In this document: positions 1 to 64,000 of the stretch, in pieces
How positions within the stretch are numbered: the first letter of the stretch is position 1
Layout of the letters: the number at the start of each line of letters is the position of its first letter
Source: Candidatus Saccharimonadota bacterium
GTDB taxonomy: Bacteria; Patescibacteriota; Saccharimonadia; CAILAD01; GCA-016700035
Assembly (NCBI GenBank): GCA_046350755.1
Contig: JAXLZV010000001.1
Coordinates: 480,823-544,822 of the forward strand
DNA length: 64,000 nt
Direction of reading: 5' to 3'
Notes under the pieces: generated by a model
Databases searched by the model: none
Told to the model about the DNA's origin: nothing
The model's input: the letters and a program-made list of their open reading frames with translations, nothing else
Position numbers and translations under genes: made by a program

Positions 1-508
1 ACATGCCCGATGAATAAAACTTTACAGGCGTATCTAAAAACTTTTCTACCTCTGAAAATGCAACGATCTCATCAAACTTGGACTGAATTTCCTTGCGCGA
101 CATCCCTAAAATCGCACCATTAAAATAAACATTCTCACGGCCAGTCAGCTCGGGGTGAAAGCCAGTACCAACTTCAAGCAAACTTGCCACTCGTCCTCGC
201 ATAATGACTTCACCTTTCGTTGGCTCGACTATGCGTGAAAGCACTTTTAGAAGCGTCGATTTACCTGACCCATTGCGACCAATTATGCCTACGACATCGC
301 CTTGCTCTATCTCAAGATTCACATCCTTAAGCGCCCAAAACTTTTCTTTCTTCAGCTGATGTCCGGTGATGAGCTCCAATGGTTTTTTCAGCGTATTCGT
401 GAGAGAGTCACGAAAGGTCATAGTTCCGGCCATCGCTTCTTGCTCATGGCCAATCATGTACGCCTTCGAAAGGCCTTTTATCTCTACTGCTGGCTTAGAC
501 TTGCTCAT
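1..508 (-). CDS. ABC transporter ATP-binding protein, Wzt/TagH-like polysaccharide exporter ATPase, C-terminus cut by the window edge
   Basis: Minus-strand translation from about 508 downward reads MSKSKPAVEIKGL...GDVVGIIGRNGSGKSTLLKVLSRIV... (Walker A) ...FYSSGM. Its ATG overlaps the TGA of the upstream permease as ATGA. Not in the ORF track because it runs off the window. Confidence 0.75.
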   Translation of the reverse strand, partial: MSKSKPAVEIKGLSKAYMIGHEQEAMAGTMTFRDSLTNTLKKPLELITGHQLKKEKFWALKDVNLEIEQGDVVGIIGRNGSGKSTLLKVLSRIVEPTKGEVIMRGRVASLLEVGTGFHPELTGRENVYFNGAILGMSRKEIQSKFDEIVAFSEVEKFLDTPVKFYSSGM

Positions 509-1332
509 ATGATATCCGCAAATTCTTTCTCGCGGCCCTTGAAGTAATATAAGCCGCCGATAAACATAATGATTGCCATCGCCACTGAGAGCATGGTAAG
601 CGGCCAGTCAATTGTGCCAGCTCCGAGAAAACTAGCGCGCACTGCATTTATAACTCCCGTCATAGGGTTTAAGTACAACATCCACTGAAAGCGCTGTGGA
701 ATGGCTGTAACCGGGTATATGACTGGAGTGAGAAAGAGCCCGGTCTGAATAAGGAATGGTAACGCCTGCTTTACATCGCGATATTTTACATTTACGGCAG
801 CCAAAAATAACCCTGGTCCAGTAGCTGTTATAAATGTGACTATAATCGCTGGAATAAGTATTAGCATACCCTGCAGAGTTGGTGGAAACTTGAAATATAT
901 CATTAGCCCAACAAAGATAATCGAAGCAAATCCAAAATCAATAAGCGATACGATCGTAGAGGATATAGGTGGAATTACACGTGGGAAATATACTTTCGTA
1001 ACTACTGACTGATTATCTACCAAGCTATTAGCAGAGCGCTGTAAGGCTTGCGAAAAATAGTTCCAGAAAAGTAAACCAGTATAAGAGAAGATTGCGTATG
1101 GGACATTTGCGGTGCCAGTCTGCACACCAACAGCCTTATTAAAGAATAGCGTGAATACCACCATCTGAATAAACGGCTGCAAGACCGCCCAAAGAATACC
1201 GATAGCTGTCTGCTTATAGCGAACTTTTACGTCACGCCATGCGAAGTAGAAGAAGAGCTCGCGGTACTCCTTGAGCTCTTTCCAATCAATCGTAAGTCGC
1301 TTCTTCGGGCGAATGACAACTACATGTTCCAT
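505..1332 (-). CDS. ABC-2 type polysaccharide/teichoic-acid export permease (Wzm/TagG-like)
   Basis: 275 aa with 6 predicted TM helices and the ABC-2 permease family pattern. Translationally coupled to the downstream ATPase. Confidence 0.8.
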   Translation of the reverse strand: MEHVVVIRPKKRLTIDWKELKEYRELFFYFAWRDVKVRYKQTAIGILWAVLQPFIQMVVFTLFFNKAVGVQTGTANVPYAIFSYTGLLFWNYFSQALQRSANSLVDNQSVVTKVYFPRVIPPISSTIVSLIDFGFASIIFVGLMIYFKFPPTLQGMLILIPAIIVTFITATGPGLFLAAVNVKYRDVKQALPFLIQTGLFLTPVIYPVTAIPQRFQWMLYLNPMTGVINAVRASFLGAGTIDWPLTMLSVAMAIIMFIGGLYYFKGREKEFADII

Positions 1333-1347
1333 CAGTAGATAATTATA

Positions 1348-2421
1348 CTACAGGTGGGAACGGTTTTCTCGATACCAAGTAATGGTTTTTTGCAGTCCTT
1401 CTTGTATCTCGATTTTATGATGCCACCCAAGGCTATGCACCTTACTGACATCCATATAACGTCTGAATGTGCCATCAGGCTTAGATGTGTCGAACTCAAT
1501 CTTCACATCTGTACCGACGATTTCTTTAATCATCTCTACAAGTTCGCGGATTGTGATGTCTTTACCGGTACCTAAATTTATATGGGTATTGCGTACTTCT
1601 TCCATGCCGTGGCTGAGATCTGCAAAATCTACGTTGTTCATTACATACACGCATGCTTCAGCCATGTCGTCTGAATGCATAAATTCGCGATATGGCTTAC
1701 CACTTCCCCACACTTTAAGAACAAATTTATCGCCACTTTTCTCAATTCCATGTTTTTTCAGTTCGCTTAACACTGACTCCTCGGTGGCAGTTTGGAGCTT
1801 GAGATCACGAGCAGCCTCGTCAATATCACCATCTTCCAAATATTTACAGAGTATTAATTTGCGAATGAGTGCTGGAATAACGTGCGACTTCTCAAGATCG
1901 AAGTTATCATTTTCCCCGTATAGATTTGCTGGCATTACGGACACATAATTCGTACCATATTGGAGATTGTAACTCTCAGAGAGTTTAATACCAGCGATTT
2001 TCGCAAGCGCATATGGCTCATTTGTATACTCCAGCTCACCAGTCAATAGACTGTCTTCACGAACTGGTAGAGCTGCGTGCTTAGGATAAATACACACGCT
2101 ACCCAAAAACAAAAGCTTCTTCACATTATTTTTATAACTCGCACTGATAATGCTGTCCTGTATGGCCAGATTGCTATAAATAAAATCGGCGCGATAGGTA
2201 TTATTAGCATTAATCCCACCGACCTTGGCGGCTGCCAAGAACACATACTCAGGCTTTTCTTTTTCAAAAAAACTGTCAACTGCACCCTGATCAATAAGGT
2301 CAAGATCTGCGTGAGTTTTTCCGATTAGGTTTGAATAGCCTTCTTTTTCTAAGTAGCGCCAGATGGCACTTCCCACGAGTCCACGATGACCAGCGATGTA
2401 TATCTTACTATCTTTCTGCAT
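1348..2421 (-). CDS. fcl: GDP-L-fucose synthase (GDP-4-keto-6-deoxy-D-mannose 3,5-epimerase/4-reductase)
   Basis: N-terminal Rossmann motif IYIAGHRGLVGSAI. Extended SDR fold with family-typical motifs (YALAKIAG, catalytic Y..K). Reads as a GMER family protein. Confidence 0.8.
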   Translation of the reverse strand: MQKDSKIYIAGHRGLVGSAIWRYLEKEGYSNLIGKTHADLDLIDQGAVDSFFEKEKPEYVFLAAAKVGGINANNTYRADFIYSNLAIQDSIISASYKNNVKKLLFLGSVCIYPKHAALPVREDSLLTGELEYTNEPYALAKIAGIKLSESYNLQYGTNYVSVMPANLYGENDNFDLEKSHVIPALIRKLILCKYLEDGDIDEAARDLKLQTATEESVLSELKKHGIEKSGDKFVLKVWGSGKPYREFMHSDDMAEACVYVMNNVDFADLSHGMEEVRNTHINLGTGKDITIRELVEMIKEIVGTDVKIEFDTSKPDGTFRRYMDVSKVHSLGWHHKIEIQEGLQKTITWYRENRSHL

Positions 2422-2481
2422 TCCAGGATTATATCAAATACTCTTTGTACTTCCTAAAGTAAGCTCTAATAGAAGTAAAAA

Positions 2482-4143
2482 CTAATTAGCGTAGAAGCCT
2501 ATCCCCTCATAGTTAAAGCCGTTTCTGCGAGCTGCTTCACGCTCATCGATACTTACAGTGTAGAAATGAGTACGGCCATAGGGGTTGTAAAGTCTAAAGA
2601 CTGGAGTACCAGAAGCAGAAGGATTAGAATAATATGCTATGCCTTCGTAGTTATAGCCACTTCTTGCAGCACTATCCCTTTCGTCAGGCCATACCGTGAA
2701 GAAGTGGCGATTAAGGACAGGATTATACAGTCGATAGACTGGCGTAGAAGTGGCTGCAGTTGGCACCGAGTATGCTATGCCCTCATAAGTGTATCCAGCA
2801 GCTGCGGCCGTAGTATCTCGTTCTTGCTTGCTGATGGTGTAGAAGTGGCGATTGAGGACTGGGTTGTAGGAACGATAAACTGGCCGAGTAACTCCGAGTG
2901 GAGGATCGGTGACTGTAACATCAAGATATATACCGGGATCATTCAGTACTCCACCGCCTGAACCTTCTCGTACGAGCATAAACCACTCCCTGTAAACGCC
3001 TGCAGCCAAATCGGCAGGAGCCACGAAGTTAAAGTTGAATCGAGCAATTTGACCATACTGCGCTCGATGCTGATCGGCTGCCAAGGTCACACCGTCTGCT
3101 TCATAGACGGCTGCAAATGTCAGTGCGGGCCTATTCTGAGAACCACCCCATTGCGCGCCGAGCTGGCTTAAGCGATTGACAGGTCTTGCTGTGGCTAAAT
3201 GGATAGGGTTGGTGCCAGCTGGGGCACTTGCTAGACTAACATCGTCATACCATACCTGGTTACCTGTATTTTTTAGGCTTACGTATGCGGCGGCAGACTG
3301 ACCGGCTTGAATAGTAGGATAGGCAGACTGGCCAGCATACACAGAGCTCCAACTCGGCGTGCTTGTACTTCCAGCGCCCCACCAACCTTCCCAGATCGAG
3401 CCAAAAGCCTGACCGAGATATGGCGTGTAGTTATAGAGCGAAGCGGTCGCACCAGTCTCGAGATACACACCCTTCCAGTAGCCATCATAATATACCGCCG
3501 CACAGCTTCCACAGCGCTTACGCGTCCCCTGGGTCATTGGCCCATAATACGTGATGCTCGCATCGTCCGGCACCATCCAGGCCAAGTTGCCATTGGCCCG
3601 CTCCTTACCCCACTTCAATGTCCACATACCCTTCGTGAGTTGGCGCGCCACACCCATATTTTCATCACGATCGACACATGTCTGAATGGTTGTACCGTTA
3701 AAGACTGTTGTGCGTGGGTTCGCTCCGTCAAAACAGTGGAAGCCTACCGCGCTAGCATATCGCCATTGCGCACAGCCAGCATTGCCGGTCACGAGATTCT
3801 CTTCTTGCTCAAGTTTCGTCAACATAACCCGTGGATTGACCCCATAGACGTCAGCTACCCGACGAATGATCTGCGCCACACTCCCTGTGCCTGAGTAATT
3901 AAAGTAGGCCTGGGTCGGATCAGAGCTCGGCATGGAATCGGTGTAGTTTTTCAGACAGCTGTTCGGGAACTGATTCAAGAAAGCTTGGATATCGTTCGCG
4001 CTCATACTGGCCGAAGCGTCAAACACCGCATCGTCAATGATGCGGCCGTTGGTAGTGGCAGCCTGCGCCGTACCGCTAGCCATAAGTGTAACCGCAAACA
4101 ACCCGACCACCATAACGCTCATCTTTTTTAGCAAACTTATCAT
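2482..4143 (-). CDS. secreted protein with signal peptide and four C-terminal ~40-aa tandem repeats
   Basis: N-terminal signal peptide ...MASGTAQAATTNG. The C-terminus carries 4 copies of the motif [RL]YNP-x4-HFYT-x4-ER-x6-GY-x-YEGI. The repeat units are also visible at DNA level between about 2490 and 2950. Confidence 0.5.
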   Translation of the reverse strand: MISLLKKMSVMVVGLFAVTLMASGTAQAATTNGRIIDDAVFDASASMSANDIQAFLNQFPNSCLKNYTDSMPSSDPTQAYFNYSGTGSVAQIIRRVADVYGVNPRVMLTKLEQEENLVTGNAGCAQWRYASAVGFHCFDGANPRTTVFNGTTIQTCVDRDENMGVARQLTKGMWTLKWGKERANGNLAWMVPDDASITYYGPMTQGTRKRCGSCAAVYYDGYWKGVYLETGATASLYNYTPYLGQAFGSIWEGWWGAGSTSTPSWSSVYAGQSAYPTIQAGQSAAAYVSLKNTGNQVWYDDVSLASAPAGTNPIHLATARPVNRLSQLGAQWGGSQNRPALTFAAVYEADGVTLAADQHRAQYGQIARFNFNFVAPADLAAGVYREWFMLVREGSGGGVLNDPGIYLDVTVTDPPLGVTRPVYRSYNPVLNRHFYTISKQERDTTAAAAGYTYEGIAYSVPTAATSTPVYRLYNPVLNRHFFTVWPDERDSAARSGYNYEGIAYYSNPSASGTPVFRLYNPYGRTHFYTVSIDEREAARRNGFNYEGIGFYAN

Positions 4144-4709
4144 CTCACCTCCAATGTCTGGGTTGCGCTACTTTTCTGCGCCCCCTGTGCATCACTTATA
4201 ATCGCGGCCACGGTCCAGCTACCTTTTTCGGCCGCCCAGATCCAGCTGGCGCCAAATTCTCCACGACCGTTATCTGTTAATGTCTTCTTATCAAGATTAA
4301 TAGTTTTCGGCCCAGTCAGTCTGATAGTGCAGCTATAACTTGCCGTTGTTGTGCAGAGAAACTCAATATTTGCACCAGCTGGCACAGAGCCGTTATTACC
4401 ACTTGATTTCGCCAACAATGGTGTCGGTAAAGCATTACTTGTGTTGCCACTCGGACTAGTCGATGTCTGCGAGCCTGACAATTTCTGATTTTGCTCACTC
4501 GTATTGGTCGAAGATTCGTCCGTCGTAGTGTCGTTTCCAAGCTCGGTCTGAGGATTTGGCGACTGCTGTTGAGCTTGAATCAGCTTGCGTTGCTGCCACC
4601 AGCGATAACCAAAAAAACCAACCAAAGCCACCGATACGATGACGATGATGGTAATATAAATCGGTTTTCGCGATTTGGTATTCTTTTTTAGGTTTGGGCC
4701 GTAAACCAT
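4140..4709 (-). CDS. membrane-anchored Ser/Thr/Asn-rich protein, probably translationally coupled with the repeat protein
   Basis: N-terminal TM helix, a long low-complexity S/T/N/Q stretch and a C-terminal beta-rich domain. Its stop overlaps the downstream start as ATGA at 4140-4143. Confidence 0.45.
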   Translation of the reverse strand: MVYGPNLKKNTKSRKPIYITIIVIVSVALVGFFGYRWWQQRKLIQAQQQSPNPQTELGNDTTTDESSTNTSEQNQKLSGSQTSTSPSGNTSNALPTPLLAKSSGNNGSVPAGANIEFLCTTTASYSCTIRLTGPKTINLDKKTLTDNGRGEFGASWIWAAEKGSWTVAAIISDAQGAQKSSATQTLEVR

Positions 4710-4790
4710 AACCCCCCGAATTTACCCTGTCATTATAGCATAAGCACTCGAGGAGCCAGTGAAATATTTCACACCCTCACTGCGAAATTA

Positions 4791-6278
4791 TTACCTAGCG
4801 ACCCTGACGATAAGAAAATCACTATCCCGATACACAGATTCCATCCCGGCTGAAGCATATGATTGCTCGGCAGCGTCGGTTGCCACCTGATCGCCACGGG
4901 TATCAATCACGGCATATTTGAGACCTAAGGGCTGAAGAGAGCGCAGCGCTGTTGGCGACAAATCAGCCAGCGACCAGCCCTTACGATGCGCGAAGTACAG
5001 GAGCTGTGGATTACCACTCCAATTCACCGCAACCAGATCTCTCCTCTCAGAAAGGCGGTCCATTATCTGCTCAAGCCGCAGCGCTGACGTTGAACCAAGC
5101 GCATACCAAGGCTTGATAGTTTGATACGTGTGTTTGGCTGCGGCCGCTACAACCACTATTGATAAAACTACGGCGACCCATCGACTCTCCTTAGCTATAA
5201 CCTGATAGAGCCAAACCGCACCAATTGCCATCACCAAGGCCAATACAGGTGTCAGCGGCAGACTGTAGTAGTTATGATAGAAGCTTTTATTGCCAAAGAT
5301 AAGTAAAAAGGCACCTATCGATCCAGCCCAAATCAGCGGCACCCAATCACGTCGCGCCACCAGCCGAATTAGCCCGAACAACGCAAACACATAGTAGAAG
5401 AACGTGCCCTTAGCAAACGGCAAGCTGTAAAATTGGAGCACCCCAATCAGCCCACCTTGCCTGAGTAGCTCGTAAGACAGTTTGAGACTCAGATCACCGT
5501 AGTAATATTGTCCGAGTCCATAATTCGCGCTCAAATAGGCTGATTGTCGATACCACAAAAGACTTGGTAAAACTACCAGAAGTATCACCCAGCCAACATT
5601 TTGCCAGCTCATAGCCTTTCGAATGCGTCGCCAGCCTATGATCGCCAAAATCACTGGGGCGATAAATACGGCGGGTAACTTCACAAGGCACGCCAGGCTT
5701 AAGAAAATGAGCAACAGAATCAACTGCCGACGCTTCCCGGTTTCACTGAAGCGCTGAGCATAATATATCGCGCCAAGCGACAAGGAGACCATCAGAACAT
5801 CTGGCTGAATGTTGCGTGAAAAATAAAACCACAGTGGTAAAAGCGCCAACCCGCCAGCCGCCACAATCGCCGTCTGTTGATCATAGCGCCGCTTCACAAA
5901 AGCGTAGAAGAAACCCATCCCCATACAGCTGGCTAGTAAAGAAATTGGTCGACCATGCCAATGAGTAAACCCAAATACAGTATTCGTCAGATAAAGAAGA
6001 CCATTGTAGAGCGGGAATTCCATCCCGGTCACGCCACTATACTGGGCTCGCATATCAATTCGCGGCATAAAGATGTTGACCGACTCTTCGCGCAAGTTTC
6101 TCGCCACCGCAGCCGTGTCGGTTTGACGCCATGAATGCAGGTCGAGAGGCGGATTGGTGAGGCCTGGCAGATGGGCTATAATAAATACCGCTAGCAACAC
6201 GCAAAAGGCGATATTATTCTGAATAAAACTACCTACCCTCTGCCAGATCCGTGTCGCAACTTTTTGAAATCGACCCAT
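4791..6278 (-). CDS. GT-C family glycosyltransferase (ArnT/PMT-like, GT39/GT83-type) polytopic membrane protein
   Basis: 495 aa with more than 10 TM helices. Organisation resembles the dolichyl/undecaprenyl-phosphate-sugar-dependent GT-C glycosyltransferases. Confidence 0.6.
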   Translation of the reverse strand: MGRFQKVATRIWQRVGSFIQNNIAFCVLLAVFIIAHLPGLTNPPLDLHSWRQTDTAAVARNLREESVNIFMPRIDMRAQYSGVTGMEFPLYNGLLYLTNTVFGFTHWHGRPISLLASCMGMGFFYAFVKRRYDQQTAIVAAGGLALLPLWFYFSRNIQPDVLMVSLSLGAIYYAQRFSETGKRRQLILLLIFLSLACLVKLPAVFIAPVILAIIGWRRIRKAMSWQNVGWVILLVVLPSLLWYRQSAYLSANYGLGQYYYGDLSLKLSYELLRQGGLIGVLQFYSLPFAKGTFFYYVFALFGLIRLVARRDWVPLIWAGSIGAFLLIFGNKSFYHNYYSLPLTPVLALVMAIGAVWLYQVIAKESRWVAVVLSIVVVAAAAKHTYQTIKPWYALGSTSALRLEQIMDRLSERRDLVAVNWSGNPQLLYFAHRKGWSLADLSPTALRSLQPLGLKYAVIDTRGDQVATDAAEQSYASAGMESVYRDSDFLIVRVAR

Positions 6279-6305
6279 AGTAAAATTAGTATACAGTCAG
6301 CATCG

Positions 6306-7178
6306 CTATCGCCGAAAGCCTAAAACTTGCTGCAGCAAATAGTCACCATAGCCACTCTTTGCCAGCGGCTGAGCTAGTCGCTCGAGCTGGTCGGCCGTGA
6401 TATAGCCTTCGCGATACGCCACCTCTTCGATACAGCCAATCTTGAGGCCGGTCCGTTTTTCGATCACCTCAACAAATTGCGCGGCATCACTCATAGATGC
6501 AAAAGTACCGGTGTCAAGCCAGGCCGAACCTTGATCCATATTTTGCACCGCAAGCTTATTTTGCCGCAGGTAGGCTTCATTCACGGCCGTGATCTCAAGT
6601 TCGCCCCGCGCGCTAGGCTGGATATTGTGGGCTATTTCGACCACAGAGTTGTCGTAAAAATACAGACCAACCACTGCGTAGTTCGACTTCGGCTGAGTCG
6701 GCTTTTCCTCGATGGATATTGCTTTACCTTCAGCATCAAACTCGACGACTCCGTATCTCTCTGGATCCGATACTTGATAAGCAAATATCACCCCACCGTC
6801 AGGATCGGCGCTGGCCTTCAAGCTTTCGCCAAAAACCTGCCCGTAGAAAATATTATCGCCAAGGATCAGCGCCACCTTCTCGCTGCCAATAAACTGCTCC
6901 CCGATGATAAACGCCTGCGCTAACCCACCAGGCTCAGGCTGCACTGCATAATCGAGCCGAATGCCAAGGTCGGAGCCGTCGCCGAGCAATCTCATAAACT
7001 GCTCCCGATCGTGCGGGGTGGTAATAATCAGTACCTCCCGAATCCCAGCCATCATCAGAGTCGACAAGGGATAATAGATCATGGGCTTGTCATAAATCGG
7101 CATCAACTGCTTCGAGATCCCTTTGGTAATCGGGTAGAGGCGCGTCCCCGAACCACCGGCTAGGATTATCCCCTTCAT
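6306..7178 (-). CDS. rmlA: glucose-1-phosphate thymidylyltransferase
   Basis: [39 protein letters not shown] is the canonical RmlA/RfbA N-terminus. 290 aa. Confidence 0.9.
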
Positions 7179-7193
7179 AGTATTGAGAAGCGC

Positions 7194-7595
7194 TTATCGA
7201 CCCGCTGAAGATTTTGTAATTTTTGCATTCAAAACCAACCACAGACCAACAAGCACCAGGATTCCGAACCAAATCAAATCAAAGCTTTCAGCCGAAACGA
7301 TGCCTAAATTGCGCAAAATAAATATCAGGCCAAGTACCATCAAAACTAAGCCTTCGGCAGCTTTGCCACAGCCAGTCATCAGTACACCGCCCAAAAATGC
7401 CAGAATTGGAATCACCTGCCGAGGAATCAAATCAGCGCCAGCTGACTTCGTCATAATCATCGACAAAAAGGCCAATCCGACAATAATAACTACCACTCCA
7501 ATGAGTACAGTTCCTGAGCTACCAGTAGTCTCATGGCGTACCGTCATCTCACGATTCGCTTCCTGTAGTTTTCTGACTTCATCTTCGCGTGACAT
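7194..7595 (-). CDS. small polytopic membrane protein (4 TM)
   Basis: Start refined to the ATG (MSREDEVRKL) at 7595, which has a strong GGAGGAAG RBS. It overlaps the upstream stop as TAATG. 133 aa. Confidence 0.5.
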   Translation of the reverse strand: MSREDEVRKLQEANREMTVRHETTGSSGTVLIGVVVIIVGLAFLSMIMTKSAGADLIPRQVIPILAFLGGVLMTGCGKAAEGLVLMVLGLIFILRNLGIVSAESFDLIWFGILVLVGLWLVLNAKITKSSAGR

Positions 7596-8665
7596 TATGC
7601 TTCCTCCGCTATTAAAGCTAAGTTCTTGAGATAAACCGCTAACCATACAAAACTCAGACCAAAAGCTGAGAGTTCAAAAGCTGTTAGATTCAGATACTCA
7701 AAATAGATAAATCCGACATAACAGCCAACCAAAGCGGCGGCAATACTATACGAGAAGATCATGAATTCACGCGATAACTTCGGCGACGTCCAGCGCAAAG
7801 CTGCGATCAAGAATAGAAAGCCAAGCACAAGCGAACTGGCAGTGAGGTTATGCATCGTCGCCTTATAGGTTCCCTCGACGTAAGGAAACAGTCCGACTCC
7901 TGCCAGAGCGAGGGCGATGAGCACAAACACTGACTTAATGACGTTCAGCTTGAGATCCGTCTGGTGCTTATCAATCGCCGGCGCGAGCGAATTAAACAAA
8001 TTCTCGGTCAGTGCCAGCATAACCAGGCCTGAGAAAATCAGCGTAAAGTTAAAGACCTTAGCAGTGTTCGATTCGGGCATACCTAGATAGCTAAAGTGTA
8101 CCTGCCACCAGTCAGCCTGATTATTTGTCACCATCGCGAGCAAGACGCCGCCGACCAAGATAATGCCCAAAACCGCTACGATCTGATTGATTGTCACACG
8201 GTACGCCTGATTAATGATGATATAGGTGCTCACACCAACAGCTGCACCGACAAAAACACTCGAAATATATGGATCAAGAGCCAGCTCTTTAAAGGCGTTT
8301 GAGAGCACATAAGCTGTCAGTGCTGCAGCTGCACTGGCTAGCACCGTATAGGCAAAGGCCAGCGTCAGCGTATCGCGCCAAAACACCCAGCGCTTTGGCA
8401 GAGTCTGCTTGGTCTTGTCATGCAACCAAACGCGACCTCTTCGATAGAAATAACTAAAGCAAACTAGGGTTGTCAGCGCAATCAGCAGGAGCGCAACCCG
8501 CGCCATCGAGGTACTCCCAGTGATCGGTACCGTACTGACGCCGACACCTAAAAACCAAGCTAGCGCGATAAAGGCCGATACCAGGCCAATTGGCATCGCC
8601 CAGCGCAGTGCAATATGCTCGGCTATCTTGGCTTGTTGAGTGCGTATATCAACTGCTTTTACCAT
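7595..8665 (-). CDS. polytopic integral membrane protein, unknown function
   Basis: Start refined to MVKAVDIRT at 8665. The track start at 8764 would lie only 5 nt from the divergent gene. About 9-10 TM helices. Confidence 0.5.
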   Translation of the reverse strand: MVKAVDIRTQQAKIAEHIALRWAMPIGLVSAFIALAWFLGVGVSTVPITGSTSMARVALLLIALTTLVCFSYFYRRGRVWLHDKTKQTLPKRWVFWRDTLTLAFAYTVLASAAAALTAYVLSNAFKELALDPYISSVFVGAAVGVSTYIIINQAYRVTINQIVAVLGIILVGGVLLAMVTNNQADWWQVHFSYLGMPESNTAKVFNFTLIFSGLVMLALTENLFNSLAPAIDKHQTDLKLNVIKSVFVLIALALAGVGLFPYVEGTYKATMHNLTASSLVLGFLFLIAALRWTSPKLSREFMIFSYSIAAALVGCYVGFIYFEYLNLTAFELSAFGLSFVWLAVYLKNLALIAEEA

Positions 8666-8769
8666 ATCTGCATAGTACACCCAGATGAAAAAAAGGTCTA
8701 TCTGTTGGTACCTGATCCTAGTTATGCTCGTCTTTTTGGCAGCTGGGGGTATAATGATGGGCAAATCCT

Positions 8770-9921
8770 ATGGCTACTCATAAAACCCCTGAACTCGCTG
8801 GCCTAACGCCAGAACTTGCCCTGATTCGCAATGAACGTCGGTCGCTGCTAATCTTTGGTTGCGCCTTCATACTGCTCGGCATTGCCATCGCCCAATCTCC
8901 GGAGATCTTCTTTGCTCCGGCCGCTTTCCTCATGAGCCTAGGCTTAATCGCCAGTGGTTTACTCAAGGCGTTTCAATTTTTCCTCGGCAAGAATAAGCGC
9001 GGTTACAGCTTCAAAAGCGCGGCGCTCATCCTCGGCCAGGTCTTGATCGACATTGGTGTTGGTGTGATTTTCCTCATCAACCAATCAATTTCGTTCAAGG
9101 TCGTCGCCTTCTTCTTAGGCCTCCTTTTTATGACTGACGGCGCCATTCAGCTAGTGGTTGCTTGGCGATCCCGTGGAGTAAAGGCTCGATTGATATTCTT
9201 TATCAACGCTATTTTTACGTTTTCACTCGGAGCGCTGACGATCCTCCTGATTCCCCAACTGAAAATCGGTGGCGTTGCCCTCTTGGTAGCCATCCGCCTA
9301 ATCTCCTTCGGCGCCGTTCTTATCAGTATGTCGATCCGGAGCCGCAATAATGCCCTGCCAGTGATCTACCGAGAAGTTGAGCCGGACGTCCTACACCGCG
9401 AAATCGGCGAGCTCTATGCCTGCTACTTCGGCTCCGGCTTTCACTTAGGCGTCTACATCGGCAATAACGAAGTTGTCCATTATCGCGACGACAGCATCGT
9501 CCACCGCACTAGTTGGGAAGAATTCCTGCGCGGTCGCGAGCCACAACACTGGCGCTATCCCGACATCAAGGTGGCTCCGGTCGATGTCGTGGTGAAGACC
9601 GCAAAGGCGCAGGCTGGGAAGAAGATGAAGTACAACTTAATCACCAACAACTGCGAACACTTCGCAATTTATTGTAAGACCGGTGGCGCACAACGCGACT
9701 CGCGTTACGCTCAAACAAGCTCAGCCATCACCAACCTCAAACAGCGCCCATTTATTGCCGTCTTTGTCGAAGCTTATACTCGTGCCGGGGAATGGCTGGC
9801 CTTCCACTTCGGAGGCACATTTGGCCATAAGGTTTCTTACCGCATTCGTCGTTTCAACTCAATGGTAACTGCCTGGATGCTATCAACCAAGCAGCCTAAG
9901 CCAGCGAAAGTCAAAAGCTAA
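8770..9921 (+). CDS. fusion of an HdeD/DUF308-like six-TM membrane domain with a C-terminal LRAT/H-Rev107 (NlpC/P60 superfamily) acyltransferase/phospholipase-like domain
   Basis: The N-terminus has repeated G-x-L-x-I-x-G motifs typical of HdeD. The C-terminus has HLGVYIGNNEVVH and NCEHFAIYC, the His / Cys(NCEHF) catalytic pair of the LRAT family. Confidence 0.6.
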   Translation: MATHKTPELAGLTPELALIRNERRSLLIFGCAFILLGIAIAQSPEIFFAPAAFLMSLGLIASGLLKAFQFFLGKNKRGYSFKSAALILGQVLIDIGVGVIFLINQSISFKVVAFFLGLLFMTDGAIQLVVAWRSRGVKARLIFFINAIFTFSLGALTILLIPQLKIGGVALLVAIRLISFGAVLISMSIRSRNNALPVIYREVEPDVLHREIGELYACYFGSGFHLGVYIGNNEVVHYRDDSIVHRTSWEEFLRGREPQHWRYPDIKVAPVDVVVKTAKAQAGKKMKYNLITNNCEHFAIYCKTGGAQRDSRYAQTSSAITNLKQRPFIAVFVEAYTRAGEWLAFHFGGTFGHKVSYRIRRFNSMVTAWMLSTKQPKPAKVKS

Positions 9922-10724
9922 ACTGAGATATCGCGCCGATTCCACCACCAGGCGCCGAGCAATGCGCTGATCACAATCACCGCTACAAACAAGCCAATGC
10001 CATTACTCATCACGTTGCCTTTGGCTAATATTCCCGGACCATCATAGTAATAGAAGAATGATGTCAGCCGCAGCCAATCTAGCTTCTCTTGCAGACCGGC
10101 AATCACGCGCACAACATACATCAAGAGCATCAGACCGGCGATCAGGCCGTAGACTTTTGCTCGGTCAGAAAACATCGCCGAGACAGCGTACGCCACACTA
10201 TATATCGCTATCACAAACAGCCAAGACATGGCGCACAACATTAGCCAATGACTTACCACAACATCGGCATTAAAGATCGCCGCGATCGGAATCACGCCCA
10301 AAATAGTCACCACAGTAAATATCGTCAAGCTAATTACCCCGCCGAGATATTTTGAAACATAGGCTTGGGTGCGAGATACCGGCTGTGTCAATTCGAGGCC
10401 GATTGAGCCACTCTCAACCCCGCCCGCCAATGAACGTCCCGCCTGTGAGATCGCGAAGATAATCGCCAAAATCGGCCAGATCAGCGACAAGTATTCGGCG
10501 CTAAAATAGCTCTCAAAGTTATGCATATTGAGCTGCTGAATCCCCATCGCCTCCAACATTCCTTTGGGAAACGACTTGAGTATTTCGTCATAGGAAACCA
10601 TTTGCGATTTAAGCGACGGAAACAGCGATGCATACATCAGCGCAAAAGCTAGCGCCGCAATACAGTAGACCACCAGCGTCACTCGCCGGTCGCGTAGGTA
10701 GCGACGGATAACCACGAGATTCAT
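9918..10724 (-). CDS. ABC-2 family transporter permease
   Basis: 268 aa with 6 TM. ATGA overlap with the upstream ATPase gene. Confidence 0.7.
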   Translation of the reverse strand: MNLVVIRRYLRDRRVTLVVYCIAALAFALMYASLFPSLKSQMVSYDEILKSFPKGMLEAMGIQQLNMHNFESYFSAEYLSLIWPILAIIFAISQAGRSLAGGVESGSIGLELTQPVSRTQAYVSKYLGGVISLTIFTVVTILGVIPIAAIFNADVVVSHWLMLCAMSWLFVIAIYSVAYAVSAMFSDRAKVYGLIAGLMLLMYVVRVIAGLQEKLDWLRLTSFFYYYDGPGILAKGNVMSNGIGLFVAVIVISALLGAWWWNRRDISV

Positions 10725-11593
10725 TGATAGAGCTCCAAAAATATTTCCTCAAGACTGGCATGAGTTACCTCTAGATCAAGCACCGGATGCTTGGCTAAGA
10801 TCTTCAATGCTGGATCGAGTCCACCCTGCACGGTTAACTCAATCGAGTGCTTATCATGCTGTTGGATGGTGAAATTTTTATTCGCAAAGACCGAGCGCGC
10901 CACCGGCCGAGCAAACCGAGCTCGAATAATGTGACGCGACTTCTCACGTAACGAATCAAGGCTCTCTTCGGCGATGAGCTTGCCTTGGCGGATAATGCCT
11001 ACTCGATCACAGATGCGTTGGACTTCGGGTAGATTATGCGATGAGACAAACACCGTACCGCCTTGATTACGAAATTCGCGAAGCAATTGATAAACAGTGT
11101 TCTGAAACAGCGGATCAAGACCTTGCGTCGGTTCGTCCATGACAATCAACTTGGGCTGGCCAATTAGGCCGAGTATAATATTGAGCTTCTGCCGATTGCC
11201 GGTTGATAAGGCTTTAACTTTCTTATCAAGATCAAGCGAAAACTGCTCGATTAAATCATCCGGCAAACTATCGATGCGCCTGAGCTTCGAGACATACACA
11301 ATGTGCTCACGACCCGTCCAATGATCAACCAAGTGATGATCGCTCGGAATGTAGCCAACTAGCTGCTTGACTGCGTCACTTTCAGTTTGCGCATCCTTGC
11401 CAAGGACACGAATCGTACCAGCATCGACTTTCAAAAAATTCATCAAACAGCGCAGCGTCGTTGTCTTACCGGCGCCGTTCGGTCCAAGAAACCCAAATAT
11501 CTCACCTTGCTGCACAGTAAGGCTGACGTCCTCGACTGCCACATGGGAGCCAAACGTCTTCTTGAGACCCTTAATTGCCAGCGCCGTAGTCAT
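10721..11593 (-). CDS. ABC transporter ATP-binding protein
   Basis: Walker A GPNGAGKTT, signature LSTGNRQKL and Walker B IVMDEPTQGLD. Confidence 0.9.
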   Translation of the reverse strand: MTTALAIKGLKKTFGSHVAVEDVSLTVQQGEIFGFLGPNGAGKTTTLRCLMNFLKVDAGTIRVLGKDAQTESDAVKQLVGYIPSDHHLVDHWTGREHIVYVSKLRRIDSLPDDLIEQFSLDLDKKVKALSTGNRQKLNIILGLIGQPKLIVMDEPTQGLDPLFQNTVYQLLREFRNQGGTVFVSSHNLPEVQRICDRVGIIRQGKLIAEESLDSLREKSRHIIRARFARPVARSVFANKNFTIQQHDKHSIELTVQGGLDPALKILAKHPVLDLEVTHASLEEIFLELYQ

Positions 11594-11596
11594 TGG

Positions 11597-11839
11597 CTAA
11601 GTCTCTCGTTCAACCGCGATAACACAATCGCTTGCCAGTGCCACAATCGTACCAATAGCGGCCAATACCGGGGCTAGCAGGGCGCCGACCACGCCTACCG
11701 TCAATGGAAACTCGGCAATTACCTTGCCTGACTTTTCCTTCACGGTAATCTTGCGGACATTCCCAGCCCGCACCACTTCCTTCAGTTTCGACATAATGTC
11801 ATCGCCAGAGATTTTGAACTCTTCTGTACGCTTTGCCAT
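11597..11839 (-). CDS. small DUF4342-like protein preceding the ABC pair
   Basis: 80 aa reading MAKRTEEFKISGDDIMSKLKEVVRAGNVRKITVK... with a hydrophobic C-terminus. Lies 3 nt upstream of the ATPase gene. Confidence 0.45.
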   Translation of the reverse strand: MAKRTEEFKISGDDIMSKLKEVVRAGNVRKITVKEKSGKVIAEFPLTVGVVGALLAPVLAAIGTIVALASDCVIAVERET

Positions 11840-11903
11840 AATCGATTCCTTTCACTACTATTATATACCCTCAGTCCAGGTGTCACATGCTACAATATGC
11901 ACT

Positions 11904-13181
11904 ATGGCGAGCATAAGAGTGATAAAAAATTATCGCAAGTTAGCGACAACAGATTTGCGGCGTGACGCGCTCAATATTGTCGAAGCCGGCTACGAAACCA
12001 TCGACCTCAAGCGTATCTTCGGTCGAGTTCTGCACTTGCGGGATGGAAAATTGACGATTCAGGGCAAAACCTACCACCTCCCCGACTATGACAAGATCTA
12101 TGTCGTTGGTATCGGGAAAGGCAGTGCGCTAGCCGTCGAGGGCTTGCAGAAAGTATTAAAGAATCGCATTGCCCACGGTTTCGCCATCGATATCCGACGG
12201 CGCCTCATCCCGCGCATTAAAGTTTTTACTGGCACACATCCTTTACCCAGTGATAAGAATATCGAAGCGACGAATAAGATCATTGAACTGCTCAAAAACG
12301 CCACCGAACGCGATCTCGTTTTGACTGTCATCTGCGGCGGCGGTAGTTCGCTCTTCTGTCAGCCGGCCGGACTTACCTGCATTCAGCTACAGCAAGTGAC
12401 TGATTACCTGCTCAAGGGCGGCGCGAAAATCCAAGAAATCAACACTGTCCGTAAGCATCTGTCCCTCATACATGGTGGCTTTTTCGCGCAATATGCTTAC
12501 CCGGCAACCGTTGCCGCCATGATTATTTCTGATGTACCGGGTGATGATTTGAACTTTGTAGCCTCCGGTCCAACCGTCCTCGACAAGACCACCAAAGCAG
12601 ACGCCGAAAGGATCGCCCGCAAATATAAGCTCGCCGGCCTTTCGTTCACCGAAACCCCAAAGGACCCCAAGCTCTTCAAGAAAATCACCAACATCATGAT
12701 TGCTAACGGCTCTTCGGTCGTCGACGCTATGGCCGAAAAAGCCCAAGCCCTCGGTTACAAGCCGCGCATATACAGTCGCAATCTATCAGGGCTCGCCAAA
12801 GAAGTTGGTATCAGCATGGCGGCAGCCGTAAAGCCGGGTGAGGCTTTGCTAGCCTGTGGCGAAACCCAAGTTGTCGTTACCCACCCCGGTAAAGGCGGGC
12901 GCAATCAAGACGTAGTGCTCTCGGCAGCTTCATCATTGCCAAATAACGCAGCGATTATCTCCGCCGCCAGCGATGGCAAGGATAATCTGCCAGTCGCCGG
13001 CGCCATCATCGATAACCCTAGTGGTGTACATGCTCTCATGAAAAAACACATCAATTCGCTTGATGCAGTCGACAAAAATGCCGGCTATGCTGCTCTCCAC
13101 AAAATCAATGCTCACCTCCACATCCGTAAAACTACTGCCAATATCTCCGATTTTATCTGCGTTATCAGGAGATCGTCATGA
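11904..13181 (+). CDS. glycerate 2-kinase (MOFRL family)
   Basis: Start refined to MASIRV at 11904. VVGIGKGSALAVEGL and the GKGGRNQD MOFRL signature are present. An extended -10 (TGcTACAAT at 11888-11896) lies only about 8 nt upstream, so the transcript may be leaderless. Confidence 0.7.
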   Translation: MASIRVIKNYRKLATTDLRRDALNIVEAGYETIDLKRIFGRVLHLRDGKLTIQGKTYHLPDYDKIYVVGIGKGSALAVEGLQKVLKNRIAHGFAIDIRRRLIPRIKVFTGTHPLPSDKNIEATNKIIELLKNATERDLVLTVICGGGSSLFCQPAGLTCIQLQQVTDYLLKGGAKIQEINTVRKHLSLIHGGFFAQYAYPATVAAMIISDVPGDDLNFVASGPTVLDKTTKADAERIARKYKLAGLSFTETPKDPKLFKKITNIMIANGSSVVDAMAEKAQALGYKPRIYSRNLSGLAKEVGISMAAAVKPGEALLACGETQVVVTHPGKGGRNQDVVLSAASSLPNNAAIISAASDGKDNLPVAGAIIDNPSGVHALMKKHINSLDAVDKNAGYAALHKINAHLHIRKTTANISDFICVIRRSS

Positions 13182-14398
13182 AAATCGCCAAAGTCCGATC
13201 CCTACAAATCCTTGATTCACGCGGTACGCCTACAATTGACGTTCAGCTCACGAGTAGTAGCGGCAAGACCGCCAGCTTTAGCGTACCGGCTGGAGCTAGT
13301 AAGGGAGAAAATGAAGCTATTGAGCTGCGTGATGGCACGACTTTCTATAAAGGACAAGGTGTTACAAAAGCCATCCAGCTCATCGACAACGAGCTCGCTC
13401 CACTACTCACCAAATCAGACATTTCCGATCAGCTGAGTTTCGATGCCATCCTTCATAACTTTGATAGCTCAACCAATAAAGCAAAGATTGGCGGCAACAC
13501 CGCCCTAGCTCTGAGTGCCGCCTTTCTCAAGCTCTCAGCCGCTGAAGCTGGTTTTCCTATCTGGCAGTTTGTGCGCGATACGCTCGGCACCCATGAAGGT
13601 TTTCCGCGTATCTTTGCCAACCTAGTAAATGGTGGCAAGCATGCTCCCGGACTCGATATCCAAGAATTTATGGTTGTCCCGACAGAGACTGCGCCAGCTA
13701 GTGCGATAGCCCAGATATATGATTTTCACGCCGGGCTCCAATCCATGCTCGAAAAGAAGTATGGCCCAACCGTTAAGCTCACCGGCGACGAAGGTGGTAT
13801 GGCTCCACCTGGAGCTAAGAGCGAGGAGATTTTACAAGCTATGAGCGCACTGCGCCATGATTTCCGCGCGCCGGTCGATATCGCACTTGATGTCGCCGCC
13901 AGCAGCTTTTGCAGCAACGACACCTACCACTACGAGGGTCAATCTCTCTCTACCGCAGCGTGGCTAGAGACATTAAATAAGCTAGCCGACAGCTATGAGA
14001 TATTTTCGATCGAAGACCCGGCCGCCGAGACCGACCGAACAGGTTTTACCGCAGCCATGAATGCCCGAACTCACTATAAAGTCATCGGTGACGATATCAG
14101 TGTCACGAGCCAAGCCCGCATCAAGGAGCTGGCCGACGCCAAGCTGATCTCCGGCGTCATTATCAAACCCAACCAAATCGGTACGATCTCAGAAACCTTT
14201 GGAGCTATCACAACTGCCAGAGAAGCTGGTCTCTTCACTATCATTTCCCACCGCAGCGGTGAGACGAACGACAGCTTGATCGTCGACATTGCGTACGGAG
14301 TTGGCGCCCAGGGCTTGAAGATCGGCGCGCCTCGACGTGGCGAACGGGTTGCCAAGTACAATCGTTTGCTCGAGATCGAACAAGGAGTTAATTTGTAG
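13178..14398 (+). CDS. eno: enolase (phosphopyruvate hydratase)
   Basis: SHRSGETNDSLIVDIAYG and KIGAPRRGERVAKYNRLLEIE match the enolase signature. The ATGA start overlaps the glycerate kinase stop. Confidence 0.85.
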   Translation: MKIAKVRSLQILDSRGTPTIDVQLTSSSGKTASFSVPAGASKGENEAIELRDGTTFYKGQGVTKAIQLIDNELAPLLTKSDISDQLSFDAILHNFDSSTNKAKIGGNTALALSAAFLKLSAAEAGFPIWQFVRDTLGTHEGFPRIFANLVNGGKHAPGLDIQEFMVVPTETAPASAIAQIYDFHAGLQSMLEKKYGPTVKLTGDEGGMAPPGAKSEEILQAMSALRHDFRAPVDIALDVAASSFCSNDTYHYEGQSLSTAAWLETLNKLADSYEIFSIEDPAAETDRTGFTAAMNARTHYKVIGDDISVTSQARIKELADAKLISGVIIKPNQIGTISETFGAITTAREAGLFTIISHRSGETNDSLIVDIAYGVGAQGLKIGAPRRGERVAKYNRLLEIEQGVNL

Positions 14399-14400
14399 TT

Positions 14401-15405
14401 ATGAAAGTCGCCTTTTTTGACGTCGCACCAACCGAATCAGCCCTGATTCGTAAACATTTTCCGCAGGCTACCATCATCGAGGAGCCACTAACTGAAGCCA
14501 CCGCTCACTCAGCCAAAGAGGCTGAGGTTGTATCGATCTTCGTAAGCTCATCGGCTTCGGCCGCCGTCATCAAGCAGCTTCCGCAGCTCCAACACCTAGC
14601 CCTACGCTCAACCGGCTATAATCACGTTGACCTAGCCGCCTGTCGTGAGCGGCACATCAGTATTAGTACTGTACCAACCTATGGCGAAAATACCGTTGCT
14701 GAGTATGCCTTCACCCTCATGCTTGCACTCATCCGCAAACTCCCAGCCACTCTCGAACAAGTCCGAAATGGCGAAATTGACCACACCACTACCATGGGCT
14801 TTGATCTGATGGGCAAAACACTTGGCGTTGTCGGCACCGGACGCATCGGTGGACACGCCGTTTCGATCGGTCGAGGTTTTGGCATGAAGGTTATTGGCTT
14901 CGACCCCTTTCCGCGCATGGAGCTTGAGGGGCAGCTTGGCTTTACCTACGTTGACTTCAATGAACTCCTGAAGACTGCCGATATCATCACTATTCACGCC
15001 CCCCTCACGAGTGGCACTAAACACCTTTTTGATGCTGCCGCCTTACGCAAGCTCAAGTCTAGCGCCATACTGATCAATACGTCACGAGGTGAGATCATCG
15101 ACACCACTGCCCTACTCACGGCTCTCGAAAAACATCAGCTCGCCGGCGTTGGCCTCGACGTGATTGAGGGCGAAGCGATGCTCGAGGTGAGTGAGGAGCT
15201 CCACCTCATTGGCCGACACCCCGGTAAGCGCAACCTCGAGTTGGCCGCCGACATCTCAGCCCTCGAAAAACTACCCAATGCCATCATCACGCCCCACAAC
15301 GCCTTCAACACCGCTGAAGCAGTGCAGCGCATCTGGGACACAACCTACAATAATATTGATGGCTACCTCAGCGGCAAGCCACTCAATCTGCTGACTGCTC
15401 GCTAA
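14401..15405 (+). CDS. D-isomer-specific 2-hydroxyacid dehydrogenase (D-lactate dehydrogenase-like)
   Basis: NAD-binding GVVGTGRIGG with the catalytic R/E/H arrangement. 334 aa. Confidence 0.8.
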   Translation: MKVAFFDVAPTESALIRKHFPQATIIEEPLTEATAHSAKEAEVVSIFVSSSASAAVIKQLPQLQHLALRSTGYNHVDLAACRERHISISTVPTYGENTVAEYAFTLMLALIRKLPATLEQVRNGEIDHTTTMGFDLMGKTLGVVGTGRIGGHAVSIGRGFGMKVIGFDPFPRMELEGQLGFTYVDFNELLKTADIITIHAPLTSGTKHLFDAAALRKLKSSAILINTSRGEIIDTTALLTALEKHQLAGVGLDVIEGEAMLEVSEELHLIGRHPGKRNLELAADISALEKLPNAIITPHNAFNTAEAVQRIWDTTYNNIDGYLSGKPLNLLTAR

Positions 15406-17015
15406 TCGTTGGTCGGTTTAAGCGGAGCCTTAGGTAATTGGGCAGTTGCCATCAAGCCGAAAGCGCCAAGAATCGCAATCACGATAAACGAGTAGCTTAG
15501 AGCTTTATTTCGCGCGGTAGCATTAATCTCCACTATCTGCTGAGCAGCAGCTGGCGGAGCATCAGCCAAAGCTGCCTCGAGCTGCTGATCGCTGACGATG
15601 GCTGCCTTTTGATTAACCGCAGTAGTAACTTGCTGTTTTTGGCTGTCTGTTAGGACGGTGTTTTCTTGAATTAATTGCGTGCTCGAACCAATCAGAATTG
15701 CAGTCAACGCTACACCAGCGATGGCAGTACCCAGCGACATGCCGAGATTCTGAAAAGTCGACATCAGACCCGAAGTTTCACTCGACTGTTCTTTTGTCAC
15801 CGATGACTGCACAAGATTCTGTAACTGCGAGCTCACCAGGCCGATGCCGGTACCAGTAATTGCCAGTGAGACTAAAAAGGTCGGATCACTAGCACTGTCT
15901 AGCGACCGGAAAGCAATTATTAATACACCTACGAGAATTAACAGATAGCCCATCCGAATAATCCCCCGTGGCGAAAACCGCGGCACGAGCCTTGCTCCCT
16001 GCGATGCTGCAACTAGTAGCATCAGCGACAGCGGCAAGAGCACTACGCCGGTTTGAAAGGCTGATTTTCCGAGCTCAATCTGCAAATACAGCGCCATGAC
16101 GTACATCATGCCACCGAGTACAAACTGCTGCGACAAGATCGTCAATGTACCGCCACCAACAGCTGGGCGCTGGAAAAGCTTCAGATTTACTAACATGTCC
16201 TTACCCTGACGCGATCGATTACCTTCCCAGGCTGCGAACCCAAGCAGGAGAGCGATGCCAAGCCCAATAAACACAATCGATGGCGATATTTGTCCGGCAT
16301 TGAGGGTTAAGATACCACCAATTGAGGTGTAGGACTGACGGGCCACCAGCAGTCCATAAGTACTAGCCAACAATATCCCCTGCACCATTGTGCCTAGTCC
16401 AGCAACCGACAGGATCACTCCACCGACATCTAGCTTGGCGGTAGGGCCTTCTAACTTCACATCCTTAATGAGACCGCGTCGGAGCAGAATCCAAATCACT
16501 ATCACAACCTCGGCCGCAAAAGCATAGCGCCAAGATGCATAGCTCGTCAAAAATCCGCCGATAATCGGCCCAAGTCCGGCCGCTACACCCGCCATCGCGG
16601 CGACAGTACCATAGGCCTTGATCCGATCTTTCGGCACGGTGTAATTACCGGCGATCAACGATAGCATCGCCGGGATTGCCAGGGCTGCCCCAAGCCCTTC
16701 AAGAAGAGACCAACCGAACTTTAAGACCTGAACATTTGGCGCAATTGAAGTAATAAAACTGCCGATGCCGTAAATAATCATGCCGATGATAAAGGCTTTC
16801 TTGCGGCCAATGATGTCGCCAATCTTCGCACCGGCCACCATGAAGGCTGCCATGACGAGTGAGTAAAAGGCGATGGCGGACTGAATCTGAGTTACGGTGG
16901 TGTTGAGATCTTTCACAAGCGTCGAAATAGACACGTTCATAACTGTCGAATCGAGCGTAAAGATAAACTGAGCGGCTGCCAGAATAATGAGGAGTTGTTT
17001 GGCTTTCTTACTCAT
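15402..17015 (-). CDS. MFS transporter, DHA2/EmrB-like 14-TM type
   Basis: 537 aa with an MFS signature region and 14 predicted TM helices. Confidence 0.8.
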   Translation of the reverse strand: MSKKAKQLLIILAAAQFIFTLDSTVMNVSISTLVKDLNTTVTQIQSAIAFYSLVMAAFMVAGAKIGDIIGRKKAFIIGMIIYGIGSFITSIAPNVQVLKFGWSLLEGLGAALAIPAMLSLIAGNYTVPKDRIKAYGTVAAMAGVAAGLGPIIGGFLTSYASWRYAFAAEVVIVIWILLRRGLIKDVKLEGPTAKLDVGGVILSVAGLGTMVQGILLASTYGLLVARQSYTSIGGILTLNAGQISPSIVFIGLGIALLLGFAAWEGNRSRQGKDMLVNLKLFQRPAVGGGTLTILSQQFVLGGMMYVMALYLQIELGKSAFQTGVVLLPLSLMLLVAASQGARLVPRFSPRGIIRMGYLLILVGVLIIAFRSLDSASDPTFLVSLAITGTGIGLVSSQLQNLVQSSVTKEQSSETSGLMSTFQNLGMSLGTAIAGVALTAILIGSSTQLIQENTVLTDSQKQQVTTAVNQKAAIVSDQQLEAALADAPPAAAQQIVEINATARNKALSYSFIVIAILGAFGLMATAQLPKAPLKPTND

Positions 17016-17017
17016 CG

Positions 17018-17755
17018 TTAGCGGCTATTATTAATTACTGCTAGCAAGCGCAGGATTGATATATATAGCCAGACTAAGGTCACCATGAGGCCAAAAGCCC
17101 CATACCACTCAAAGTCTTCCGGCAGCTCGGCGGCCACTGCCTTATCGATAAAATCCAGATCCAGTACGAGATTGAGCGCCGCCACCACGACAATGATTCC
17201 AGCAATACCGATCGCCCACGGGCCAGCGATAGTAATAGCCGGTAGCACGATGCCAAACAGGCTCAACACCAGAATCACCAGATAAAAGAGGGCGATACCA
17301 ATCGTCGCGCCAATTACCCCAGCCCGAAACCTGGCCGTCGGCTTTATTAAGCCTGAAGAATAGGCCCCAAACATGGCTAGTGAAATTGTAAATGTCAGCA
17401 AGACAGCGCGTACCACAATGCCGCTGTAAACCTCTCCGAGAAAATAAGAAATCCCACCGAGCATCAACCCCTCACATATGGCGTAGAGGATGATCAGCAT
17501 CGGATTCGGGCGGCGAGCTAAGATAATGGCAAAGGACAAGATAAGCGCAGTGATACTTCCGCCCCACATGAGAGTAATGGCAAAAGGGTTACTGGCGGCC
17601 GCGAGCTGCCAATTGGCGAAGGCCGCGCCTACTACAAACAAGAGGAGAAGGAGCGTTTTTCCCATGGTTCCCGGCTTAGTCATGGCGCGCTTGGAGGTCA
17701 GCTCAGTCATACGCTCAACCGCTTTTTTACTAAAGGCCGGGTTCGAAGTTTCCAC
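17018..17755 (-). CDS. Bax inhibitor-1/YccA family membrane protein
   Basis: Seven TM helices and the C-terminal pattern DLDFIDKA...YISILRLLA typical of BI-1/YccA. Confidence 0.6.
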   Translation of the reverse strand: METSNPAFSKKAVERMTELTSKRAMTKPGTMGKTLLLLLFVVGAAFANWQLAAASNPFAITLMWGGSITALILSFAIILARRPNPMLIILYAICEGLMLGGISYFLGEVYSGIVVRAVLLTFTISLAMFGAYSSGLIKPTARFRAGVIGATIGIALFYLVILVLSLFGIVLPAITIAGPWAIGIAGIIVVVAALNLVLDLDFIDKAVAAELPEDFEWYGAFGLMVTLVWLYISILRLLAVINNSR

Positions 17756-17828
17756 TATCTCTTACTCCATTTCTTGATTATGAGTATACAGCAATCGCCA
17801 CCACACCAACAAAAACCTCATGCTTGTA

Positions 17829-17857
17829 TTGACTTTTTATACTTTTAGTAGTATAAC
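17829..17857 (+). promoter_or_regulatory. sigma-70-like promoter: TTGACT, 17-nt spacer, TATAAC
   Basis: TTGACT at 17829-17834 and TATAAC at 17852-17857. An AAGGAG RBS sits at about 17869 and the ATG at 17882. Confidence 0.55.
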
Positions 17858-17881
17858 AAACCTAATACAAGGAGTCACATT

Positions 17882-19096
17882 ATGGCAGCAAAAACACCGG
17901 CCCACAAAGCCACCCCGCAACACGTAGAGAATTCTAAATGGCGAACCTTCGTCGTCAGCTTTTTGATCGCCCTCGGCACAATCGCACTCTTAAACTGGTT
18001 AATTGTACGCTGGACCGAGAAATACCTCCTGACCACTGACAATTTCGTTGCCACTGTCGCCCCTCTATCGCGGAATGAGACGGTCGCGAGCGCTGTCAGC
18101 AACTACGCTGTCGGTAAGCTTTACGAGGATATCAATCTCGAAGCCAAAGTACGTGAAGCTCTGCCAGAAAGGGCGACTTTCTTAGCTGCACCTCTCTCAT
18201 CGCAGATCACCACCACTTCTCAGAACGCCGGTACCAAAATCATCATGAGCGACCAATTCAGCGGCATCTGGGAAACTAGCTTGCGCACCGCGCATGCCAA
18301 ATTACTAACTGAGCTCCGTAAGCCGGCTAATGCTGCTGAAACCGCCAGCCCACCACCGGAGCGGACTGTCTTTGGAGTGAATATCACACCACTCTTGCAG
18401 CAAATTCGTGAACGCGTCAGCGCTGCTGCCACGACCAATGTAGCTAGCGAGAACAAAGATAAAGCCACCGAAATCGCCATCTCTCTGAAGAACCAATTCA
18501 ATCAGGCCCGTCTAGCGATTCGCTTGACCGATGCTCTCTACAGCATCCTGCTGGTCACTGTTATCGCCTGTTACCTGGGTGCTGTCGCCGTCGCCAATAG
18601 CCGATGGAAGACCACATTGGCAATCGGCCTGAGCGTCACGGTAGTTACCGCTCTCGAGCTCATCTTCCTCAAAGCCGCCCGGCCAGAAATTATCGGCCAA
18701 GTCGCCACCGCCAATCAAGCAGCAGCCGGCGTGATTTGGGATGCTTTAACGAAAGGCTTTGTTTCCGTCACAACCAATACTTTGATCCTAGGACTGATAT
18801 TGACTGCAATCACGATTTTCGCCGGACCGTTTGCATGGGCACGGCGAGTTCGAGGCTGGATCGGCCTGGAAGCCCTCAGTAAAACTAAGTTCTTTGACTG
18901 GATTCGCAGCGGTCGCCGATGGCTCCGAAGCCACATTAGCTATGCTCGCATCGGCGGTGTGGTGGTGAGCTTCGTGTATCTCATCGCTTCATCAAACATT
19001 ACCTGGCAGACTATCGTGCAGACTATCTTTGCCTACTTTATCTTTGTCTCTATCGTCGAACTATTAGCCATGCGATCGAAGGTTTCTCATGGCTAA
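17882..19096 (+). CDS. integral membrane protein, unknown function
   Basis: 404 aa with several TM segments and a charged N-terminus. Confidence 0.5.
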   Translation: MAAKTPAHKATPQHVENSKWRTFVVSFLIALGTIALLNWLIVRWTEKYLLTTDNFVATVAPLSRNETVASAVSNYAVGKLYEDINLEAKVREALPERATFLAAPLSSQITTTSQNAGTKIIMSDQFSGIWETSLRTAHAKLLTELRKPANAAETASPPPERTVFGVNITPLLQQIRERVSAAATTNVASENKDKATEIAISLKNQFNQARLAIRLTDALYSILLVTVIACYLGAVAVANSRWKTTLAIGLSVTVVTALELIFLKAARPEIIGQVATANQAAAGVIWDALTKGFVSVTTNTLILGLILTAITIFAGPFAWARRVRGWIGLEALSKTKFFDWIRSGRRWLRSHISYARIGGVVVSFVYLIASSNITWQTIVQTIFAYFIFVSIVELLAMRSKVSHG

Positions 19097-19256
19097 GTCC
19101 GAAACCAAGGCTTGCACCCGGGGCCAAGCCTATGCTATTGCCGGCACGCTCATAGCGCTAGCAGCAGTCATTGGCGCTGGTCTCTATATCATCGGTCGAT
19201 CAACACCAGAACCAACAGCTAAGCCAAAGGCAACCTCAAAAAGGTCAGCTAAGTAG
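19089..19256 (+). CDS. unannotated small single-TM peptide (55 aa)
   Basis: ATG at 19089 overlaps the TAA of the upstream gene (ATGGCTAA). Encodes MAKSETKACTRGQAYAIAGTLIALAAVIGAGLYIIGRSTPEPTAKPKATSKRSAK and stops at 19254-19256. A GAAGG motif lies 9 nt upstream. Confidence 0.3.
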   Translation: MAKSETKACTRGQAYAIAGTLIALAAVIGAGLYIIGRSTPEPTAKPKATSKRSAK

Positions 19257-20463
19257 TCGCAGCTGCGTAAACTTTCAAATAATCAGCCAGCATGACTGGG
19301 GTGATAAACTGCCTCTCAACGATCTCATGAGCAGCCCGTCCGAGACGATCACGGAGACCTGCGGTCTCGAGCGCTCGAGTTAAAATCTTAGCATCGGCTT
19401 CGTGGCTACCATTAAAATAGAGGCCGGTTCGACGGTTCTTAACCTGTAGAACGATTCCACCGACGGGCCGAGCACAGACCAGCGCCCGTTTCCACATCGC
19501 TTCGGTCACCGTTAGTCCAAAACCTTCGCGATTTGAGTTCTGTACGACGACGTCAGCTCGACTCTGCAAAGCATTTACGAGCTCGTCGTTGTCTTTGGCA
19601 TTAACGATGAGAAATGTATTTGGTTTATCGCCGGCTGCCCGAACGACTTCTTCATACACTACCGAGCCTTCGGGGTCATCAGTCGCATAATTACCCAACA
19701 AAACACATTGCAGCTGAGGAATTTTCCGCCGCGCTAGCTCACATATCTCGAGCACCCCCAGCGGATCCTTAAAGCGATCATAGCGTGATATCTGAGTAAC
19801 TATAGGCTGATCAGCCTTAATGCCATGCCGCTGTAAAACCTTTTCCGCTGCGACTCTGGCCATCGGCTGATTTTTTGGTGCAAGCGGATCGATCGAAGGA
19901 TAAACGATTGCTGTCTGAGGCATCCCAGCAGTATAGCTTTGTAATGAAAATATCGAGGTTTGCACCGAGCGAAGGCGGCGGCGTACCCAAGCTAAAGTGC
20001 GTGGCTCAGCATTCGTCAGGTCAATATGACAGCGCCATATAACGGTCTTCCCCGCAAGAAAAGGAATAAAGCCGAGAGTCTGCGGATCATGCAAGATATA
20101 TATATCGCCATCACGCGGTAGCGACTTAGCCGCTTGCTGGGTATATTCGTCATAGTATTCGATATCATCGGGTGGATCGTCTCTACCGCCCTGTAAAGCG
20201 TTATGAAACTGCTTAGTTATCGTAAAAAAGCGCTCGTCCGGCGGAAGTACCAGCCAATGGGCGTCCAGCCCCAAGCCCATCATGAGCGGCACCTGTGATT
20301 GCAGCAGCTCAACTACTCCACCACCAATGGCGGTAGCATTAATCTCGTAGATTTTTTTACCCTTGAGTTGGCCGGCTAACTTCTCTAGCTCAACTATTTT
20401 GCGCTGCGTAAGCCACTGACGATACTCTGCAATGCGGCGCGCGGTGAGTATCTGTTCTTGCAT
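19249..20463 (-). CDS. GT4 family glycosyltransferase
   Basis: C-terminal EGFGLTVTEAMWKRALVCARPVGG (GT4 E-x7-E motif region). 404 aa. Confidence 0.75.
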   Translation of the reverse strand: MQEQILTARRIAEYRQWLTQRKIVELEKLAGQLKGKKIYEINATAIGGGVVELLQSQVPLMMGLGLDAHWLVLPPDERFFTITKQFHNALQGGRDDPPDDIEYYDEYTQQAAKSLPRDGDIYILHDPQTLGFIPFLAGKTVIWRCHIDLTNAEPRTLAWVRRRLRSVQTSIFSLQSYTAGMPQTAIVYPSIDPLAPKNQPMARVAAEKVLQRHGIKADQPIVTQISRYDRFKDPLGVLEICELARRKIPQLQCVLLGNYATDDPEGSVVYEEVVRAAGDKPNTFLIVNAKDNDELVNALQSRADVVVQNSNREGFGLTVTEAMWKRALVCARPVGGIVLQVKNRRTGLYFNGSHEADAKILTRALETAGLRDRLGRAAHEIVERQFITPVMLADYLKVYAAATT

Positions 20464-20534
20464 AAGCTTTATTGTAGCGGCTTTTTCACAAAGCGGCGAT
20501 GGTCAACCGAGCAGCGGGGAGTAGCGAGGATATA

Positions 20535-20849
20535 CTAAACGTCGATAACGTCGTTACTGGAGCTCTTGCCAGTAGAATACTTGCGATAGGCGTTTCCGCC
20601 GTAAGCACTCAAGTCCACAATCAGCGCCAAGATGATCCAAATCCAACCAAAGGCGCTGATTTGACCTGTCAACGGATTGACCGCAAAGATGTAGATGAGA
20701 GTCGTAAATGGCAGAAAGAGAAAGCCCAAGAGCGGTAGGAAGATGCCATTATCAAAAACCAAGTCCCAGCGTGTTCGATTAAAGACCCAGACCAAAAACA
20801 CGACCAGGCGCGGCGAAATCATTGTTAGCAATAAAATAATACAACCCAT
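20535..20849 (-). CDS. small hypothetical membrane protein
   Basis: 104 aa with 3 hydrophobic segments and no recognisable family. Confidence 0.35.
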   Translation of the reverse strand: MGCIILLLTMISPRLVVFLVWVFNRTRWDLVFDNGIFLPLLGFLFLPFTTLIYIFAVNPLTGQISAFGWIWIILALIVDLSAYGGNAYRKYSTGKSSSNDVIDV

Positions 20850-20933
20850 AACATAACTCCTTATTTGCGCACATTATATACCCATTTATTAAAAAGTGCG
20901 CACATTTCTCTATACTCAGCGTATAATCACACT

Positions 20934-21395
20934 ATGATAGAAAGCTTACTCAACGCCCTGCTTCAGATCCTTCTCAGCGTTGGACTGACCCTGATTATCG
21001 CCTACTGCGTGTATATGTTTGGTTTGTCGCTGGTGTTTCGTCGGCTCGGCACAAAAGCTTGGCCAGCCTATGTCCCAGCCTATAACTATCTGGTACTCAT
21101 TCGAGTCCTTGGGCTACCAAAGTCCTGGCAGGCTGTAGCCTTTGTGCCTTACGTCGGCCAGATTTACTCGGTAGCGATTGGTATTCGGCTAGGTAAAATC
21201 TTTGGTAAAGGAATAGCCTTCTCATCCTTCTGGCTCACCCTGGGGGCACCGATCGGCATGATTGTCCTGGCTTTCTCGCGCAAACCGCTCGATATGTCGG
21301 TCATTAAAGAACCGGCTCCTCACATCGACACAAAGAAGCTCCAAAAAGCTATGCAGGGAAAAAAGAAGGCTAAAGTTACCCTGCCGACAGATTAG
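20934..21395 (+). CDS. hypothetical membrane protein
   Basis: Start refined to MIESLL at 20934. 4 TM segments and a Lys-rich C-terminus. Confidence 0.4.
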   Translation: MIESLLNALLQILLSVGLTLIIAYCVYMFGLSLVFRRLGTKAWPAYVPAYNYLVLIRVLGLPKSWQAVAFVPYVGQIYSVAIGIRLGKIFGKGIAFSSFWLTLGAPIGMIVLAFSRKPLDMSVIKEPAPHIDTKKLQKAMQGKKKAKVTLPTD

Positions 21396-21397
21396 TT

Positions 21398-21811
21398 TTA
21401 GAGATTAAATGGTTTGGTTGGAGCAGTAATCAGCTCCGGATGCGCCTGCCAGTCAACCCCCGGCACATCAACATAGAGCTCGATTTGATTCCCATCCGGA
21501 TCAGTAATGTACAGACTATGCGTTACAGTGTGGTCTGACATACCGGTCAGCGTAATATCGTACTGAGCGATGACCTGCAGTGCAGCGCGCAAGTCATCAT
21601 CGCTGTCGCCAATCTTGAGTCCAAAATGATAGAGACCAGCTCGATGACCGCGGCTAGCTGGAGCCGCAGATTTGCCAATCTCAATTAATAAAAGCTCGTG
21701 ATGCGTGCGCCCGCTCGAAAAGGCTGCGGCCGGCATCCCAGCTGGCATCGGCAAAGACTGCCAACCTAGCAACTGGCCATAAAACTCGGCCGAGCGCTCA
21801 AGCTCTCGCAC
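21398..21811 (-). CDS. VOC/glyoxalase-bleomycin resistance family protein
   Basis: GLYHFGLKIGDSDDD and HSLYITDPDGNQIELY are the paired beta-alpha-beta-beta-beta VOC motifs. Confidence 0.7.
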   Translation of the reverse strand: MRELERSAEFYGQLLGWQSLPMPAGMPAAAFSSGRTHHELLLIEIGKSAAPASRGHRAGLYHFGLKIGDSDDDLRAALQVIAQYDITLTGMSDHTVTHSLYITDPDGNQIELYVDVPGVDWQAHPELITAPTKPFNL

Positions 21812-21871
21812 GTACAGTACGATATGCCCAAGCTCTCGGACGCGAATTTGTGGACGAGATGCGGAAATTCC

Positions 21872-22282
21872 CTACTCCAACTCGGCGGCGGCTTCTTTGC
21901 CGTGTACGACCAGAGCGTAGATAACGAGTGCGCTTACTACGACCATGATGACCGACCAGATTGGATAAACCGGTATAAAAGCAAAGTTGGCGATTAAGGC
22001 CAATGCCGCAATCAGGACGCCCACTACTCGTCCCCACATCTTACCGGCCATCACCGCGCCACCTGCGAACAGCAGGATAATACCAATAAACAGATGGATC
22101 CAGCCCCAAGTTGTTACATCTACGATCCAGAGTCTTTCTACTCCGAGAACATACAGTTGATCATTCACAAGTGCGACAGTACCAGCAATCAGCTGGAAAA
22201 TCGCCTCAATGATCATAAAAATACCAGCAAAGTAGACCCAGCCTACCCAGCCGGAGACATCAGTTGCACTTTTAGTTGCCAT
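21872..22282 (-). CDS. small membrane protein (4 TM)
   Basis: 136 aa, hydrophobic, no recognisable family. Confidence 0.4.
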   Translation of the reverse strand: MATKSATDVSGWVGWVYFAGIFMIIEAIFQLIAGTVALVNDQLYVLGVERLWIVDVTTWGWIHLFIGIILLFAGGAVMAGKMWGRVVGVLIAALALIANFAFIPVYPIWSVIMVVVSALVIYALVVHGKEAAAELE

Positions 22283-22368
22283 CTAAAACCTCCACACAGT
22301 TAATTATTCCTACCTCTATTATACTCCCCCTATTCAAGCAGAAACATATTTTTATAAAGTTGCAACCC

Positions 22369-24099
22369 CTAATGTGATTTGTGCTTGGCGGCGACAAGGG
22401 CAGGCAAAGATATTTCAAATTCTTTTGTATAGGCTCGATAGGCCTGGCCAAGCGTTGAGTAATGTGGGCAATGGCGTAGTGCTGACTCTACATTTGTACC
22501 GCGTAATGTATCTCTAGCTGGCCCCTTGAGACGAGCCACCACAAACACTATCCGACGGTCACGGACTTCAGCTATCACCGACCGCAGCACCTCGCCTGCC
22601 GTCGAATCTAAACTCGTGATCGTCTCACAGTCCCAAACAAACCAACGGACAGGACCTTCGTGCTTATCTATCAATTCAAATACGCGATCACGAAAGAAAT
22701 TGGCATTCCCAAAATACAGCGGAGCATCAAAGCGATACATGACGATACCTGGCGTCGCAACCGTCTTTGGCGGCCGACTACGATCACGGTAGCTTTTCCC
22801 ATCAACCGTCACCTGCAGCTCGGCATCATTCGGAAACGCACTGCGCCGTACCAGATTTAAAATCGCGAGAAATATTGCCACTGCCAGTCCTGGCAGGATA
22901 CCAAATGCCGCTACGCCGATGGCAGTTATGATCGTCAAGATAGCCTCACTACGCCAGCCTCGCCAGATATTCTTCAACTCACCAAAATCAAACAGCCGAA
23001 ACGCAGCCAGCACTACAATCACTGCCAGCACCGCCCGCGGAATATACTTGAGAAATCCAGAAAATGCCACTAGCACCAGTCCAATAATGAGCGCTCCATA
23101 AATCTGTGACCATTGTGAATGCGCACCCATATCGTCATTGACAGCCGTACGAGTGCCACTCGCCGAAACCGGTAGCGCACCAAACGCACCAGTAGCCAGA
23201 TTTGCCACTCCCAGCGCAGTCAACTCTGCCTCAGTATCGATCGATTCTTTATGCTTCGCGGCAAACGATCGGGCGGTAGCTACCGTATCCGCAAAACCAA
23301 TCAGTGCCATCGCTAACGCCGAAAACAACAGATCCCGAGCTTCGTCCCAGCCAAAGCTTGGTGTATTCACGGCCGGAAGTCCAGCCGGAACGTCGCCGAC
23401 GGTCTTAATGCCAATGTGTGTGAAACCAATCCACGCCGAAGCAACAGTAGCCAGTACGAGCAGGATAACTGGTGACGGAACCTTCGGTGCAAACTTGCGC
23501 AACAGTAGGGCCACAATAATCAACAGCAGACTCAGCAATAAGGTAGCGGCATGAATTTTCCCGAAGTTACTCACCGTATTGACCACGTTCTCTAGAGCAT
23601 TCTCACCGCCAAAAGACAGCCCCAGCATCTTTGGAACTTGGTCAGTAATAATCACAATCGCGATACCAAACATATAGCCGAGTAAAATCGGCCGTGACAA
23701 AAACTCGGCCAAAAAATGCAATCGCAATCCAGCACCAATCAGTGAAAATATGCCGATCAAAATCGCTAGTACCGCTACTAAAACCGTCGACCGCCCGATA
23801 TCTGCGCCGGCCAGCGGTAAGACAGCCGCCCCTGCCATGGCTGACATCGCGGTATCTGGACCAACAATCATACGTGGCGTCGAGGTAAATAGGGCATACA
23901 CCAACATAGCGACCAGCGCAGCATACAGTCCGGCAACTACTTCAGTCCGGGCTAAAACGGTGTAGGCCATGCCTTGCGGTATGGCGATAGCCGCTACCGT
24001 AGCACCAGCTAAGAGATCAACTTGCCAACCTCGATTGCGCCAAGTCTTCAGGAATTTCCCTGGTCGAGTGAATAATGCCGAGACCTTCTCCATACCCAC
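22369..24099 (-). CDS. SulP family anion (sulfate/bicarbonate) transporter with C-terminal STAS domain
   Basis: 576 aa. N-terminal SulP signature region, about 11 TM helices and a C-terminal STAS-like domain. Confidence 0.85.
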   Translation of the reverse strand: MGMEKVSALFTRPGKFLKTWRNRGWQVDLLAGATVAAIAIPQGMAYTVLARTEVVAGLYAALVAMLVYALFTSTPRMIVGPDTAMSAMAGAAVLPLAGADIGRSTVLVAVLAILIGIFSLIGAGLRLHFLAEFLSRPILLGYMFGIAIVIITDQVPKMLGLSFGGENALENVVNTVSNFGKIHAATLLLSLLLIIVALLLRKFAPKVPSPVILLVLATVASAWIGFTHIGIKTVGDVPAGLPAVNTPSFGWDEARDLLFSALAMALIGFADTVATARSFAAKHKESIDTEAELTALGVANLATGAFGALPVSASGTRTAVNDDMGAHSQWSQIYGALIIGLVLVAFSGFLKYIPRAVLAVIVVLAAFRLFDFGELKNIWRGWRSEAILTIITAIGVAAFGILPGLAVAIFLAILNLVRRSAFPNDAELQVTVDGKSYRDRSRPPKTVATPGIVMYRFDAPLYFGNANFFRDRVFELIDKHEGPVRWFVWDCETITSLDSTAGEVLRSVIAEVRDRRIVFVVARLKGPARDTLRGTNVESALRHCPHYSTLGQAYRAYTKEFEISLPALVAAKHKSH

Positions 24100-24142
24100 T
24101 TATTGTAGTGCTGGTAAAGCGTTTATGCTACAAAATCGACAG

Positions 24143-24343
24143 TTAGTTGCCAAAAATATTGAAAATATTTGCCAGCCAAAACATTGCAAACGTTAGTGGC
24201 ACAAAAATTATGAAGGCAATAATGATCACCCATATCAGCGTGCGATGCTTCTCACCGAAAGTTGGGCCGTAATCATCACTCTCAACCACGTTCTCGTGAT
24301 GATGCTCTTTTTGCTCATGCTTAGCGTGGGAATTCTTACTCAT
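24143..24343 (-). CDS. small membrane peptide
   Basis: Start refined to MSKNSHAKHEQ. His/Glu-rich N-terminus followed by one TM helix. Confidence 0.3.
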   Translation of the reverse strand: MSKNSHAKHEQKEHHHENVVESDDYGPTFGEKHRTLIWVIIIAFIIFVPLTFAMFWLANIFNIFGN

Positions 24344-24386
24344 GGCTTCATGATACCAGAGTGCACTATTTCGTGTTGGCAAAAAG

Positions 24387-25922
24387 TCATTTTGTAGCCC
24401 CCACAAACGCATCATCACCGAAGTACTTTTTTATCCGAGCCCGTACCCCGCCTGGCTGTCGACCAAGCTCAGCGCTGATATCATCGACGCTTTGTCCAGC
24501 TTCATGCATGGCTTTGAGCTTAGCATCATCTTCTGTTTTCCAGGGCCGAAAGGCTTGCGGATACGTCTTGCGCATTTCGGCCACGCGTTCAGACCAGTCA
24601 GACTTTGGCTTGGTAGCCTCATCAAGCTCTGGCGCAACGGCTCGACGGGCCGCCGCCGGGCGCAAGTGGACGAAGCGCTCTGCATCAACCGCTGAACGGG
24701 CCCGCAATTCAGCATCAATCTCAAGCGCAGCTGGACTGACTTTAATGGCCATTGAGTTTATGCCAGTTAAGCTGAGTGTACCTAGGCTACGGACACGCGA
24801 TAAGGCGACATAACCCATGCCTTCGACAAAGGCCCGCCGCAAATCTATTCGGGCTGCATCCAGCGTCATACCCTGACTTTTATGTACCGTAATCGCCCAC
24901 GCTAATCGCAAGGGAATCTGCATGAGGGCGGCACGTTTTTTATCGCCATCCCGCAACTCCCAGCTAGTTGGCTCAAGGGTGATCGTCCGTCCATCGCGCA
25001 GCTCAACTACTGGGTAGCCAGTCTCGTCTTCAAAATCTTTCACAAAACCCAATGATCCGTTCACATACTTTTTATCCGGACTATTCTTAATGCACATTAC
25101 CAGCGCCCCTTTTTTGAGAACCAGCTGCTCGACCGCCAAACATGATCGCTTCAGAGTGTCGACATAATTTGCTTTGCCTGTCGTCTCCATCGCAAAAACG
25201 TGTGGTACCTCATCGAGCTCGGCTAGCTTGCGAGCGTTCATCGCGTCAACATCGACATTAGTAGTATGGAGCTCGGTCACCTCGTTCCCATAACCGAGCT
25301 CGGCGTGCTGCTGCTCCAGCAAGCGCTCAACGTGCCCTCGCCGCACATCGCCGGCACGCATGGCATTCAAAATCGAGAGATACTCAGTGTCTTGCTGACG
25401 ATGCTGCTCGTCTAAGTAGCAAATTACCGGGTTAAGACTCTGCCAGGCTTCAGAATTCACGACAAATCCCCCTTCGCGCTCACCGCTGCGATTGATTGGA
25501 GGCAGCTGAAAAAAATCTCCACAGAGAATCACCTGCAAACCTCCAAAGGCCGCATCATTGTTGCGAACTTTTCGGGTTATTTCGTCAATCAAGTCGAGCC
25601 GATAGTCGTGTAGCATCGAGACTTCGTCAATGATTAGTACGTCAGCTGCCTCAATCGTATCTTTACGTGATTGAGCCAGCGATTCGACAAAGCGTGGCGG
25701 CAGTACATTATGTATCCCCATGCCCGTCCATGAGTGAATCGTCGTGCCACCAAGATGTGTGGCGGCAAGGCCGGTCGTCGCCGTCACTGCGACAGTCTTA
25801 CCGCTGCGTTTTGCCGCCCGAATAAACTTATTGAGCACATAGGTCTTCCCAGAGCCAGCGGCACCGGTCAGCAATACGCTCTCGCCTGACAACATGATTT
25901 CGAGGGCTAATGATTGATTCAT
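24387..25922 (-). CDS. PIF1/RecD-family SF1B helicase with a C-terminal helical extension
   Basis: Walker A GAAGSGKTY, Walker B LIIDEVSM, motif III ILCGDFFQLPPI and motif VI-like TVHKSQGMT. About 90 extra C-terminal residues. Confidence 0.8.
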   Translation of the reverse strand: MNQSLALEIMLSGESVLLTGAAGSGKTYVLNKFIRAAKRSGKTVAVTATTGLAATHLGGTTIHSWTGMGIHNVLPPRFVESLAQSRKDTIEAADVLIIDEVSMLHDYRLDLIDEITRKVRNNDAAFGGLQVILCGDFFQLPPINRSGEREGGFVVNSEAWQSLNPVICYLDEQHRQQDTEYLSILNAMRAGDVRRGHVERLLEQQHAELGYGNEVTELHTTNVDVDAMNARKLAELDEVPHVFAMETTGKANYVDTLKRSCLAVEQLVLKKGALVMCIKNSPDKKYVNGSLGFVKDFEDETGYPVVELRDGRTITLEPTSWELRDGDKKRAALMQIPLRLAWAITVHKSQGMTLDAARIDLRRAFVEGMGYVALSRVRSLGTLSLTGINSMAIKVSPAALEIDAELRARSAVDAERFVHLRPAAARRAVAPELDEATKPKSDWSERVAEMRKTYPQAFRPWKTEDDAKLKAMHEAGQSVDDISAELGRQPGGVRARIKKYFGDDAFVGATK

Positions 25923-25961
25923 AGACCTTCTAGTATACAGGTTCGAAGGCCATCGATGCGT

Positions 25962-25970
25962 CTGCTATAA
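25962..25970 (+). promoter_or_regulatory. extended -10 promoter element (TGcTATAAT)
   Basis: TGCTATAAT lies about 38 nt upstream of the ATG at 26008. Confidence 0.4.
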
Positions 25971-26007
25971 TCACGCTTAAGCGTACCTAGAAATCAGGGG
26001 GGTAGAC

Positions 26008-26805
26008 ATGACAGACCCAGAGGTTCAGCCAGACAATGTCCCGGCTAGCAGTAGCTCGGTCGTGGCTGTTCGATGGCAGTATGGACCGCAGCCATCGTTC
26101 TACTACTTCGTCCGCCGACTGCTCAAGATCGTGTTCGCACCGCTCTATCGCTGGGAGGTCAACGGCTATGAGCATGTGCCGATCGAGCGAACTGTCAGTT
26201 CAGAGCCAGGCCTCGACACCATCGAGGCCAAGCCGGTGCCGATGATCATCGCGCCCAATCACAGCTCGATGCTCGATGTTTTCGCCGTCGGCTTGGTGAT
26301 GCCACGACCTCAGACTTGGATGGGCAAAGCTCCGGTCATGAAGTATCGATTGCTGGCAGCCATCTTCCGACGACTGGGAGCTATTCCAGTCCTGCGCAAG
26401 CAAGATCTCGAGCGGCAACACGAGTTTCGTGAGGCTCACGATCCCGAGGTTGCACTCGTGTTGATGGAGCCGCATCTCGAAGCCGGATATGCAGCCGTCA
26501 TCTTTCCGGGCGGCACACGTCGGCATGGCGGCGAGAAGGGTGAGATCAAGACGGGTGCTGCCCGATTGGCACTCAAGACCGGAGTCATCATTCTGCCATA
26601 CGGCATCGCCGGCATCGACAAGGCTGAGCTGCGGCGTCGATCAGCGTGGCCACCTTTTCGTCGCCGGGTGGTCTGCCATATCGGTGAGCCGATCGATCCA
26701 GCTCACTTTCGGCACCATGCCGATCCGGTACGAGCCCTCACTGCCACCCTTGGCGAATCGCTCGAAGCCTGTCGACTGGCAGCCTACGAGCAGCTGCAAG
26801 GCTAA
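26008..26805 (+). CDS. 1-acyl-sn-glycerol-3-phosphate acyltransferase-like (PlsC family)
   Basis: The H-x4-D acyltransferase motif (NHSSMLD) and a FPGGTR motif are present. Confidence 0.75.
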   Translation: MTDPEVQPDNVPASSSSVVAVRWQYGPQPSFYYFVRRLLKIVFAPLYRWEVNGYEHVPIERTVSSEPGLDTIEAKPVPMIIAPNHSSMLDVFAVGLVMPRPQTWMGKAPVMKYRLLAAIFRRLGAIPVLRKQDLERQHEFREAHDPEVALVLMEPHLEAGYAAVIFPGGTRRHGGEKGEIKTGAARLALKTGVIILPYGIAGIDKAELRRRSAWPPFRRRVVCHIGEPIDPAHFRHHADPVRALTATLGESLEACRLAAYEQLQG

Positions 26806-26812
26806 TGCCAGC

Positions 26813-26880
26813 CTACCCTGCCTCATCCCGAGGCAGGGTACATTATTGCTCACTATAAAAAATGCCCTCAGAAAACCATA
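26813..26880 (+). terminator. two consecutive stem-loops downstream of the acyltransferase gene
   Basis: CCCTGCCTCATCCCGAGGCAGGG followed by CCTCAGAAAACCATATGTTTCCTGAGG. The flanks are A/T-poor, so intrinsic-terminator strength is uncertain. Confidence 0.35.
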
Positions 26881-26898
26881 TGTTTCCTGAGGACATAT

Positions 26899-27075
26899 CT
26901 ACCAGGTGCGTCGGCGCGGCTGCTCATTCCACTGAAAGCGCGGGCAGAGCGACTTCGTGCTGTCATAACTACGAGCTTGGTCGCACTTTCGACAGCGGCC
27001 ATCGCCGTTCCGGTGTGCTGAAACGGGATGACCACAGGTGCAGACATCTTCTGTCCAAGACTGTGGCTCAGCCAT
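26899..27075 (-). CDS. small Cys-rich zinc-ribbon-like protein (58 aa)
   Basis: Start refined to MAEPQSW. Reads C-x-C-x14-C-x2-C (CTCGHPVSAHRNGDGRCRKC). Overlaps the 3' end of the upstream membrane-protein gene by about 8 nt, which suggests coupling. Confidence 0.3.
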   Translation of the reverse strand: MAEPQSWTEDVCTCGHPVSAHRNGDGRCRKCDQARSYDSTKSLCPRFQWNEQPRRRTW

Positions 27076-27382
27076 TATCTCGCTCCAACCACCTGTACTC
27101 GCGCTCCAGTCGCCGCTCCTCACGGTCGGCCTCGATACGCATGCGCAGATATTCGTTCGCCGGACCAGCGAACAGAATAGCCGCACTCACGAAGGCTGCA
27201 GCAATGACGATGTAGCCGACGGCATTCTCGAGCGAGACCTGCTGCTCACCAGTGTAGTTGGCGACCAACAGCCCCAGCATCAACGCAGCTGAAGCCCACA
27301 CGGCAATGATCGCGAGTAGATCGAAGAAGTTCAGTGAGCCAAACGGCTTGTCGTCTGTGTCAGGCTCTTCTCGATTTTTCAT
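27068..27382 (-). CDS. small membrane protein (2 TM) with an Arg/Glu-rich C-terminal helix
   Basis: Start refined to MKNREEP at 27382, which has a GAGAAAGG RBS. Confidence 0.4.
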   Translation of the reverse strand: MKNREEPDTDDKPFGSLNFFDLLAIIAVWASAALMLGLLVANYTGEQQVSLENAVGYIVIAAAFVSAAILFAGPANEYLRMRIEADREERRLEREYRWLERDNG

Positions 27383-27460
27383 GATGGGGCCTTTCTCTAG
27401 AAGGTACGCTGCATCGATTATGCCAGAGTGTCGATGTTTTTCAAGGACAAGCAATATAGG

Positions 27461-28156
27461 CTAGGCGAGATCAAATAGGATAAATTCGGACTTCTCCCGG
27501 GCCTTGACCTGCAGGTTCGGGAGATGTTCAGCGACGATCGCATCACCAGCTTGAACTAGTATAGTATTCACCTCTAACTTACCGGTGATAATTTGCAGCC
27601 AAGCGCCACGACCTGTTTGTATCGCGTGTTCGACTGCTTCTTCAGCGCCCAAAATACTAGCATATAGACGCGTGTCTTGTCGGAGCTGAATCGGCGCGTC
27701 CGCTTCGCCACTCGCAATAAGCTTAAGGGTATTATGTTTGGCATCATTAGTGATACTCACCTGTCCGTAGCGCGGCTTGGCATCGCGCACATTCGGCACG
27801 ATCCAGATCTGCAGGAGGTGGGCTGCCTCAGACCGAGAATGATTAAATTCACTATGCTCCACGCCTGAACCGGCCGACATATATTGCACATCGCCGGCCC
27901 GGATCACCGAACCATTCCCCATACTATCCTTGTGTTCTAGAGCACCCGAGACAACATAGGTAAGGATCTCCATATTGTTATGAGCGTGCATCGGAAAACC
28001 ACCGCCACCGGCGATACGATCTTCATTGATGACGCGTAAGCTCCGAAAACCCATCCTCCGAGGGTCATAATACTGCGCAAATGAAAAGCTATGCCAAGTA
28101 TCGAGCCAGTCATGATCGGCATGACCCCGCTCTTGAGACCGTCGGATGCTAAGCAT
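27461..28156 (-). CDS. pirin family cupin protein
   Basis: FPMHAHNNMEILTYVVSGALEHKDSMGN is the pirin N-terminal cupin metal-binding motif. 231 aa. Confidence 0.85.
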   Translation of the reverse strand: MLSIRRSQERGHADHDWLDTWHSFSFAQYYDPRRMGFRSLRVINEDRIAGGGGFPMHAHNNMEILTYVVSGALEHKDSMGNGSVIRAGDVQYMSAGSGVEHSEFNHSRSEAAHLLQIWIVPNVRDAKPRYGQVSITNDAKHNTLKLIASGEADAPIQLRQDTRLYASILGAEEAVEHAIQTGRGAWLQIITGKLEVNTILVQAGDAIVAEHLPNLQVKAREKSEFILFDLA

Positions 28157-28185
28157 TTTTCATATTACCAACTACGCCGCCTCAG

Positions 28186-28503
28186 CTATCGACCCGGCTG
28201 GTCGCTTGCACCGTTTATTTGAGTAGGGTCAGGCGCTGATTGTTGTTCTTTTTTCTCCAGATTCACAGTAGTGTCGGCTTTGATCTCCGCACTAGCCGAT
28301 GGCCGTTCTGATCGGCTGACCACCAAGCTAATCCGGTACCGAAAAAGCGGCAAAGTTACGACCCTCAGATGATGCAAAAATGTATAATGATTCGTTGGAT
28401 TTTCTGCCGCTAAAGGTGCGCGGTGGCGGCGCCAATCCCAGACCACGTAGATAAAGGCAGCGACCAGGCCAAGCGGTATTGGTAGAAGGTAATACGGCAG
28501 CAT
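28186..28503 (-). CDS. hypothetical protein
   Basis: 105 aa with an N-terminal hydrophobic segment. Weak call. Confidence 0.25.
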   Translation of the reverse strand: MLPYYLLPIPLGLVAAFIYVVWDWRRHRAPLAAENPTNHYTFLHHLRVVTLPLFRYRISLVVSRSERPSASAEIKADTTVNLEKKEQQSAPDPTQINGASDQPGR

Positions 28504-28560
28504 AACTTATATTGTACAGCTTCTCAGGTTGCTATACAGAATAAAGCAGCCGTGCTTCGC

Positions 28561-28995
28561 CTAGCTCTTATAAACGATGCGAGTGGCGGCGCCGTCTTGC
28601 CCAACAAATACAGTTACTTTATCACCCTTTTTGAGGCTGGTAACTGGTAGTGTTTCTGTTTTGCGCGTCAGCTTGGTCTTGTCACTAATCGTAATCTTCT
28701 CAGTTTTCTCTGGAGTCTTGACTTCAATCGAACTTTTGCTAACCGCAATTACTTCACCCGTCTTGTACTTTGGAATGAACTGATTGCCGTTCGGAATATT
28801 TGAGAATGGATTAGTATTGGCCTTCTTGGCGACCTCCATGCCATGCTTTTCGCCCTTTTTGTAGCCGCCGTAATAGGCCCCTCCGATGGCGGCAACTACC
28901 AAAATGGCACTCACTACACTCAATATCAGCTTTTTACTGACCGTTTTCCTTTTTTTTGGACCACTTGCACTATGATCATTCACAATATCATTCAT
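28561..28995 (-). CDS. secreted/membrane-anchored Lys-rich protein (DUF5666-like)
   Basis: N-terminal TM anchor and a C-terminal beta-rich domain ending KGDKVTVFVGQDGAATRIVYKS. Confidence 0.4.
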   Translation of the reverse strand: MNDIVNDHSASGPKKRKTVSKKLILSVVSAILVVAAIGGAYYGGYKKGEKHGMEVAKKANTNPFSNIPNGNQFIPKYKTGEVIAVSKSSIEVKTPEKTEKITISDKTKLTRKTETLPVTSLKKGDKVTVFVGQDGAATRIVYKS

Positions 28996-29124
28996 GATCT
29001 ACTCCGTTTCTTACAAACCTATATGCAACACCCCTATGCGGAGCACTGTTCATAAGCATTATATAGCAGAACTATAGTTTTTTCATTCAAAGACAGAACA
29101 GGGCCATAATGCATTAGTATAAGA

Positions 29125-32100
29125 TTGAATACAGATCAGCGACAACCTATACTTAAGGATAAGCATTTAGTGCGGTCAATACACGTACTTGTGTGGAGGA
29201 GAAATTATTTACGAGTATACGTGCATCACAGATGTACTGTCCGAATCGATGCTATGAATACTGAAAAAGCATCGATTCTTAGGGCTATCCAAAAACAGAT
29301 TCAGGTCGAAAAACGCAAGACCCTTTCCGGACCAACCATGGCCCAAAGAATCTACGTAATATTTGCCCTGATAGTTATAAGTAGTGTAACCCTTGTCTAC
29401 GCTGGGTTTGTGAATGATCGCCATAGTGGCAAAGCGCTTTCAGCTATTTCAACCGGTTCGGCGACAAATATTTCTCAAACCTCTGCCACAGTCAACGGAA
29501 CAGTCTCCCCTCTAGGCGTTGTAGAGAGAGGTTTTGCGTACGGTGCCGACACCAATTATGGCACAAACGTGACGGATACTGGTCCGCTAGCTTACACCTA
29601 TTTAGGTCAATGGGGTTCTACCGGAAATGGAAGTAATCAATTCAGCTCACCAAAAGGTATCACTATCAGTCCGCAGGATTACGTGTATGTCGTAGACCAG
29701 TCAAATAATCGCGTGCAGAAATTTAATGCTAATGGCACCTTTCAACAAGCTTTCGGCACGTATGGCACAGCGGATGGACAATTTAGTGGCCCCACCAGCG
29801 TCACCGCCAATAACAATAGCGATATCTACATCACAGATACTGTCAACCATCGCATCCAAAAGTTTGATAGTAACGGAAACTTCATAACGAAATGGGGTGT
29901 GGCTGGGTCGGGCGATGGAGAGTTTCAATTCCCTGCAGGGCTTGCTAGTGACTCCAGTGGCAATATCTACGTTACAGACACGCTCAATAATCGTATCCAA
30001 AAGTTTGATAGTAATGGCAATTTCATAACGAAATGGGGTGTGGCTGGGTCGGGCGATGGAGAGTTTAGTCAGCCAGTCGACATAGCTGCCGACTCGAATA
30101 ACGATATCTTAGTTAGTGATGGCAGCAATCGTATCCAAAAGTTTGATAGTAATGGCAATTTCATTACGAAATGGGGCTCAACGGGAACAGGTGATGGAGC
30201 ATTTCAATATCCCTATGGGATCAGTACCGATGCGCAAAACAATGTCTATATAGTTGATAGTTATAACAATCGTATCCAAAAGTTTGATAGTAACGGAAAC
30301 TTCATAACGAAATGGGGTGTGGCTGGGTCGGGCGATGGAGCGCTTTCATTCCCGCGAAATTTGGTGGTTCGCCCCACAGATGCAACTGTATACCTAGCCG
30401 ACAGTGGCAATGATCGCGTACAAGTATTTAGCGGCTCAATCACCGCAGAGATACAGGGGCTTAGCTGTGAAACCACCTACCATTACCGAGCCTATGCAAC
30501 AAACGGCATGAGCACCACGTATGGCGAAGATGCAACTTTTACGACCGCTAATTGCGTAACGAACCTCGAAGACCCACAAAATCTCACTGCCAACCCTCGT
30601 GCGAAAAGTGTTGAGCTAGACTGGGGTGATGTATCAGCGGTAGATTATTACAAAATTGAATACAAGCCATCATCTGAAAGCACTTGGCTGACAGCGAACA
30701 ACTCCTATAGCTCTTCAGCTATCATCTCTGGACTCACCTCAGAAACCTCGTATGACTTTCGCATAGCAGCTGCCAGCAATTCACTAAACACTCAAAGTAA
30801 CTGGGTAGCCATAACAACTTCGACAATTGCGCAACAAACATACCATATAACTAATTGTGTCGAGCTGCAGTCAATAGCACTGAATCCATACACATTTGAG
30901 CCAGGCGACATGGCCGGGAAGTATATCCTGGATAATGACATCGATTGCTCAGAATCAGCCTCATGGACATGGGAGGGATTGATACCACCTCAATATCAGG
31001 GCATAATGAGCGGCTTCATCGCCATCATAGATATCTTCAATGGAGGGCCTTTTGTGGGAGATTTTGATGGTCAGGGCCACACGATATCAAACATGCATCA
31101 ACAAGTTGCAACTGGTGGCGGTCTATTTGCTGTCACCTCCGGCTCAGTTCTGCAAGATGTGACTCTCAACAATAGCGATATTAATAATATAGTAGGCGTG
31201 CCCTTTGTTGGTGGGTTTGTCACACGAGCAACTAACTCCACTATCTCCAAGGTAAATGTCACGGGGCTAAACCTAACGAGTATTACCGGTGCCACGGGTG
31301 GCGTAGCGGGTGGCGTAGAAGGCACAACAACTATCACGCAAAGCCGAGCAACGGGATCCATCGATGCCCAAAATAGTGGCACTGGAAACGAGACAGTGAT
31401 ATCGGGAGGACTAGTTGGTGGCGCTGGATTTGGTGCTACCCCGCTTTCAATCACCGAATCCTATGCTGATGTGGATATTAATATAGCAATCACTTCCAAT
31501 GGCAGCAATATAGGCGTTATGGCTGGAGGGCTTACCGGCGGAACGCCACAAGGCTACGCAATAATTAATGACTCCTACTCGATAGGAAGCATTAATATTG
31601 ACGCCACCGATGAAATCACTGGTGGCCTGCTAGTTGGTGGCCTGTCGGGATCCATGGTCACGGTAAGCAATTCATATGCAGCAACGCCGATCACAATACT
31701 GTCGAATGGATTTGGCCAATCGACAGAAATAGCTATCGGCGGATTAATCGGCTTTAATCCCGATGTCAATCTCCAAAATTCTTTTGCCACCGGATCAATT
31801 TCCGTAGATGATAGCCTCTTAAATCCTGGGGGCTTAGTCGGAGTGATCCAAGTAAACCCAGACTATGCGGGAAGCATCAGTATTGCAAACAGTTATTACA
31901 ACCAGGGAGTAAGTGGTGCTGCAACGTGCGTGAACAGATTTTTGAACGATAATGGTAACTCAGATATTACGCCAGCACCAAGTGTCGATTGCGCCGCCGT
32001 CAACACAGGCGGCAGCCAGTCTAATTACTTCATAAATAATCAGTCAAATCCACCGCTTGATGTGTGGAATTTCGATACGATCTGGAAGACTAATACGGCC

Positions 32101-35100
32101 ACACCGCCAACCTTCATAGGAAGTGCCCCGCCAAGCCAAAGTGCCCCGGGCGTACCCCGAAACCTGACAGCCAACAATCCAAGCAATACTACACTCGACA
32201 TCAGCTGGCTGACACCAACTTCAACCGGCAACAGCCCAATTACTGATTATATTATTCAATACAAGTTAACTAGCAGTGGAACCTGGCTGACATTCAATGA
32301 TGGCGTAAATACAAGCCTCGGTGTAACGCTGGCCGGCTTAACAGTCGATAAAAATTATGACATCCGCGTAGCAGCTATTAACGCGGTTGGGCAAGGCCCC
32401 TACACTACGCCGATTACAGCTGGGACACTGAGTCCACCGAGTGCGGTTCAAAACCTGGCTGGGAATGAAACAGGGCCAACTTCGATTGATCTCACTTGGG
32501 ATGCACCATCCTCAGATGGTGGCTCAGCTATCACCGACTACGTCGTGCAGTACAAGCTATCAAGCAATGCCGGATGGACGGCGTTCACTGACGGTATTTC
32601 AAGCTCAACTGGTGCCTCTGTCAGCGGCTTAACGGATAGTACTAATTACGACTTGCGCGTAGCCGCTGTTAATGTAGCCGGCCAAGGCCCCTGGGCAACC
32701 ATAACCAATATACCAACCGGAACCCTCCTCCCGACTGCGCCAAGAAATCTTGTGGCTACACCCTACCAATATACTCACCCGCAAATTGGTCCGACTATCT
32801 ATGCTCTTCCCAACCTAAGTTGGCAGCCCCCAATCACCGGCTCACCTTTCACCGACTACGTCGTCGAATACCGTCTCACGGGAGAAACTAACTGGCGCGA
32901 ATACAGCGACGGCACCTCGGCTAGTAACCAGCTTGATTTTGATTTTGGATTTTCTAATTTTGATTTTCTTGACAGCAATAATAATAGCCCTGAACAGACG
33001 GCTCTCATTGATGAGCTTTTACAAGCGATGATGCTTGGCCAAAGTTATGAGTTTCGCGTAGCAGCAGTCAATAGTAACGGGCAGGGACCATTTAGTGACC
33101 CCGCCAACTTCACCCCTTCATTCACGGCCGATGACTGCTCATTGTTACACTGGGTTCTACAAACCTTAGGGACTGGAAGCCCTAGCGCCAATCTCAATCC
33201 CCACTTCCTTCTCGTGCAAGATATTGATTGCTCCGACACAATTAGCTGGAATAATGGCGCGGGCTGGGAGCCAGTCGGTTCAGATCCTGCATACTTTTTC
33301 ATAGGCCAACTCGATGGCCGAGGTCACAGCGTTAGCAATATGTTTATTGACGATAGCGAGAACCTACCAGTAGGAATGTTTGGAGTCCTCCAGAACGCCC
33401 AAGTATCAAACCTTAATCTCGTCAATAGCTCAGTTAGCGGCCGAATCTATATATACGCAGATGGAGGCGACTCGGGATCGCGGGTTGGCGCCCTAGCCGG
33501 GATCGCCTACTCTAATACTAGTATCTCGAATGTAATCGCCAGTGGCTCAGTTTACTCTGACTGGTCAGGAGGTGGCATTATCGGCTACACACAAGCCTCT
33601 GAGGCTGACGTGACTATCAGTAACACTACCTCGCATGTTAATGTCAGCGCTGCCAAAGAAGGCTTTGGCGGCGGACCTGTCGGCGGCATTATCGGAGACG
33701 TCTATGGTGGCGATAGCTCACTTGGTAGATTCTATGGTGACAAATTTGCTATTGATTCACAAGGTTACACATATGTGGTGGATCCAACCTGGTCGGGCCA
33801 CAAAATACTAAAATTCAACCCCGGAGGTCGGCTCGTACAGTCATGGGGCAATACTGGCAGCGGCGATGACGAGTTTAGTACCTACGGCCCGAGCGAGATC
33901 GTCATCGATTCACAAGATAATCTTTACCTACTTGATAATGGAGTCAAAAAATTTAGCAACAGTGGTCAATTTATAGCTAAATATAATTACTCTGGCAGCA
34001 GCCTCAATATCGATCGTGACGATAACCTTTATTTAACGGGGGCAACTGAGTATTTCTATAATGGCACGCCGCTAGCAATTCAAAAGGTCAGCAGTAGCGG
34101 CAACCTACTAGCATCATTCTTCTCGATGAATGACGTGCCGGGCCACGAAGACGCGCAAATTGGCAAAGTAGCCGTAGCACCCAGCGGCAATATTTATGTT
34201 TCAGAAGTATATAGCGATCTGGTTCGCCGCTACAGTCCATCTGGCAATTTTCTTGGCAGCTTCACAACCTCAAATGGTAATACTTCTGAGATGATTATTG
34301 CTGATGACAATCGTTTATACACAATTAGTAATGGCAATATTTACCAATACGATCTATTGGGCAATCAACAATTATCGATTCCCTACTCAACAGCAGACTA
34401 TCTAGCAACCGATGACCTCAGTAATCTATATGTCTCAAGCTCGTATTCACATAGTGTTACAAAATATGCGTCGGATGGTACCGAGTTGGGTCAACTTGAG
34501 CCCGGCTATGGCCAGGGCCAAGTACTGAGCCCTAGTAAGTTAGTGATTGCCGGCAACACACTACATGTCCGCAGCACGAACACTTATAGCGGCGCGGTTA
34601 TTAAGCACTTCGACAGTAGCTCTCTGGTATATACCGGCAAAGTTGATGGCCTTGATGATGATAACCCCTACAAAACACTAATCGCCAGTAGTGGGGCCGA
34701 TGGAGATCTTGATGCCAAGTGGGTTGGCGGGCTAGTTGGCTATGTGCTGGGCGCCTATATCGACGACCCGCTTGAAACCCCGGGGCTCGTTATTGAAGAT
34801 TCAAGCTCTCAAAACGCGATTAATACAGCCTGCCATTTTGCCGGTGGACTCCTCGGCTCTACAAATGTCGGCACATTAATCACCGGTTCACACGCTCAAG
34901 GCAACATAGCCTGCGAGGGCGGCAGTTTCCTTGATATCTATGACTCATCGTACACGCAGGTTTCAGCTGGCGGTTTAGTGGGTCGTCAAAATGGTACGTC
35001 CCTGTTGCGCATCAATGACTCGTCATTTACTGGCGAAATTGACGCGGCTCCGCATAATTCATTGGCAAACACCGTCAGTGCCGGCGGCTTAGTTGGCTAC

Positions 35101-38100
35101 TCCGAGGTATGGATACCATACATCGACCCCGCAGATCTAGATCCACAAAGCTACCTCGGGACAAAAGGCATTGTAATTAATGGCGGCTCCGTCTCGGCTA
35201 ATGTTCATGCAGCAGTTGGAAAAAGAGGTGGGGGTGGGGGTGGCTTAGCAGGCATCACTGACGTTCTAGCTGTCGACAGCTCTGTCATCCACGGGAGCGT
35301 GTCTGTCGACCAACTCGATTCTCCAAATACTAACGGCACGTCGTATTACGCAGGGGGAGGCGCGGCGACAGCCAAAGTGGCTGATATTCAGTCAACAACA
35401 GCCGACAACACAATCAATCTAACAGCCTCGACCGGAAGAACCTACCTCTACGCTGGTGGCCTACTTGGGATGGGTACCACCTTTCAAGCCTTTGACGCCG
35501 TCGGGCGCTCTGGTAGCATTGCCGTCCGAGGCCGCGCCGATATTCCCAGCCCAAGCGTAGACAGCGCAATTTTTGCTGGCGGCTTAGCTGGCGAAGCTAT
35601 CAGCTACGAAGCGCTCAATGTCACAAATAGCACCTCGGCAAGTAGCATTAGCATTGAAGGTATCAGAGGCGGCAATAATGTCTTATATGGCAACCGCAAT
35701 GGCGCTGCAGGAGGCCTCTTCGGGATCGCCCAAAGTAATACCTCACTTACGGTCAGTAATAGCTCGACTAGTGGCAATATCACCAACTCTTCGGGACTCA
35801 CAAATCCGCCTCCAGAAGCATCGTTCCTCTCAGCTGCATCGCTTGGCGGGCTTATTGGAAGCTTTAGTGGAAGTGTCAATTATTACGCAACCCAAACAGG
35901 AAAACTGAACATTTTTGACTCCCACAGTAGCGCGAATGTGTCGGGTCCTTCCTACTCGCTTGGTGGCGCATATATGAGCTTTAATGGCGGAGCCGGTGGA
36001 TTGGTCGGCTACTTCGCTGCCATGGGTGGCAGCATCGAACGCTCCTTCGCAACTGGTAACGCTACCAGCACAAATGCCGGTGGCTTAATAGGTACCGGCA
36101 TATCGGGCAGCATGGATACTATATTCACCATCAAAAACACCTACGCCACAGGACAGGTCACTGGACAAAGCCTTATAGCTACAGCTGATTTAAATGGACC
36201 CCCTACTAATATTGGCTTCGCCGGTGTAGCTGGTGGTTTGCTGGGCAATTCTTGGGGTATTAATCTAGAAGATTCCTATGCCTCTGGTCAAGTCAGAGCC
36301 TCAGAAGCTGTTGACCAGGTAGGCTTCAATTCCAACACTTCATTCCTTGGGGCCTTTGGCGGTAAAAATGGTGTAGCCGGTGGACTAATTGGCCGCTTCA
36401 CGCAAAACTTCTATGCAGGTAGCCCCCCAAATTTTATCGTTGATAACTCGTATATCACGAATTCCTTTGCAGCCACTACTGTGTCTGGACCGAGCAGTAG
36501 CTACCGGGGAGCAATCGTCGGTGAGTTTATCGACTTTCTAAACCTATACTCTATTTTTACCGATCAGTATACTATCAACCCTGACGACTTCATTACTCCT
36601 GAGATGTCGCTGGTGGGCAACTATTATGACGCGAGTCGCTCACAAGCAACTCCTTGTGGTACCGAGCTTTACATCGCCAGCTACGATCCGCCTGAAACAG
36701 AGGGTGGTATGCCTACAAATATCGTAGACGCACATAGCAATGTTGCGAATTGTACACCCGTCAACAGCGATGGCTTACAGCCAAACTATTTCATCAACAA
36801 CGCAACCAACCCCCCTCTTGATAAATGGAATTTTGTGAGCATATGGAAGACAAACTACAACAATTACCCAGACTTTGTTGGCAGCATCACACCACCACCT
36901 CCTTCAGGCCCCGGAGCTACGACTGGACCCGCTCCAACGACCACACCCACCAATCCACCTAGTGCACCAACAACAACGAGTAATACACCTTCGCCGAGTG
37001 AGTCCACCCTCACGAGTCCTAACGCCTCGGGCAGTGGTAAAGCCGGCCAACAGCAGCCATCAAAAAGCCCCGAATCTAACTTAGGCGCTGGAGACACCGG
37101 CACACTGCTTGATCGGTTGCGACGTAGCATTGGATCCCTCAGTCCAGGTATCCTATATGCCCCTGGGAGCCTCATCATCCTATTGATTGCTTTAGCGATC
37201 TTTTACGCCTACCAAAGCTGGCGAGAGTATCAGCTACAAAAGAAGCTTGAGGACTTATTGAAACGATACCGCGTTACACAGCGACTAAGAAGCGACTTTG
37301 TAAACCTTACGTCCCACTATCTCAATACCCCGGTTCAGATAATGCGCAGTGGTGTCGAGCTGGCGCAAACACAAATACCGGCAATGAGGCCGACGGTTAT
37401 AGCTCTAGCAGCTTCACTAGAGATTATGTCGGAAGATCTAAATCAGCTTCTTCATAGCTCACAAGCTAGTAGCCAAACCTCTCACACTCTTCAGGAGCTT
37501 GATAACCAGGACGTCCGCCATCTATTGAAACGGACTGGCGTATGGCTGCCAATCGTTAGCACTACCCTACTCATGCTAGCATTTGAAATTATATTGTTGA
37601 CGGTGGGTAATATTGGTTTTAATCCTTATACAGTTGGAGTTTTCATCAGCCTGTTGGTTTTTGCCAGCGCGATGGTGGCCTTCACCTACCGGGCTCGGTG
37701 GCGTCTCAAGACATTAACCCAACGATCCAAATCAGCGCTCGACTACGAGCGAGGCCTGGACGCAGAACGCATGCGCTTCATAACGACTGCCGCCCATGAA
37801 CTACAGTCTCACATTGCTGCCTTGCGGATACCGGCCGAACGACTTATCAGCACTGGGAAGGTACCAGCATTTGCGAATGGTCTAGCAATGATGAATCAGA
37901 CAGCCTCGAAACTTGAACAAATCCAAACACTAAGTAACTTACCTGCCGATAACCCCCCGACCGCCATGAAACCGTGGCTAGATAAGCATGTGCCTACCCT
38001 AAAGCAGTTCGCAGAGAGTCAACAGCTCACTTTCTCATCACGGATCGATCCAAACGTGGCAGTCAACCTTGATGTACCGGCTTTAGCGCAATTGGTCAGT

Positions 38101-38412
38101 TCATTAGTTGGGAATGCAGTGAAGTTTACCAAAGCGGGTGGGTCTGTGTCTCTTCAGCTCATGCAGAAAGCCCATACGGTTCAACTCGTCGTGCAGGATA
38201 CGGGGATTGGCATCGAGAAAGATAAACTAGAACAACTCATGCAACCATTCTCACGAGGCACCGATGTGCTGACCTTTGATTATGAAGGAATCGGCTTGTC
38301 TCTCTATATCGATCGCTTGATTGCCGAGCGAATTGGCGGAACCATGCAGATAGCCTCGAAAGTCGGACGAGGAACTATTGTGACGGTAGAGCTACCAGGG
38401 GCTGGAGAGTAG
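29125..38412 (+). CDS. giant (~3,095 aa) cell-surface multidomain protein with NHL beta-propellers, FN3 domains and long GLUG-type repeat arrays, ending in a transmembrane C-terminal histidine kinase (HisKA + HATPase_c)
   Basis: Single uninterrupted ORF. Signal-anchor MAQRIYVIFALIVISSVTLVYAG. At least 6 NHL repeats (NRIQKFDSNGNFITKWG...). FN3 domains with W...Y..Y.V signatures. Two F-x-G-x-[FL]-DG-x-GH-x-[IV]-SNM modules, each followed by long GGL[VIL]G arrays. A degenerate second propeller. A P/T-rich linker (about 36890-37080). TM1 at about 37165-37215, an H-box-like LTSHYLNTPV, a TM2/3 hairpin, then ITTAAHELQSHIAAL plus the N-box LVGNAVKFT, G1 DTGIGI and G2 GIGLSL. The track start is a TTG at 29125; more likely starts are a GTG near 29170 or the ATGs at 29254 and 29338. 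Confidence 0.85.
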   Translation: MNTDQRQPILKDKHLVRSIHVLVWRRNYLRVYVHHRCTVRIDAMNTEKASILRAIQKQIQVEKRKTLSGPTMAQRIYVIFALIVISSVTLVYAGFVNDRHSGKALSAISTGSATNISQTSATVNGTVSPLGVVERGFAYGADTNYGTNVTDTGPLAYTYLGQWGSTGNGSNQFSSPKGITISPQDYVYVVDQSNNRVQKFNANGTFQQAFGTYGTADGQFSGPTSVTANNNSDIYITDTVNHRIQKFDSNGNFITKWGVAGSGDGEFQFPAGLASDSSGNIYVTDTLNNRIQKFDSNGNFITKWGVAGSGDGEFSQPVDIAADSNNDILVSDGSNRIQKFDSNGNFITKWGSTGTGDGAFQYPYGISTDAQNNVYIVDSYNNRIQKFDSNGNFITKWGVAGSGDGALSFPRNLVVRPTDATVYLADSGNDRVQVFSGSITAEIQGLSCETTYHYRAYATNGMSTTYGEDATFTTANCVTNLEDPQNLTANPRAKSVELDWGDVSAVDYYKIEYKPSSESTWLTANNSYSSSAIISGLTSETSYDFRIAAASNSLNTQSNWVAITTSTIAQQTYHITNCVELQSIALNPYTFEPGDMAGKYILDNDIDCSESASWTWEGLIPPQYQGIMSGFIAIIDIFNGGPFVGDFDGQGHTISNMHQQVATGGGLFAVTSGSVLQDVTLNNSDINNIVGVPFVGGFVTRATNSTISKVNVTGLNLTSITGATGGVAGGVEGTTTITQSRATGSIDAQNSGTGNETVISGGLVGGAGFGATPLSITESYADVDINIAITSNGSNIGVMAGGLTGGTPQGYAIINDSYSIGSINIDATDEITGGLLVGGLSGSMVTVSNSYAATPITILSNGFGQSTEIAIGGLIGFNPDVNLQNSFATGSISVDDSLLNPGGLVGVIQVNPDYAGSISIANSYYNQGVSGAATCVNRFLNDNGNSDITPAPSVDCAAVNTGGSQSNYFINNQSNPPLDVWNFDTIWKTNTATPPTFIGSAPPSQSAPGVPRNLTANNPSNTTLDISWLTPTSTGNSPITDYIIQYKLTSSGTWLTFNDGVNTSLGVTLAGLTVDKNYDIRVAAINAVGQGPYTTPITAGTLSPPSAVQNLAGNETGPTSIDLTWDAPSSDGGSAITDYVVQYKLSSNAGWTAFTDGISSSTGASVSGLTDSTNYDLRVAAVNVAGQGPWATITNIPTGTLLPTAPRNLVATPYQYTHPQIGPTIYALPNLSWQPPITGSPFTDYVVEYRLTGETNWREYSDGTSASNQLDFDFGFSNFDFLDSNNNSPEQTALIDELLQAMMLGQSYEFRVAAVNSNGQGPFSDPANFTPSFTADDCSLLHWVLQTLGTGSPSANLNPHFLLVQDIDCSDTISWNNGAGWEPVGSDPAYFFIGQLDGRGHSVSNMFIDDSENLPVGMFGVLQNAQVSNLNLVNSSVSGRIYIYADGGDSGSRVGALAGIAYSNTSISNVIASGSVYSDWSGGGIIGYTQASEADVTISNTTSHVNVSAAKEGFGGGPVGGIIGDVYGGDSSLGRFYGDKFAIDSQGYTYVVDPTWSGHKILKFNPGGRLVQSWGNTGSGDDEFSTYGPSEIVIDSQDNLYLLDNGVKKFSNSGQFIAKYNYSGSSLNIDRDDNLYLTGATEYFYNGTPLAIQKVSSSGNLLASFFSMNDVPGHEDAQIGKVAVAPSGNIYVSEVYSDLVRRYSPSGNFLGSFTTSNGNTSEMIIADDNRLYTISNGNIYQYDLLGNQQLSIPYSTADYLATDDLSNLYVSSSYSHSVTKYASDGTELGQLEPGYGQGQVLSPSKLVIAGNTLHVRSTNTYSGAVIKHFDSSSLVYTGKVDGLDDDNPYKTLIASSGADGDLDAKWVGGLVGYVLGAYIDDPLETPGLVIEDSSSQNAINTACHFAGGLLGSTNVGTLITGSHAQGNIACEGGSFLDIYDSSYTQVSAGGLVGRQNGTSLLRINDSSFTGEIDAAPHNSLANTVSAGGLVGYSEVWIPYIDPADLDPQSYLGTKGIVINGGSVSANVHAAVGKRGGGGGGLAGITDVLAVDSSVIHGSVSVDQLDSPNTNGTSYYAGGGAATAKVADIQSTTADNTINLTASTGRTYLYAGGLLGMGTTFQAFDAVGRSGSIAVRGRADIPSPSVDSAIFAGGLAGEAISYEALNVTNSTSASSISIEGIRGGNNVLYGNRNGAAGGLFGIAQSNTSLTVSNSSTSGNITNSSGLTNPPPEASFLSAASLGGLIGSFSGSVNYYATQTGKLNIFDSHSSANVSGPSYSLGGAYMSFNGGAGGLVGYFAAMGGSIERSFATGNATSTNAGGLIGTGISGSMDTIFTIKNTYATGQVTGQSLIATADLNGPPTNIGFAGVAGGLLGNSWGINLEDSYASGQVRASEAVDQVGFNSNTSFLGAFGGKNGVAGGLIGRFTQNFYAGSPPNFIVDNSYITNSFAATTVSGPSSSYRGAIVGEFIDFLNLYSIFTDQYTINPDDFITPEMSLVGNYYDASRSQATPCGTELYIASYDPPETEGGMPTNIVDAHSNVANCTPVNSDGLQPNYFINNATNPPLDKWNFVSIWKTNYNNYPDFVGSITPPPPSGPGATTGPAPTTTPTNPPSAPTTTSNTPSPSESTLTSPNASGSGKAGQQQPSKSPESNLGAGDTGTLLDRLRRSIGSLSPGILYAPGSLIILLIALAIFYAYQSWREYQLQKKLEDLLKRYRVTQRLRSDFVNLTSHYLNTPVQIMRSGVELAQTQIPAMRPTVIALAASLEIMSEDLNQLLHSSQASSQTSHTLQELDNQDVRHLLKRTGVWLPIVSTTLLMLAFEIILLTVGNIGFNPYTVGVFISLLVFASAMVAFTYRARWRLKTLTQRSKSALDYERGLDAERMRFITTAAHELQSHIAALRIPAERLISTGKVPAFANGLAMMNQTASKLEQIQTLSNLPADNPPTAMKPWLDKHVPTLKQFAESQQLTFSSRIDPNVAVNLDVPALAQLVSSLVGNAVKFTKAGGSVSLQLMQKAHTVQLVVQDTGIGIEKDKLEQLMQPFSRGTDVLTFDYEGIGLSLYIDRLIAERIGGTMQIASKVGRGTIVTVELPGAGE
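29851..30345 (+). repeat. four near-identical ~75-80-bp DNA units at ~140-bp spacing inside the NHL-repeat coding region
   Basis: aatcgtatccaaaagtttgatagtaa[tc]gg[ca]aa[tc]ttcat[at]acgaaatggggtgtggctgggtcgggcgatggag occurs near 29851, 29989, 30127 (shorter match) and 30268. Confidence 0.8.
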
Positions 38413-38431
38413 CTAAGGTGTCGACGACTAG

Positions 38432-39691
38432 CTAGCGCTTGATGTCTATAAAATCTCGGCAAAACCGCTCAAAAATCGCATTCGTCCAGCCGAAGCCGAC
38501 TTGAGTAGGATACACCCCTTTGACCGGTGGCTTACCAGGCTGCACGACGTTGTATTTCTCAATGAAGTTACCATGCTCATTAAACCAGTCGAGATTTGTC
38601 CGTAGCCATTTAATCGCAATGCGGCGCGCCTCCCGCTGATAGCCGTAGCGCTGGAGGCCCTTCACTACCAAAAAATGTAGTGGCGCCCAACCGTTTGGAT
38701 GAGCCCATTGGGTCGGCACCGAGCCGGGCAATTTTGCGATCGCCGGCAGCTCGGTCGTTGCAAGTCCACCCTTATGCTCAAAGCGCCGCAAGTTTTTTAC
38801 TAAATATGCCGCCTGTTCTGTACTCGCCATGCCAGCCCACATTGGATAGTAGCCGGCTAGGGAATTCACCTTTGAACGAGCTTTCTTCACGTAATTATAA
38901 TCAAAATACGTTTTTTGTAAGCGATCCCACATCAACTGATTCATCGTCTGTTTACGATCTTCGGCGATCCGACGCCAGGCTATCTCGCCGTGGCTATCAC
39001 CGAGAATATGCGCCGTCTCGGCAAAATCGACCTCATATTTATACAGCAAAGCGTTCAGATCTACTGGCAAATAATTCAACGCGTGACGACTAAACCGCGT
39101 AGTCATGTCCCAACCGCTCTCAGCTTCGGCTAGGTCATGCAGTACATTGATGTCATAGTAGCGACTTAAGCCGTAGTAGACCCTGCGATCATGCGGCTTA
39201 TGGGTGCCAAGCCAGACAGAATGATATTCCGCTTGGGCCACCTTCATGCTAGTTTTGAGCCAGGTTGATGACATACCGAATGCTCGATACACATCCATAA
39301 TGTAACTCGATAGCAGGGGTGGATGCGACCGCCCCATCAGATAAGTACGACTAGCGTTGGGTATAATATGAAACCGCTCGTACATATGAATGAGGTTCTC
39401 CAGCATACCGAGCACCAAATCCTTGTGCCGAGCATCAAGCAGCCCTTGGGCGATAAAATAGCTATCCCAATAATACTGCTCAGGAAAATCAAACTCTCTG
39501 CCCGGCTCATAGGCTGGTACGATATATGGCTTTGGCAAAGCGATGAGCGTTGACTCTTGCTTTGGATTGAAGCGCGTCAGATGATCCCAGTAGTGGGCGA
39601 TGTGTTGACGAGCGGCGGCGACATCACGCGATGAGAGATTCCCTCCAGGGCGCTGAAAGGCATGAATGAGTTGTCTTGTTCGGCCGAGCAT
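38432..39691 (-). CDS. treA: trehalase (glycoside hydrolase family 37)
   Basis: Trehalase signature 2 QWAHPNGWAPL. A signature-1-like PGREFDFPEQYYWDSYF. 419 aa. Confidence 0.8.
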   Translation of the reverse strand: MLGRTRQLIHAFQRPGGNLSSRDVAAARQHIAHYWDHLTRFNPKQESTLIALPKPYIVPAYEPGREFDFPEQYYWDSYFIAQGLLDARHKDLVLGMLENLIHMYERFHIIPNASRTYLMGRSHPPLLSSYIMDVYRAFGMSSTWLKTSMKVAQAEYHSVWLGTHKPHDRRVYYGLSRYYDINVLHDLAEAESGWDMTTRFSRHALNYLPVDLNALLYKYEVDFAETAHILGDSHGEIAWRRIAEDRKQTMNQLMWDRLQKTYFDYNYVKKARSKVNSLAGYYPMWAGMASTEQAAYLVKNLRRFEHKGGLATTELPAIAKLPGSVPTQWAHPNGWAPLHFLVVKGLQRYGYQREARRIAIKWLRTNLDWFNEHGNFIEKYNVVQPGKPPVKGVYPTQVGFGWTNAIFERFCRDFIDIKR

Positions 39692-39733
39692 AAGCCCATT
39701 ATACTAGCAATCTGAAAGTGTGCTGCCTACCAA

Positions 39734-40384
39734 GTGGCACGTCAATTTGCGATAATGTTACTTAGGCATCATTTAAGCACTTATACGGAGGCTATCATCC
39801 GCTTACCTTTTCGGCGCAAGCCGGCTTCACCAGTCAATCTCTCAGAGCTGGTCAAATACGACCCCACCACCGAGTATCTACGTGACTATCCGACAACTGA
39901 ACGCACTTTCGCCTTTGTCGACGTATCGGAGTTCACAAATTACACACAAAAGTATGGCATCCACGCCGCGGCACAGATGCTGACTAAGTTTCGCGGAGCC
40001 GTTCGAATCGTCGTCGGACGTCACCGGGTGCGAGTCGCCAAATGGCTCGGTGATGGAGTGATGTTGGTTGGTGTACATTCCCAGCCAGTATGTGAAGCCG
40101 TTATGGAGCTCAATGAGCTGTTTCGTGGCGATGAATTTTTCATCCACTCCGGTATCTGCCAGGGATCAGTGATTATTTTTGAAGGTGATGATTATGTCGG
40201 TAGAACGGTCAATATCGCGTCGCGACTGTCTGATCACGCCCGACCGTCCGAAATATGTGTCTACAATCTCAAGTCGACAAATATCCCAAAGAACATGAAG
40301 CTCGAGAAACTCAACGACACAGTCATGATCCGGGGCGTAGGCGAGCTCGAGGGAGTCGCCTCACTCCACTATCGTCGGCGCTAA
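39734..40384 (+). CDS. stand-alone class III nucleotidyl (adenylate/guanylate-type) cyclase catalytic domain
   Basis: FVDVSEFT (metal-binding Asp), KWLGDGVM, IHSGICQGSV and VGRTVNIASRL align to the CHD cyclase motifs. GTG start at 39734, or an ATG at 39755. Confidence 0.7.
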   Translation: MARQFAIMLLRHHLSTYTEAIIRLPFRRKPASPVNLSELVKYDPTTEYLRDYPTTERTFAFVDVSEFTNYTQKYGIHAAAQMLTKFRGAVRIVVGRHRVRVAKWLGDGVMLVGVHSQPVCEAVMELNELFRGDEFFIHSGICQGSVIIFEGDDYVGRTVNIASRLSDHARPSEICVYNLKSTNIPKNMKLEKLNDTVMIRGVGELEGVASLHYRRR

Positions 40385-40422
40385 ATGAATCCTATTTAAG
40401 CGGCTTCTGTCGCAACCTGCCT

Positions 40423-40698
40423 TTAGCTCACAACCCCGTAAAATGATTCAAGTAATTTATAGACGATATAGGCCGGCCAGACGATGGATTTTAGTATGGC
40501 AGTAACTACCGCCCCAAAGCCGGCCGCTGCTTGCAGCCAATACACCAGCGATCCTATGAGCCCGAGACCATAGACCGCCCCGCCAGTGCCATGAGCAGCC
40601 GTATTTTTTTTCGACTCTTGTTTACACCAGTTTTTCCAGTCTTCAGCTCCGGTGATATCAGCCTTGATTTCAATCTTTGGTTCTTGAGATTTTGCCAT
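40423..40698 (-). CDS. small 2-TM membrane protein
   Basis: 91 aa. Charged N-terminus followed by a Gly-rich TM hairpin (GTGGAVYGLGLIGSLVYWL...). Confidence 0.45.
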   Translation of the reverse strand: MAKSQEPKIEIKADITGAEDWKNWCKQESKKNTAAHGTGGAVYGLGLIGSLVYWLQAAAGFGAVVTAILKSIVWPAYIVYKLLESFYGVVS

Positions 40699-40764
40699 GA
40701 GAGTCCTCCACTTTTCTAGCTTTATTATAGACCTATCGACAAGCCCGCAATAATGAAGTGAGCC

Positions 40765-41028
40765 CTATGAAGATTTGTCGCGATGCGGGCAGCCAGCCCA
40801 GCAACACGGTCGCCGCTTGCCCGTCACAAGCTCTTCAGTCACGCGACGTACATGATCAGCTCTGGTCTCAGCCCGCTTTACCGACACAGTCCAACAGATC
40901 CACTCATTGCGCGCGAGCGGCGTGATGTCTTCCCATTCTGCGAGTGCGTCTGGAGAACTAGCGAGAGCCTTACGCAAATCATCAGGTAAGTCGTGTACTA
41001 CGCCGCCGGCAATTGTCGCTGTTTTCAT
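40765..41028 (-). CDS. YdeI/OmpD-associated family protein
   Basis: DLPDDLRKALASSPDALAEWEDITPLARNEWICWTVSVKRAETRADHVRRVTEEL matches the YdeI pattern. Confidence 0.5.
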   Translation of the reverse strand: MKTATIAGGVVHDLPDDLRKALASSPDALAEWEDITPLARNEWICWTVSVKRAETRADHVRRVTEELVTGKRRPCCWAGCPHRDKSS

Positions 41029-41067
41029 AAAAATATTATCTCATAATAACATGTAGATATGGATCTC

Positions 41068-41109
41068 TTGACATTTTTCATTGACAATTAATAGCTTGAC
41101 TGCTAACAT
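41068..41109 (+). promoter_or_regulatory. promoter with tandem TTGACA motifs and a -10 TAACAT
   Basis: TTGACA at 41068 and 41081, TTGACT at 41096, and -10 TAACAT at 41104-41109 spaced 17 nt from the second TTGACA. AAGGAG RBS at about 41129 and ATG at 41141. Confidence 0.5.
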
Positions 41110-41140
41110 CTCCATACCGTACCTCAAAAAGGAGTGTGAA

Positions 41141-41620
41141 ATGGCCAGTCTGGCTATTACCCGTCAAGAAGTCAGCCCGCTCGGCTTCGAGAAAATCGAC
41201 GCCATTCTGGCATTTTGTGAGCCCGCTGTCATTCAGCGGTTTGCTCTCGATCAGCATGTCAGTTACGAGGAGGCAGATGCAGTCTTCCTGGGGCTGATGC
41301 AGTTCTTCGTGGCAAGCTCGTTCATGTCGGGCTACAAAACCCCATCGATGGCCATCGATGACATGTGGCACACCTTCGTGCTGCACATGCGTGAGTATGA
41401 GCGATTCTGCTTCGAGATCATGAACGGCACCGTGTACCACAGTCCGGGAACAGACGACAGTGCGTTCGCGTTCTACCCAGCCACTCGAGCCGTCGCCGCC
41501 GAGCTGTGTGGTGAGCTCAACGAGAGTGTGTGGCCCTCAGAACATGCTCCTCACCCGGAGGCGCGCTGCATTTCCTGCGACTTCACACCAGAAGCTCGGT
41601 TCGCCGCTTTGATGCGGTAG
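41141..41620 (+). CDS. hypothetical cytoplasmic protein
   Basis: Start refined to MASLAITRQ at 41141. The track start is the TTG inside the -35 box. No recognisable family. Confidence 0.45.
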   Translation: MASLAITRQEVSPLGFEKIDAILAFCEPAVIQRFALDQHVSYEEADAVFLGLMQFFVASSFMSGYKTPSMAIDDMWHTFVLHMREYERFCFEIMNGTVYHSPGTDDSAFAFYPATRAVAAELCGELNESVWPSEHAPHPEARCISCDFTPEARFAALMR

Positions 41621-41637
41621 GAGTCCGACATTTTATA

Positions 41638-41676
41638 CCGCAGCCTGATAACCCTTAGGCTGCGGGTTTTATTTCT
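41638..41676 (+). terminator. rho-independent terminator
   Basis: CCGCAGCCTGATAACCCTTAGGCTGCGGG followed by TTTTATTTC. Confidence 0.7.
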
Positions 41677-41799
41677 ACAAAGATAGAAAACATTCATTAT
41701 GAACCTCAATCTCCTCTCAAAAAGCCGGGGCAAGTGGCTATGTCTTCTCCATCTTGTCTCTCCGAACCTCCGGTTCGAGCCTGCTTCACAGGTCAATGC

Positions 41800-41826
41800 A
41801 AAAAGCCGCCACAATGTGACGGCTCT
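41800..41826 (-). terminator. rho-independent terminator of the tRNA-Asn transcript
   Basis: On the minus strand, GCCGTCACattGTGGCGGC followed by TTTTT, directly 3' of the tRNA. Confidence 0.6.
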
Positions 41827-41831
41827 TTGCA

Positions 41832-41906
41832 TGGCTCCGGGGGCCGGATTCGAACCGGCGGCCAATTGGTTAACAGCCAACTGCTCTACCGCTGAGCTAC
41901 CCCGGA
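41832..41906 (-). tRNA. tRNA-Asn (anticodon GUU), CCA encoded
   Basis: Manual fold of the 75-nt sequence gives a 7-bp acceptor stem, U8, D-stem gctc/gagc with an agcggta loop, anticodon stem gttgg/ccaat with loop cuGUUaa, T-arm gccgg-TTCGAAT-ccggc, discriminator G and CCA. Confidence 0.8.
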
Positions 41907-41982
41907 ATACCGCGTAATTATACCTTTTCACCAGATAAGGCGTCAATCGTAGTGCATCGCCCAACGCGGTATACTATACATA

Positions 41983-43026
41983 ATGAAGCGTCGGAACCAT
42001 CAAACTACCCTACTTGCCCCGATTTTGAAATGGTCGGCAATCAGCCTAACCCTGCTTTTTGTGGTCAGTGTCATTCTCATGATGAGCTTTGCTGAGCGCC
42101 ATAAAAATGATCCTGAAGTCATCGGTGTGAGTTTCTCGCAAGTACAAGCTGAGCGGTTTGGCCTGAATTGGCGTGAAGTCTATCTGGCGACAATGGATGA
42201 TCTGGGTTTTCGGCACCTCCGTCTCGCGACGTACTGGGATCGAATAGAGAAATCGCCTGGCCAATACGATTTCTCGGAGCTAGATTTTATGGTGCGCGAA
42301 GCCGAAAAGCGTAACGCCAAAATCAAACTCGTCGTCGGCCAAAAAGTCATTCGCTATCCGGAATGCTTTTATCCAGATTGGCTCGATCGTAACGACCCAC
42401 AAGCTGTCGCCACCGGAGCCAATCAGCTAATTAGTAAAACTGTCGAACGCTACCGCGACAGCCCAGCCATCGAGGTGTGGCAGGTAGAAAACGAATTTCT
42501 CCTCAAAACTTTTGGTGTCTGCCCGAAGCAAAATCTCACCAACGCCGCCCTGAAACGCGAAATCTCGACCGTCCGTAGTCTCGACCCGAACCGTCCAATT
42601 GAGCTCTCACAGTCCAACCAGAATGGCTTCCCAGCTCTCGGGCCAAATACTGAATTCTTTGGCTTCTCGATGTATCGCATCGTTCACAATAATGTCTTCG
42701 GCTACTTCGTGTATCCACAAAATGGTATCTACAATTGGTGGAAGGCGGCCTTGATTGAAGCCTACCGTGGCACCACCGTCACTATTCACGAATTGCAAGG
42801 TGAGGCCTGGGGATCGAAGGGTAATGAAGAATTATCCTGGGAGGAGGCTCGGATGTCGATGAACCCGGACCAACTGCGTGATAATATCGCTTACGCCCGG
42901 GAAACTCGCATAAAGAAAATGTATCTCTGGGGCACTGAGTGGTGGTACTACCTCAAAGTAAAACAAGATAATCTACAGATGTGGGAAGCGGCGCGGTCAA
43001 TCATCACCGAAAGTCAGAATCAGTAG
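41983..43026 (+). CDS. membrane-anchored TIM-barrel glycoside hydrolase (GH5/clan GH-A-like)
   Basis: N-terminal TM anchor. WQVENEF (NEP-like acid/base motif) and a later E-containing strand. 347 aa. Confidence 0.5.
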   Translation: MKRRNHQTTLLAPILKWSAISLTLLFVVSVILMMSFAERHKNDPEVIGVSFSQVQAERFGLNWREVYLATMDDLGFRHLRLATYWDRIEKSPGQYDFSELDFMVREAEKRNAKIKLVVGQKVIRYPECFYPDWLDRNDPQAVATGANQLISKTVERYRDSPAIEVWQVENEFLLKTFGVCPKQNLTNAALKREISTVRSLDPNRPIELSQSNQNGFPALGPNTEFFGFSMYRIVHNNVFGYFVYPQNGIYNWWKAALIEAYRGTTVTIHELQGEAWGSKGNEELSWEEARMSMNPDQLRDNIAYARETRIKKMYLWGTEWWYYLKVKQDNLQMWEAARSIITESQNQ

Positions 43027-44184
43027 CTACTTCTTCAGCGCCTGTCGATAACCCTTGATAATCTCTCCGGCTGACTGAGCCCAGGAGTATTGCTTCACTT
43101 GAGCATAGCCGAGTTTTACCAGCTCAGCCTGGCGCTGCTTGCTGCTCAGCACTTTTATAATCGCATCGGCAATTGCCTGTGGATTCTTCGGGTCAAAATA
43201 TTCAACTGCCTCACCATAGATTTCTGGCAAACAGGTGGCATTTGAGCTGACAACCGGCAAGCCCCAAGCCATCGCCTCGAGGCCGGGAATCCCAAAACCT
43301 TCTGACAATGAGGGGAAAACGTATAAACTAGCACGGCGATACAGCTCGGCCAGCTCCTCATCAGTAACGTAGTCGGTAAAAATAATATGATCTTGAAGTT
43401 TGCGTTTTTTAACTAACTTTTCCAGCCTCAGATGAAACTCATCTTTACGGCCAGCTAAAACCAGCTTGTGCTCAAAACTGGCATCTTTTATGAGCTTTTG
43501 ATAAGCGGCAATCAGTCGCTCAAGGTTTTTGTGTGGGTAGGCGTTACCTACGTATAAAAGGAATCTATCTGTCGATTTCAGATTAAAACGCTTTAAGTTA
43601 ACTGGCTGCTTTGGGTGCGGCTTGTCGGCAGCATTATGAGTGACAATTAACTTCTTCTGCTCCTTTACTCGATAGCGCTTGGCGATGTCCTGCTTCACAA
43701 ACTCAGATGGCGTAAAAATGACTCGGCTACGTTTGACGGCTGTTTTGAGTACATGCCTCATCACTACGTCTTTGAGTCGGTAGGTAAACGGCGCCAGCAA
43801 TCCCCCGCGAATGTTCTTAAAACGCAGTAGCGTCAGGTCATGTACTGTGACTACGTAGGGCTTTCGATAGCCCAGCGGCACGTTAAAATTCGTAAAATGC
43901 ACGAGGTCAGGATTGAGTGTATCAAGTAACTTAGGGAGAGCAATTTGCTCTTGCGGGGTATACCAGACGATGTCCGTCTCGACATACTCAACTCGACCTT
44001 TTGGTAATGGCAGGCAATTTGATTCACCTGGTCGAACCAAGATAATGTAGTGGTTTTTCGGGTCCTGACGAATTATCTCTATCAAGAGATTCTCCACATA
44101 GCGACCGATACCGCTATATTTTATCCACCGTCCATCGACTACTATGCGCTTCATGCTCATCATTATACCTGGAAGCTGTGTCAC
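43027..44184 (-). CDS. GT4 family glycosyltransferase
   Basis: EGFGIPGLEAMAWGLPVVSS is the GT4 catalytic motif. 385 aa. Confidence 0.8.
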   Translation of the reverse strand: MTQLPGIMMSMKRIVVDGRWIKYSGIGRYVENLLIEIIRQDPKNHYIILVRPGESNCLPLPKGRVEYVETDIVWYTPQEQIALPKLLDTLNPDLVHFTNFNVPLGYRKPYVVTVHDLTLLRFKNIRGGLLAPFTYRLKDVVMRHVLKTAVKRSRVIFTPSEFVKQDIAKRYRVKEQKKLIVTHNAADKPHPKQPVNLKRFNLKSTDRFLLYVGNAYPHKNLERLIAAYQKLIKDASFEHKLVLAGRKDEFHLRLEKLVKKRKLQDHIIFTDYVTDEELAELYRRASLYVFPSLSEGFGIPGLEAMAWGLPVVSSNATCLPEIYGEAVEYFDPKNPQAIADAIIKVLSSKQRQAELVKLGYAQVKQYSWAQSAGEIIKGYRQALKK

Positions 44185-44296
44185 CGTCTCGCCAAGCTGC
44201 TAGGTAGGCATAGTGAAATTGGCCGTGCTTGCACGGGTTAATTACTGTTCGGTAAACTGTTTGGCATTCCCATCCACGACTCACAGGGGGTGAATC

Positions 44297-45496
44297 ATGG
44301 GAATCAGGAGGGTAAGTCTACGAGCACTGATTGCAGTTCTCGTTGGGATGTTCTTCGTCTCGGTTCCCGTTGGTGTGGCCAGCGCAACCGAGGTCAGATC
44401 AGGCGCCAGCTGGAACTGGCGAGCACCTTGGATAGATGCCTATAGCCGCATTGGCGGCGCGACCGCTATTGGCTCTCCGGAGAATACGGTCCACAGCTGG
44501 GCACATGGTTGCTTGCAGGATTACGGCGGCGGTCAATATTTCGACTCCGCCCTAATGTCACCAGGTTGCACTACAGGCCGGGTTTACCCAGTTATCGGTC
44601 AGCACTGGCAGTTCGTCGCAGCAGTCGGCGCCAGTACCATTGGCTATCCGCAAAACGACTCTCATCGCTGGGGAGCGGGGTGGACTCAAGATTTCGACGG
44701 CGGAGACTGGGGACCATCACTACTTATGCGGGGTGATGCCGTAGGGCAGGTCCACGCTGTGCATACTGGCTTTCGGGATTACTACCTATCACAAAGTGGC
44801 CCTGGTGGCTGGCTCGGCTACCCGACTAGCGACGAGTACATCTGGGCAAACAATTCTCGACAAGACTTTCAGGGTGGGTCAATTGTTTGGGCACCGTATC
44901 TTGGCGTCAGGCCCGTCCCCATCTGGAATGAACGCGCTACCTACCACGGAGTCAGTGATCCAACTGTCTATGTAGTTATAAATGGTCGTAGCTACGGCGT
45001 AACCAGTCCAGAGCAACTAACCACTTGCTACGGCGGCTGGGGGCCGGTTCGCTGGATCAGCGATGACGCTACCAATCTCTCACTATCAGCCTACCCCTAC
45101 TCTGGAGCTGCACCCGCATGCATAGCTCCGCGCGAGGCGCATGCGGCAACCTGGGCTCAAGCTCAGCTCGGCCGCACCGACCGCAATGGCTGGTGTGAGC
45201 TGTTTGTCGAAGAAGCCTTCGCAACTCACGGCCGCTATATCTCGGCGGCCGCCCATCTAGCCCAGAAGCGTGCGAGCAATCAGCTTCACGCCGGCGATAC
45301 GGCGGTACCAGTTGGTGCTATCGCCTTCTTCGCCCCAAGTTGGCAAAACGGCTACAATGGGCACGTCATGATATCGATTGGCAATGGTCAATTCGTCAGT
45401 ACTGGCGCGCGCGTCTTCATTACCGGCATCAATCAAACACTGTTTGGTCCTTACGCGGGCTGGACTTACGCCGATAGCACTTGGCCGAGCCGCTAA
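44297..45496 (+). CDS. secreted cell-wall hydrolase with three LGFP repeats and a C-terminal NlpC/P60- or CHAP-like Cys/His domain
   Basis: Signal peptide. LGFP-type repeats G[GA]..IG.P.....W..G..Q.F.GG. C-terminal NGWCELFVEEAF ... NGHVMISIGNG, a Cys...His pair. Confidence 0.6.
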   Translation: MGIRRVSLRALIAVLVGMFFVSVPVGVASATEVRSGASWNWRAPWIDAYSRIGGATAIGSPENTVHSWAHGCLQDYGGGQYFDSALMSPGCTTGRVYPVIGQHWQFVAAVGASTIGYPQNDSHRWGAGWTQDFDGGDWGPSLLMRGDAVGQVHAVHTGFRDYYLSQSGPGGWLGYPTSDEYIWANNSRQDFQGGSIVWAPYLGVRPVPIWNERATYHGVSDPTVYVVINGRSYGVTSPEQLTTCYGGWGPVRWISDDATNLSLSAYPYSGAAPACIAPREAHAATWAQAQLGRTDRNGWCELFVEEAFATHGRYISAAAHLAQKRASNQLHAGDTAVPVGAIAFFAPSWQNGYNGHVMISIGNGQFVSTGARVFITGINQTLFGPYAGWTYADSTWPSR

Positions 45497-45503
45497 TATT
45501 TCT

Positions 45504-45533
45504 CCCCCGTCAGAAATGGCGGGGTATTTTATT
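45504..45533 (+). terminator. rho-independent terminator
   Basis: CCCCCGTCAGAAATGGCGGGG followed by TATTTTATT. Confidence 0.6.
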
Positions 45534-45599
45534 GCCTGTAGTTTCGCTGCCGAACAAAAACCGGGTATACTAGAGACGAAAAGCATTCCTTTCATATAT

Positions 45600-47366
45600 A
45601 TGCAGTCTGATAAATTTACCATCCCTAATCCAAAGCATCTCGAACTTTGGCAGAAGCTTCTGCTAGGTTTCTTGATCGTTGGCTTATCGATATTAGCTGT
45701 CCTAGCAGCAATGCGCATCGCCTACAATGGGCGTCTTTTGCCAGGAACAAAAGCCTACGGCATATATGTCGGCGGCATGACAAAAGCCGATGCAATAAGT
45801 CTTTTGCAACGCGAGACCGATCAATATGTGAGCTCGTCGACCATTATCGTAAACGCCCCGGGAGTAAACCCACTATCCATTCCCGCAAGTGAGGTTGAGG
45901 TTCAATACAATCCCGAAGCTATCGTCGACGAGCTTTATAAGCTCGGACGTGATGGTCAGCTCATGAATCAGCTGAGTGAGCAAGCTCTACTCCTCGTTGG
46001 CGCCCAGCAGCTGCCGACCGGGCAAGTGAGCTATAACCCGTCTAAACTATACGCCACTATTCAGCCCGCTTATGCCGCCCTCAATAAGCCAGCACAAAAT
46101 GCCAATTACGCAATTTCAAAAACCGGCGCACTCATCATTAACCCCGAAAAGTCCGGCCAACGACTCAACCTAGTGGCTTTTATCGGGAATTATGAAGCAC
46201 TCATCACCAACCTCGAACGAGGCGCCACCACCATACAGGCTAAATCACAGGCCGCTGCCATACCAAGTAGTGCTTTAGAATCCAAGCGCAATGCGCTTAC
46301 TCCCTTCATCTCATCACCACTCACACTCACTTATAGCTCAAAGACTTGGAAAATCCCGACCGCCGAGGTGCTGGGCTGGTTGAGTTACTCAGCTCAACAA
46401 GGTCCGGAGAAAAGCGATCTCTTGAATAATTATTACGCAAGCACACGGGTATCGCGAGCCGACGTCGACTTTGATACTGCCCGCATCAGCAGCTACCTTG
46501 GCGTCATTGCTAAAGACGTCAATCAGCCAGCCGTTGATGCCAAGCTTACTATTTCCGGTGACCGAGCCAGCATCTTCCAACAGAGTCAGGATGGTAGGGC
46601 TTTGGATACTGCTACCACATCAAAGACTATTATTGAGAATTTTCGAGCCAGCCAGCCGGCCTCCACTCTACCAGCTACCGTCGTCGTCACGAAGGCTGAT
46701 GTAAATGACAGTAATATCGATCGACTCGGCATTAAAGAATTGCTGTCTGAGGGGGTTACCTATTTCCCAGGCTCGAGCGCAAATCGCATTGTCAACGTCC
46801 GCGTTGGGTCGAGTAAATTCAATGGAGTCCTCCTCAAGCCTGGCCAAGTATTTAGCTTTGGACAACTCTTAGGTGACGTCGGCCCCGAGCAGGGCTATAG
46901 AGAGGGTCGGGTCATCCTGGAGGGCCGTCAGGAGAGTCAGTATGGTGGTGGCTTATGCCAAGTGAGCTCAACGGCGTTTCGAGCGGCCCTACTCGCCGGT
47001 TTACCAATACTTGAGCGCTACAACCACTCATTTGCTGTCAGCTACTACACTGCCCCATATGGCGTTCCCGGAATTGATGCCACTATCTACTATCCCCAAG
47101 TTGATTTTAAATTCCGCAATGACACCGATGCGTATATTCTCATTCAAACCGAGATGGTTGGCACCACTCTAAAATTCCGCTTCTTTGGCACTAAGAAAAA
47201 AGAGGGAGTTATTCGCGGACCAAACTTCATCTATGGATCAAACGACCCTAACCAACCTTCAAAGACCGTGTTCTATCGAGATATTAAGGTCGGAAATACC
47301 GTCGTCAAAACTGATACTTTTTACACGACCTATAAGTCTGCCGCTGATTTTCCAGCAGTCAATTAG
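45600..47366 (+). CDS. VanW family protein
   Basis: Start refined to MQSDKF at about 45600. The track TTG start at 45378 overlaps the upstream gene and its terminator. N-terminal TM. GGGLCQVSSTAFRAALLAGL and the C-terminal YYPQVDFKFRNDTD... are typical of VanW. Confidence 0.65.
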   Translation: MQSDKFTIPNPKHLELWQKLLLGFLIVGLSILAVLAAMRIAYNGRLLPGTKAYGIYVGGMTKADAISLLQRETDQYVSSSTIIVNAPGVNPLSIPASEVEVQYNPEAIVDELYKLGRDGQLMNQLSEQALLLVGAQQLPTGQVSYNPSKLYATIQPAYAALNKPAQNANYAISKTGALIINPEKSGQRLNLVAFIGNYEALITNLERGATTIQAKSQAAAIPSSALESKRNALTPFISSPLTLTYSSKTWKIPTAEVLGWLSYSAQQGPEKSDLLNNYYASTRVSRADVDFDTARISSYLGVIAKDVNQPAVDAKLTISGDRASIFQQSQDGRALDTATTSKTIIENFRASQPASTLPATVVVTKADVNDSNIDRLGIKELLSEGVTYFPGSSANRIVNVRVGSSKFNGVLLKPGQVFSFGQLLGDVGPEQGYREGRVILEGRQESQYGGGLCQVSSTAFRAALLAGLPILERYNHSFAVSYYTAPYGVPGIDATIYYPQVDFKFRNDTDAYILIQTEMVGTTLKFRFFGTKKKEGVIRGPNFIYGSNDPNQPSKTVFYRDIKVGNTVVKTDTFYTTYKSAADFPAVN

Positions 47367-47368
47367 TA

Positions 47369-47848
47369 TTATTCAGCAGACGCTTCAGCGCGGGGTCGCA
47401 CGACCACTTTACGATGTGGATCTTCGCCAACACTTTCAGTCTCAAGATCTGACTTATCAGCCAATACCATATGGACAATCCGCCGCTCAAAGGCATTCAT
47501 AGGATTTAAGCTATATTCCTTGCCATAGTCTTGAACCTTTTGGGCGGCGTCTTCGGCAATCCGCATCACTTTCTCAATCCGGTCCTTCTTGTAATTAGCC
47601 ACATCGATCGTGATATAGGGTGCGCTCGGATCTTTATGCTTGAGAAGGGCATTAAACAGCTGCTGAAGTGCATGCAGATTATCACCGCGTCGACCAATCA
47701 AGACCGCATGATCCTCGACGGCAATTGCCAAGATTTGCCGACTCTCTAACTGATCTTCATAGATGGTGTATTCGGAGAAACCCATCGCCTCTATAAGGCC
47801 CTCAAGAATTTCTTTTCCGAGTTTGAGCTGCTCTGCCGAAATCGTCAT
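47369..47848 (-). CDS. jag: Jag/KhpB-like RNA-binding protein (KH + R3H)
   Basis: LIGRRGDNLHALQ (KH-like) and ERRIVHMVLAD (R3H). Sits downstream of yidC as in the conserved oriC-region cluster. Confidence 0.75.
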   Translation of the reverse strand: MTISAEQLKLGKEILEGLIEAMGFSEYTIYEDQLESRQILAIAVEDHAVLIGRRGDNLHALQQLFNALLKHKDPSAPYITIDVANYKKDRIEKVMRIAEDAAQKVQDYGKEYSLNPMNAFERRIVHMVLADKSDLETESVGEDPHRKVVVRPRAEASAE

Positions 47849-47849
47849 T

Positions 47850-48671
47850 CTACCCCCGTTTCTTCTTTTTCTTGTCCGATCCGCTAGTGAGCTTTTTTGT
47901 TCCCGAGTCAGCAGTTCGAACTTTCGTCACCACTGTTGCTTCTTCCATCTTATCAACTTCTTCGCGCATGATAATAGTCTGCTGCAAGATACTCACACTG
48001 TTTGAGACTGCCCAGTACAGCGGCAAGGCAGCAATCAGTGTATAGCCGATCCAAGCTGTCAGCAGTGGGAACATCCAGACCATAATCTTATTAGCGCTAG
48101 CAGTCGGGTCATTCGGGTCAGTCACTTTAGGCGTAATCTGATAAACCTGGTAATACTGAGTAGCCCCAGCTAGAACTGCCAGAATAATATTCTTTTTGGC
48201 TGCCAAATCAACAACACCGAAGAGCGTGGCGCTAAAGAGTGAAGGGTCCTGAATAACCTGCTGGATATACGGCAGATTCTTAATCGGGGCGTAGAGCAAA
48301 GGCTCCCATACATTTACACCCTGAGTAACTCTCGAGAAGACAGCGAAAAGCCCAATCAAGAAAGGTAGCTGGATCAGCAATGGCAGACAAGAGGCTAATG
48401 GATTAATCTCTTTTTCTCGGTAAAGCTCCATTAATGCAGCGCTTTCTTTCTGCTTATCACCCTTTGTCTCGGCGCGGATACGAGCAATCTCGGGTTGCAA
48501 AGCCTGCATCTTCTTTTGAGAATGAAGCTGTTTGGCGAGCACCGGCCAGAGCGCGAAGCGAATCAGCATCGTGAGAATAATAATCGCCACACCAAAGTCG
48601 TGACCCGGGATAAGCCCGTAAATTAAAAACAGTACATTCGTTAGTGGTTGAACAAAAATCGCATTAAACAT
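47850..48671 (-). CDS. yidC: membrane protein insertase YidC (short Gram-positive/Oxa1 type)
   Basis: 273 aa with 5 TM, a YidC/Oxa1 conserved core and a Lys-rich C-terminal tail. Confidence 0.85.
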   Translation of the reverse strand: MFNAIFVQPLTNVLFLIYGLIPGHDFGVAIIILTMLIRFALWPVLAKQLHSQKKMQALQPEIARIRAETKGDKQKESAALMELYREKEINPLASCLPLLIQLPFLIGLFAVFSRVTQGVNVWEPLLYAPIKNLPYIQQVIQDPSLFSATLFGVVDLAAKKNIILAVLAGATQYYQVYQITPKVTDPNDPTASANKIMVWMFPLLTAWIGYTLIAALPLYWAVSNSVSILQQTIIMREEVDKMEEATVVTKVRTADSGTKKLTSGSDKKKKKRG

Positions 48672-48934
48672 TACTTCGCTCTCGCCTCTTTCTTTAGATT
48701 ATGTGGCACCGGATCAAAACCACCAGCCGCCCACGGATGACAGCGGCCAATCCGTCGCGCTGCCAGGGCTGAGCCTTTCAGCGCGCCATGTTTTTCGATG
48801 GCCTCATGAGCGTATTCGCTACAAGTCGGATGATATCGGCAACAGCCGTACGGGTAAAAGACCCTGAATAAACCATGGTCCGGCGATAGCGTCTTCTGGT
48901 AGGCCCGGATAGCGCCCTGTAAAACTCGCTTCAT
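48671..48934 (-). CDS. yidD: membrane protein insertion efficiency factor YidD
   Basis: [11 protein letters not shown] is the YidD signature. Confidence 0.8.
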
Positions 48935-49275
48935 AATCCCTTAACTCCTAACTTCGTGATCAGCTGAGATATTTCTTGCTTGAGATTTACGGCCGACTGC
49001 TCACGAATATCAGTCTTGATAGTTATTAGTATATCAAAGCCGGTAGCTAGTTTGGGGAGCTCGAGGCGTAAGCTTTCACTGACGCGACGACGGCAACGGT
49101 TGCGAACCACCGCCCGCTTATCAACTTTCTTCGAAATCACCACCACCGCGCGACTGACTGGCAAATGGGTAGCGAGTGAATAGCCGAGCAAATGCTGAGT
49201 ATGCGCTCGCCGACCCTTCTTATATAAACGAAGAATATCTGAGTTTTTGCGCAGACGATGCTGACGCGCCAGCAT
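48931..49275 (-). CDS. rnpA: ribonuclease P protein component
   Basis: Basic 114-aa protein in the conserved position after rpmH. Confidence 0.8.
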
Positions 49276-49284
49276 GAGTACTAC

Positions 49285-49419
49285 CTAAATAGCAACGCGC
49301 GCGCGGCCTTTGAGGCGGCGGCGCTTTAAGACAGCACGGCCCACACGGGTCTTCATGCGAGACATGAAGCCGTGCACGCGCTGCCGGCGGCGTTTCTTGG
49401 GCTGATGAGTCCTTTTCAT
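49285..49419 (-). CDS. rpmH: 50S ribosomal protein L34
   Basis: [44 protein letters not shown]. Start refined from the track's longer ORF. Confidence 0.9.
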
Positions 49420-49469
49420 ATCCGTCGTATTATACGGGTTTATCGAGAGTTTTTCAAGATATTTTCTCC

Positions 49470-49540
49470 ACATATCCACAAGTGGCCCCAAAACTGTGGG
49501 TGACATGTGGAAAACCCCTTGGCAAAGCCTGTGGAAAACC
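49470..49540. promoter_or_regulatory. DnaA-box cluster in the rpmH-dnaA divergent intergenic region
   Basis: aTATCCACA at 49472-49480, TGTGGGTGA at about 49495, TGTGGAAAA at about 49507 and TGTGGAAAA at about 49530. Each is 7-8 of 9 matches to TTATCCACA or its complement. Confidence 0.6.
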
Positions 49541-49577
49541 GTAAACTACAGATAAGACGAATGTGAGGAGGGTGAGT

Positions 49578-50981
49578 ATGGGGCAAGCGCTCCCAGACTA
49601 TAATTCAATTTGGCAATCTGTCCTTGGTGAACTCGAGGTCACGATTAGTGGTAATAGTTTTAAGACATTTCTCGAGCCAACCCGGCTTGAAACCCTTGAA
49701 GGTGATCAGGCGACGATAGCTGTACCTAATCCATTTTCAAGTGCTCAGATCAAAGCGCGCTTCGAGGCTGATCTGATTCAAGCCCTTCAGCAACATGCCC
49801 CTCAGATAAAAAGTCTCGAGTATGTCGTGCGAGCCGACCAAACCACGGAACTACCAAAAGAAATGTCAGCTTCGCGCAGTAGTCGGACTTCAAAATCTAA
49901 ACCCAGCCAGTCGACTCCACAACCAAACCTTTTTAATCAACAGCAACATCTTGTCGATCGCTATCACTTCGAGAACTTTGTAGTCGGCAGCTCAAACCGG
50001 CTCGCCTACTCGGCTGCTCGCTTGGTCGCTGAAAAACCCGGTACAGACTACAATCCACTCTTCCTATACGGACCAGCCGGAGTCGGTAAGACTCATCTGA
50101 TGTGGGGGGTCTATGGTGAACTCAAGCGCCGCAATCCTAATCTTGAGCTGATGTATATTACTATTGAAGAGTTTTATAAGTCATTTGTTGATTCAGTCCG
50201 TAAGTCCGAAGCCTTTACGACAAAATATCGTGAGGTCGACGTATTATTCGTAGATGATATTCAATTCATTAAGAAAAAAGAAACCACCCAAGAGGAGTTC
50301 TTCCACACCTTTAACTCACTCCACCAGGCTAACAAACAAATAGTCATCTGCTCTGACCGACCACCGAAAGAAATCCCCGAACTCGAAGAACGTCTGCGAA
50401 GTCGGTTTGAATGGGGTATGGTGGTCGACATTCAGCCACCTGATCTAGAAACCCGCGTCGCTATCATTCAGTCCAAAGCCGAGGCAAAGAACTTTGCCAT
50501 CCCGATGGAAGTAGCTGAAGCAATCGCTGAGAGGATCTCAACCAATATTCGCGAGCTAGAGGGTGGCTTTAATAAGGTGGTCATGCAGTGTGAATTACAC
50601 GGTGATACCCCAACCATCGAACTCGTCGATCAGATTCTTGGCGGTACCTCGACACCAACAACTGGTCGCCGCAAACCAAGTCCTAAGCAAGTCATCGATG
50701 AAGTCGCCGGCTATTACGGGCTCTCAACTACCGATCTCTCGGGTAAACGCAGGAGTAAGGATATCGTTATGCCGCGCCAAATCGCGATGTATCTCTTACG
50801 GTCGGAGCTAGAGCTGTCATTTCCGCAGATCGGCGGACACCTCGGTGGGCGCGACCATACCACTATCATGTATGGCTGCGAGAAAATCACTCTTCTTATA
50901 AAAGCAAAGGATCCAGTCACTCATGACATATCTGAAGTTCGTCAACGACTTCATCACGAGTTTGCGGGAGCTAATTCATGA
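49578..50981 (+). CDS. dnaA: chromosomal replication initiator DnaA
   Basis: ATG at 49578 preceded by GAGGAGGGTGA. The track GTG at 49563 sits inside the RBS. AAA+ Walker A GPAGVGKTH and a domain IV helix-turn-helix. Confidence 0.9.
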   Translation: MGQALPDYNSIWQSVLGELEVTISGNSFKTFLEPTRLETLEGDQATIAVPNPFSSAQIKARFEADLIQALQQHAPQIKSLEYVVRADQTTELPKEMSASRSSRTSKSKPSQSTPQPNLFNQQQHLVDRYHFENFVVGSSNRLAYSAARLVAEKPGTDYNPLFLYGPAGVGKTHLMWGVYGELKRRNPNLELMYITIEEFYKSFVDSVRKSEAFTTKYREVDVLFVDDIQFIKKKETTQEEFFHTFNSLHQANKQIVICSDRPPKEIPELEERLRSRFEWGMVVDIQPPDLETRVAIIQSKAEAKNFAIPMEVAEAIAERISTNIRELEGGFNKVVMQCELHGDTPTIELVDQILGGTSTPTTGRRKPSPKQVIDEVAGYYGLSTTDLSGKRRSKDIVMPRQIAMYLLRSELELSFPQIGGHLGGRDHTTIMYGCEKITLLIKAKDPVTHDISEVRQRLHHEFAGANS

Positions 50982-51019
50982 ACTCAGCCGGCAGAATAAA
51001 AGCGTATTTCGGGCAAACA

Positions 51020-51335
51020 TTCGGTTTTTGTCCACAGCTTACTTGTGGACAACCTATGGATAACTCCGTGGATAGTGTGTGGAAGAAATGTAGAGAAGCT
51101 GTCGACAACTCCCTTTCCCCTCCCCAGCTTATCCCCCGCGCGAACCGGCTCTTCCCCAGTTCGCGACTTGTCCCCAGTCTTATCCGCAACTGCACACACA
51201 GCTTATCCAGAGTCACACAACGAGCCAATAACAGGTTTAAAATCCGCCCATTATCAACTTATCCCCGCTTTCCACAGCACCCATTACTACCACTACCATA
51301 TAGTTATATAAGTATAAGAAAGAATCGAAGAGGAT
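51020..51335. other. probable oriC: dense DnaA-box array plus an AT-rich unwinding element between dnaA and dnaN
   Basis: At least 8 boxes with 7-8 of 9 matches, including TTGTCCACA, TGTGGACAA, TATGGATAA, TTATCCGCA, TTATCCAGA, TTATCAACT and TTATCCCCG. An AT-rich stretch ccatatagttatataagtataagaaagaa lies at about 51295-51330. Confidence 0.6.
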
Positions 51336-51341
51336 AGAATT

Positions 51342-52439
51342 ATGAAAGTTTCAGTCATGCAAGACAACTTTGCCAAAGCCGTTGCTACAGTTAGCCGAGT
51401 AGTTGGATCACGTACTAGTTTACCGATTCTTGCAAATGTACTTATTCAAGCCGAAGGTTCCAAGTTATCAATCTCAGCAACAAATCTTGAGATTGCTTTG
51501 ACGGCCGTTATAAATTGTAAAGTTGAGCAGCCTGGGGCAGTTTCGGTACCGGCTCGCCTACTTCTTGAAATAACCCAAGGCTTACAGAGCGAGAAGATCC
51601 AGCTTACCAGTGAGGATACTCAGCTTGAGCTCGCGGCTGCCGGTGCCCAGGCCACTCTTCAGGGGATGCCAGCCGATGAATTTCCGGTGATTCCTGAGGT
51701 GAGCTCTGGTCAGAAGATTATGCTCTCCACTCAGGTTCTTAATGATACCCTTACGAAAGTTGCCATTGCGGCTTCACTCGATGAGTCGCGACCAGTCTTA
51801 GCGGGGGTTTTCATTCGCGCCCAGGGAGATAAGCTGACCTTTGCGGCCACCGATAGCTATCGCTTAGCTGAGGCTACCGTGCAGGACGCAAAGCTCAAGG
51901 ATTTCTCACTCATCCTACCTCTCCGCACTGTCCAAGAAGTCTTGCGCCTGATTGGTCAAGCTCATGAAGCCGAAGTAGGCTTTGAGTTTGGAACTAGCGA
52001 AGCCCGCATCACAGTTGGCGAGACTACTCTCGTTACCCGTCTGATCGAGGGAAGTTTTCCCAATTATGCACAGATTATCCCCGATAAATCGGCTAGTACT
52101 ATTCGCTGCGCGCGCAGTGAGCTGACTCAGGCCGTGCGTCTAGCGAGTGTGTTTGCTCGCGAGAGCGCTCACACCATTACACTTGATGCCGGTAAAGACA
52201 GGATTAAGCTACATGCAGAAGCGGCTCAAGTCGGCGAAAATACTTCCGAGGTTACTGCTAAGCTAACTGGTGGAGGCGGCATTATCTCACTCAACTCTCG
52301 GTTTCTTCTGGACGTACTCGGAGTCATTACGAGTGATGAGGTGGAGCTCAAGCTGAATGACAAGCTTGATCCTTGCCTCGTGGTACCGGTTGGTGATGAC
52401 GGTCACTATCTCCATCTGATTATGCCGTTACGGAGCTGA
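51342..52439 (+). CDS. dnaN: DNA polymerase III beta sliding clamp
   Basis: 365 aa in the canonical position and three-domain length. N-terminus MKVSVMQDNFAKAV. Confidence 0.9.
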   Translation: MKVSVMQDNFAKAVATVSRVVGSRTSLPILANVLIQAEGSKLSISATNLEIALTAVINCKVEQPGAVSVPARLLLEITQGLQSEKIQLTSEDTQLELAAAGAQATLQGMPADEFPVIPEVSSGQKIMLSTQVLNDTLTKVAIAASLDESRPVLAGVFIRAQGDKLTFAATDSYRLAEATVQDAKLKDFSLILPLRTVQEVLRLIGQAHEAEVGFEFGTSEARITVGETTLVTRLIEGSFPNYAQIIPDKSASTIRCARSELTQAVRLASVFARESAHTITLDAGKDRIKLHAEAAQVGENTSEVTAKLTGGGGIISLNSRFLLDVLGVITSDEVELKLNDKLDPCLVVPVGDDGHYLHLIMPLRS

Positions 52440-52448
52440 ACTTGACGC

Positions 52449-53498
52449 ATGCTCAAGCAGCTACATCTGTCGCATTTTCGCTCCTATAGTAGTTTGGAGC
52501 TAGAGCTGTCCGAGCAGGTACTGTTGATTCTCGGCCCGAATGCAACCGGCAAGACGAATATCCTCGAAGCAATGTATGTGGCGGCAACTGGTCGATCGTT
52601 TCGTGGCAATGATGAAGAGCTCGTGCAGCACAGTGCGCCTGGCTTCCGCGTAGATGCCACTCATGACGACGAAGTGATTACGATTACCTACCAGGCCACT
52701 CTTAAGAAAAAAACACTCCAGCGCGACGCTGTGCGCCTGAGCCGTGCTACCCTACTAGGACGTCATCCGGTCGTGCTGTTTGAACCAAATGATTTATTAT
52801 TACTTTCCGGCCCACCAGAGCGTCGCCGTCGCTACCTCGACCTGATTCTTGCTCAGACAGATAGCCAGTATCGTCGAGAACTCCAACTCTATAAGCGCCT
52901 ACTGAGACAACGTAATGCCCTCCTCTGGCGGAATCGACGCGACACGATTAGCCGGCTTGATGATCAGCTTTTCATCCTTGAGACCCAGATGGCTGGGCCG
53001 GCTGAGAATATTTCTCAAGCGCGGGTTGAGTTCATTCGCCAGCTCACGCAGCTACTGAATGAACTAGTTGGTCGCATCTCAGAGAGGTCCCATAGCCTGG
53101 CGGTGCATTTTAGTGAAAAGAGTTCAGATATCTTAACTCGTTATCAAGAGCGACGAGAGCGAGACATAGTGCTTGGTACGACATCAGTTGGGCCACATCG
53201 CGAAGATTGGACTATCGAGTTTGATGGTCATCCCCTAACCGCGACTGCTTCACGCGGCGAGGTGCGGACGACACTTCTGGCTCTGAAATTAGCTGAGCTT
53301 GATTATGTGCGGGCTCATACACAGGGAGGCGCCCCGACTCTCCTGCTAGACGATGTCTTTAGTGAGCTCGATGAAGCTCGTCGGCGCGCTTTGATCCGTG
53401 AGCTCGATGCGGTGCAGACGATCATCACCAGTACTGATATCGATCGTCGCCTCAAGCTACCCGCTCAGACGCTCGATCTCACGAGGCCGAGTTCATGA
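52449..53498 (+). CDS. recF: DNA replication and repair protein RecF
   Basis: Walker A GPNATGKTN and the SMC-like signature. 349 aa. Confidence 0.9.
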   Translation: MLKQLHLSHFRSYSSLELELSEQVLLILGPNATGKTNILEAMYVAATGRSFRGNDEELVQHSAPGFRVDATHDDEVITITYQATLKKKTLQRDAVRLSRATLLGRHPVVLFEPNDLLLLSGPPERRRRYLDLILAQTDSQYRRELQLYKRLLRQRNALLWRNRRDTISRLDDQLFILETQMAGPAENISQARVEFIRQLTQLLNELVGRISERSHSLAVHFSEKSSDILTRYQERRERDIVLGTTSVGPHREDWTIEFDGHPLTATASRGEVRTTLLALKLAELDYVRAHTQGGAPTLLLDDVFSELDEARRRALIRELDAVQTIITSTDIDRRLKLPAQTLDLTRPSS

Positions 53499-53767
53499 GT
53501 TTTGAAAGGCTTGGCGACGCCCTGAATCGTAAGGATATTGATCAGCATGAGGATCTGCTGGCTTTCTTTGATCTGGCGAAATCAGTGATTGCTCGTCGCA
53601 GTGGCGTGAAAGTCGATGCGGTGAGTTTTAAAAATGATATTTTGCGTATCGCGGTATCGCACCCGGTTGAAGCTAGCGAGATTCGCTTACGTCACATACA
53701 GATAGAGCGTGAAATTTCCAAAAAATCCGGACGTAAGCTCGAGCGGTTACAGGTCCGCGTTTTATAA
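53495..53767 (+). CDS. DUF721 (DciA-like) protein
   Basis: 90 aa reading MSFERLGDALNRKD... ATGA overlap with the recF stop, in the usual post-recF position. Confidence 0.65.
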   Translation: MSFERLGDALNRKDIDQHEDLLAFFDLAKSVIARRSGVKVDAVSFKNDILRIAVSHPVEASEIRLRHIQIEREISKKSGRKLERLQVRVL

Positions 53768-55090
53768 CTTAAGCTGATATATTTTACCAACCAAACCTTC
53801 TCCGAGCGTATAGGTACTGACAGTTAATGAGTTATTAATCTTGTCGAAGTACGCATCATATACGCCAACGTTACTGTAGTTAAAAGTGGCTTGCTTGATG
53901 GCTATCTGAGTCTGAGAGTCGTAAATCCAGATCGCACCTTTTTCGACGTAGCTCAGCTTGGTATTGCTGACCCAGCGGATAGAGTTATTCTCAGCTCCGG
54001 TTTGGGCGAGCACGGTAGTAATGTTGCCAGTATTGATATCGAGGATATGTACGGTTTGGTCGGTAATAAAGGCGAGCTTATTGCCGTCGAGAGACCAGCT
54101 AGAGCCCTCCTCTGTCGTCGCGTCTTTATCGGTGATTTGCTGGACGGTTTTTCGGTTTTTCACATCGTAGATACTCATCTTCAGTGGCTCGCGTGGAGTT
54201 TCCTTTTGGTTAGGTTGATTATCGACAACCCCTTCTTCGCCGATAGTTATTTCCGGCTGTGAAAAGAGTACGATCAGGCCGTTTTTAGACAGAGTAAAAC
54301 TCGAGTTAATGCTTTGGCCGTCAATCTGGATTTCTTCTGCATATTCGTCTGTCGAGCCCTGATAGTAGAGCTTATCGAGGTGACGCATGACTCGATCGCC
54401 ATTTTCATTGACGGCAATGTCATCGATCGAGAGCGTATCCGCTTCACCGCCGGGACCTTCTTCTGCAGCTTCTTTCGGATCGTTGGCGGGGGCCTCTTTT
54501 AGGCGGATTCCAAAGCTTGTGACGACTCCCCCGGGACTGAGCTTGTAGCTATTGTTAGTAGTGTCGCGGAAATAACCGAGGCCGTACTGCACCCAGTCAA
54601 GCTGAGTAATCGTATAGTCTTCGATGTAGGGTGCCCCCTCAGTTTGCGCATCGGGAATCGTGTAGATCGATTGGAAAGGAATATTGAGAAACTCTACCTT
54701 TGCGCCCTCGGTGACGATATCTTTCGCCTGGTAGTTGGCATACTCGCTGAGGTTCTGCGGATTAGTGAGATCAAGGGTGGTTTTTTGGGTTTGTCGAGCT
54801 TCAAGCTTTGTTGTGTAGCAGCTTTCTGCAGAGTCTGCCGAAGCAGTAATGGTATAGTCTCCAGGAGGCAGGCGCTTATCGACCTTCCCTTTGCCGATAA
54901 CTTCAGCCGATTGATTTTTTCGATTGACGATTGTCAGCTTAGCATTTGGTTGGTTAGTCTGAATGATGACGCGGCCAGTCGTGAAGTATTCGTAGATGAA
55001 TTGCGCGAGCAGGATGAGTAGGATTACCCCAGCTAGTCCAAGGATGATTCGGATGATGAGTGTGCGGTTGAGGGTTATAGTGGGCTGCAT
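53762..55090 (-). CDS. membrane-anchored secreted protein with a PEGA-like Ig domain and a PD40/TolB-like beta-propeller
   Basis: N-terminal TM, then LPPGDYTITAS (PEGA-like), then a beta-propeller-like C-terminus (SWSLDGNKLAF...). It is the last gene of the T4SS-like operon, 3 nt from the upstream gene. Confidence 0.45.
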   Translation of the reverse strand: MQPTITLNRTLIIRIILGLAGVILLILLAQFIYEYFTTGRVIIQTNQPNAKLTIVNRKNQSAEVIGKGKVDKRLPPGDYTITASADSAESCYTTKLEARQTQKTTLDLTNPQNLSEYANYQAKDIVTEGAKVEFLNIPFQSIYTIPDAQTEGAPYIEDYTITQLDWVQYGLGYFRDTTNNSYKLSPGGVVTSFGIRLKEAPANDPKEAAEEGPGGEADTLSIDDIAVNENGDRVMRHLDKLYYQGSTDEYAEEIQIDGQSINSSFTLSKNGLIVLFSQPEITIGEEGVVDNQPNQKETPREPLKMSIYDVKNRKTVQQITDKDATTEEGSSWSLDGNKLAFITDQTVHILDINTGNITTVLAQTGAENNSIRWVSNTKLSYVEKGAIWIYDSQTQIAIKQATFNYSNVGVYDAYFDKINNSLTVSTYTLGEGLVGKIYQLKL

Positions 55091-55093
55091 AGT

Positions 55094-56986
55094 TTACTCC
55101 GGTAATTTCGCAAATGCTTGAATGAGTATCGGCTGTGGATTTATGAGGGTGGCGCATTGCGCAGCACAGTTATCGCGCCCTCGACTAAAGCCATTTGGTA
55201 CCGGGCTAATATCGAAGTGTAAGTGTGGGCCGGTATTTTGTGCATCGGCGGCGGTGCCAACTACTCCAATAGCTTGCCCGGCCTGAACGACATTCCCTTT
55301 GTTCGCCTTATTCGAACCCTGTGGCATATGGGTGTAGAAGTACCATTTACCATCATTGCCGCGAATTCTCATATTTTGCCCATTTTTACTTGAGTAATTA
55401 CTCCCTTCGACGACTCCTCCGACCGCTGCCACGACCTCAGTACCAGTTGGAGCACCGATGTCGGCGGCATTATAGTCGTGGTGACAATTCGCCTGACTGG
55501 TATAACACCACTTAACTGGTGAGGCGTTCTTGATAGCTGTTTTAGTTGTTTTAAGCGGGAAGATAAAACCATCAGCGCTCACGCCGAGCCCACCAGCTTG
55601 GCCAGTTGTGGTCGCGATGGTTCCAGCTGCTATACAGTCTTGTCCGACTGCTGTAGCAGGTGCGGCAGCACCAATTCCACCCTGCAAGCTCAGATAAAAC
55701 GGTATCGCGCGGGTGATATAATTTTGCGTTTCTTTAGGAAGATTGGCGAGAGTATTCGCACCGGCAATCCGTCCGCCACCAGCATTGTAGGCTATGAGTA
55801 CGGTTACGACTGATGGATTAATGCTGTTTGGTCGTTCAATACTACCGACGGGAATACCGGCCTTACCACCACTATTGGCGATGTAGTTGGCAGCCCCGAA
55901 GGCGGCATCGGTAAGGTCTTGGATATCTTTTACTCCATCGCCATTGCCGTCTTGACCACTCGAGGCCCAAGTGGAGTTGAGGAATTGAAATGGCCCATTT
56001 GCCCCTTTATTCGAGCTGGCCCAGGCCTTGCCAGTGCCATATGGTGGTGGAGGATTTGGAAAGCCGCCCCCGTGCTCGATCCAGAAAATGGCTGTCAGGA
56101 TGCCAACATCGGTGCCAAATTTCGCCGCCGCTTTAGGGAAAATTGAGCGATACGGCTCGGGAATACTGGCGGGTAAGCTGGTGAGTGTACCGGTTGCCGC
56201 TGGGTCGGCCGGTTGAGCGGCGACATCGGTATTCGGTGGGGTCGAGCCACTGAATGTACTGTAGAGTACGACGCTATTAACGACCAGCTCAGCGAGGGCT
56301 TTATAGCCTGCAGCATCTGTGTGTACTCCATAGCTCGTTATCGGAAAAGCTGTCGTGGTCGGTGTCAGATTCTGTGGATCGGCCGTTGGGGCAATGAGTT
56401 TTGACCAGCTAATGACTTTATAGCCGAGGGATTGATTACTATAGATAGTCTTATTGACTTGTGAGTAAGCAGCTTGGTTATCTGAAGAGTAAACATCGAC
56501 CCAGAGCAGCTGGGCATCGGGGTTGATGCCACGGATTTTCTGAATCAATTGCGATTGTAGGGATGAAAAATTATTCTCGAGATTAGTGCCTAACTCGATC
56601 ACGATATACTTTGCTGATTTTACAAACTCCGTATCAGCGGTCACAGCATCAAGTCCACTCGGGGCGGCACTCTGCCCTCCCCTTTGAATACCTCGTGACG
56701 TAGCGACATTTAGTCGTGGAGTAAAGCCTTTCGAGCTGAACATACTTTCTATCCCGGCCGACTGCATACCAACGCCAATTGAATCACCCAGCAGGTATAC
56801 CGGCCCAGGGCCACCGGCTCCACGTCCTACCTGTTCATCGACGCCGCCAAAGCCACACAGCTCAGCATATTTATCGTAAAAAGGATAGCGTTCAATTCCC
56901 TGTCTTTGCTCGGAAGCCGCTAGGGCTGCAGTCGGTGAAAAGAATAGCGCCGCCAGAGTTATGAGCGTGAAGAGTTTTTTCATCAT
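55094..56986 (-). CDS. secreted triple-domain peptidoglycan hydrolase: SGNH/GDSL esterase, lytic transglycosylase (SLT) and M23 peptidase
   Basis: Signal peptide. VYLLGDSIGVG (GDSL) with a later DxxH-like motif. IEHGG...GANGPFQFLNSTW (SLT catalytic Glu plus the GxxQ motif). HHDYNAADIG...GPHLHFDIS (M23 HxxxD and HxH). Confidence 0.65.
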   Translation of the reverse strand: MMKKLFTLITLAALFFSPTAALAASEQRQGIERYPFYDKYAELCGFGGVDEQVGRGAGGPGPVYLLGDSIGVGMQSAGIESMFSSKGFTPRLNVATSRGIQRGGQSAAPSGLDAVTADTEFVKSAKYIVIELGTNLENNFSSLQSQLIQKIRGINPDAQLLWVDVYSSDNQAAYSQVNKTIYSNQSLGYKVISWSKLIAPTADPQNLTPTTTAFPITSYGVHTDAAGYKALAELVVNSVVLYSTFSGSTPPNTDVAAQPADPAATGTLTSLPASIPEPYRSIFPKAAAKFGTDVGILTAIFWIEHGGGFPNPPPPYGTGKAWASSNKGANGPFQFLNSTWASSGQDGNGDGVKDIQDLTDAAFGAANYIANSGGKAGIPVGSIERPNSINPSVVTVLIAYNAGGGRIAGANTLANLPKETQNYITRAIPFYLSLQGGIGAAAPATAVGQDCIAAGTIATTTGQAGGLGVSADGFIFPLKTTKTAIKNASPVKWCYTSQANCHHDYNAADIGAPTGTEVVAAVGGVVEGSNYSSKNGQNMRIRGNDGKWYFYTHMPQGSNKANKGNVVQAGQAIGVVGTAADAQNTGPHLHFDISPVPNGFSRGRDNCAAQCATLINPQPILIQAFAKLPE

Positions 56987-59900
56987 CTAGTCTCCATGCC
57001 CGATACTTGGACAATAGAGGAAGGTCGGTAGTCGATATTGATTCTCGATGCGCACGTGGAAGTGATTATCGTGATTGACGAGTGACTGCATTTTAAAGTT
57101 CACACCCTTCTGCTGCGCGTAGGTATTTGAGGCATTGATAACGTATGGATCATTAAAGAAGATATTGGTGACGATCCCGGTATCGACAAACATCTTGGCG
57201 AGTTCGAGGGTTTTTTCGCGCGAATAGCCCGGTCGCGGGATGTCAGCTACCCATTCATTGCCAACCCGTCCATCGAGGTCGACATCAACACCATTCTTAT
57301 GAGAAGCGTGCCCATCGGACGTAATTTCACCTATTTGTAAGTAGCCGTTAGGATATGTTTTTCTAAACTGCTGCGCTACTGTATAGATCATATCGATCAT
57401 CGCTTTATTGCCGCACATATCCCATTCTTGGCCAAAGCCAGTACCATTATCCCCGTCATAGATATATGAGCCGTCGACCGACCGAGGGAGCTTGTATGAG
57501 CCATTTGATTCGACCGGCCCGAGGTTGGGTGGTGAAATGAGGCCGGTGATAGTGGATCCTGTGCCCGTCCCTCCGGTCGCAGGAGCAGGACCTTCACCTG
57601 GTAGTGACGAATTGGCGTTCAGGCTGGTATCCTCTTTATCTGGATTTGATAGGTAGACCAGAGCATCGGCTTGCAGGTTGTAGAAGTGGTAGGCACCATA
57701 TCGAGTCTCGAGACTGTTGAGATTAGGGCTATTTGTGCTCTCAAACAGAGGCTTACAGTACTTGTCATACAGATCTTTTTTATCATCATCGGGGTATAGG
57801 AGATGGAAGCGACTCGGAATGAATTCCCGGTAGCAGAGCTCATAGTAGTAGAACTTCTGTAAGAGATCGGGGCGAGCCAGCTTTAAGCCTTCGATGAAGC
57901 GGGCATTTTGGACGGGGTCTATTTGACTGTAGATCTCCGGGATGCCGGCTGGATCAAGCTTGAGATTTTGGGAGTCGTATATCGAGGCGGCCATGGCGAC
58001 GCGTGATTTACCAGTCAGTAAAGCAGCAATGGTCCCCCGCTCGCCAGCTAGGTTGCGGATCGGACTAGCAACTGTTGCGATGACTGAGCCAACATTGCTG
58101 GCGACTTTTTGAGGCTTATCGGTGAAGGCAACGCGCAGACGACTCGTTAGTGAGCCGGGATTTTCTAGGTCAAACAGTCGGTAAGCCAGTCCCCGAGTTT
58201 GTTCGTCATAACTGCGAGCTAATTGAATAGATTCATCACGGGCGACAGCCTCGTTATTGGTGAGGAACTTACCACCCATGGCGAGTGATATGCCGTTCAT
58301 GTAGGCCTTCATACCGAAGTTCATGCGGTTGAAGTTTTGAGGACCATCTTCCGTGCCGGCAGTCGCAACGTTTGATTCGAGTCGGGTAGCTCGAAACAGA
58401 ATATCTTCATAGGTGAGATTATTATAGATCTGACTAATCGATTGAGATTTTTCTGGTCGAGAATAGTAATCGATGCTGGCCATCGCCTTTTTAAATATCG
58501 GATAGGCGTCATTCCAGAAGGCATTAGTGGCTTGAATCGAGGCCGGTGAGCTGTACTGACTCTTGTCTTGAGCAGCTTCACAGGGGCTCAGTCCATTTAC
58601 TGGTCGATTGACGTAGGCGAAGATTGCATCTAGCCCTTTTGTATATTGATCATCAATCTGTAATAGATTTTTGTCGCCAGTTGAATTATAGTAACCGACG
58701 ATTCTTGATACGGCATCAGGTTCGATAGCGATGCCGGTCGCTCGCCCGTCTAAGCTGTGATTGTATTCCTGCCCCGACTGCATGCCGGCAATCTTATAGA
58801 AGTCCTTATTTAGCTCATTAATATTGAGAAAACGCGCACGATTTGTATCGGCGTACGTCACTGCCTGCCAGCCAGCCACTGCTGCTGAGTTGATGCGATT
58901 CTTCACGCGAGCCCGATAGGTTTTTGTGGCTTCGGCTTCTGGCTTGAGGAGTCGATCGTAGAGATCGCAGACTGTATTGAGAGCTGCGCGCTTTGGTCGA
59001 ATCGCCAAGTCAGGATTTGGGTCATTAGCTGTCGATTCATCAGGGAGGGTTGTATAGAGTAAGAGATTTTTTGGTTCGATACCGCATTGGAGATCGTGAT
59101 TCATCTTATCGACGTCCTTATCCCAAAACTTGTCACCTTGTGGAACATAATTATTCGCGCAGTCGATAATGTCCTGACTATAGAGCCCTGCTGAGTATTT
59201 CTGCACACTTCTAGTACCGCCGAAAAATTCAAGCACTGCATCATCACTCGCTTTTACTTGTTCGGGTGTGGCTTGGCCGGCGACCTCATATTTACCACCA
59301 CGATTCCAGATGCGAGTCAGGGTTTTTTCACGCAGGGCTTTTTGAAGCTCAGAAGGTGGTTTATCGAGGTTGGCTGATTCTTCTGGCTCGGCATAGGCAT
59401 AGCGAACATTAAGATTCTTATTAACGCCATCGCGCACGAATTGGGAGCGCATCATCGCGTTGAAGATTGGGTATGAGTTGTTGATGCAGTTCGCGCGCGC
59501 CACCCCATCGAGCTCCTTACCGGGGTTAGTATTGAGTTGGATAGACTCGATGACGGAGCGTTTTTTGCCATCGACTGTTGAGACTACCTCTTTGGTCTTA
59601 ATTACACAGCGACTGTCATTTGGTAGGGTTTGGTATTTGGCCTTCTCCCAATCGATTTGCGAAAGCTTGTACTCATAAGTATCGATCGCCGGCTTCGCCG
59701 CAATGGCAGTTGCCGCAACGGCCGTCGGCGTGCCGGGCTTAACATCTACTTCGTAGGCAAGCTTACCAGCGCCACCATAGCTAATAACCGCCCCAACCAT
59801 ACCACCGATACCAGCTTTCATACCTGCCCAACCTAAGCTCAAGATGGCGCGCGGGTTATCCCAAGCGAAGAAGATAACCAGGAAGAAGATAATTATCGGC

Positions 59901-60457
59901 AGGAATGAGAGGAATATACCGAAAAAGATAATGTAGAGCCAGTAGCTTTGTTTGAATTTCTTGCCAGTTATCTTCTGAACGCCGGCCTCTACGGCATTTT
60001 TGGCCGCGACTACGGCGGTACCGATACCGGTTTTTGAAGCGGCGGCCTCGCCAACCTTGACCCCAGCTTCGAGCGCCGCTTCTCCCTTACCGTCTTCGCG
60101 AGCGGTGCGGCGGACATCATCTATCTCGCGTTTGGCGTTGAGGCCCTTTGTGGCGGATTTACCGATGGCACCACTGATCGATTTATTGGCTGCCTTAGTT
60201 GCTTCTCCACTGGTCTCATTAGCGATCTTAGTAGCTTCGCCACCTTTATTGGCAACCTTGGTAGCCTCCCCGCCTGTATTGGCGGTCTTAGTGGCTTCGC
60301 CGCCCTTACTGCTTCCGCCAGTATTGGTGGGGGTTGTACCGCCGCGGGCTTGGTCGGCGAATGATCCGCCGCTATTGGGTCCACCTGGCTTTGGCGCTTC
60401 GCGATAGTGTCGCCGTTGACCGTCCGAATGTATTGCTTCGTCCACCCTCCAGATCAT
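56987..60457 (-). CDS. VirB6-like polytopic protein (1,156 aa) with N-terminal GGEATKxAN repeats and a C-terminal LAS/M15-like zinc-peptidase domain
   Basis: Four tandem 11-aa KxGGEATKxAN repeats (DNA at about 60175-60320). TM helices YWLYIIFFGIFLSFLPIIIFFLVIFFAW and GWAGMKAGIGGMVGAVISYGG. A large extracytoplasmic region. C-terminal SDGHASHKNGVDVDLD ... NHDNHFHV (H-x6-D and H-x-H). Confidence 0.55.
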   Translation of the reverse strand: MIWRVDEAIHSDGQRRHYREAPKPGGPNSGGSFADQARGGTTPTNTGGSSKGGEATKTANTGGEATKVANKGGEATKIANETSGEATKAANKSISGAIGKSATKGLNAKREIDDVRRTAREDGKGEAALEAGVKVGEAAASKTGIGTAVVAAKNAVEAGVQKITGKKFKQSYWLYIIFFGIFLSFLPIIIFFLVIFFAWDNPRAILSLGWAGMKAGIGGMVGAVISYGGAGKLAYEVDVKPGTPTAVAATAIAAKPAIDTYEYKLSQIDWEKAKYQTLPNDSRCVIKTKEVVSTVDGKKRSVIESIQLNTNPGKELDGVARANCINNSYPIFNAMMRSQFVRDGVNKNLNVRYAYAEPEESANLDKPPSELQKALREKTLTRIWNRGGKYEVAGQATPEQVKASDDAVLEFFGGTRSVQKYSAGLYSQDIIDCANNYVPQGDKFWDKDVDKMNHDLQCGIEPKNLLLYTTLPDESTANDPNPDLAIRPKRAALNTVCDLYDRLLKPEAEATKTYRARVKNRINSAAVAGWQAVTYADTNRARFLNINELNKDFYKIAGMQSGQEYNHSLDGRATGIAIEPDAVSRIVGYYNSTGDKNLLQIDDQYTKGLDAIFAYVNRPVNGLSPCEAAQDKSQYSSPASIQATNAFWNDAYPIFKKAMASIDYYSRPEKSQSISQIYNNLTYEDILFRATRLESNVATAGTEDGPQNFNRMNFGMKAYMNGISLAMGGKFLTNNEAVARDESIQLARSYDEQTRGLAYRLFDLENPGSLTSRLRVAFTDKPQKVASNVGSVIATVASPIRNLAGERGTIAALLTGKSRVAMAASIYDSQNLKLDPAGIPEIYSQIDPVQNARFIEGLKLARPDLLQKFYYYELCYREFIPSRFHLLYPDDDKKDLYDKYCKPLFESTNSPNLNSLETRYGAYHFYNLQADALVYLSNPDKEDTSLNANSSLPGEGPAPATGGTGTGSTITGLISPPNLGPVESNGSYKLPRSVDGSYIYDGDNGTGFGQEWDMCGNKAMIDMIYTVAQQFRKTYPNGYLQIGEITSDGHASHKNGVDVDLDGRVGNEWVADIPRPGYSREKTLELAKMFVDTGIVTNIFFNDPYVINASNTYAQQKGVNFKMQSLVNHDNHFHVRIENQYRLPTFLYCPSIGHGD

Positions 60458-60460
60458 GTA

Positions 60461-62386
60461 CTAGACTCCCGGTGCCGTTCCGGACGCACCCGGTTCGTAC
60501 TGATTAGCTACCTGACTCGCATCGGCCACCCCAACAGTTCCCTGCTGGACTGCCTCCTCGGTGTTCTCAAGCCGTGATTGAGCATTTTGCATATCGCGTT
60601 CGAGTAATACCTGTGGGTTGGTGGTAATGAGCTGCTCTTCCATCGGGCTGGCAAGGATGCGGATAACAACGTGGTTTGAACCAGCAAAGAATAGCCCTTC
60701 ACCGACTGGGAACTGACTGAGGCGAGATTTTTCTTCGCTCGTTAGTTTGAAGGTTTCAGCGACGATATCGGCGGCTGATGGTGCTTGCTTGAGCAGTAGT
60801 TGCAGCGAGCTATTATTGACGACGGCTCGACCGAGTCGGTCTGACAGGAAGTCTTCTACGTCTTGTGAGATGGTGGTCAGTCCGAGGTAATACTTACGGG
60901 CACGCTTAGCAATCGAGAACATAAATGAAGCTGAGTCGGGGTGCTTCATGAGCTGCCAGGCCTCGTCGACGGCTAGGATTCGCCTGCGCTTATCAGTTTT
61001 TACGCGATTCCAGATGTAATTGAGGGTGATATACATACCGATCGGGCGTAGTTCATCCTCGAGGTCGCGGATATTAAAGACCACAAACTTATTATTTAGC
61101 TGAACATTTGACTGCTGAGAGAAGATACCTGAGAAGGTACCTTCGGTATAGCGGCGTAGCCGCGAGGCGATTTGTGGGCCGCTACCACCCATCGTGATGA
61201 GCGTGTTGTAAAGGTCACTCATAACTGGTGGCTGACTGCGGTGTGTGAGTGGGTCGTTCGTGATCCCCTTTTGGGCGTAGGTATTGATGAGGGCGAGGTC
61301 GAGATCTGATTCTTCGGCCGCCGAGAGCTCACCACACATTAGACGAATCAGGCCGTGTAGCATGATGATGTTGGCGCGCAGGGCATTATCAGCTTCTTCG
61401 GGGTCGATGACGATCGGGATGTCGAATGGATTGATGCGTGTATTGCTGGCTAGGGAGAGGTGTACGAAGCTCCCGCCGACAGCATCGCAGAGCGTGCGGT
61501 ATTCGTTTTCTGGGTCGATGATGATAACATCGGTGCCCATCATCAGCGATCGCAGGCATTCTAGTTTGACGGTAAAACTCTTACCGGCACCAGACTTAGC
61601 AAAGACCACCATATTAGCGTTTTCTAAGCTGAAACGGTCAAACAGGACGAGACCATTATTATGACGGTTGAGGCCGTAGAGGACTCCTTCATTGCGTGAT
61701 AGCTCAGCTGAGGTGAATGGGAAGCTGGTTGAGAGCGAGCCGGTATTCATATTCCGGTAGATGCCGAGCTGATCAGTACCGATCGGCAAGGTAGAGTTGA
61801 AGCCTTGCTCCATCTGAACGGTGGCAGGCTTGGTGTATACCAGGCTTGTGCCTAGAATGGACTCAATCTTCCGCTGGATAAGGTCGAGCTCCTCAACATC
61901 CTTACCATAGACTGTTAGGTAGAGGCCAAAGCGGAAGAAGCGCTCTTCACCAACTTGGAGTTTGTCGCGTAATTCTTCAGCATCGCCGATGGCTGCTTCA
62001 AGACCCGGATCACGAATCTTACCCTTTTCGGCATTGATCTGCACTGAGGCCTCGAGCTGACCAACTTTTTTCTTGAGGTTCTCGAGAACAACCCGACTTT
62101 CGACCGGCATAATATTGAGCGAGATATCGATGATCTCATCGAGATTGATAATTGGTGACAGCCAACCAGTGAAGAGAGTCCGTGGGTAGCCGTAGACGAA
62201 GAGAGTGCGGACGTAGCGCGTACCGACGATAAGATAATTATTCTCGATGGTGAATGAGCTCGGAGCAATAATGTCGCGCAGAGTTAAGATGCCTTCGCGG
62301 TAGGCCCGTTCGGCTTCCTGTTGCTGAGCCGCTGCCATATCAACAGCTGCTTGCTGAGCTGGATCGACTTTTGGTTTGCGGGCCAT
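60461..62386 (-). CDS. type IV secretion ATPase, VirB4/TraE/PrgJ-like (Gram-positive type)
   Basis: Walker A VFAKSGAGKSF (DNA at about 61567-61611) and Walker B ILAVDEAW. N-terminal pattern Y.R.LFVYGYPRTL..GWL typical of TraE/TcpF-type VirB4. 641 aa. Confidence 0.85.
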   Translation of the reverse strand: MARKPKVDPAQQAAVDMAAAQQQEAERAYREGILTLRDIIAPSSFTIENNYLIVGTRYVRTLFVYGYPRTLFTGWLSPIINLDEIIDISLNIMPVESRVVLENLKKKVGQLEASVQINAEKGKIRDPGLEAAIGDAEELRDKLQVGEERFFRFGLYLTVYGKDVEELDLIQRKIESILGTSLVYTKPATVQMEQGFNSTLPIGTDQLGIYRNMNTGSLSTSFPFTSAELSRNEGVLYGLNRHNNGLVLFDRFSLENANMVVFAKSGAGKSFTVKLECLRSLMMGTDVIIIDPENEYRTLCDAVGGSFVHLSLASNTRINPFDIPIVIDPEEADNALRANIIMLHGLIRLMCGELSAAEESDLDLALINTYAQKGITNDPLTHRSQPPVMSDLYNTLITMGGSGPQIASRLRRYTEGTFSGIFSQQSNVQLNNKFVVFNIRDLEDELRPIGMYITLNYIWNRVKTDKRRRILAVDEAWQLMKHPDSASFMFSIAKRARKYYLGLTTISQDVEDFLSDRLGRAVVNNSSLQLLLKQAPSAADIVAETFKLTSEEKSRLSQFPVGEGLFFAGSNHVVIRILASPMEEQLITTNPQVLLERDMQNAQSRLENTEEAVQQGTVGVADASQVANQYEPGASGTAPGV

Positions 62387-63351
62387 TAGACTCCCCCTCC
62401 AACTAATGGATTCTGTGGTGGGGCCGGCGGCGTTGGTGGGATTTGCTGAGGTGGTACGACTGGTGCTGGCTGGGCGGCCGTCGGTGGTGCCGACACCGGA
62501 CTCGACGCCTGGCTCCCAACGCCGTTACGCATGCCGCTGGTGTACATATCGTCTGGCTCAGGCTCAGGAGTTGCGTTATAGCTTCCATCTGGTATTGGCG
62601 GGTCATCCCCGCGCATAACAACCGGCGTAGTCATCTGATCGATGTCGACGAGATTTTGATTGACTGCTTCGTCTTGATTGTAAGCGGTGTAGAAGAGTTC
62701 GGTGATTTCCTGAGTGCTTAAGACGGCAGCTCGGATACCCATCTGAGCAAGCCCTTGCGCCACGAGGTTGGTGCGTTGAATCAGATCGCGTTTGCGCTGC
62801 TCAAACATCTCGGTTGTCTGTGTCTCATCAGAATTACTCTTAAATAAATCAGCCAGCTTAACGCCAGCGTTGTCGCGCTTCTTGCCTTTGAGCTCGAGAT
62901 AATACGGAACGACAATGTAGAACTCCTTGTTCATAATGTTGACCTGCTCGAGGAGACCGCGAATATTGTAGATGTAGTCTTCCATTAGCCCGGCAATCAA
63001 CGGATTTTCCTGGTTGGCTTGGAGGACCTCTAGGTTGTCGAGATAGTTGTCGAGCTCGAGCTTACGACTCCGGACGATGATTTGGATCGGAAAGTGGAGG
63101 CCGTTGAGAAAGCCCTGATAGGCATACTCGATAGCATCTTGCTCTTGGGGCGACTTGAGGTCGAAATTCAAGGCGCTACCGAGAATGATCATACGCAAAG
63201 AACCATCACGCATCACCACGATCCCGTCTTTAATCTCGGTAAACATCAGGTGGTTTTGCGTACTGGCACGCTGATCCTTCACGTCCTTAGGCGGCGTGAT
63301 GGATTTCGTAAATTCAGCTTGTTCGGGCGTCTGGGCAGCTTGATCTGCCAT
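62386..63351 (-). CDS. T4SS-associated protein of unknown function with a Pro-rich C-terminus, translationally coupled to virB4
   Basis: Start refined to the ATG (MADQAAQ) at 63351, which has a GGTAGGTG RBS. The track GTG at 63363 directly follows an in-frame TAG. Its stop and the virB4 start overlap as TAATG at 62384-62388. The N-terminal segment IKDGIVVMRDGSL...IVRSR is reminiscent of VirB4/TrbE N-terminal domains, but this is unverified. Confidence 0.45.
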   Translation of the reverse strand: MADQAAQTPEQAEFTKSITPPKDVKDQRASTQNHLMFTEIKDGIVVMRDGSLRMIILGSALNFDLKSPQEQDAIEYAYQGFLNGLHFPIQIIVRSRKLELDNYLDNLEVLQANQENPLIAGLMEDYIYNIRGLLEQVNIMNKEFYIVVPYYLELKGKKRDNAGVKLADLFKSNSDETQTTEMFEQRKRDLIQRTNLVAQGLAQMGIRAAVLSTQEITELFYTAYNQDEAVNQNLVDIDQMTTPVVMRGDDPPIPDGSYNATPEPEPDDMYTSGMRNGVGSQASSPVSAPPTAAQPAPVVPPQQIPPTPPAPPQNPLVGGGV

Positions 63352-63400
63352 AGGAGATAACACCTACCTTGTAATTAGTCTGTTTTAGAGACATCCATCC

Positions 63401-63423
63401 CCTGCAAGTAAATGACTTGCAGG
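63401..63423. promoter_or_regulatory. perfect 9-bp inverted repeat (CCTGCAAGT-n5-ACTTGCAGG) in the T4SS-operon upstream region
   Basis: Palindrome about 25-45 nt upstream of the first operon gene. A candidate operator. Confidence 0.4.
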
Positions 63424-63445
63424 TAGTGACGAATATATCATCATA

Positions 63446-63508
63446 CCAAAAAGAGACAGTTCACTGGAGGTATTCCACTGTCTCTTTATTTTGGTAGTTG
63501 GTTTTTTA
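63446..63508. terminator. bidirectional rho-independent terminator-like hairpin
   Basis: AAAGAGACAGT-n16-ACTGTCTCTTT is a perfect 11-bp stem. It is flanked by an AAAAA run on the low-coordinate side (read as TTTTT on the minus strand) and by the T-rich stretch ATTTTGGTAGTTGGTTTTTT on the high-coordinate side. Confidence 0.6.
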
Positions 63509-63529
63509 TAAGAACTTTTTGGTTGCGGC

Positions 63530-63991
63530 CTAGCGAACCTGTACACTTTCGCCGGCCTGTAACTGGCCGCGGCTGGCTACCTGCGCCACCTGAGCGACGC
63601 TCAAATGCGAGGCATCCATAACCTTTTTCAGTATAGCATTATCGGGTGTTGCCTGGGAGGTCTGAGCGGCGGTTTGTGGGGCTGGAACATCGGGGTTATT
63701 GAGCTGCTCCGTCATCTGTTGGCGAGCTTGTTCACGAATATCATGCTCGACGTTTTGGAGCATCTCCCCTACCCGCTGAGCTTGGGGAGCATTTTCGGCT
63801 TGAGCGATGACATCATCGCTGACTTGCATATCCTCGGCAGGCAGGATGGTTTTGGTAAGTTCGTCGGGCGTGAAGACACGTTCTGAAAATTGTGCCGCCC
63901 GATTCGTCTCGTCTGGGAGTTGAATCGACTCTGGCTTGGCATGGCCACGAGTATCGACGACGAGTGAGATCTGCTGGAGACGGCTGCGCAC
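63530..63991 (-). CDS. hypothetical acidic/Gln-rich protein, probably N-terminally incomplete at the window edge
   Basis: The reading frame stays open to the window edge (codons LDH precede the track's GTG). No recognisable domain. Confidence 0.3.
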   Translation of the reverse strand: MRSRLQQISLVVDTRGHAKPESIQLPDETNRAAQFSERVFTPDELTKTILPAEDMQVSDDVIAQAENAPQAQRVGEMLQNVEHDIREQARQQMTEQLNNPDVPAPQTAAQTSQATPDNAILKKVMDASHLSVAQVAQVASRGQLQAGESVQVR

Positions 63992-64000
63992 GTGGTCTAA

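What the first reader, a model, noticed from the sequence alone, without database searches (positions are those of the whole stretch)
29125..38412. One 9.3-kb gene fuses a giant NHL/FN3/GLUG adhesin-like ectodomain to a C-terminal transmembrane histidine kinase
The extracellular part has the architecture of giant surface adhesins and S-layer-like proteins: two NHL beta-propeller regions, at least 5 FN3 domains, and two GLUG-type modules each followed by hundreds of residues of GGL[VI]G beta-helical repeats. It does not end in a sorting signal or simple anchor. After a P/T-rich stalk and a TM helix, the ORF continues into a complete HisKA + HATPase_c kinase with H, N, G1, F and G2 boxes present. 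A roughly 2,600-aa adhesin-like sensor domain on a two-component kinase is far outside the usual range and would couple surface contact or ligand binding directly to signalling. If the host is a reduced-genome epibiont, such a protein could sense host-cell contact.
Basis: partly seen in the sequence, partly recalled or inferred. Interest (0 to 1): 0.88.

Follow-up and report, generated by a model that had tools for sequence, protein, structure and literature searches.

The report
Giant surface-protein histidine kinase of Saccharibacteria
A tiny parasitic-type bacterium (Saccharibacteria) encodes one intact 3,052-residue protein that joins a huge adhesin-like outer part to an unusual membrane histidine kinase, and it belongs to a large, apparently undescribed family that could let such cells sense what their surface touches.

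Summary
Window 29125-38412 (+) is one uninterrupted ORF. The annotated start is ATG 29254, giving 3,052 aa, identical to NCBI MFO0955449.1 from a Candidatus Saccharibacteria MAG. The adhesin/kinase junction is not an artefact: three independent assemblies match it at 99.98-100% identity with no gaps.

Order of parts: signal peptide, NHL propeller, FN3, GLUG module, three FN3, a second GLUG module with an inserted NHL-like propeller, P/T stalk, then a roughly 430-aa kinase module.

It has three TM helices and two TM-DHp units that look like a tandem duplication (hhalign probability 95%). The family-conserved histidine (H2688, motif HYLNTP, 149/151 sequences) lies between TM1 and TM2. The DHp next to the ATP-binding domain has lost its histidine in 149/151 members; the window protein happens to keep one there.

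A profile of this module finds 409 protein clusters (E<=1e-10). Most are 1,000-4,400 aa, with varied ectodomains and the module always C-terminal. Those that carry names are from Saccharibacteria or Patescibacteria. No response regulator lies nearby.

I found no description of the family. The sensing function is inferred, not shown.

The parts
29254..38412 (+). Coding sequence of the giant kinase (3,052 aa plus stop). The maximal ORF begins at TTG 29125. ATG 29338 is an alternative start.
   Evidence: The product is identical to P0121 / NCBI MFO0955449.1. The DNA is confirmed by independent assemblies L006-L009.
29356..29412 (+). N-terminal hydrophobic segment (residues 35-53, VIFALIVISSVTLVYAGFV). 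Probably a Sec signal peptide or signal anchor.
   Evidence: Kyte-Doolittle score 2.49. An N-terminal hydrophobic segment occurs in most family members. Cleavage is inferred, not tested.
29641..30438 (+). NHL beta-propeller 1: six blades, residues 130-395.
   Evidence: Pfam NHL E 2.5e-39. Six self-profile blades.
30574..30777 (+). FN3 domain 1 (residues 441-508).
   Evidence: Pfam fn3 E 3.7e-11 on this segment. Self-profile iE 1.5e-27.
30841..32139 (+). GLUG-type module 1 (residues 530-962): N-cap with DIDCS...FDGQGHTISN, GGLxG rungs, and C-cap NYFINNQSNPPLDVWNF.
   Evidence: Pfam Glug 19.9 bits (cutoff 20.5) and a weak Peptidase_M26_N match. The caps are repeated in module 2. The AlphaFold2 model is all-beta but low confidence, pLDDT 48.
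32155..33102 (+). Three FN3 domains (residues 968-1055, 1066-1149, 1187-1283). The third is interrupted by an insert.
   Evidence: Pfam fn3 E 1.1e-46 overall. Self-profile hits.
33190..33420 (+). GLUG-type module 2, N-cap (residues 1313-1389).
   Evidence: Self-profile match to the N-cap of module 1, iE 2.5e-28. Weak Glug and Peptidase_M26_N matches.
33745..34482 (+). Divergent NHL-like beta-propeller 2 (residues 1498-1743, at least 5 blades), inserted in GLUG module 2.
   Evidence: Pfam NHL 20.8 bits against cutoff 20. Self-profile blades with iE 1e-10 to 1e-16.
34696..36894 (+). Long GGLxG repeat region (putative beta-solenoid, residues 1815-2490) and C-cap (2497-2547, NYFINNATNPPLDKWNF).
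   Evidence: 13 GGLxG motifs spaced about 28-72 residues apart. C-cap matches module 1 at iE 4.5e-34. Weak Glug match. The fold is not confirmed.
36895..37128 (+). Pro/Thr/Ser-rich stalk (residues 2548-2625).
   Evidence: More than 60% P+T+S in 40-residue windows starting at residues 2541-2561, i.e. residues ~2541-2600; the rest of the stretch to TM1 was not above the threshold. The homologues also have a P-rich linker at this position.
37147..37218 (+). TM1 (residues 2632-2655), oriented outside to inside.
   Evidence: Hydropathy 2.38. AlphaFold2 predicts one continuous helix from TM1 into DHp1. The following segment is rich in positive charges (sequence).
37219..37488 (+). DHp1: a HisKA-like helical hairpin carrying the family-conserved histidine H2688 (codon 37315-37317) in the motif S-H-Y-L-N-T-P.
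   Evidence: Weak Pfam HisKA match, E 0.0036. Across 151 sequences: His 149, Tyr 142, Thr 142, Pro 148.
37552..37686 (+). TM2 (residues 2767-2785) and TM3 (2793-2811), a membrane hairpin with a 7-residue outer loop.
   Evidence: Hydropathy 2.14 and 2.17. AlphaFold2 helices 159-185 and 189-264 of the 450-aa model. Three C-terminal TM helices is the commonest pattern in the family.
37687..37953 (+). DHp2: a second helical hairpin, adjacent to the catalytic domain. The histidine position (H2848, AAHELQ, codon 37795-37797) is degenerate across the family.
   Evidence: Aligns in register with TM1-DHp1: hhalign probability 94.9%, E 4.3e-8. The histidine column holds His in only 2/151 sequences. The AlphaFold2 model of the C-terminal 450 aa matches HK853 and ZraS over ~230-245 columns by Foldseek; that these columns are DHp2+CA is inferred from the aligned length and from the NCBIfam kinase models, which align to residues 2833-3048.
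38071..38397 (+). HATPase_c catalytic domain (residues 2940-3048) with N box (38110-38130), G1 (38197-38214), F (38239-38259) and G2 (38287-38304).
   Evidence: Pfam E 6e-21. Box positions and family conservation: Asn 148/151, G1 Asp 137, G2 Gly 143 and 145.

Best explanation
This is a real, intact gene of a Candidatus Saccharibacteria bacterium.

Architecture and topology. A Sec-type N-terminal signal exports a ~2,570-residue modular ectodomain: NHL propeller, FN3, GLUG-type repeat module, three FN3, and a second GLUG module with an inserted NHL-like propeller. A Pro/Thr stalk holds this away from the membrane. The C-terminal ~430 residues are a conserved kinase module with the order TM1 - DHp1 - TM2 - TM3 - DHp2 - HATPase_c. 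DHp1 carries the invariant histidine in an H-Y-L-N-T-P motif. DHp2 has lost its histidine across the family. The module appears to have arisen by tandem duplication of a TM-DHp unit. With this topology both helical hairpins and the ATP-binding domain lie in the cytoplasm.

Family. The protein is one of the largest members of a widespread family, so far named only from Saccharibacteria and Patescibacteria. In this family the same kinase module is attached to interchangeable surface domains: FN3, NHL, DUF285, Big_7/Ig, GLUG.

Inferred mechanism.
1. The ectodomain binds a ligand outside the cell, most plausibly a glycan or protein on a host or neighbouring cell surface.
2. The resulting displacement or tension passes through TM1, which is continuous with the histidine-bearing helix.
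3. The ATP-binding domain is tethered by DHp2 at the same depth below the membrane (33 versus 37 residues from the TM end). It phosphorylates H2688 on the neighbouring DHp1, either inside one chain (a pseudo-dimeric four-helix bundle) or in a dimer.
4. The phosphoryl group then goes to a response regulator encoded elsewhere.

Shown: gene integrity, domain content, topology pattern, family conservation, the duplication signal, and conserved catalytic motifs. Inferred: the ligand, signal direction, which histidine is used, oligomeric state, and the partner.
For: - Integrity. One ORF. The junction is identical in three independent assemblies. The product equals NCBI MFO0955449.1.
- Domains..
- Topology. 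Four hydrophobic segments with charge distribution consistent with ectodomain outside and kinase inside. The same pattern (N-terminal signal plus three C-terminal TM helices) is the commonest in the family.
- Family. A profile of TM1-DHp1-TM2-TM3-DHp2, without the catalytic domain, finds 649, 409 and 75 clusters at E<=1e-3, 1e-10 and 1e-30. The top 150 all match essentially the whole profile, ending about 150-180 residues before the C-terminus (i.e. just before the catalytic domain; the module as a whole is C-terminal). Lengths run from about 600 to 4,413 aa.
- Intact relatives. 1,958 aa in L004; 3,106 aa seen on 7 contigs; 2,281 aa in an NCBI and a Logan assembly.
- Ectodomains vary: fn3 13/22, NHL 8/22, DUF285 4/22, Big_7 4/22; HATPase_c 21/22.
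- Conservation. DHp1 His 149/151, the DHp2 position 2/151, N/G1/F/G2 boxes conserved.
- Duplication. hhalign probability 94.9%, E 4.3e-8, with TM helix and hairpin in register.
- Structure. The AlphaFold2 model (pLDDT 73) shows TM1 continuous with DHp1 helix 1 and TM3 continuous with DHp2 helix 1. Foldseek matches about 230-245 columns of the C-terminal model to HK853, ZraS and WalK at E about 1e-11; the NCBIfam kinase models place the canonical DHp+CA region at residues 2833-3048.
- Taxonomy. Saccharibacteria or Patescibacteria wherever a name exists.
Against: - No response regulator (REC domain) was found in the 64-kb window or in the flanks held for five related loci, which reach up to 10 kb but are much shorter on some sides because the contigs end. 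A phosphorelay partner is therefore assumed, not seen.
- The residue after the conserved histidine is Tyr (142/151), not the Glu/Asp that HisKA kinases use in autophosphorylation (the role of the acidic residue is from my own knowledge of HK853 and EnvZ). The catalytic chemistry may differ, or DHp1 may act mainly as a phosphatase or phosphotransfer site.
- Pfam HisKA is below its gathering score.
- The relative packing of DHp1, DHp2 and the catalytic domain could not be inspected, because the tool returns no coordinates.
- The beta-solenoid fold of the GLUG modules is unconfirmed (pLDDT 48).
- No ligand information of any kind exists.
- Copies in two related genomes are interrupted by frameshifts. 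These could be sequencing errors, but could also mean the genes decay readily.
Confidence: 0.6

Rival explanations
1. This is a canonical homodimeric HisKA kinase. DHp2 next to the catalytic domain is the working phospho-acceptor domain, using H2848 in 'AAHELQ'. DHp1 is only a signal-transmitting coiled coil, a stand-in for a HAMP or S-helix.
For: The window protein has His-Glu-Leu at the canonical position. NCBIfam kinase models (PhoR, PnpS, BaeS) align across 2833-3048. Foldseek finds ~230-245-column matches of the C-terminal model to HK853 and ZraS, consistent with a canonical DHp+CA core.
Against: Only 2 of 151 family members have His at that column; the rest have E, K, A, Q, S and others. 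The DHp1 motif H-Y-L-[NR]-T-P is nearly invariant. Selection across the family therefore acts on DHp1, not DHp2.
Confidence: 0.12
2. This is an adhesin whose kinase-derived tail is only a membrane anchor or scaffold (a pseudokinase). The protein holds the cell to a surface and does not run a phosphorelay.
For: No response regulator lies nearby in any locus examined. The H+1 residue is Tyr rather than an acid. Pfam HisKA is below threshold. Several related copies are frameshifted within or just before the kinase part.
Against: All ATP-binding boxes (N, G1, F, G2) and the DHp1 histidine are conserved in about 90-99% of 151 diverged sequences. A mere anchor would not be expected to keep them. A single TM helix would suffice to anchor the protein.
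Confidence: 0.12
3. This is a genuine sensor kinase, but the ectodomain senses soluble or polymeric nutrients (for example free glycans), as Bacteroides hybrid two-component sensors do, rather than contact with a host cell.
For: Beta-propeller plus Ig-like ectodomains on kinases are known glycan sensors in Bacteroidetes (PMC3243724). Y_Y_Y hits occur in 3/22 family members. The neighbouring genes are glycoside hydrolases: trehalase and a GH5/GH42-like protein.
Against: The ectodomain is several times larger than any such sensor. It is built of adhesin-type modules on a P/T stalk. The variable, paralogous ectodomains resemble surface-recognition repertoires. None of this is decisive.
Confidence: 0.15
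4. This is an artefact: two genes (adhesin and kinase) joined by an assembly error or a sequencing frameshift.
For: Related loci in CP064998.1 and CAYSMD010000013.1 show the architecture split into several ORFs.
Against: Three independent assemblies reproduce window 33894-38412 (one of them from 30311) with 0 gaps. Intact fused ORFs of 1,958, 2,281 and 3,106 aa exist in other genomes. In CP064998.1 the 2,445-aa ORF itself runs from the ectodomain through TM1-DHp2, and its break lies inside the catalytic domain, not at the junction. Dozens of top profile hits are more than 1,000 aa with the module at the C-terminus.
Confidence: 0.01

Closest known systems
Class I (HisKA-type) transmembrane sensor histidine kinases, e.g. 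HK853, EnvZ, PhoR, WalK
   Same: A HATPase_c domain with N, G1, F and G2 boxes. The modelled DHp+CA core matches HK853, ZraS and WalK by Foldseek. An H-x-x-x-T-P style H-box. An extracytoplasmic input domain, TM helices and a cytoplasmic kinase.
   Different: - The conserved histidine is on a separate DHp hairpin, separated from the catalytic domain by a two-helix membrane hairpin and a second, histidine-less DHp.
- H+1 is Tyr, not Glu/Asp.
- There is no HAMP or PAS domain.
- The ectodomain is about 2,570 aa rather than about 150-300.
- No adjacent response regulator.
- Pfam HisKA is below threshold.
Bacteroidetes hybrid two-component systems (HTCS) with periplasmic beta-propeller + Y_Y_Y sensor domains
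   Same: A kinase whose extracytoplasmic sensor is built of beta-propellers and Ig/FN3-like domains (PMC3243724, and my own knowledge of BT4663). Some family members hit Y_Y_Y.
   Different: HTCS use Reg_prop propellers, have about 700-aa sensors, and carry REC + AraC output domains in the same chain. This protein has NHL propellers and GLUG modules, no REC or HTH, a duplicated TM-DHp, and comes from a different phylum.
CheA (class II kinases) and the monomeric kinase EL346
   Same: Functional analogy only. In CheA the phospho-acceptor histidine is on a domain separate from the histidine-less dimerisation bundle that sits beside the catalytic domain. EL346 shows that a kinase can work with an intramolecular DHp-like bundle (my own knowledge; 'monomeric histidine kinase' literature is listed).
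   Different: Here the histidine-bearing unit is HisKA-like, not an HPt domain. Both units are membrane-tethered. No homology to P1/P3 was found. The oligomeric state is unknown.
GLUG-motif / Peptidase_M26 N-terminal beta-helix surface proteins (e.g. streptococcal IgA1 protease N-terminal domain) and NHL/FN3 giant surface proteins of Patescibacteria
   Same: Weak Glug and Peptidase_M26_N matches. The IgA1 protease N-terminal part is described as a beta-helix (PMC7695701). FN3/Ig-type adhesin candidates are needed for epibiotic growth of Saccharibacteria (PMC10633639).
   Different: No protease domain and no LPXTG. The scores are below Pfam cutoffs. The protein ends in a kinase rather than a wall anchor.

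Membership tests
Histidine kinase (HisKA-type, class I) | HATPase_c catalytic domain with N, G1, F and G2 boxes | tested here: met
   Pfam PF02518 E 6e-21, 75 bits against cutoff 26.4. Boxes located and conserved across 151 relatives.
Histidine kinase (HisKA-type, class I) | HisKA/DHp domain above the Pfam gathering score, lying directly N-terminal to the catalytic domain and carrying the phospho-acceptor histidine | tested here: not met
   PF00512 scores 17.8 bits, below the cutoff of 26.9, and maps to 2679-2736, between TM1 and TM2. The hairpin beside the catalytic domain has His in only 2/151 sequences. The close relatives P0001-P0005 have no precomputed HisKA hit, whereas nearly all of the other kinases listed do.
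Histidine kinase (HisKA-type, class I) | Acidic residue (Glu/Asp) immediately after the phospho-acceptor histidine | tested here: not met
   H+1 is Tyr in 142/151 sequences.
Histidine kinase (HisKA-type, class I) | DHp + CA fold | tested here: met
   AlphaFold2 model pLDDT 73. Foldseek against PDB: HK853, ZraS, WalK and KinB at E 1e-10 to 1e-12, probability 1.00.
Histidine kinase (HisKA-type, class I) | Autophosphorylation on histidine and transfer to a receiver domain | not testable with these tools
   Requires biochemistry.
Two-component system (operon-encoded pair) | Cognate response regulator encoded next to the kinase | tested here: not met
   phmmer with the CheY and PhoB receiver domains finds nothing in any ORF of at least 60 aa in the window, L001, L002 or L004. 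No Response_reg among the called genes of L010-L013.
Bacteroidetes hybrid two-component system (HTCS) | Reg_prop propellers + Y_Y_Y sensor, and C-terminal REC + HTH_AraC in the same chain | tested here: not met
   The Pfam scan of the window protein lists none of these. The chain ends 4 residues after HATPase_c.
GLUG-motif / M26 IgA1-protease-type surface proteins | Glug motif above the Pfam cutoff; M26 catalytic domain; cell-wall sorting signal | tested here: not met
   Glug 19.9 bits against 20.5, and Peptidase_M26_N 24.7 against 27.7 (C-terminal part of the model only). No catalytic domain. No LPXTG. No PDB relative by sequence.
NHL-repeat beta-propeller proteins | Six NHL blades | tested here: met
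   PF01436 E 2.5e-39. Six blades at 130-395. The second propeller is marginal, 20.8 bits against a cutoff of 20.
Patescibacterial 'giant-ectodomain kinase' family defined here (TM-DHp(His)-TM-TM-DHp'-CA at the C-terminus) | Full-length match to the module profile, an H-Y-L-[NR]-T-P motif about 365 residues from the C-terminus, and three C-terminal TM helices | tested here: met
   The window protein is the top hit (P0121, E 6.7e-133, profile positions 2-288). The motif is at 2688, 365 residues from the end. Three C-terminal TM helices.

The most novel reading that the evidence does not exclude
Saccharibacteria and other Patescibacteria carry a lineage-specific class of single-chain 'pseudo-dimeric' histidine kinases. 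A tandem TM-DHp duplication would let one polypeptide build the four-helix phosphorylation bundle that normally needs two subunits. One unit keeps the histidine and the other holds the catalytic domain. This module has been coupled repeatedly to giant, interchangeable adhesin ectodomains. Each paralogue would then work as a contact or tension receptor for a different host-surface structure, reporting to a shared, unlinked stand-alone receiver protein. That would be a bacterial counterpart of adhesion receptors with intrinsic kinase activity, and a direct molecular handle on how epibionts recognise hosts.
Probability: 0.25. Interest if true: 0.88.

Novelty: new variant of a known kind. Interest (0 to 1): 0.72.

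Why it matters
How ultra-small epibiotic bacteria (Saccharibacteria and other CPR/Patescibacteria) recognise and respond to host cells is largely unknown. Tn-seq work shows that adhesins are required for epibiotic growth (PMC10633639), but I found no sensing pathway tied to them.

A family of hundreds of proteins that hard-wire adhesin-type ectodomains to a kinase gives concrete, testable candidates for host-contact receptors.

For two-component signalling, the module is a natural experiment. The phospho-acceptor hairpin and the catalytic domain are separated by a membrane hairpin and a degenerate second DHp. This bears on cis/trans autophosphorylation and on whether dimerisation is obligatory.

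For annotation, these proteins are currently labelled 'fibronectin type III domain-containing protein', '6-bladed beta-propeller', 'hypothetical protein' or 'uncharacterized repeat protein' by NCBI and in some JGI records, although other JGI records do call family members 'signal transduction histidine kinase'. No Pfam or NCBIfam model captures the module.

Tried and rejected
- Exact look-up of the whole protein from either start found no encoding contig. The neighbouring trehalase gene did, once I corrected a coordinate slip made.
- The metagenome-contig scan with the [ND][LI][ATS]SHYLNT pattern gave no confirmed relative.
- The genome-contig scan gave only two Saccharibacteria loci plus a generic cyanobacterial kinase, L005, which I disregarded.
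- The word-indexed protein searches with the GLUG module and with the module profile returned only 1 and 5 hits. They added little. I could not establish whether cultivated strains (TM7x, Southlakia) carry a family member.
- The Southlakia supplementary tables list only small HAMP/PAS kinases and stand-alone receivers. The FN3-type essential protein SEML1_0890 is 588 bp and not a kinase.
- A PDB sequence search with GLUG module 1 found nothing.
- AlphaFold2 of GLUG module 1 with a 2-sequence alignment gave pLDDT 48. It was not used for a fold search, so the beta-helix claim stays unconfirmed.
- I could not submit L001/L002 translations for structure prediction.
- I could not inspect model coordinates, so the intramolecular-bundle idea is untested.
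- Literature searches for Saccharibacteria or Patescibacteria combined with histidine kinase, giant, surface protein or NHL found nothing relevant.
- I considered inferring 'many kinases to one regulator' from conservation of helix-1 specificity positions. I dropped it because those positions (H+6, H+7, H+10 to H+13) are variable.
- The assembly-artefact hypothesis is rejected.


Full report

Window 29125-38412 (+) is the longest ORF in the window: 3,095 codons from the first in-frame TTG. With a stop-codon probability of 0.049 per codon at this composition, an open frame of that length has a chance of about 1e-67. GC content (0.46-0.50) is close to the rest of the window.

The product starting at ATG 29254 (3,052 aa) is identical to a protein in the public collection, P0121 = NCBI MFO0955449.1. 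That record is named 'MAG: fibronectin type III domain-containing protein [Candidatus Saccharibacteria ...]' and sits on a 643,864-bp contig.

**2. Is the adhesin-kinase junction an artefact?**

No. The downstream trehalase gene let me pull in independent assemblies:
- an NCBI MAG contig (GCA_041910195.1, L006);
- Logan per-run assemblies of SRR26348422 (L007), SRR32315881 (L008) and SRR32315882 (L009).

They align to the window at 99.98-100% identity with zero gaps. L007 spans 30311-41901, L008 spans 33894-41861 and L006 spans 35245-49691.

**3. Anatomy of the ectodomain** (residue numbers from ATG 29254)

| Residues | Feature | Evidence |
|---|---|---|
| 35-53 | Hydrophobic signal or anchor | |
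| 130-395 | Six NHL blades | Pfam NHL E 2.5e-39; blades, |
| 441-508 | FN3 | |
| 530-962 | GLUG-type module 1, with an N-cap and the C-cap NYFINNQSNPPLDVWNF | |
| 968-1283 | Three FN3 domains, the last split by an insert | |
| 1313-1389 | N-cap of GLUG-type module 2 | |
| 1498-1743 | Divergent NHL-like propeller inserted in module 2 | Pfam NHL 20.8 against cutoff 20; self-profile blades at 1e-10 to 1e-16, |
| 1815-2490 | GGLxG repeats | |
| 2497-2547 | Matching C-cap | |
| 2548-2625 | Pro/Thr/Ser-rich stalk | |

Glug and Peptidase_M26_N matches are real but fall just below the Pfam cutoffs. An AlphaFold2 model of module 1 is all-beta but unreliable (pLDDT 48), so 'beta-helix' remains an inference. 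There is no LPXTG or PEP-CTERM signal. A fifth FN3-like fold around the first propeller is only marginal.

**4. Anatomy of the kinase end**

There are three C-terminal TM helices: 2632-2655, 2767-2785 and 2793-2811.

Between TM1 and TM2 lies a HisKA-like hairpin, DHp1, with the sequence SDFVNLTSHYLNTPVQIM. This is the only place Pfam HisKA matches, and it does so weakly (E 0.0036, 17.8 bits against a cutoff of 26.9). After TM3 comes a second hairpin, DHp2, with ...FITTAAHELQSH..., followed by HATPase_c (2940-3048, E 6e-21) with N, G1, F and G2 boxes.

The charge distribution puts DHp1, DHp2 and the catalytic domain in the cytoplasm and the 2,570-aa part outside.

AlphaFold2 (pLDDT 73) predicts TM1 as one continuous helix with DHp1 helix 1, and TM3 as continuous with DHp2 helix 1. 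Foldseek matches about 230-245 columns of this model to HK853, ZraS, WalK and KinB (E about 1e-11). I take these to be DHp2 plus the catalytic domain, because NCBIfam kinase models align to residues 2833-3048.

**5. Relatives**

A word-indexed search with the last 550 aa found only five close relatives, all lacking a precomputed HisKA hit, followed by generic kinases. Their loci show the same design.
- In CP064998.1 (916 kb), a 2,445-aa DUF285/NHL/FN3 ORF runs straight through TM1-DHp1-TM2-TM3-DHp2 and breaks by frameshift only inside the catalytic domain. A second copy in the same genome is split into 1,664 + 219 + 594 aa.
- In CAYSMD010000013.1, a 595 + 2,190 + 407 aa series has its break just after a C5 run in the linker.
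- CAZTPC010000023.1 has an intact 1,958-aa ORF with a Big_7/Ig ectodomain and the same module.

An exhaustive HMM search used a profile of only TM1-DHp1-TM2-TM3-DHp2, with the catalytic domain excluded to avoid generic kinases. Against 1.84 billion representatives it returned 649, 409 and 75 clusters at E<=1e-3, 1e-10 and 1e-30. All of the top 150 match essentially the whole profile. The profile match ends about 150-180 residues before the C-terminus, that is, just before the catalytic domain.

Of the 147 new hits, 82 exceed 1,000 aa and 37 exceed 2,000 aa. The window protein is the third longest, after 4,413 and 3,106 aa. The shortest complete members (about 600-640 aa, on 12-23 kb contigs) have a signal peptide, one Ig-like domain, a P-rich linker and the module.

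Ectodomains are interchangeable: fn3 13/22, NHL 8/22, DUF285 4/22, Big_7 4/22, Glug 2/22; HATPase_c 21/22. Intact 3,106-aa and 2,281-aa members recur on several independent contigs. One 699-kb genome carries at least two paralogues. Every member that carries a taxon name is Candidatus Saccharibacteria or 'Patescibacteria group'.

**6. Which histidine?**

In an alignment of 151 C-termini:
- The DHp1 histidine (H2688) is present in 149. It sits in H-Y-L-[N/R]-T-P, with Tyr 142, Thr 142 and Pro 148.
- The column of H2848 in DHp2 holds E, K, A, Q, S and others, and His in only 2 sequences. The window protein is one of those two.
- The ATP-binding boxes are conserved at about 90-98%.

Profile-profile comparison of the unit TM1+DHp1 with the unit TM3+DHp2 gives probability 94.9% and E 4.3e-8 over 89 columns in register, TM on TM and H-box on ex-H-box. 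I read this as a tandem duplication of a TM-DHp unit, after which only the first copy kept the acceptor histidine and only the second kept the catalytic domain. The two histidine positions lie at similar depth below the membrane: 33 and 37 residues after the TM ends.

**7. Mechanism (inferred)**

The ectodomain is displayed on a P/T stalk and binds something outside the cell. TM1 couples it rigidly to the histidine-bearing helix. The catalytic domain hangs from DHp2 beside DHp1 and phosphorylates H2688, either within one chain (a pseudo-dimeric four-helix bundle, by analogy with the monomeric kinase EL346) or across a dimer. The phosphoryl group then goes to a receiver encoded elsewhere.

No receiver domain occurs in the 64-kb window or in the flanks held for five relatives, which reach up to 10 kb but are shorter where contigs end. 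Stand-alone receiver proteins do exist in a cultivated Saccharibacterium (supplementary gene table of PMC10633639).

The Tyr at H+1, where HisKA kinases have Glu/Asp, is a caveat for ordinary autokinase chemistry. The ligand is unknown. Two readings are open:
- Host-surface contact fits the adhesin-like, paralogous, variable ectodomains and the epibiotic lifestyle, in which adhesins are essential (PMC10633639).
- Glycan sensing, as in Bacteroides hybrid two-component sensors (PMC3243724), is the main alternative. The glycoside hydrolase genes next door hint at it.

**8. Comparison with known systems**

It works like a class I sensor kinase and has the fold. It fails three canonical membership features: HisKA at threshold beside the catalytic domain, an acidic H+1 residue, and an adjacent regulator. 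It is not an HTCS, since it has no Reg_prop/Y_Y_Y sensor in this protein and no REC or AraC domain. The separation of the histidine-bearing unit from a histidine-less bundle next to the catalytic domain is functionally reminiscent of CheA, but there is no homology to HPt.

No Pfam or NCBIfam family captures the module; all NCBIfam hits are far below their cutoffs. Full-text searches found no description of it.

**9. Verdict**

The protein is a representative, and one of the largest members, of a widespread and apparently undescribed patescibacterial family of giant-ectodomain orphan histidine kinases with a duplicated TM-DHp core. I rate it a new variant of a known kind, with interest 0.72. 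The function is inferred only.

Noticed in passing
window 49563-50981 (+) and surroundings, about 47.3-51 kb: dnaA is here (Pfam Bac_DnaA E 3.5e-64). By identity with the annotated contig L006, rpmH-rnpA-yidD-yidC lie next to it on the opposite strand. Cumulative GC skew reaches its minimum around 50-52 kb. The window therefore probably contains the chromosomal replication origin, about 11 kb from the giant gene.
   Followed up: partly
window 53762-63363 (-): A type IV secretion-like cluster: a VirB4/TraG-type P-loop ATPase (60461-62386), an M23 peptidase + SLT transglycosylase (55094-56986), and proteins of 1,156 aa (56987-60457) and 442 aa with no Pfam match. A T4SS is reported as essential for epibiotic growth in Saccharibacteria (PMC10633639).
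   Followed up: partly
L001 (CP064998.1) 1-1596 and 4226-11785; L002 (CAYSMD010000013.1) 1574-11110: Paralogues or orthologues of the giant kinase in two other Saccharibacteria genomes are split by frameshifts. In L002 the shift follows a C5 run at about 9765-9769 in the linker. In L001 a small insertion at about 1250-1262 cuts off the last 110 aa of the catalytic domain. These could be sequencing errors, pseudogenes or slipped-strand switches.
   Followed up: partly
window 37795-37797 (H2848): The window protein is one of only 2 of 151 family members with a histidine (followed by Glu-Leu) at the canonical H-box position of the degenerate DHp2. It therefore uniquely carries two candidate phospho-acceptor sites. 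This could be chance or a lineage-specific reversion.
   Followed up: partly
window 38432-39691 (-), 39734-40384 (+), 41983-43026 (+): Immediately downstream lie a trehalase (E 1.9e-87), a small protein with a weak partial adenylate/guanylate cyclase match, and a GH5/GH42-like glycosidase. Upstream are a pirin and two small proteins with no Pfam match. None is a two-component partner.
   Followed up: no
L010 6770-8251 (relative's locus): In the genome carrying the 3,106-aa family member, a conventional HAMP-HisKA-HATPase_c kinase sits 1.7 kb upstream, next to an SBP_bac_5 solute-binding protein. It also has no adjacent response regulator. Orphan kinases may be the rule in these genomes.
   Followed up: no
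window 29431-29628 and 30427-30558 (residues about 60-125 and 392-435): The first NHL propeller appears to be inserted into an FN3/Ig-like domain whose two halves flank it (N-terminal half 'SATNISQTSATVNGTV...RGFAYG', C-terminal half 'TTYHYRAYATNG...ATFTT'). Only a marginal self-profile hit supports this.
   Followed up: no

Follow-up and report, generated by a model that had tools for sequence, protein, structure and literature searches.

Promoter-distal part of a probable conserved type IV secretion system beside recF in a Candidatus Saccharimonadota bacterium

The minus-strand genes at the right end of the analysed window, a 64,000-nt stretch of the chromosome of a Candidatus Saccharimonadota bacterium (contig JAXLZV010000001.1 of assembly GCA_046350755.1, positions 480,823-544,822 of the forward strand), very probably represent the promoter-distal two-thirds of a conserved chromosomal type IV secretion system (T4SS) of the Saccharimonadia (Saccharibacteria/TM7, Patescibacteria), the same system as that encoded by SEML1_0004-0019. 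Saccharibacteria, tiny bacteria that live on other bacteria, all have this T4SS gene cluster beside their replication origin, and the system is real and biologically important. In Southlakia epibionticum, the SEML1_0004-0019 cluster has been found by Tn-seq to be essential for epibiotic growth (Wang et al. 2023, Cell; PMC10633639). The cluster is ordinary for the Saccharimonadia. A layout as seen here, its essentiality, the absence of relaxase and coupling protein (T4CP) genes and the proximity to dnaA have all been published (PMC10633639, text and Tables S1/S2; PMC12102498; PMC12857230), and the novelty implied by the initial annotation is not upheld, the arrangement being on record for both Saccharibacteria and Patescibacteria.

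Gene content and organization of the cluster

Joining the window to identical and near-identical contigs outlined the order of the full cluster: four divergent VirB2-like pilin genes, followed by genes for a VirB6-like protein of ~1,030 aa, PrgI, a TrsD-like protein, VirB4, a 1,156-aa scaffold with a LAS-type peptidase, an SLT+M23 hydrolase and a PEGA/beta-propeller anchor, and then by the convergent dciA-like gene, recF, dnaN and dnaA. The initial annotation had described six tightly packed minus-strand genes. This is accurate for five ORFs of 442, 630, 1,156, 641 and 321/325 aa (53762 to 63351/63363, minus strand), which are separated by gaps of 3, 0 and 3 nt and then by a 1-nt stop/start overlap, but the sixth is the 3' end of prgI, located 166-178 nt away from the TrsD-like gene.

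The call of a VirB4-family T4SS ATPase passed HMM validation. The 641-aa protein (60461..62386, minus strand) scores 376.8 bits, with a cut-off of 325, against the NCBIfam model for CD1110-family VirB4 (NF045971), in an alignment spanning profile positions 184-732 of 752, and is shorter than full-length VirB4 by ~180 residues at the N-terminus. It also matches PF19044 (E = 9e-26) and DUF87 in Pfam, as well as PDB 4AG5 (E = 3e-52), and in an alignment of relatives its Walker A (GAGKS) and Walker B (DE) residues do not vary. At least 8,000 candidate relatives were scored, every one of them with E <= 1e-10; few of the 120 matches listed carry an organism name, and the names among them are Candidatus Saccharibacteria or unclassified 'bacterium'.

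The gene overlapping virB4 by 1 nt (62386..63351/63363, minus strand) encodes a protein of 321 aa (ATG at 63351) or 325 aa (GTG at 63363). It had been reported as a coupled 322-aa accessory protein, and its translational coupling to virB4 holds, but its identity is revised here to that of a TrsD/TraD-like protein related to the VirB4 N-terminus. The TrsD model NF041427 is matched by the protein (E = 5e-4) and by all 59 of its orthologues (best E = 2.5e-10), and 51 of the latter also match the VirB4 CD1110 profile. Judging from these profile matches, the protein is a relative of the VirB4 N-terminal domain that stands on its own, and its orthologue adjoins virB4 in 80 of 80 related loci.

Only the 3' part of prgI (63530..64000, minus strand; 156 codons, ORF 63530-63991) lies within the window, and the gene runs past the window end, so that the window does not include the upstream end of the cluster. 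The full gene is present in a contig (L001) that is 100% identical to window positions 59739-64000, and encodes a 278-aa, VirB3-like membrane protein of the PrgI family (PF12666, 52.7 bits with a cut-off of 27, residues 5-95) with two to three TM segments in residues 20-71. Beyond position 64000, contig L001 contains the rest of prgI, the gene for a 1,035-aa polytopic protein and, in divergent orientation, a VirB2-like pilin gene, and a second contig (L006, 92.6% identical) contains three more pilin genes (four in total), followed by genes for a solute-binding protein, HSP20 and a phosphoribosyltransferase. The out-of-window polytopic protein (1,031/1,035 aa) is a candidate VirB6, on the basis of its six or more hydrophobic segments and of weak TrbL matches in 5 of 38 orthologues. 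The T4SS cluster yielded no VirB8-like gene.

The initial annotation had placed the start of the operon at ~63.5 kb, with its own promoter and an upstream bidirectional terminator. A consensus scan of positions 62900-64000 detected neither a promoter-like site on the minus strand nor a canonical terminator, and prgI and the VirB6 candidate continue upstream, so these assignments are not supported. The spacer between prgI and the TrsD-like gene (63364..63529) is nonetheless structured (RNA fold z-score = -3.28), presenting inverted repeats that form a hairpin with an 11-bp stem followed by a U-run on the minus strand (63450-63487) and a second hairpin with a 9-bp stem (63401-63423). Relatives with an overall identity of 92.5-94.6% retain 98% identity in this spacer, which in contig L006 carries one compensatory change (T-A to G-C). 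In more distant relatives the prgI/TrsD-like gap is short (median ~33 nt), and the structured spacer is therefore specific to this lineage. The palindromes put forward as an operator candidate are thus present, but an operator is only one of several candidate roles, and the spacer may act as an internal attenuator, a terminator or an operator.

Cell envelope-associated proteins

The product of the third of the packed ORFs, a 1,156-aa membrane-anchored protein (56987..60457, minus strand), had been considered a polytopic VirB6-like protein. This candidate was rejected, given that hydropathy analysis identified a single hydrophobic stretch (residues 171-206), that a Pfam search returned no TrbL/VirB6 match and that the protein ends in a MepA/VanY-type peptidase; the gene for the VirB6 candidate is located beyond the window end. 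The protein is instead a membrane-anchored scaffold with a LAS-type peptidoglycan peptidase. It encompasses a low-complexity cytoplasmic N-terminus, a large and mostly helical ectodomain and, at ~1016-1140, a C-terminal LAS-type (MepA/M74-like) zinc peptidase (Pfam M74, E = 1.6e-4). Its AF2 model is of low confidence (pLDDT 50), with a C-terminus resembling MepA (1U10/1TZP) at a Foldseek probability of 0.99 and E values of at least 0.14. The family found at this position presents VanY (8), GDSL (4) and M23 (3) domains, and also lysozyme, CHAP, amidase or NlpC/P60 domains, and a PDB search with its profile returned LdcB/VanY structures. The protein is 56% identical over its full length to one relative (P0122) and 55% identical over residues 16-977 to another (P0124); the latter ends in VanY, and the two are hence unrelated beyond residue 977. 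These alignments show a swap of C-terminal modules within the family. By position, the protein is the counterpart of the essential SEML1_0007, which has been annotated as having a Hedgehog/DD-peptidase fold (PMC10633639).

The adjacent gene (55094..56986, minus strand) encodes a secreted, 630-aa multi-domain peptidoglycan hydrolase, in agreement with the initial annotation. The protein has a signal peptide (N-terminal hydrophobic segment at 4-25), a lytic transglycosylase SLT_2 domain at 322-411 (PF13406, 38.7 bits with a cut-off of 24.3) and an M23 endopeptidase domain at 506-594 (PF01551, 60 bits with a cut-off of 28.7), and from its domains it probably fills the VirB1 role. Domains are interchangeable at this position in related genomes, where phage-tail lysozyme (28), M23 (10), amidase_3 (7) and amidase_2 (3) domains were detected, together with glucosaminidase, SLT_2, CHAP and NlpC/P60 domains (5 each).

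The last gene of the cluster (53762..55090, minus strand) encodes a 442-aa protein anchored in the membrane by a TM helix at ~9-37 (hydrophobic segment 5-38). The proposed PEGA/beta-propeller architecture is reflected in sub-threshold matches, comprising a PEGA/CarboxypepD_reg-like beta-sandwich at ~38-109 (CarboxypepD_reg, 23.1 bits, below the cut-off of 32.3) and a weak beta-propeller signal at ~305-404 (PD40 and WD40-type matches). A single-sequence AF2 model, of poor quality (pLDDT 40), has a TM helix followed by beta strands. An exhaustive HMMER search returned 264 distant relatives, typically of 390-550 aa and 22-30% identical, and in related loci PEGA or CarboxypepD_reg domains are again found at this position. 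The protein evolves rapidly and corresponds to the essential SEML1_0004/0005, annotated as PEGA/prealbumin-like (PMC10633639).

Genomic context and conservation

The cluster is flanked on its left by dnaA, dnaN, recF (52449..53498, plus strand; SMC_N and AAA_23 matches) and a 90-aa DciA-like ORF (53495..53767, plus strand) with a weak match to PF05258 (E = 0.01; 16.5 bits, below the cut-off of 24). The last two converge on the T4SS operon, with a 6-nt overlap between the facing ends. DnaA-box-like sites form clusters at 49464-49538 and 51028-51211, and the minimum of the cumulative GC skew falls at ~52 kb. The location beside recF and dciA near oriC, as described in the initial annotation, is thus supported, with the reservation that the DciA match is weak.

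The best match of VirB4 is to an ICE-type model (NF045971) named after a conjugative-element gene, and the order VirB4, large membrane protein and cell-wall hydrolase resembles modules of the ICEBs1/Tn916 type. Both features would fit an ordinary integrative conjugative element (ICE), or a decaying remnant of one, with a relaxase, VirD4 and integrase encoded just outside the window. However, no relaxase, T4CP or integrase domains were detected in window ORFs of at least 110 aa, including those in the 54 kb outside the cluster, nor were such genes found in the ~8 kb beyond position 64000 covered by contigs L001 and L006, which are occupied instead by the prgI, VirB6-like, pilin, solute-binding protein, HSP20 and phosphoribosyltransferase genes. 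The cluster also presents no tRNA or direct-repeat boundary.

Synteny was analysed in the 80 best loci, sampled as one genome per GTDB species. These genomes, all of them MAGs, come from Saccharibacteria, Saccharimonadia or unclassified Patescibacteria-type bacteria, and they share a conserved gene order: the TrsD-like gene and virB4 are shared by all 80 loci, prgI by 70, the VirB6 candidate by 56 and the pilins by 45, and recF is convergent and directly downstream of the T4SS in 58 of 80. Median amino acid identity is higher for VirB4 (64%) than for DnaA (43%), DnaN (40%) and RecF (38%). The 4-mer distance, GC3 and codon usage of the T4SS genes fall inside the window's own range (RSCU r = 0.80; control 5th percentile 0.75), and this native composition speaks against an ICE. 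An ICE is accordingly very improbable. In line with the initial annotation, the cluster is therefore not an ordinary ICE: it is chromosomal, it adjoins recF near oriC, and its surroundings encode no relaxase, VirD4 or integrase.

Relation to known systems and possible functions

Taken together, sequence comparisons support a chromosomal T4SS of monoderm, MPF-FATA-like type. The closest likeness is to SEML1_0004-0019 of Candidatus Southlakia epibionticum ML1 in gene order and orientation, with dnaA, dnaN and recF on one strand and the T4SS converging on them. Both clusters encode a PEGA-type protein, a multi-domain hydrolase, a ~1,100-aa protein with a C-terminal DD-peptidase fold, VirB4, a ~290-320-aa protein, PrgI, a large VirB6-like protein, divergent VirB2-like pilins and Hsp20, and neither encodes a relaxase or coupling protein. 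They differ in that the 442-aa PEGA and beta-propeller protein stands in place of two small proteins (0004, 0005), the hydrolase combines SLT and M23 rather than lysozyme-like and cysteine peptidase domains, one large polytopic protein rather than two (0011, 0013) is encoded upstream of prgI, the NTF2-like 0012 has no equivalent, the pilin genes number four instead of six, and a structured 166-178-nt spacer sets prgI apart from the TrsD-like gene here.

A survey by Quinonero-Coronel et al. (2025) described the T4SS of Patescibacteria as a system without relaxase that descends from the monoderm MPF-FATA class and is encoded close to dnaA (PMC12102498). The cluster analysed here shares with these systems an MPF-FATA-related VirB4, TrsD-like, PrgI/VirB3-like and VirB6-like proteins and a VirB2-like array near virB4, M23-type hydrolases, the lack of a relaxase and the proximity to dnaA, dnaN and rnpA/rpmH; it presents no essential difference and constitutes one more Saccharimonadia example. 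With the MPF-FATA conjugative systems of monoderms (pGO1/pSK41 Trs, pIP501 Tra, pCF10 Prg, ICEBs1/Tn916 and the C. difficile CTn elements) it has in common a CD1110-family VirB4, PrgI/VirB3, a TrsD/TraD-like protein encoded on its own, a feature of pGO1 and pIP501 too, and multi-domain cell-wall hydrolases that are anchored in the membrane and take the PrgK, TraG or CwlT role. Unlike them, it is chromosome-fixed and vertically inherited, lacks a relaxase, T4CP, oriT context, integrase and detectable VirB8-like gene, and includes VirB2-like pilins, which monoderm conjugation systems do not have (PMC12102498; PMC12857230). T4SSs devoid of a T4CP, such as Helicobacter pylori ComB (DNA uptake), archaeal Ced (DNA import) and Bordetella Ptl (toxin export), likewise combine a VirB4-type ATPase and a VirB6-like channel without coupling protein or relaxase, a combination predicted here from gene content. 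They differ in envelope architecture and accessory proteins, and there is no sequence-level membership, with VirB4 scoring 43.9 bits against the CedB profile (cut-off 700).

In the proposed mechanism, PrgI, the TrsD-like protein and VirB4 would form a membrane-associated motor on the VirB6-like channel. The two hydrolase proteins would cut the cell wall, the bacterium's own or that of the host, allowing the machine and a VirB2-type pilus to span to an Actinobacteria-type host cell. Macromolecules would be moved without coupling protein or relaxase, and the process would therefore not be conjugation.

The direction of such transport could be inward. A dedicated uptake machine, or 'feeding tube', akin to ComB or Ced and importing host nucleic acids or building blocks via the VirB2-type pilus and VirB6 channel, has been discussed before (PMC11665869) and is a sizeable possibility, falling somewhat short of even. 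The ComB and Ced importers also lack T4CP and relaxase (PMC12857230), Saccharibacteria cannot make nucleotides, amino acids or fatty acids de novo, and their ComEC-dependent competence is dispensable, whereas the T4SS is essential (PMC11665869; PMC12857230). Acquisition of host RNA and possible T4SS pili at the parasite-host interface have been reported for another Patescibacterium (bioRxiv 10.64898/2026.06.21.733656). The weak similarity of VirB4 to CedB points in the same direction, but it amounts to generic P-loop similarity, and most T4SSs are exporters.

Export is the usual T4SS direction, and the operon contains secreted, fast-diversifying hydrolase modules. Effector delivery was raised as a possibility by Wang et al. 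(PMC10633639) and in a PNAS perspective (PMC11665869). An export system of this kind would place toxins, cell-wall enzymes or factors that manipulate the host in or on the host bacterium and, like Bordetella Ptl or Brucella VirB, would recruit its substrates in the absence of a linked T4CP; it is tentatively entertained here as a reading with roughly one chance in three. Nevertheless, neither candidate effectors nor recognisable secretion signals came to light, and the hydrolases have Sec-type signal peptides or membrane anchors and hence do not require the T4SS for their export. A relaxase or T4CP may be encoded at another site in this genome, and Patescibacteria frequently have a distant virD4 homologue. 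In S. epibionticum the distant T4CP homologue is non-essential (PMC12102498).

Lastly, the divergent multi-gene pilin array adjoining the cluster, the essentiality of the pilin arrays in S. epibionticum (PMC12102498; PMC10633639) and the abundance of cell-wall enzymes in the operon are compatible with a mainly adhesive VirB2-type pilus and cell-wall remodelling for attachment, with no substrate translocated. This appears unlikely, since VirB4 is under very strong purifying selection with its ATPase motifs intact, and type IV pili already supply adhesion and motility in Saccharibacteria (PMC11665869; PMC12857230).

Architecture of the VirB4 gene cluster

Five minus-strand ORFs of 442, 630, 1,156, 641 and 321/325 aa occupy positions 53762-63363 of the window, spaced by 3, 0 and 3 nt and, for the last pair, overlapping by 1 nt at their stop/start codons. 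A sixth ORF on this strand (63530-63991), 166-178 nt upstream of the others, is incomplete, since no stop codon is found before the window end. The six-gene operon outlined in the initial annotation hence holds for the five closely packed ORFs, the sixth being a cut-off and more distant prgI gene. An exact look-up of the VirB4 sequence returned a contig (L001) that is 100% identical to window positions 59739-64000 and continues for 4.7 kb more, in which the sixth ORF is completed to a 278-aa gene of the PrgI (VirB3-like) family, only its 3' end lying in the window. The PrgI identity was established on the full gene of a 92.6%-identical relative (L006) spanning 10 kb upstream of virB4 (PF12666, 52.7 bits versus a cut-off of 27), and the same 278-aa gene is present in L001.

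Upstream of prgI, outside the window, these contigs encode a protein of 1,031/1,035 aa, in which residues 281-492 comprise at least six hydrophobic segments. Weak TrbL matches were detected in five of 38 orthologues (best E = 0.0025), and a PDB search with the profile of this family returned no match. This polytopic protein is a candidate extended VirB6. Beyond it lie divergently transcribed VirB2-like pilin genes, the first of which is seen in L001. L006 presents four T4SS_pilin/TrbC genes (PF18895, 45-77 bits versus a cut-off of 26.6), all of them outside the window, followed by genes for a solute-binding protein, HSP20 and a phosphoribosyltransferase.

The assignment of the 641-aa protein to VirB4 withstood HMM validation, with a score of 376.8 bits against the NCBIfam CD1110-family VirB4 model NF045971 (cut-off 325), Pfam P-loop_TraG, AAA_10 and DUF87 matches above thresholds and a match to structure 4AG5, the VirB4 C-terminal domain (E = 3e-52). 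These matches indicate that it is a genuine VirB4 of the monoderm, MPF-FATA-related type. Its ATPase motifs are intact, and the 120 best VirB4 homologues, at 74-100% identity, belong to Candidatus Saccharibacteria wherever an organism name is given. The usual N-terminal domain is missing, because the NF045971 alignment is restricted to profile positions 184-732 of 752. The gene directly upstream of virB4, which overlaps it by 1 nt, had been described as a coupled 322-aa accessory protein; the coupling stands, with a product of 321/325 aa and a TrsD-like identity, as all 59 orthologues match NF041427 TrsD (TrsD/TraD family). For 51 of these orthologues, the N-terminal part of VirB4 is matched as well; the translationally coupled 321-aa protein provides a relative of the N-terminal domain that VirB4 lacks. 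PDB sequence searches with the 321-aa protein and with the TrsD-like profile yielded nothing useful. In a few MAGs, TrsD-like or VirB6-candidate orthologues contain in-frame stop codons (related loci L009, 9013-9840; L087, 9052-10053; L023, 4952-7780; L039, 4995-7862; and L043, 3210-5957), which may reflect assembly errors, pseudogenes or recoding.

The 166-178 nt spacer between prgI and the TrsD-like gene (63364-63529) contains two hairpins, and its predicted fold is more stable than those of shuffled controls (z = -3.28). Among close relatives it is 98% conserved, versus 92.5-94.6% for overall or flanking coding DNA, and in L006 a T-A pair of the hairpin at 63401-63423 is replaced by G-C, a compensatory change. 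A consensus scan of 62900-64000 detected no canonical terminator and no minus-strand promoter, and the prgI-trsD gap is short in more distant relatives (median ~33 nt). These hairpins are genuine, but they are lineage-specific and lie within the cluster, not at its start. The accompanying proposal of an operon start near 63.5 kb, with its own promoter and terminator, was not sustained, the spacer being internal to the cluster.

Cell-wall hydrolases downstream of virB4

The 1,156-aa protein encoded directly after virB4 had been read as a polytopic VirB6-like component. Its hydropathy profile shows a single hydrophobic stretch (residues 171-206), and no TrbL match was obtained in the Pfam scan. 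An assignment to VirB6/TrbL, with at least five transmembrane helices and TrbL/VirB6/PrgH similarity, was ruled out by topology, domain content and family analysis. The C-terminus matches Pfam M74 at a sub-threshold level on the window sequence (E = 1.6e-4), and an M74/VanY-type domain is clear across the family, the profile of which gave weak matches to LdcB/VanY structures; PDB sequence searches returned nothing else of use. The predicted structure (pLDDT 50) is too poor to assign a fold, and the C-terminus of this low-confidence model resembles MepA with a Foldseek probability of 0.99, but with E >= 0.14. Taken together, the C-terminus of the 1,156-aa protein is predicted to be a LAS-type peptidase.

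The multi-domain peptidoglycan hydrolase reported in the initial annotation was recovered in the 630-aa protein, where a signal peptide accompanies lytic transglycosylase (SLT_2) and endopeptidase (M23) domains, both above Pfam cut-offs. Peptidoglycan-cleaving domains are hence encoded inside the T4SS operon, and their composition points to a VirB1-like wall-hydrolase role, as in PrgK, TraG and CwlT. For the 442-aa protein, the proposed membrane anchor is supported by an N-terminal transmembrane helix; its PEGA-like (CarboxypepD_reg/PEGA) domain is sub-threshold and its beta-propeller matches are weak. The model of this protein (pLDDT 40) was built from a single sequence, because a word-indexed search gave only one homologue, and is too poor to assign a fold.

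In every related locus, virB4 is directly followed by a gene for a protein of 800-1,300 aa, and then by hydrolase genes (at least one) and genes of the PEGA type, with products showing only 11-17% identity to the window copies and varying in domain content among genomes. At the C-terminus of the large protein, VanY (8), GDSL (4) or M23 (3) domains occur, as do lysozyme, CHAP, amidase or NlpC/P60 domains. The subsequent genes encode phage-tail lysozyme (28), M23 (10) and amidase (7 and 3) domains, as well as glucosaminidase, SLT, CHAP and NlpC/P60 domains (5 each), with PEGA or CarboxypepD_reg also recurrent.

Closer relatives of the 1,156-aa protein locate one such exchange. Homolog P0122 is 56% identical over the full length, including the MepA-like end, and homolog P0124 is 55% identical at residues 16-977 and unrelated beyond, since it ends in VanY. 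The first ~980 residues are thus ~55% identical in both the MepA/M74-type and the VanY-type groups. The module swap site maps to 56987-57550, the C-terminal ~180 codons, which are MepA/M74-like in the window and P0122 and VanY in P0123-P0139. These comparisons show that the genes downstream of virB4 retain position and general function, and that their wall-hydrolase modules have been swapped even among close relatives.

Conservation, genomic context and the mobile-element hypothesis

When one genome per GTDB species was scanned, at least 584 related loci were identified. The best 80 of these all belong to MAGs labelled Saccharibacteria, Saccharimonadia, Patescibacteria group or unclassified bacterium. 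The cluster order recurs among them as (HSP20), (divergent pilins), VirB6-like, PrgI, TrsD-like, VirB4, (three to five variable genes) and convergent recF-dnaN-dnaA. The TrsD-like gene and virB4 are present in all 80, PrgI in 70, a convergent downstream recF in 58, a VirB6 candidate in 56 and pilins in 45, the counts below 80 being due in part to contig ends. For the same genome pairs, median identity amounts to 64% for VirB4, 43% for DnaA, 40% for DnaN and 38% for RecF.

The initial annotation had favored a chromosomal apparatus over a conjugative element, naming a relaxase, VirD4 and integrase beyond position 64000 as the finding that would overturn this reading. None of the three was found in the L001/L006 extension. 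Pfam scans covering the 10-kb extension and every window ORF of 110 aa or more revealed no relaxase (MOB) domain, and no coupling protein (VirD4/TcpA) was detected in the window or the extension through T4SS-DNA_transf, TraG-D_C or TrwB-type matches, the P-loop_TraG match in the window belonging to VirB4 itself. Likewise, no integrase or recombinase was identified among the window ORFs of this size, including those in the other 54 kb, or in the L006 extension. The only PIF1/AAA_30-type helicase in the window (511 aa; 24387-25922, minus strand) was inspected because relaxase-helicases share this module, and carries no relaxase domain.

The T4SS genes fall inside the window's own spread in GC content, tetranucleotide distance, GC3 and codon usage (RSCU), and none of these measures presents a compositional signal of horizontal origin. 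An integrative conjugative element just past the window end was ruled out with the identical contig L001 and the 92.6%-identical L006. The reading as a chromosomal apparatus was thus corroborated by the lack of linked conjugation genes, the native composition and the occurrence of the same locus across the best 80 genomes. On these comparative grounds, the system is ancient, vertically inherited and strongly constrained, rather than a recent mobile element.

The reported position beside recF and near oriC was also confirmed. Immediately to the left of the cluster, the plus strand encodes dnaA, dnaN, recF and a 90-aa ORF with a weak DciA match (E = 0.01, below cut-off), and the genes rpmH/rnpA/yidD/yidC/jag lie on the minus strand, also left of the cluster. 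Proximity to oriC is supported by clusters of DnaA-box-like 9-mers, with four sites in the rpmH-dnaA spacer and five in the dnaA-dnaN spacer, and by a cumulative GC skew minimum at ~52 kb. The T4SS operon (53762-64000) is transcribed toward oriC (~49.5-52 kb), and hence meets the rightward replication fork head-on. Fifty-eight of the 80 related loci, as well as Southlakia epibionticum, share the convergence of recF and the T4SS genes. This head-on orientation is unusual for a long operon with an essential orthologue.

Relation to published systems and possible functions

The window layout corresponds gene for gene to the S. epibionticum locus. Wang et al. (2023) described in this species an "apparent T4SS (SEML1_0006-0019)", closest to Gram-positive conjugative systems, with essential pilin genes and no recognizable coupling or relaxase proteins (PMC10633639). 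In their Tables S1 and S2, SEML1_0001-0003 are dnaA, dnaN and recF, followed by genes for a prealbumin-like protein (0004), a PEGA protein (0005), a lysozyme-like hydrolase (0006), a 1,113-aa protein with a C-terminal Hedgehog/DD-peptidase fold (0007), VirB4 (0008), a 293-aa protein (0009), PrgI (0010), large membrane proteins (0011 and 0013, the latter matching TrbL/VirB6), pilins (0014-0019) and Hsp20 (0020) (PMC10633639). Nearly all the genes listed in SEML1_0001-0020 were called essential, and this Tn-seq evidence of essentiality for epibiotic growth pertains to the S. epibionticum orthologues only (PMC10633639).

A survey of 2,474 Patescibacterial virB4 genes (Quinonero-Coronel et al. 2025) outlined a monophyletic clade akin to MPF-FATA, in which TrsD is the commonest partner and PrgI/VirB3, VirB6, VirB2 arrays and M23 hydrolases are further associates (PMC12102498). 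Relaxases were nearly absent, T4CP genes were rarely linked to virB4, and dnaA, dnaN, rnpA and rpmH were enriched in its vicinity (PMC12102498). These points are restated in a 2025 review (PMC12857230). All the features that seemed unusual had thus already been published, and the cluster is the known chromosomal T4SS of the Patescibacteria/Saccharimonadia, ordinary for the Saccharimonadia.

In a putative mechanism, PrgI, the TrsD-like protein and VirB4 would power a VirB6-like channel, the operon hydrolases would either open the cell wall so that the machinery can assemble or act on that of the host, VirB2-like pilins would build a filament reaching the host, and transport would proceed without a coupling protein. 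The role of these systems has been called "completely unknown", and published proposals include both the delivery of effectors and the uptake of host molecules (PMC11665869; PMC12857230). For another Patescibacterium, a 2026 preprint reports host RNA acquisition along with possible T4SS pili (bioRxiv 10.64898/2026.06.21.733656). We consider uptake plausible, at somewhat below even probability, and export of effectors a less probable, though still sizeable, possibility. A mainly pilus or adhesion role seems improbable. A more specific form of the uptake reading, which we regard as unlikely, is that the T4SS could serve as a conduit through which host macromolecules feed the epibiont, with rapidly exchanged hydrolase modules matched to host wall chemistry and so helping to set host range. 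The modules involved would be the MepA-like and VanY C-termini on otherwise 55%-identical scaffolds, and the lysozyme, M23, amidase and CHAP domains of the next gene.

The Saccharibacterial T4SS provided the first demonstration of a T4SS essential to its own carrier bacterium, and its substrate and transport direction are central to Patescibacterial life on hosts. The window adds no new type of system, and three comparative details could guide experiments: the conservation of VirB4 above DnaA, DnaN and RecF, the swapped hydrolase modules and the conserved, origin-pointing orientation of the operon.

Elsewhere in the window, a 3,095-aa ORF (29125-38412, plus strand) combines NHL repeats or a six-bladed beta-propeller with four or more fibronectin-III domains, ends in a HATPase_c (histidine-kinase ATPase) domain and may encode a surface adhesin or sensor. 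The GC content of this region (0.45-0.48) is nearly the window minimum, with only the first 3 kb lower, and its tetranucleotide distance from the window mean is the largest. Two minus-strand genes at 19249-20463 and 38432-39691 encode a trehalose synthase (TreT-type glycosyltransferase) and a trehalase, pointing to a possible trehalose cycle in this reduced-genome bacterium. Outside the cluster, two plus-strand genes encode wall-related products, a VanW and PG_binding_4 protein (45378-47366) and an LRAT/NlpC-like membrane protein (8770-9921).

What the first reader, a model, noticed from the sequence alone, without database searches (positions are those of the whole stretch)
55094..56986. Three different cell-wall-cleaving activities on one secreted protein: SGNH esterase, lytic transglycosylase and M23 endopeptidase
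Signature motifs for all three catalytic domains are present in order (GDSIG; E...GxxQ...W; HxxxD...HxH). T4SS-associated hydrolases usually carry one or two lytic domains. A triple enzyme could locally de-O-acetylate, cut glycan strands and cut cross-links in the organism's own wall, or possibly in a partner cell's wall, during apparatus assembly.
Basis: partly seen in the sequence, partly recalled or inferred. Interest (0 to 1): 0.55.

Follow-up and report, generated by a model that had tools for sequence, protein, structure and literature searches.

The report
Three-module wall-cutting enzyme of Saccharibacteria T4SS
This gene encodes a secreted enzyme with three different cell-wall-cutting modules, sitting in the secretion-machine locus that tiny parasitic Saccharibacteria need to live on their host bacteria; it is a new module combination of a known kind of enzyme, not a new kind.

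Summary
The 630-aa ORF at 55094-56986 (-) is real. It has a cleavable signal peptide and three well-folded domains joined by disordered linkers: an OatA-C/PatB-like SGNH domain (61-245), a GH23/SLT lytic-transglycosylase-fold domain (268-436) and an M23 metallopeptidase domain (465-630). It lies in one operon with a VirB4 ATPase, beside recF-dnaN-dnaA. That arrangement recurs in 28 fetched Saccharibacteria/Patescibacteria loci and matches the T4SS cluster reported essential in Southlakia epibionticum. Pfam does not call the SGNH domain on this protein (15.9 bits against a 32.9 cut-off); family profile and fold do. The canonical M23 HxxxD reads YNAAD, with His502/503 just upstream. The SGNH triad Asp is Tyr219. 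Neither accessory domain is degenerate as in PrgK, but activity is unproven. Three modules is not exceptional: the gene at this position carries 2-4 interchangeable lytic modules around a constant SLT core, and SEML1_0006 and PrgK also have three. The new elements are the SGNH-SLT fusion and the module shuffling. Most likely mechanism: de-O-acetylate MurNAc, cut glycan, cut cross-links. Whether the target is the cell's own wall or the host's is open.

The parts
55094..56986 (-). Whole gene: 630-aa secreted three-module peptidoglycan hydrolase (stop codon included)
   Evidence: ORF list. Pfam M23 and SLT_2 above gathering. Full-length AF2 model with three folded domains.
56992..56995 (-). GGAG Shine-Dalgarno, 5 nt before the ATG; the upstream gene's TAG stop (56987-56989) abuts the ATG
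   Evidence: Sequence read: ggcatGGAGacTAGATGATG. Indicates translational coupling within the operon.
56918..56986 (-). Signal peptide, res 1-23 (MMKKLFTLITLAALFFSPTAALA|AS): KK n-region, hydrophobic core, A-L-A at -3..-1; no lipobox Cys
   Evidence: It is the only hydrophobic 19-mer in the protein (res 5-23) and is modelled as helix 2-15. The cleavage site is inferred from the -3/-1 rule; no predictor was run.
56807..56917 (-). Post-signal peptide segment, res 24-60: loosely conserved peptide EQRxGIERYPFYD...C44, then a Gly-rich linker; low pLDDT
   Evidence: Alignments. pLDDT below 50 for 17-57. Function unknown.
56252..56806 (-). SGNH/GDSL domain, res 61-245, OatA-C/PatB-like. Ser69 (GDS), Ser97-Arg98 (block II), Asn135 (GTN), His222; triad Asp position is Tyr219
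   Evidence: Sub-threshold Pfam hit spanning the full profile. 19/22 homologous segments hit PF13472. Profile vs PDB gives 6WN9/6VJP at 2.4e-17 and PatB at 4e-7. Foldseek TM 0.76-0.78 to OatA-C. Residue conservation.
56186..56251 (-). Linker 1, res 246-267, Pro/Thr/Ala-rich, disordered
   Evidence: pLDDT below 50 for 246-266.
55679..56185 (-). GH23/SLT-fold glycan-strand-cleaving domain, res 268-436. Glu304 (catalytic, invariant), G331-P-F-Q334-F, D346-G-N-G-D-G-x-x-D354 loop resembling the MltB Ca loop, A399-Y-N-A-G; PNPPPPYGTG insert between Glu and GPFQF
   Evidence: Pfam SLT_2 38.7 bits and SLT. Profile vs PDB gives SltB3/MltB/Slt35 at about 1e-6. Domain-only AF2 model has pLDDT 95 and pTM 0.91. 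Nearest structures are MltF, SltB2/3, Slt70, MltC, MltE and LtgA. E39 (=E304) is invariant in 20 sequences.
55595..55678 (-). Linker 2, res 437-464, disordered; contains Cys451, invariant in all 30 aligned relatives
   Evidence: pLDDT below 50 for 437-463. C451 invariant.
55097..55594 (-). M23 (LytM-type) metallopeptidase domain, res 465-630. C501-H502-H503-D504-Y505-N-A-A-D509; H553 (YTHM); H588-L-H590. Canonical first His replaced by Tyr505, with His502/503 displaced upstream
   Evidence: Pfam 60 bits. PDB sequence hits 9GY1, 3SLU, 6MUK and zoocin A. Foldseek hits ShyA, LytM, lysostaphin and EnpA. Motif statistics.
56987..60457 (-). Upstream neighbour, 1156 aa, probable membrane protein with a C-terminal LAS/DD-peptidase-like domain (HASHKNGVDVD...HDNHFHV); positional equivalent of SEML1_0007
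   Evidence: Weak Peptidase_M74/MepA hits at res 1016-1061. Homologous segments lie in the same position in L001, L010, L012, L019-21. SEML1_0007 is annotated Hedgehog/DD-peptidase at 951-1105.
60461..62386 (-). VirB4-like T4SS ATPase (CD1110 family, monoderm MPF-FATA type)
   Evidence: NF045971 at 376.8 bits vs a 325 cut-off. Pfam P-loop_TraG and AAA_10. 52-80% identical to the VirB4 of 28 related loci.
62386..63363 (-). 325-aa T4SS-locus protein (weak TrsD/TraD-like), conserved upstream of VirB4
   Evidence: NF041427 at E=5.8e-4, sub-threshold. Syntenic in most related loci.
53762..55090 (-). Downstream 442-aa exported protein (CarboxypepD_reg/PEGA-like N-terminus plus beta-propeller-like region); last gene of the operon before the convergent recF
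   Evidence: Weak Pfam hits. Weakly conserved in L001, L002, L004, L010 and L049. SEML1_0005 at the same position is an exported PEGA-domain protein.

Best explanation
The gene encodes the dedicated cell-wall-opening enzyme (functional VirB1/PrgK analogue) of the chromosomal, origin-proximal, monoderm-type T4SS of a Saccharimonadia (Patescibacteria) bacterium.

Shown: it is exported by a cleavable Sec signal peptide with no membrane anchor, and it consists of three independently folded modules on flexible linkers.

Inferred mechanism: (1) the OatA-C-like SGNH module has no acetyl-donor partner domain, so it acts as an esterase and strips 6-O-acetyl groups from MurNAc; (2) this licenses the GH23/SLT module (Glu304) to cleave the MurNAc-GlcNAc bond, which O-acetylation otherwise blocks; (3) the M23 module (Asp509, His553, His588, His590, with His502/503 or Tyr505 completing the metal site) cuts peptide cross-links. 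Together they make a local hole large enough for the T4SS channel or pilus. The SLT module is the constant core of this gene family; SGNH and M23 are two of many interchangeable accessory lytic modules.
For: Gene and domains.

SGNH identity: 19/22 homologous segments hit PF13472. Profile to OatA-C at E=2.4e-17 and to PatB. Fold TM 0.76-0.78. Ser, Asn and His are invariant or nearly so at 25-38% identity.

SLT identity. The nearest folds are mostly genuine LTs.

M23 identity. Four of five active-site residues are canonical, and 19 of 20 Tyr-variant members have a His within 4 residues upstream.

T4SS membership: VirB4 equivalog. Operon packing with a stop-start junction. The order p325, VirB4, giant protein, hydrolase, then recF/dnaN/dnaA on the opposite strand is conserved across the fetched loci (28 carry both VirB4 and the hydrolase).

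Literature: the corresponding S. epibionticum cluster SEML1_0006-0019 is essential for epibiotic growth, and SEML1_0006 is itself a three-domain hydrolase scored ES (PMC10633639). Patescibacterial T4SS is MPF-FATA-like, lies near dnaA, and has VirB1 homologues with extra M23/LysM domains (PMC12102498). O-acetylation blocks LTs and lysozymes (PMC6174289). LtgA and Ape1 form a synergistic complex (PMC7083599). No AT3/MBOAT partner was found in the protein or among the 29 window ORFs scanned.
Against: No activity was measured. The SGNH triad Asp is missing (Tyr219), whereas about 35 of 42 family modules keep an acid 3-5 residues before the His. The query itself fails the Pfam GDSL_2 threshold. 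Its closest solved relatives are O-acetyltransferases, not esterases. The canonical first zinc-ligand His of M23 is Tyr505, and metal binding could not be assessed because no model coordinates are exposed. In PrgK, the best-studied three-domain T4SS hydrolase, only the middle domain is active, it is a muramidase rather than an LT, and the flanking domains are regulatory (PMC11323569). Whether the organism's own or its host's peptidoglycan is O-acetylated is unknown.
Confidence: 0.6

Rival explanations
1. PrgK-like scenario: only the SLT-fold module is catalytic. The SGNH and M23 modules are substrate-binding or autoregulatory domains that restrain or target the glycosidase.
For: PrgK has predicted LytM, SLT and CHAP domains, but only the middle one is active and the others down-regulate it (PMC11323569). 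In the query both accessory domains carry one non-canonical catalytic position: Tyr219 and Tyr505. The query's SGNH scores below the Pfam threshold.
Against: PrgK's LytM lacks both HXXXD and HXH completely. The query keeps Asp509, His553, His588 and His590, and a conserved upstream His. The SGNH nucleophile Ser, oxyanion Asn and base His are invariant or near-invariant across 22 relatives at 25-38% identity, which argues for selection on catalysis. Ser-His dyad SGNH esterases with an aromatic block-V residue are known to be active (CE2 family, PMC9487903).
Confidence: 0.25
2. Same biochemistry, but the target is the host bacterium's wall, not the producer's. The soluble enzyme is released at the epibiont-host interface and opens the host's (possibly O-acetylated, lysozyme-resistant) peptidoglycan so that the T4SS or pilus can reach the host membrane. 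The module set is matched to host wall chemistry.
For: There is a cleavable signal peptide and no membrane anchor or wall-binding domain, unlike the TM-anchored PrgK and the TM-anchored versions in Paceibacteria-type loci. Genomes whose VirB4 is 71-80% identical carry different module sets at this position: SGNH-SLT-M23, SLT-Amidase_2, SLT-SGNH-Glucosaminidase-VanY, SLT-M23. That is the pattern expected for adaptation to varied targets. The best whole-protein structural analogues are phage virion or ejection proteins that breach a target cell's wall from outside (cyanophage A4 pre-ejectosome, phi29 gp13-like). The T4SS is essential for epibiotic growth yet lacks relaxase and coupling protein (PMC10633639).
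Against: There is no direct evidence of secretion beyond the producer's wall. The canonical role of VirB1-like enzymes is in cis. Module shuffling could equally reflect relaxed constraint or variation in the producers' own walls. Sequence divergence of the hydrolase (44% to L001) matches housekeeping neighbours (recF 42%, dnaN 44%), so there is no sign of accelerated evolution.
Confidence: 0.35
3. The SGNH module is an O-acetyltransferase like its closest solved relatives (OatA-C, PatB). It acetylates MurNAc to limit or terminate cleavage by the adjacent glycosidase, or to protect the producer's wall.
For: Best sequence-profile and fold matches are OatA-C and PatB. Block II Ser-Arg resembles OatA-C, where Ser often replaces Gly (PMC6174289).
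Against: OatA-C and PatB need a membrane AT3 or MBOAT partner to supply the acetyl group. None is fused here, and none was found among 29 scanned ORFs of the window. Outside the membrane no activated acetyl donor is known. These transferases act as esterases when water is the acceptor. The recurrent fusion to glycan-cleaving modules, which O-acetyl groups block, fits removal rather than addition.
Confidence: 0.07
4. A general autolysin for growth or division that merely happens to lie next to T4SS genes.
For: SLT, M23 and SGNH domains are common in housekeeping wall enzymes.
Against: The stop-start junction with the upstream T4SS gene and the 3-nt gaps point to one operon. An SLT-containing hydrolase occupies the same position relative to VirB4 in 28 fetched loci spanning several Patescibacteria classes. 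The same M23 subtype is also found fused to the C-terminus of the giant T4SS-locus protein in other genomes.
Confidence: 0.05

Closest known systems
SEML1_0006 of Ca. Southlakia epibionticum ML1 (Wang et al. 2023, Cell; PMC10633639)
   Same: Same genomic position (recF, small exported protein, hydrolase, giant protein with C-terminal DD-peptidase, VirB4). Similar size (643 vs 630 aa). Three catalytic-type domains on one exported protein. Scored essential in Tn-seq as part of the T4SS cluster.
   Different: The module set is entirely different: glucosaminidase-like (PF01832), phage-tail-lysozyme-like (PF18013) and cysteine peptidase, versus SGNH, SLT_2-type GH23 and M23. No SGNH module is reported there.
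PrgK of Enterococcus faecalis pCF10 (DELTA-class VirB1-like hydrolase; PMC11323569)
   Same: T4SS-encoded, monoderm MPF-FATA-type system, with three predicted extracellular hydrolase domains including an M23/LytM and an SLT-fold domain.
   Different: PrgK has an N-terminal cytoplasmic domain and a TM anchor, and the order LytM-MUR-CHAP. Its LytM lacks HXXXD and HXH entirely and binds no metal. Only the middle domain is active, and as a muramidase. The query has a cleavable signal peptide, the order SGNH-SLT-M23, a largely intact M23 site, and an SLT domain whose nearest folds are mostly genuine LTs.
TraG (pIP501) and canonical VirB1 of Gram-negative T4SS
   Same: An SLT-fold glycan-cleaving module dedicated to T4SS assembly. 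TraG adds a second (CHAP) module.
   Different: One or two modules and no esterase module. VirB1 is periplasmic in diderms.
Ape1-LtgA complex of Neisseria meningitidis (PMC7083599)
   Same: An SGNH de-O-acetylase and a GH23 lytic transglycosylase working together. De-O-acetylation permits LT action, and each stimulates the other.
   Different: They are separate proteins forming a non-covalent complex in housekeeping wall turnover. Ape1 is a CE3-type SGNH with a CBM and a full Ser-His-Asp triad. Here the two are one polypeptide in a T4SS operon, and the SGNH is OatA-C-like with a Ser-His pair.
OatA C-terminal domain (6WN9/6VJP, 5UFY) and PatB (7TLV, 8TLB) peptidoglycan O-acetyltransferases
   Same: Closest sequence-profile and structural relatives of the N-terminal domain. 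Compact SGNH fold, GDS / [SG]-R / GTN / H blocks, and Ser in block II as in streptococcal OatA.
   Different: Those enzymes receive acetyl from a fused AT3 or partner MBOAT protein and transfer it onto MurNAc. The query has no such partner domain and lacks the triad Asp.
Phage virion-associated wall hydrolases (cyanophage A4 pre-ejectosome protein 9K2V, phi29 gp13, tape-measure or internal proteins with lysozyme/LT + M23)
   Same: A glycan-cleaving module plus an M23 module on one polypeptide that opens a wall for a trans-envelope conduit. These are the top whole-protein structural hits.
   Different: They are parts of virions acting from outside on a target cell. No SGNH module appeared in the matched hits, and there is no common ancestry beyond the individual domains.

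Membership tests
SGNH/GDSL hydrolase superfamily (Pfam PF13472 Lipase_GDSL_2) | Score at or above the Pfam gathering threshold on the protein itself | tested here: not met
   15.9 bits, E=0.019, against a 32.9 cut-off, though aligned across profile positions 2-178 of 178. No hit in the whole-protein scan. 19 of 22 homologous segments do hit PF13472 at E<=0.001.
SGNH/GDSL hydrolase superfamily | Block I GDS with nucleophile Ser; Block III GxN oxyanion Asn; Block V catalytic His | tested here: met
   Ser69 (GDSIG), Asn135 (LGTN), His222. G43/D44/S45, G109 and N111 are invariant and H198 is at least 90% conserved in alignment A1 numbering.
SGNH/GDSL hydrolase superfamily | Block V Asp of the Ser-His-Asp triad (DxxH) | tested here: not met
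   The query reads S-Y219-G-V-H222. About 35 of 42 family modules have D/E at -3 to -5; the query and its 98% twin do not. Ser-His dyad SGNH esterases exist (CE2; PMC9487903).
SGNH/GDSL hydrolase superfamily | Block II Gly (oxyanion-hole backbone NH) | tested here: inconclusive
   The query has Ser97-Arg98. The family column is S in 12 and G in 3 sequences. Ser replaces Gly in many OatA-C homologues (PMC6174289).
SGNH/GDSL hydrolase superfamily | Three-layer alpha/beta/alpha SGNH fold | tested here: met
   AF2 pLDDT is mostly 85-95 over 61-245. Foldseek gives OatA-C 6WN9/6VJP at TMt 0.76-0.78 and PatB 7TLV at 0.60.
Peptidoglycan O-acetyltransferase (OatA-C / PatB type) | Fused AT3 domain or partner MBOAT protein supplying the acetyl group | tested here: not met
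   There is no such domain in the protein and none among 29 ORFs of the 64-kb window scanned with Pfam. The rest of the genome is not available.
O-acetylpeptidoglycan esterase activity (works like Ape) | Release of acetate from 6-O-acetyl-MurNAc in peptidoglycan | not testable with these tools
   Needs an enzyme assay. Inferred from OatA-C/PatB-like specificity determinants, the absence of a donor partner, and the fusion to a glycosidase blocked by O-acetylation.
GH23 / SLT lytic transglycosylase (Pfam PF13406 SLT_2, PF01464 SLT) | Pfam gathering threshold | tested here: met
   SLT_2 at 38.7 bits vs 24.3 on the whole protein. On the isolated region, 43.0 bits, and SLT at 24.3 vs 21.3.
GH23 / SLT lytic transglycosylase | Single catalytic Glu at the end of a helix, followed by the G-x-x-Q-F and A-Y-N-x-G motifs | tested here: met
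   E304 ends helix 294-304 and is invariant in 20 sequences. GPFQF is at 331-335 with Q334 invariant in 30 sequences. AYNAG is at 399-403.
GH23 / SLT lytic transglycosylase | Goose-lysozyme-like fold | tested here: met
   The domain model has pLDDT 95.1 and pTM 0.91. Foldseek gives MltF, SltB2/B3, Slt70, MltC, MltE and LtgA at TMq about 0.55-0.62.
GH23 / SLT lytic transglycosylase | Product is 1,6-anhydroMurNAc (transglycosylase) rather than reducing MurNAc (muramidase) | not testable with these tools
   PrgK's 'SLT' proved to be a muramidase (PMC11323569). Here the nearest folds are mostly true LTs, but only muropeptide mass spectrometry can decide.
Peptidase M23 (LytM-type zinc endopeptidase) | Pfam gathering threshold and fold | tested here: met
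   60 bits vs 28.7. Foldseek hits ShyA, LytM, lysostaphin, EnpA and zoocin A.
Peptidase M23 | HxxxD motif: first zinc-ligand His and the Asp | tested here: not met
   Asp509 is present, but the His position is Tyr505 in three PDB alignments. No literal HxxxD occurs outside the HxH region. His502/His503 lie 2-3 residues upstream and are conserved (invariant or near-invariant in A3; 19/20 Tyr-variants have an upstream His).
Peptidase M23 | HxH motif and the additional catalytic His | tested here: met
   H588-L-H590 and H553 (YTHM). These are H in 24-27 of 30 aligned sequences, i.e. in nearly all M23-bearing ones.
Peptidase M23 | Bound zinc and endopeptidase activity | not testable with these tools
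   Model coordinates are not exposed, and no assay is possible.
T4SS-dedicated peptidoglycan hydrolase (VirB1-like, functional class) | Encoded in the T4SS gene cluster next to VirB4, with conserved synteny | tested here: met
   VirB4 equivalog. Operon packing. Synteny in 28 loci.
T4SS-dedicated peptidoglycan hydrolase (VirB1-like, functional class) | Required for T4SS function or assembly; docks to a VirB8-like component | not testable with these tools
   The positional equivalent SEML1_0006 is essential by Tn-seq. PrgK binds PrgL. Nothing was tested for this protein.
PrgK-type DELTA class | N-terminal cytoplasmic region plus TM anchor, with LytM-MUR-CHAP order | tested here: not met
   There is only a 23-residue signal peptide and no other hydrophobic segment. 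The order is SGNH-SLT-M23.

The most novel reading that the evidence does not exclude
The enzyme is a host-wall 'can-opener'. It is released at the epibiont-host contact, its SGNH module strips the O-acetyl lysozyme-resistance marks from the host's peptidoglycan, and the glycosidase and M23 modules then cut a port for the essential T4SS or pilus. The rapidly shuffled set of lytic modules at this one locus (and on the neighbouring giant protein) is matched to host wall chemotype, and so is a genetic determinant of Saccharibacterial host range.
Probability: 0.3. Interest if true: 0.7.

Novelty: new variant of a known kind. Interest (0 to 1): 0.4.

Why it matters
The origin-proximal T4SS is one of the few machines shown to be essential for the epibiotic life of Saccharibacteria, and what it does is unknown. 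The wall-cutting enzyme in that locus is its most experimentally approachable part, because it is soluble, modular and can be expressed. If the SGNH-SLT fusion is a de-O-acetylase coupled to a glycan cutter, it would be a covalent version of the Ape1-LT partnership. It would also be the first esterase module assigned to a T4SS hydrolase. If module composition tracks host wall chemistry, this locus would make host range in uncultured Patescibacteria testable, because it could be read from genomes. If instead it acts only on the producer's wall, it is simply one more multi-domain VirB1 analogue.

Tried and rejected
1. Whole-protein Pfam and NCBIfam scans found no SGNH domain. The isolated N-terminus gave only a sub-threshold hit, so the assignment had to be made through relatives, profile and fold.

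2. The search for related loci with the 30-sequence alignment A2 failed because no conserved stretch was available. It was repeated with the 12-sequence A3.

4. Model coordinates are not exposed. I could not measure whether His502/503 or Tyr505 reach the M23 metal site, or whether any acid contacts His222.

5. The PrgK 2014 paper (PMC3911162) is not held. I used the 2024 mBio paper instead.

6. phmmer of the neighbour's C-terminal LAS-like domain against PDB found nothing meaningful. That domain stays 'probable', resting on weak MepA/M74 hits and the S. epibionticum annotation.

7. A strict regular expression for the conserved post-signal peptide matched only 11 of 87 homologues. The motif is soft, and I report it only as an observation.

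8. I considered the Val/Ile-before-Asn rule as an esterase/transferase discriminator (PMC6174289) and rejected it. The query has Thr134 (GTN), as does S. aureus OatA in the alignment, so the position does not discriminate here.

9. I considered and rejected a mobile-element origin. There is no relaxase or integrase nearby, and the locus lies in a fixed position beside dnaA across the class.


Full report
**1. What is there.**
The window holds an ATG-initiated ORF of 630 codons at 55094..56986 on the minus strand, exactly as reported. Its ATG directly follows the TAG stop of the upstream 1156-codon gene and has a GGAG 5 nt upstream. The downstream 442-codon gene starts 3 nt after its stop, and the VirB4-like gene ends 3 nt before the 1156-codon gene. 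The five genes from 63363 down to 53762 are therefore packed as one minus-strand operon.

The protein begins with a typical Sec signal peptide (MMKKLFTLITLAALFFSPTAALA|AS). This is the only hydrophobic segment in the protein, and there is no lipobox. An AlphaFold2 model built on 30 relatives gives three confidently folded domains at about 61-245, 268-436 and 465-630. Low-confidence linkers lie at 17-57, 246-266 and 437-463. The pTM of 0.42 reflects undefined inter-domain geometry, not poor domains.

**2. The three domains.**

*C-terminal domain.* Pfam Peptidase_M23 scores 60 bits against a 28.7 cut-off. There are sequence hits to solved M23 enzymes and fold hits to ShyA, LytM, lysostaphin, EnpA and zoocin A.

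*Middle domain.* Pfam SLT_2 scores 38.7 bits against 24.3, with SLT also detected. A 20-sequence family profile hits SltB3, SltB2, MltB and Slt35 at about 1e-6 over the GxxQF motif and the following D-G-x-G-D-G loop. The domain modelled alone has pLDDT 95 and pTM 0.91. Its nearest solved folds are all GH23, mostly true lytic transglycosylases: MltF, SltB2/B3, Slt70, MltC, MltE, LtgA and the T7 core protein. Glu304 ends a helix and is invariant in the family. Q334 is invariant in all 30 aligned relatives, and AYNAG is present.

Pfam and NCBIfam see nothing in the whole protein. The isolated N-terminus gives Lipase_GDSL_2 at E=0.019, 15.9 bits against a 32.9 cut-off, although the alignment spans the whole profile. 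The assignment is nevertheless secure through relatives:
- The region aligns at 1e-10 to 4e-35 with segments of 22 homologues other than the near-identical P0001.
- 19 of 22 such segments hit PF13472.
- The family profile hits the S. aureus OatA C-terminal catalytic domain (6WN9, 6VJP) at 2.4e-17 and PatB at about 4e-7.
- The model superposes on OatA-C at TM 0.76-0.78 and on PatB at 0.60.

It is therefore a compact SGNH domain whose closest characterised relatives act on the C6 hydroxyl of MurNAc.

**3. Are the catalytic residues intact?**

*SLT:* yes.

*SGNH:* Ser69 (GDS), Asn135 (GTN) and His222 are present, and they are invariant or nearly so in relatives only 25-38% identical. Block II is Ser97-Arg98 rather than Gly. 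Ser is the majority state in this family and is common in OatA-C (PMC6174289). The triad Asp is missing: the query reads S-Y219-G-V-H, whereas about 35 of 42 family modules keep Asp or Glu 3-5 residues before the His. Many CE2-family SGNH carbohydrate esterases work as Ser-His dyads with an aromatic block-V residue (PMC9487903). The loss therefore does not by itself imply inactivity, but it is a real departure.

*M23:* Asp509, His553, His588 and His590 are canonical. The first zinc-ligand His of HxxxD aligns with Tyr505 in three independent PDB alignments. The only literal HxxxD in the protein overlaps the HxH motif. The local sequence C-H-H-D-Y-N-A-A-D-I is almost fixed in the family. 19 of 20 Tyr-variant members have a His within four residues upstream, and the few members with a canonical His lack the CHHD prefix. 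These sequences are related, so this is not independent evidence. It is, however, the pattern expected for a displaced ligand rather than decay.

By contrast, PrgK's LytM has lost both motifs outright and binds no metal (PMC11323569).

**4. Context.**
The gene two upstream is a VirB4-like ATPase that passes the NCBIfam equivalog cut-off for the CD1110 (monoderm) family. The gene between them encodes an 1156-aa protein with a probable C-terminal LAS/DD-peptidase domain. Convergent with the operon are recF, dnaN and dnaA.

A scan of one genome per GTDB species returned 80 loci, overwhelmingly Candidatus Saccharibacteria or Saccharimonadales MAGs. In 28 of them an SLT-containing ORF lies on the same strand as, and downstream of, a VirB4 gene (52-80% identical). 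In most, the full order recurs: p325, VirB4, giant protein, hydrolase, sometimes a p442-like gene, then recF-dnaN-dnaA on the opposite strand. In several non-Saccharimonadia loci (L016, L022-24, L032, L035) the hydrolase directly follows VirB4 and has an N-terminal TM anchor instead of a signal peptide.

This is the locus described in two papers. [quoted passage not shown] Tn-seq in S. epibionticum scored the cluster SEML1_0006-0019 as essential for epibiotic growth (PMC10633639).

That paper's supplementary tables show the positional equivalent of the present gene. SEML1_0006 is 643 aa and has three domains annotated lysozyme-like (PF01832), lysozyme-like (PF18013) and cysteine proteinase. 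It is scored GD/ES/ES. SEML1_0007 next to it carries a C-terminal Hedgehog/DD-peptidase domain.

**5. How unusual is the architecture?**
Pfam scans of the ORF at this position in 20 genomes show a constant SLT core with changing partners:

| Locus | Architecture |
|---|---|
| L004 | GDSL_2, insert, SLT_2, M23 |
| L001 | [SGNH], [SLT], M23 |
| L003 | [SGNH], SLT_2, canonical M23 |
| L006, L009 | GDSL_2, SLT_2, LAS-like tail |
| L019 | SLT, GDSL_2, Glucosaminidase, VanY (four modules) |
| L008 | Phage_lysozyme2, LAS-like, SLT_2, Cys-peptidase-like |
| L010 | SLT_2, M23 |
| L012 | SLT_2, Amidase_2 |
| L016 | SLT, CHAP |
| L023 | SLT_2, NlpC/P60 |
| L029 | SLT_2, Peptidase_C39_2 |

Genomes whose VirB4 is 71-80% identical to the window's carry at least four different architectures.

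An exhaustive HMMER search of 1.84 billion representative proteins found 151 relatives at E<=1e-30. About 11 of the best 150 align collinearly across all three domains, and most of those keep the SGNH acid. The same CHHDY-type M23 module also forms the C-terminus of 1000-1225-aa proteins resembling the giant neighbour. Lytic modules therefore move between the two adjacent genes.

The exact SGNH-SLT-M23 combination is thus a small family of roughly a dozen 50%-identity clusters, but multi-module hydrolases are the rule at this locus. I found no paper in the searchable library describing an SGNH module in a T4SS hydrolase. The Patescibacteria survey lists M23 and LysM as examples of the extra domains.

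**6. Mechanism.**
*Shown:* a secreted protein with three wall-enzyme folds, in a T4SS operon, at a conserved position.

*Established elsewhere:* C6 O-acetylation of MurNAc blocks both lytic transglycosylases and lysozymes (PMC6174289). Ape1 de-O-acetylation permits LT action. LtgA and Ape1 form a complex in which each stimulates the other (PMC7083599). SGNH O-acetyltransferases behave as esterases when water is the acceptor.

*Inferred:* the SGNH module lacks any AT3 or MBOAT donor partner in the protein or in 29 scanned window ORFs, so it removes O-acetyl groups. The SLT module then cuts the glycan strand and the M23 module cuts cross-links, opening a port for the T4SS. The fusion is then the covalent counterpart of the Ape1-LT partnership.

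I put 0.6 on this overall. I am about 0.85 confident that it is the T4SS wall enzyme with an active glycan-cleaving core, and about 0.45 confident that all three modules are catalytically active.

**7. Rivals.**
(a) The PrgK precedent: only the middle domain is active and the flanks are regulatory (0.25).
(b) The same chemistry is aimed at the host wall rather than the producer's (0.35; not exclusive of the main explanation). In its favour are the lack of an anchor, the module shuffling at constant VirB4, and the resemblance to phage virion wall-breaching proteins. No direct evidence supports it, and the hydrolase's sequence divergence matches that of housekeeping neighbours.
(c) The SGNH module acts as an O-acetyltransferase (0.07).
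(d) It is an unrelated autolysin (0.05).

**8. Verdict.**
Two motif-level claims are wrong or need qualification (Pfam GDSL_2 on the query; HxxxD). The claim of exceptionality does not hold in this lineage.

The protein is best filed as a new module combination of a known kind: a multi-domain T4SS-associated peptidoglycan hydrolase. It has two points of real interest, namely an OatA-C-like SGNH module fused to the glycan cutter, and a locus where lytic modules are swapped around a fixed SLT core. Interest 0.4.

Noticed in passing
window 56987-60457 (-): The 1156-aa protein immediately upstream ends in a probable LAS/DD-peptidase domain (SDGHASHKNGVDVD ... HDNHFHV; weak MepA/Peptidase_M74 hits at res 1016-1061). 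The operon would then encode a fourth wall-cleaving module. It is the positional equivalent of SEML1_0007 (Hedgehog/DD-peptidase, 951-1105).
   Followed up: partly
P0126, P0130, P0133, P0145, P0184: In other metagenomic proteins the same CHHDYNAADI-type M23 module (about 50% identical to res 450-630) forms the C-terminus of 1000-1225-aa proteins that resemble the giant T4SS-locus neighbour. Lytic modules appear to be exchanged between the two adjacent genes.
   Followed up: partly
L019:9824-12265 and L020:9824-12286: A four-module version of the same gene, in a different order: SLT, GDSL_2, Glucosaminidase, VanY (813-820 aa). The VirB4 of these loci is 74-80% identical to the window's.
   Followed up: partly
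window 56807-56917 (-), res 24-60; same region in relatives: Directly after the signal peptide, most Saccharimonadia versions of the hydrolase share a soft motif ([ST]x[ED][QD][KR]xx[IF][ED]xxxx[YF][YF][DN] ... C) whatever domains follow. It is modelled with low confidence. It might be a docking peptide for a T4SS partner (PrgK binds PrgL), but a strict pattern matched only 11 of 87 homologues.
   Followed up: partly
window res C44, C451, C494, C501, C607, C611 of the hydrolase: There are six Cys in a secreted protein. Cys451 in linker 2 is invariant in all 30 aligned relatives, including those without M23. Many relatives have CC or CxC in the linker after the SGNH domain, where the query has none. 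Possible disulfide staples; unexplained.
   Followed up: no
window 56030-56059 (-), res 310-319: A proline-rich insert (PNPPPPYGTG) sits between the catalytic Glu and the GPFQF motif of the SLT domain. It is conserved in most relatives but replaced by a short 'PNGP' in some (e.g. P0009, P0010, P0011).
   Followed up: no
L016, L022, L023, L024, L029, L032, L035: In these loci, mostly non-Saccharimonadia Patescibacteria (L035 is titled Saccharibacteria), the SLT-containing hydrolase has an N-terminal transmembrane anchor rather than a cleavable signal peptide. Except in L029 (5.6 kb gap) it follows VirB4 directly (16-370 nt gap), with no giant gene in between.
   Followed up: partly
window 29125-38412 (+): A 3095-aa ORF combines an NHL beta-propeller (about res 170-390), at least four fibronectin type III domains (about 1011-1270) and a C-terminal HATPase_c histidine-kinase ATPase domain (2983-3091). 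It is an unusually large, surface-exposed sensor-kinase-like protein for a reduced genome.
   Followed up: no
P0031: One relative fuses a Beta-lactamase2 (PF13354) domain to the SLT_2 core. This is another unexpected accessory module in the family.
   Followed up: no
L026, L034, L042, L072: SLT-domain relatives (32-42% identity over about 90-165 residues) lie on contigs binned as Candidatus Aenigmatarchaeota (DPANN archaea). This is either mis-binning of Patescibacteria contigs or cross-domain transfer of the module.
   Followed up: no
window 19249-20463 (-) and 38432-39691 (-): A trehalose synthase (TreT_GT1) and a trehalase are both encoded in the window. A VanW/PG_binding_4 protein (45378-47366), an LGFP-repeat protein (44297-45496) and an LRAT/NlpC-P60-like protein with DUF308 repeats (8770-9921) add further envelope-related genes.
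   Followed up: no
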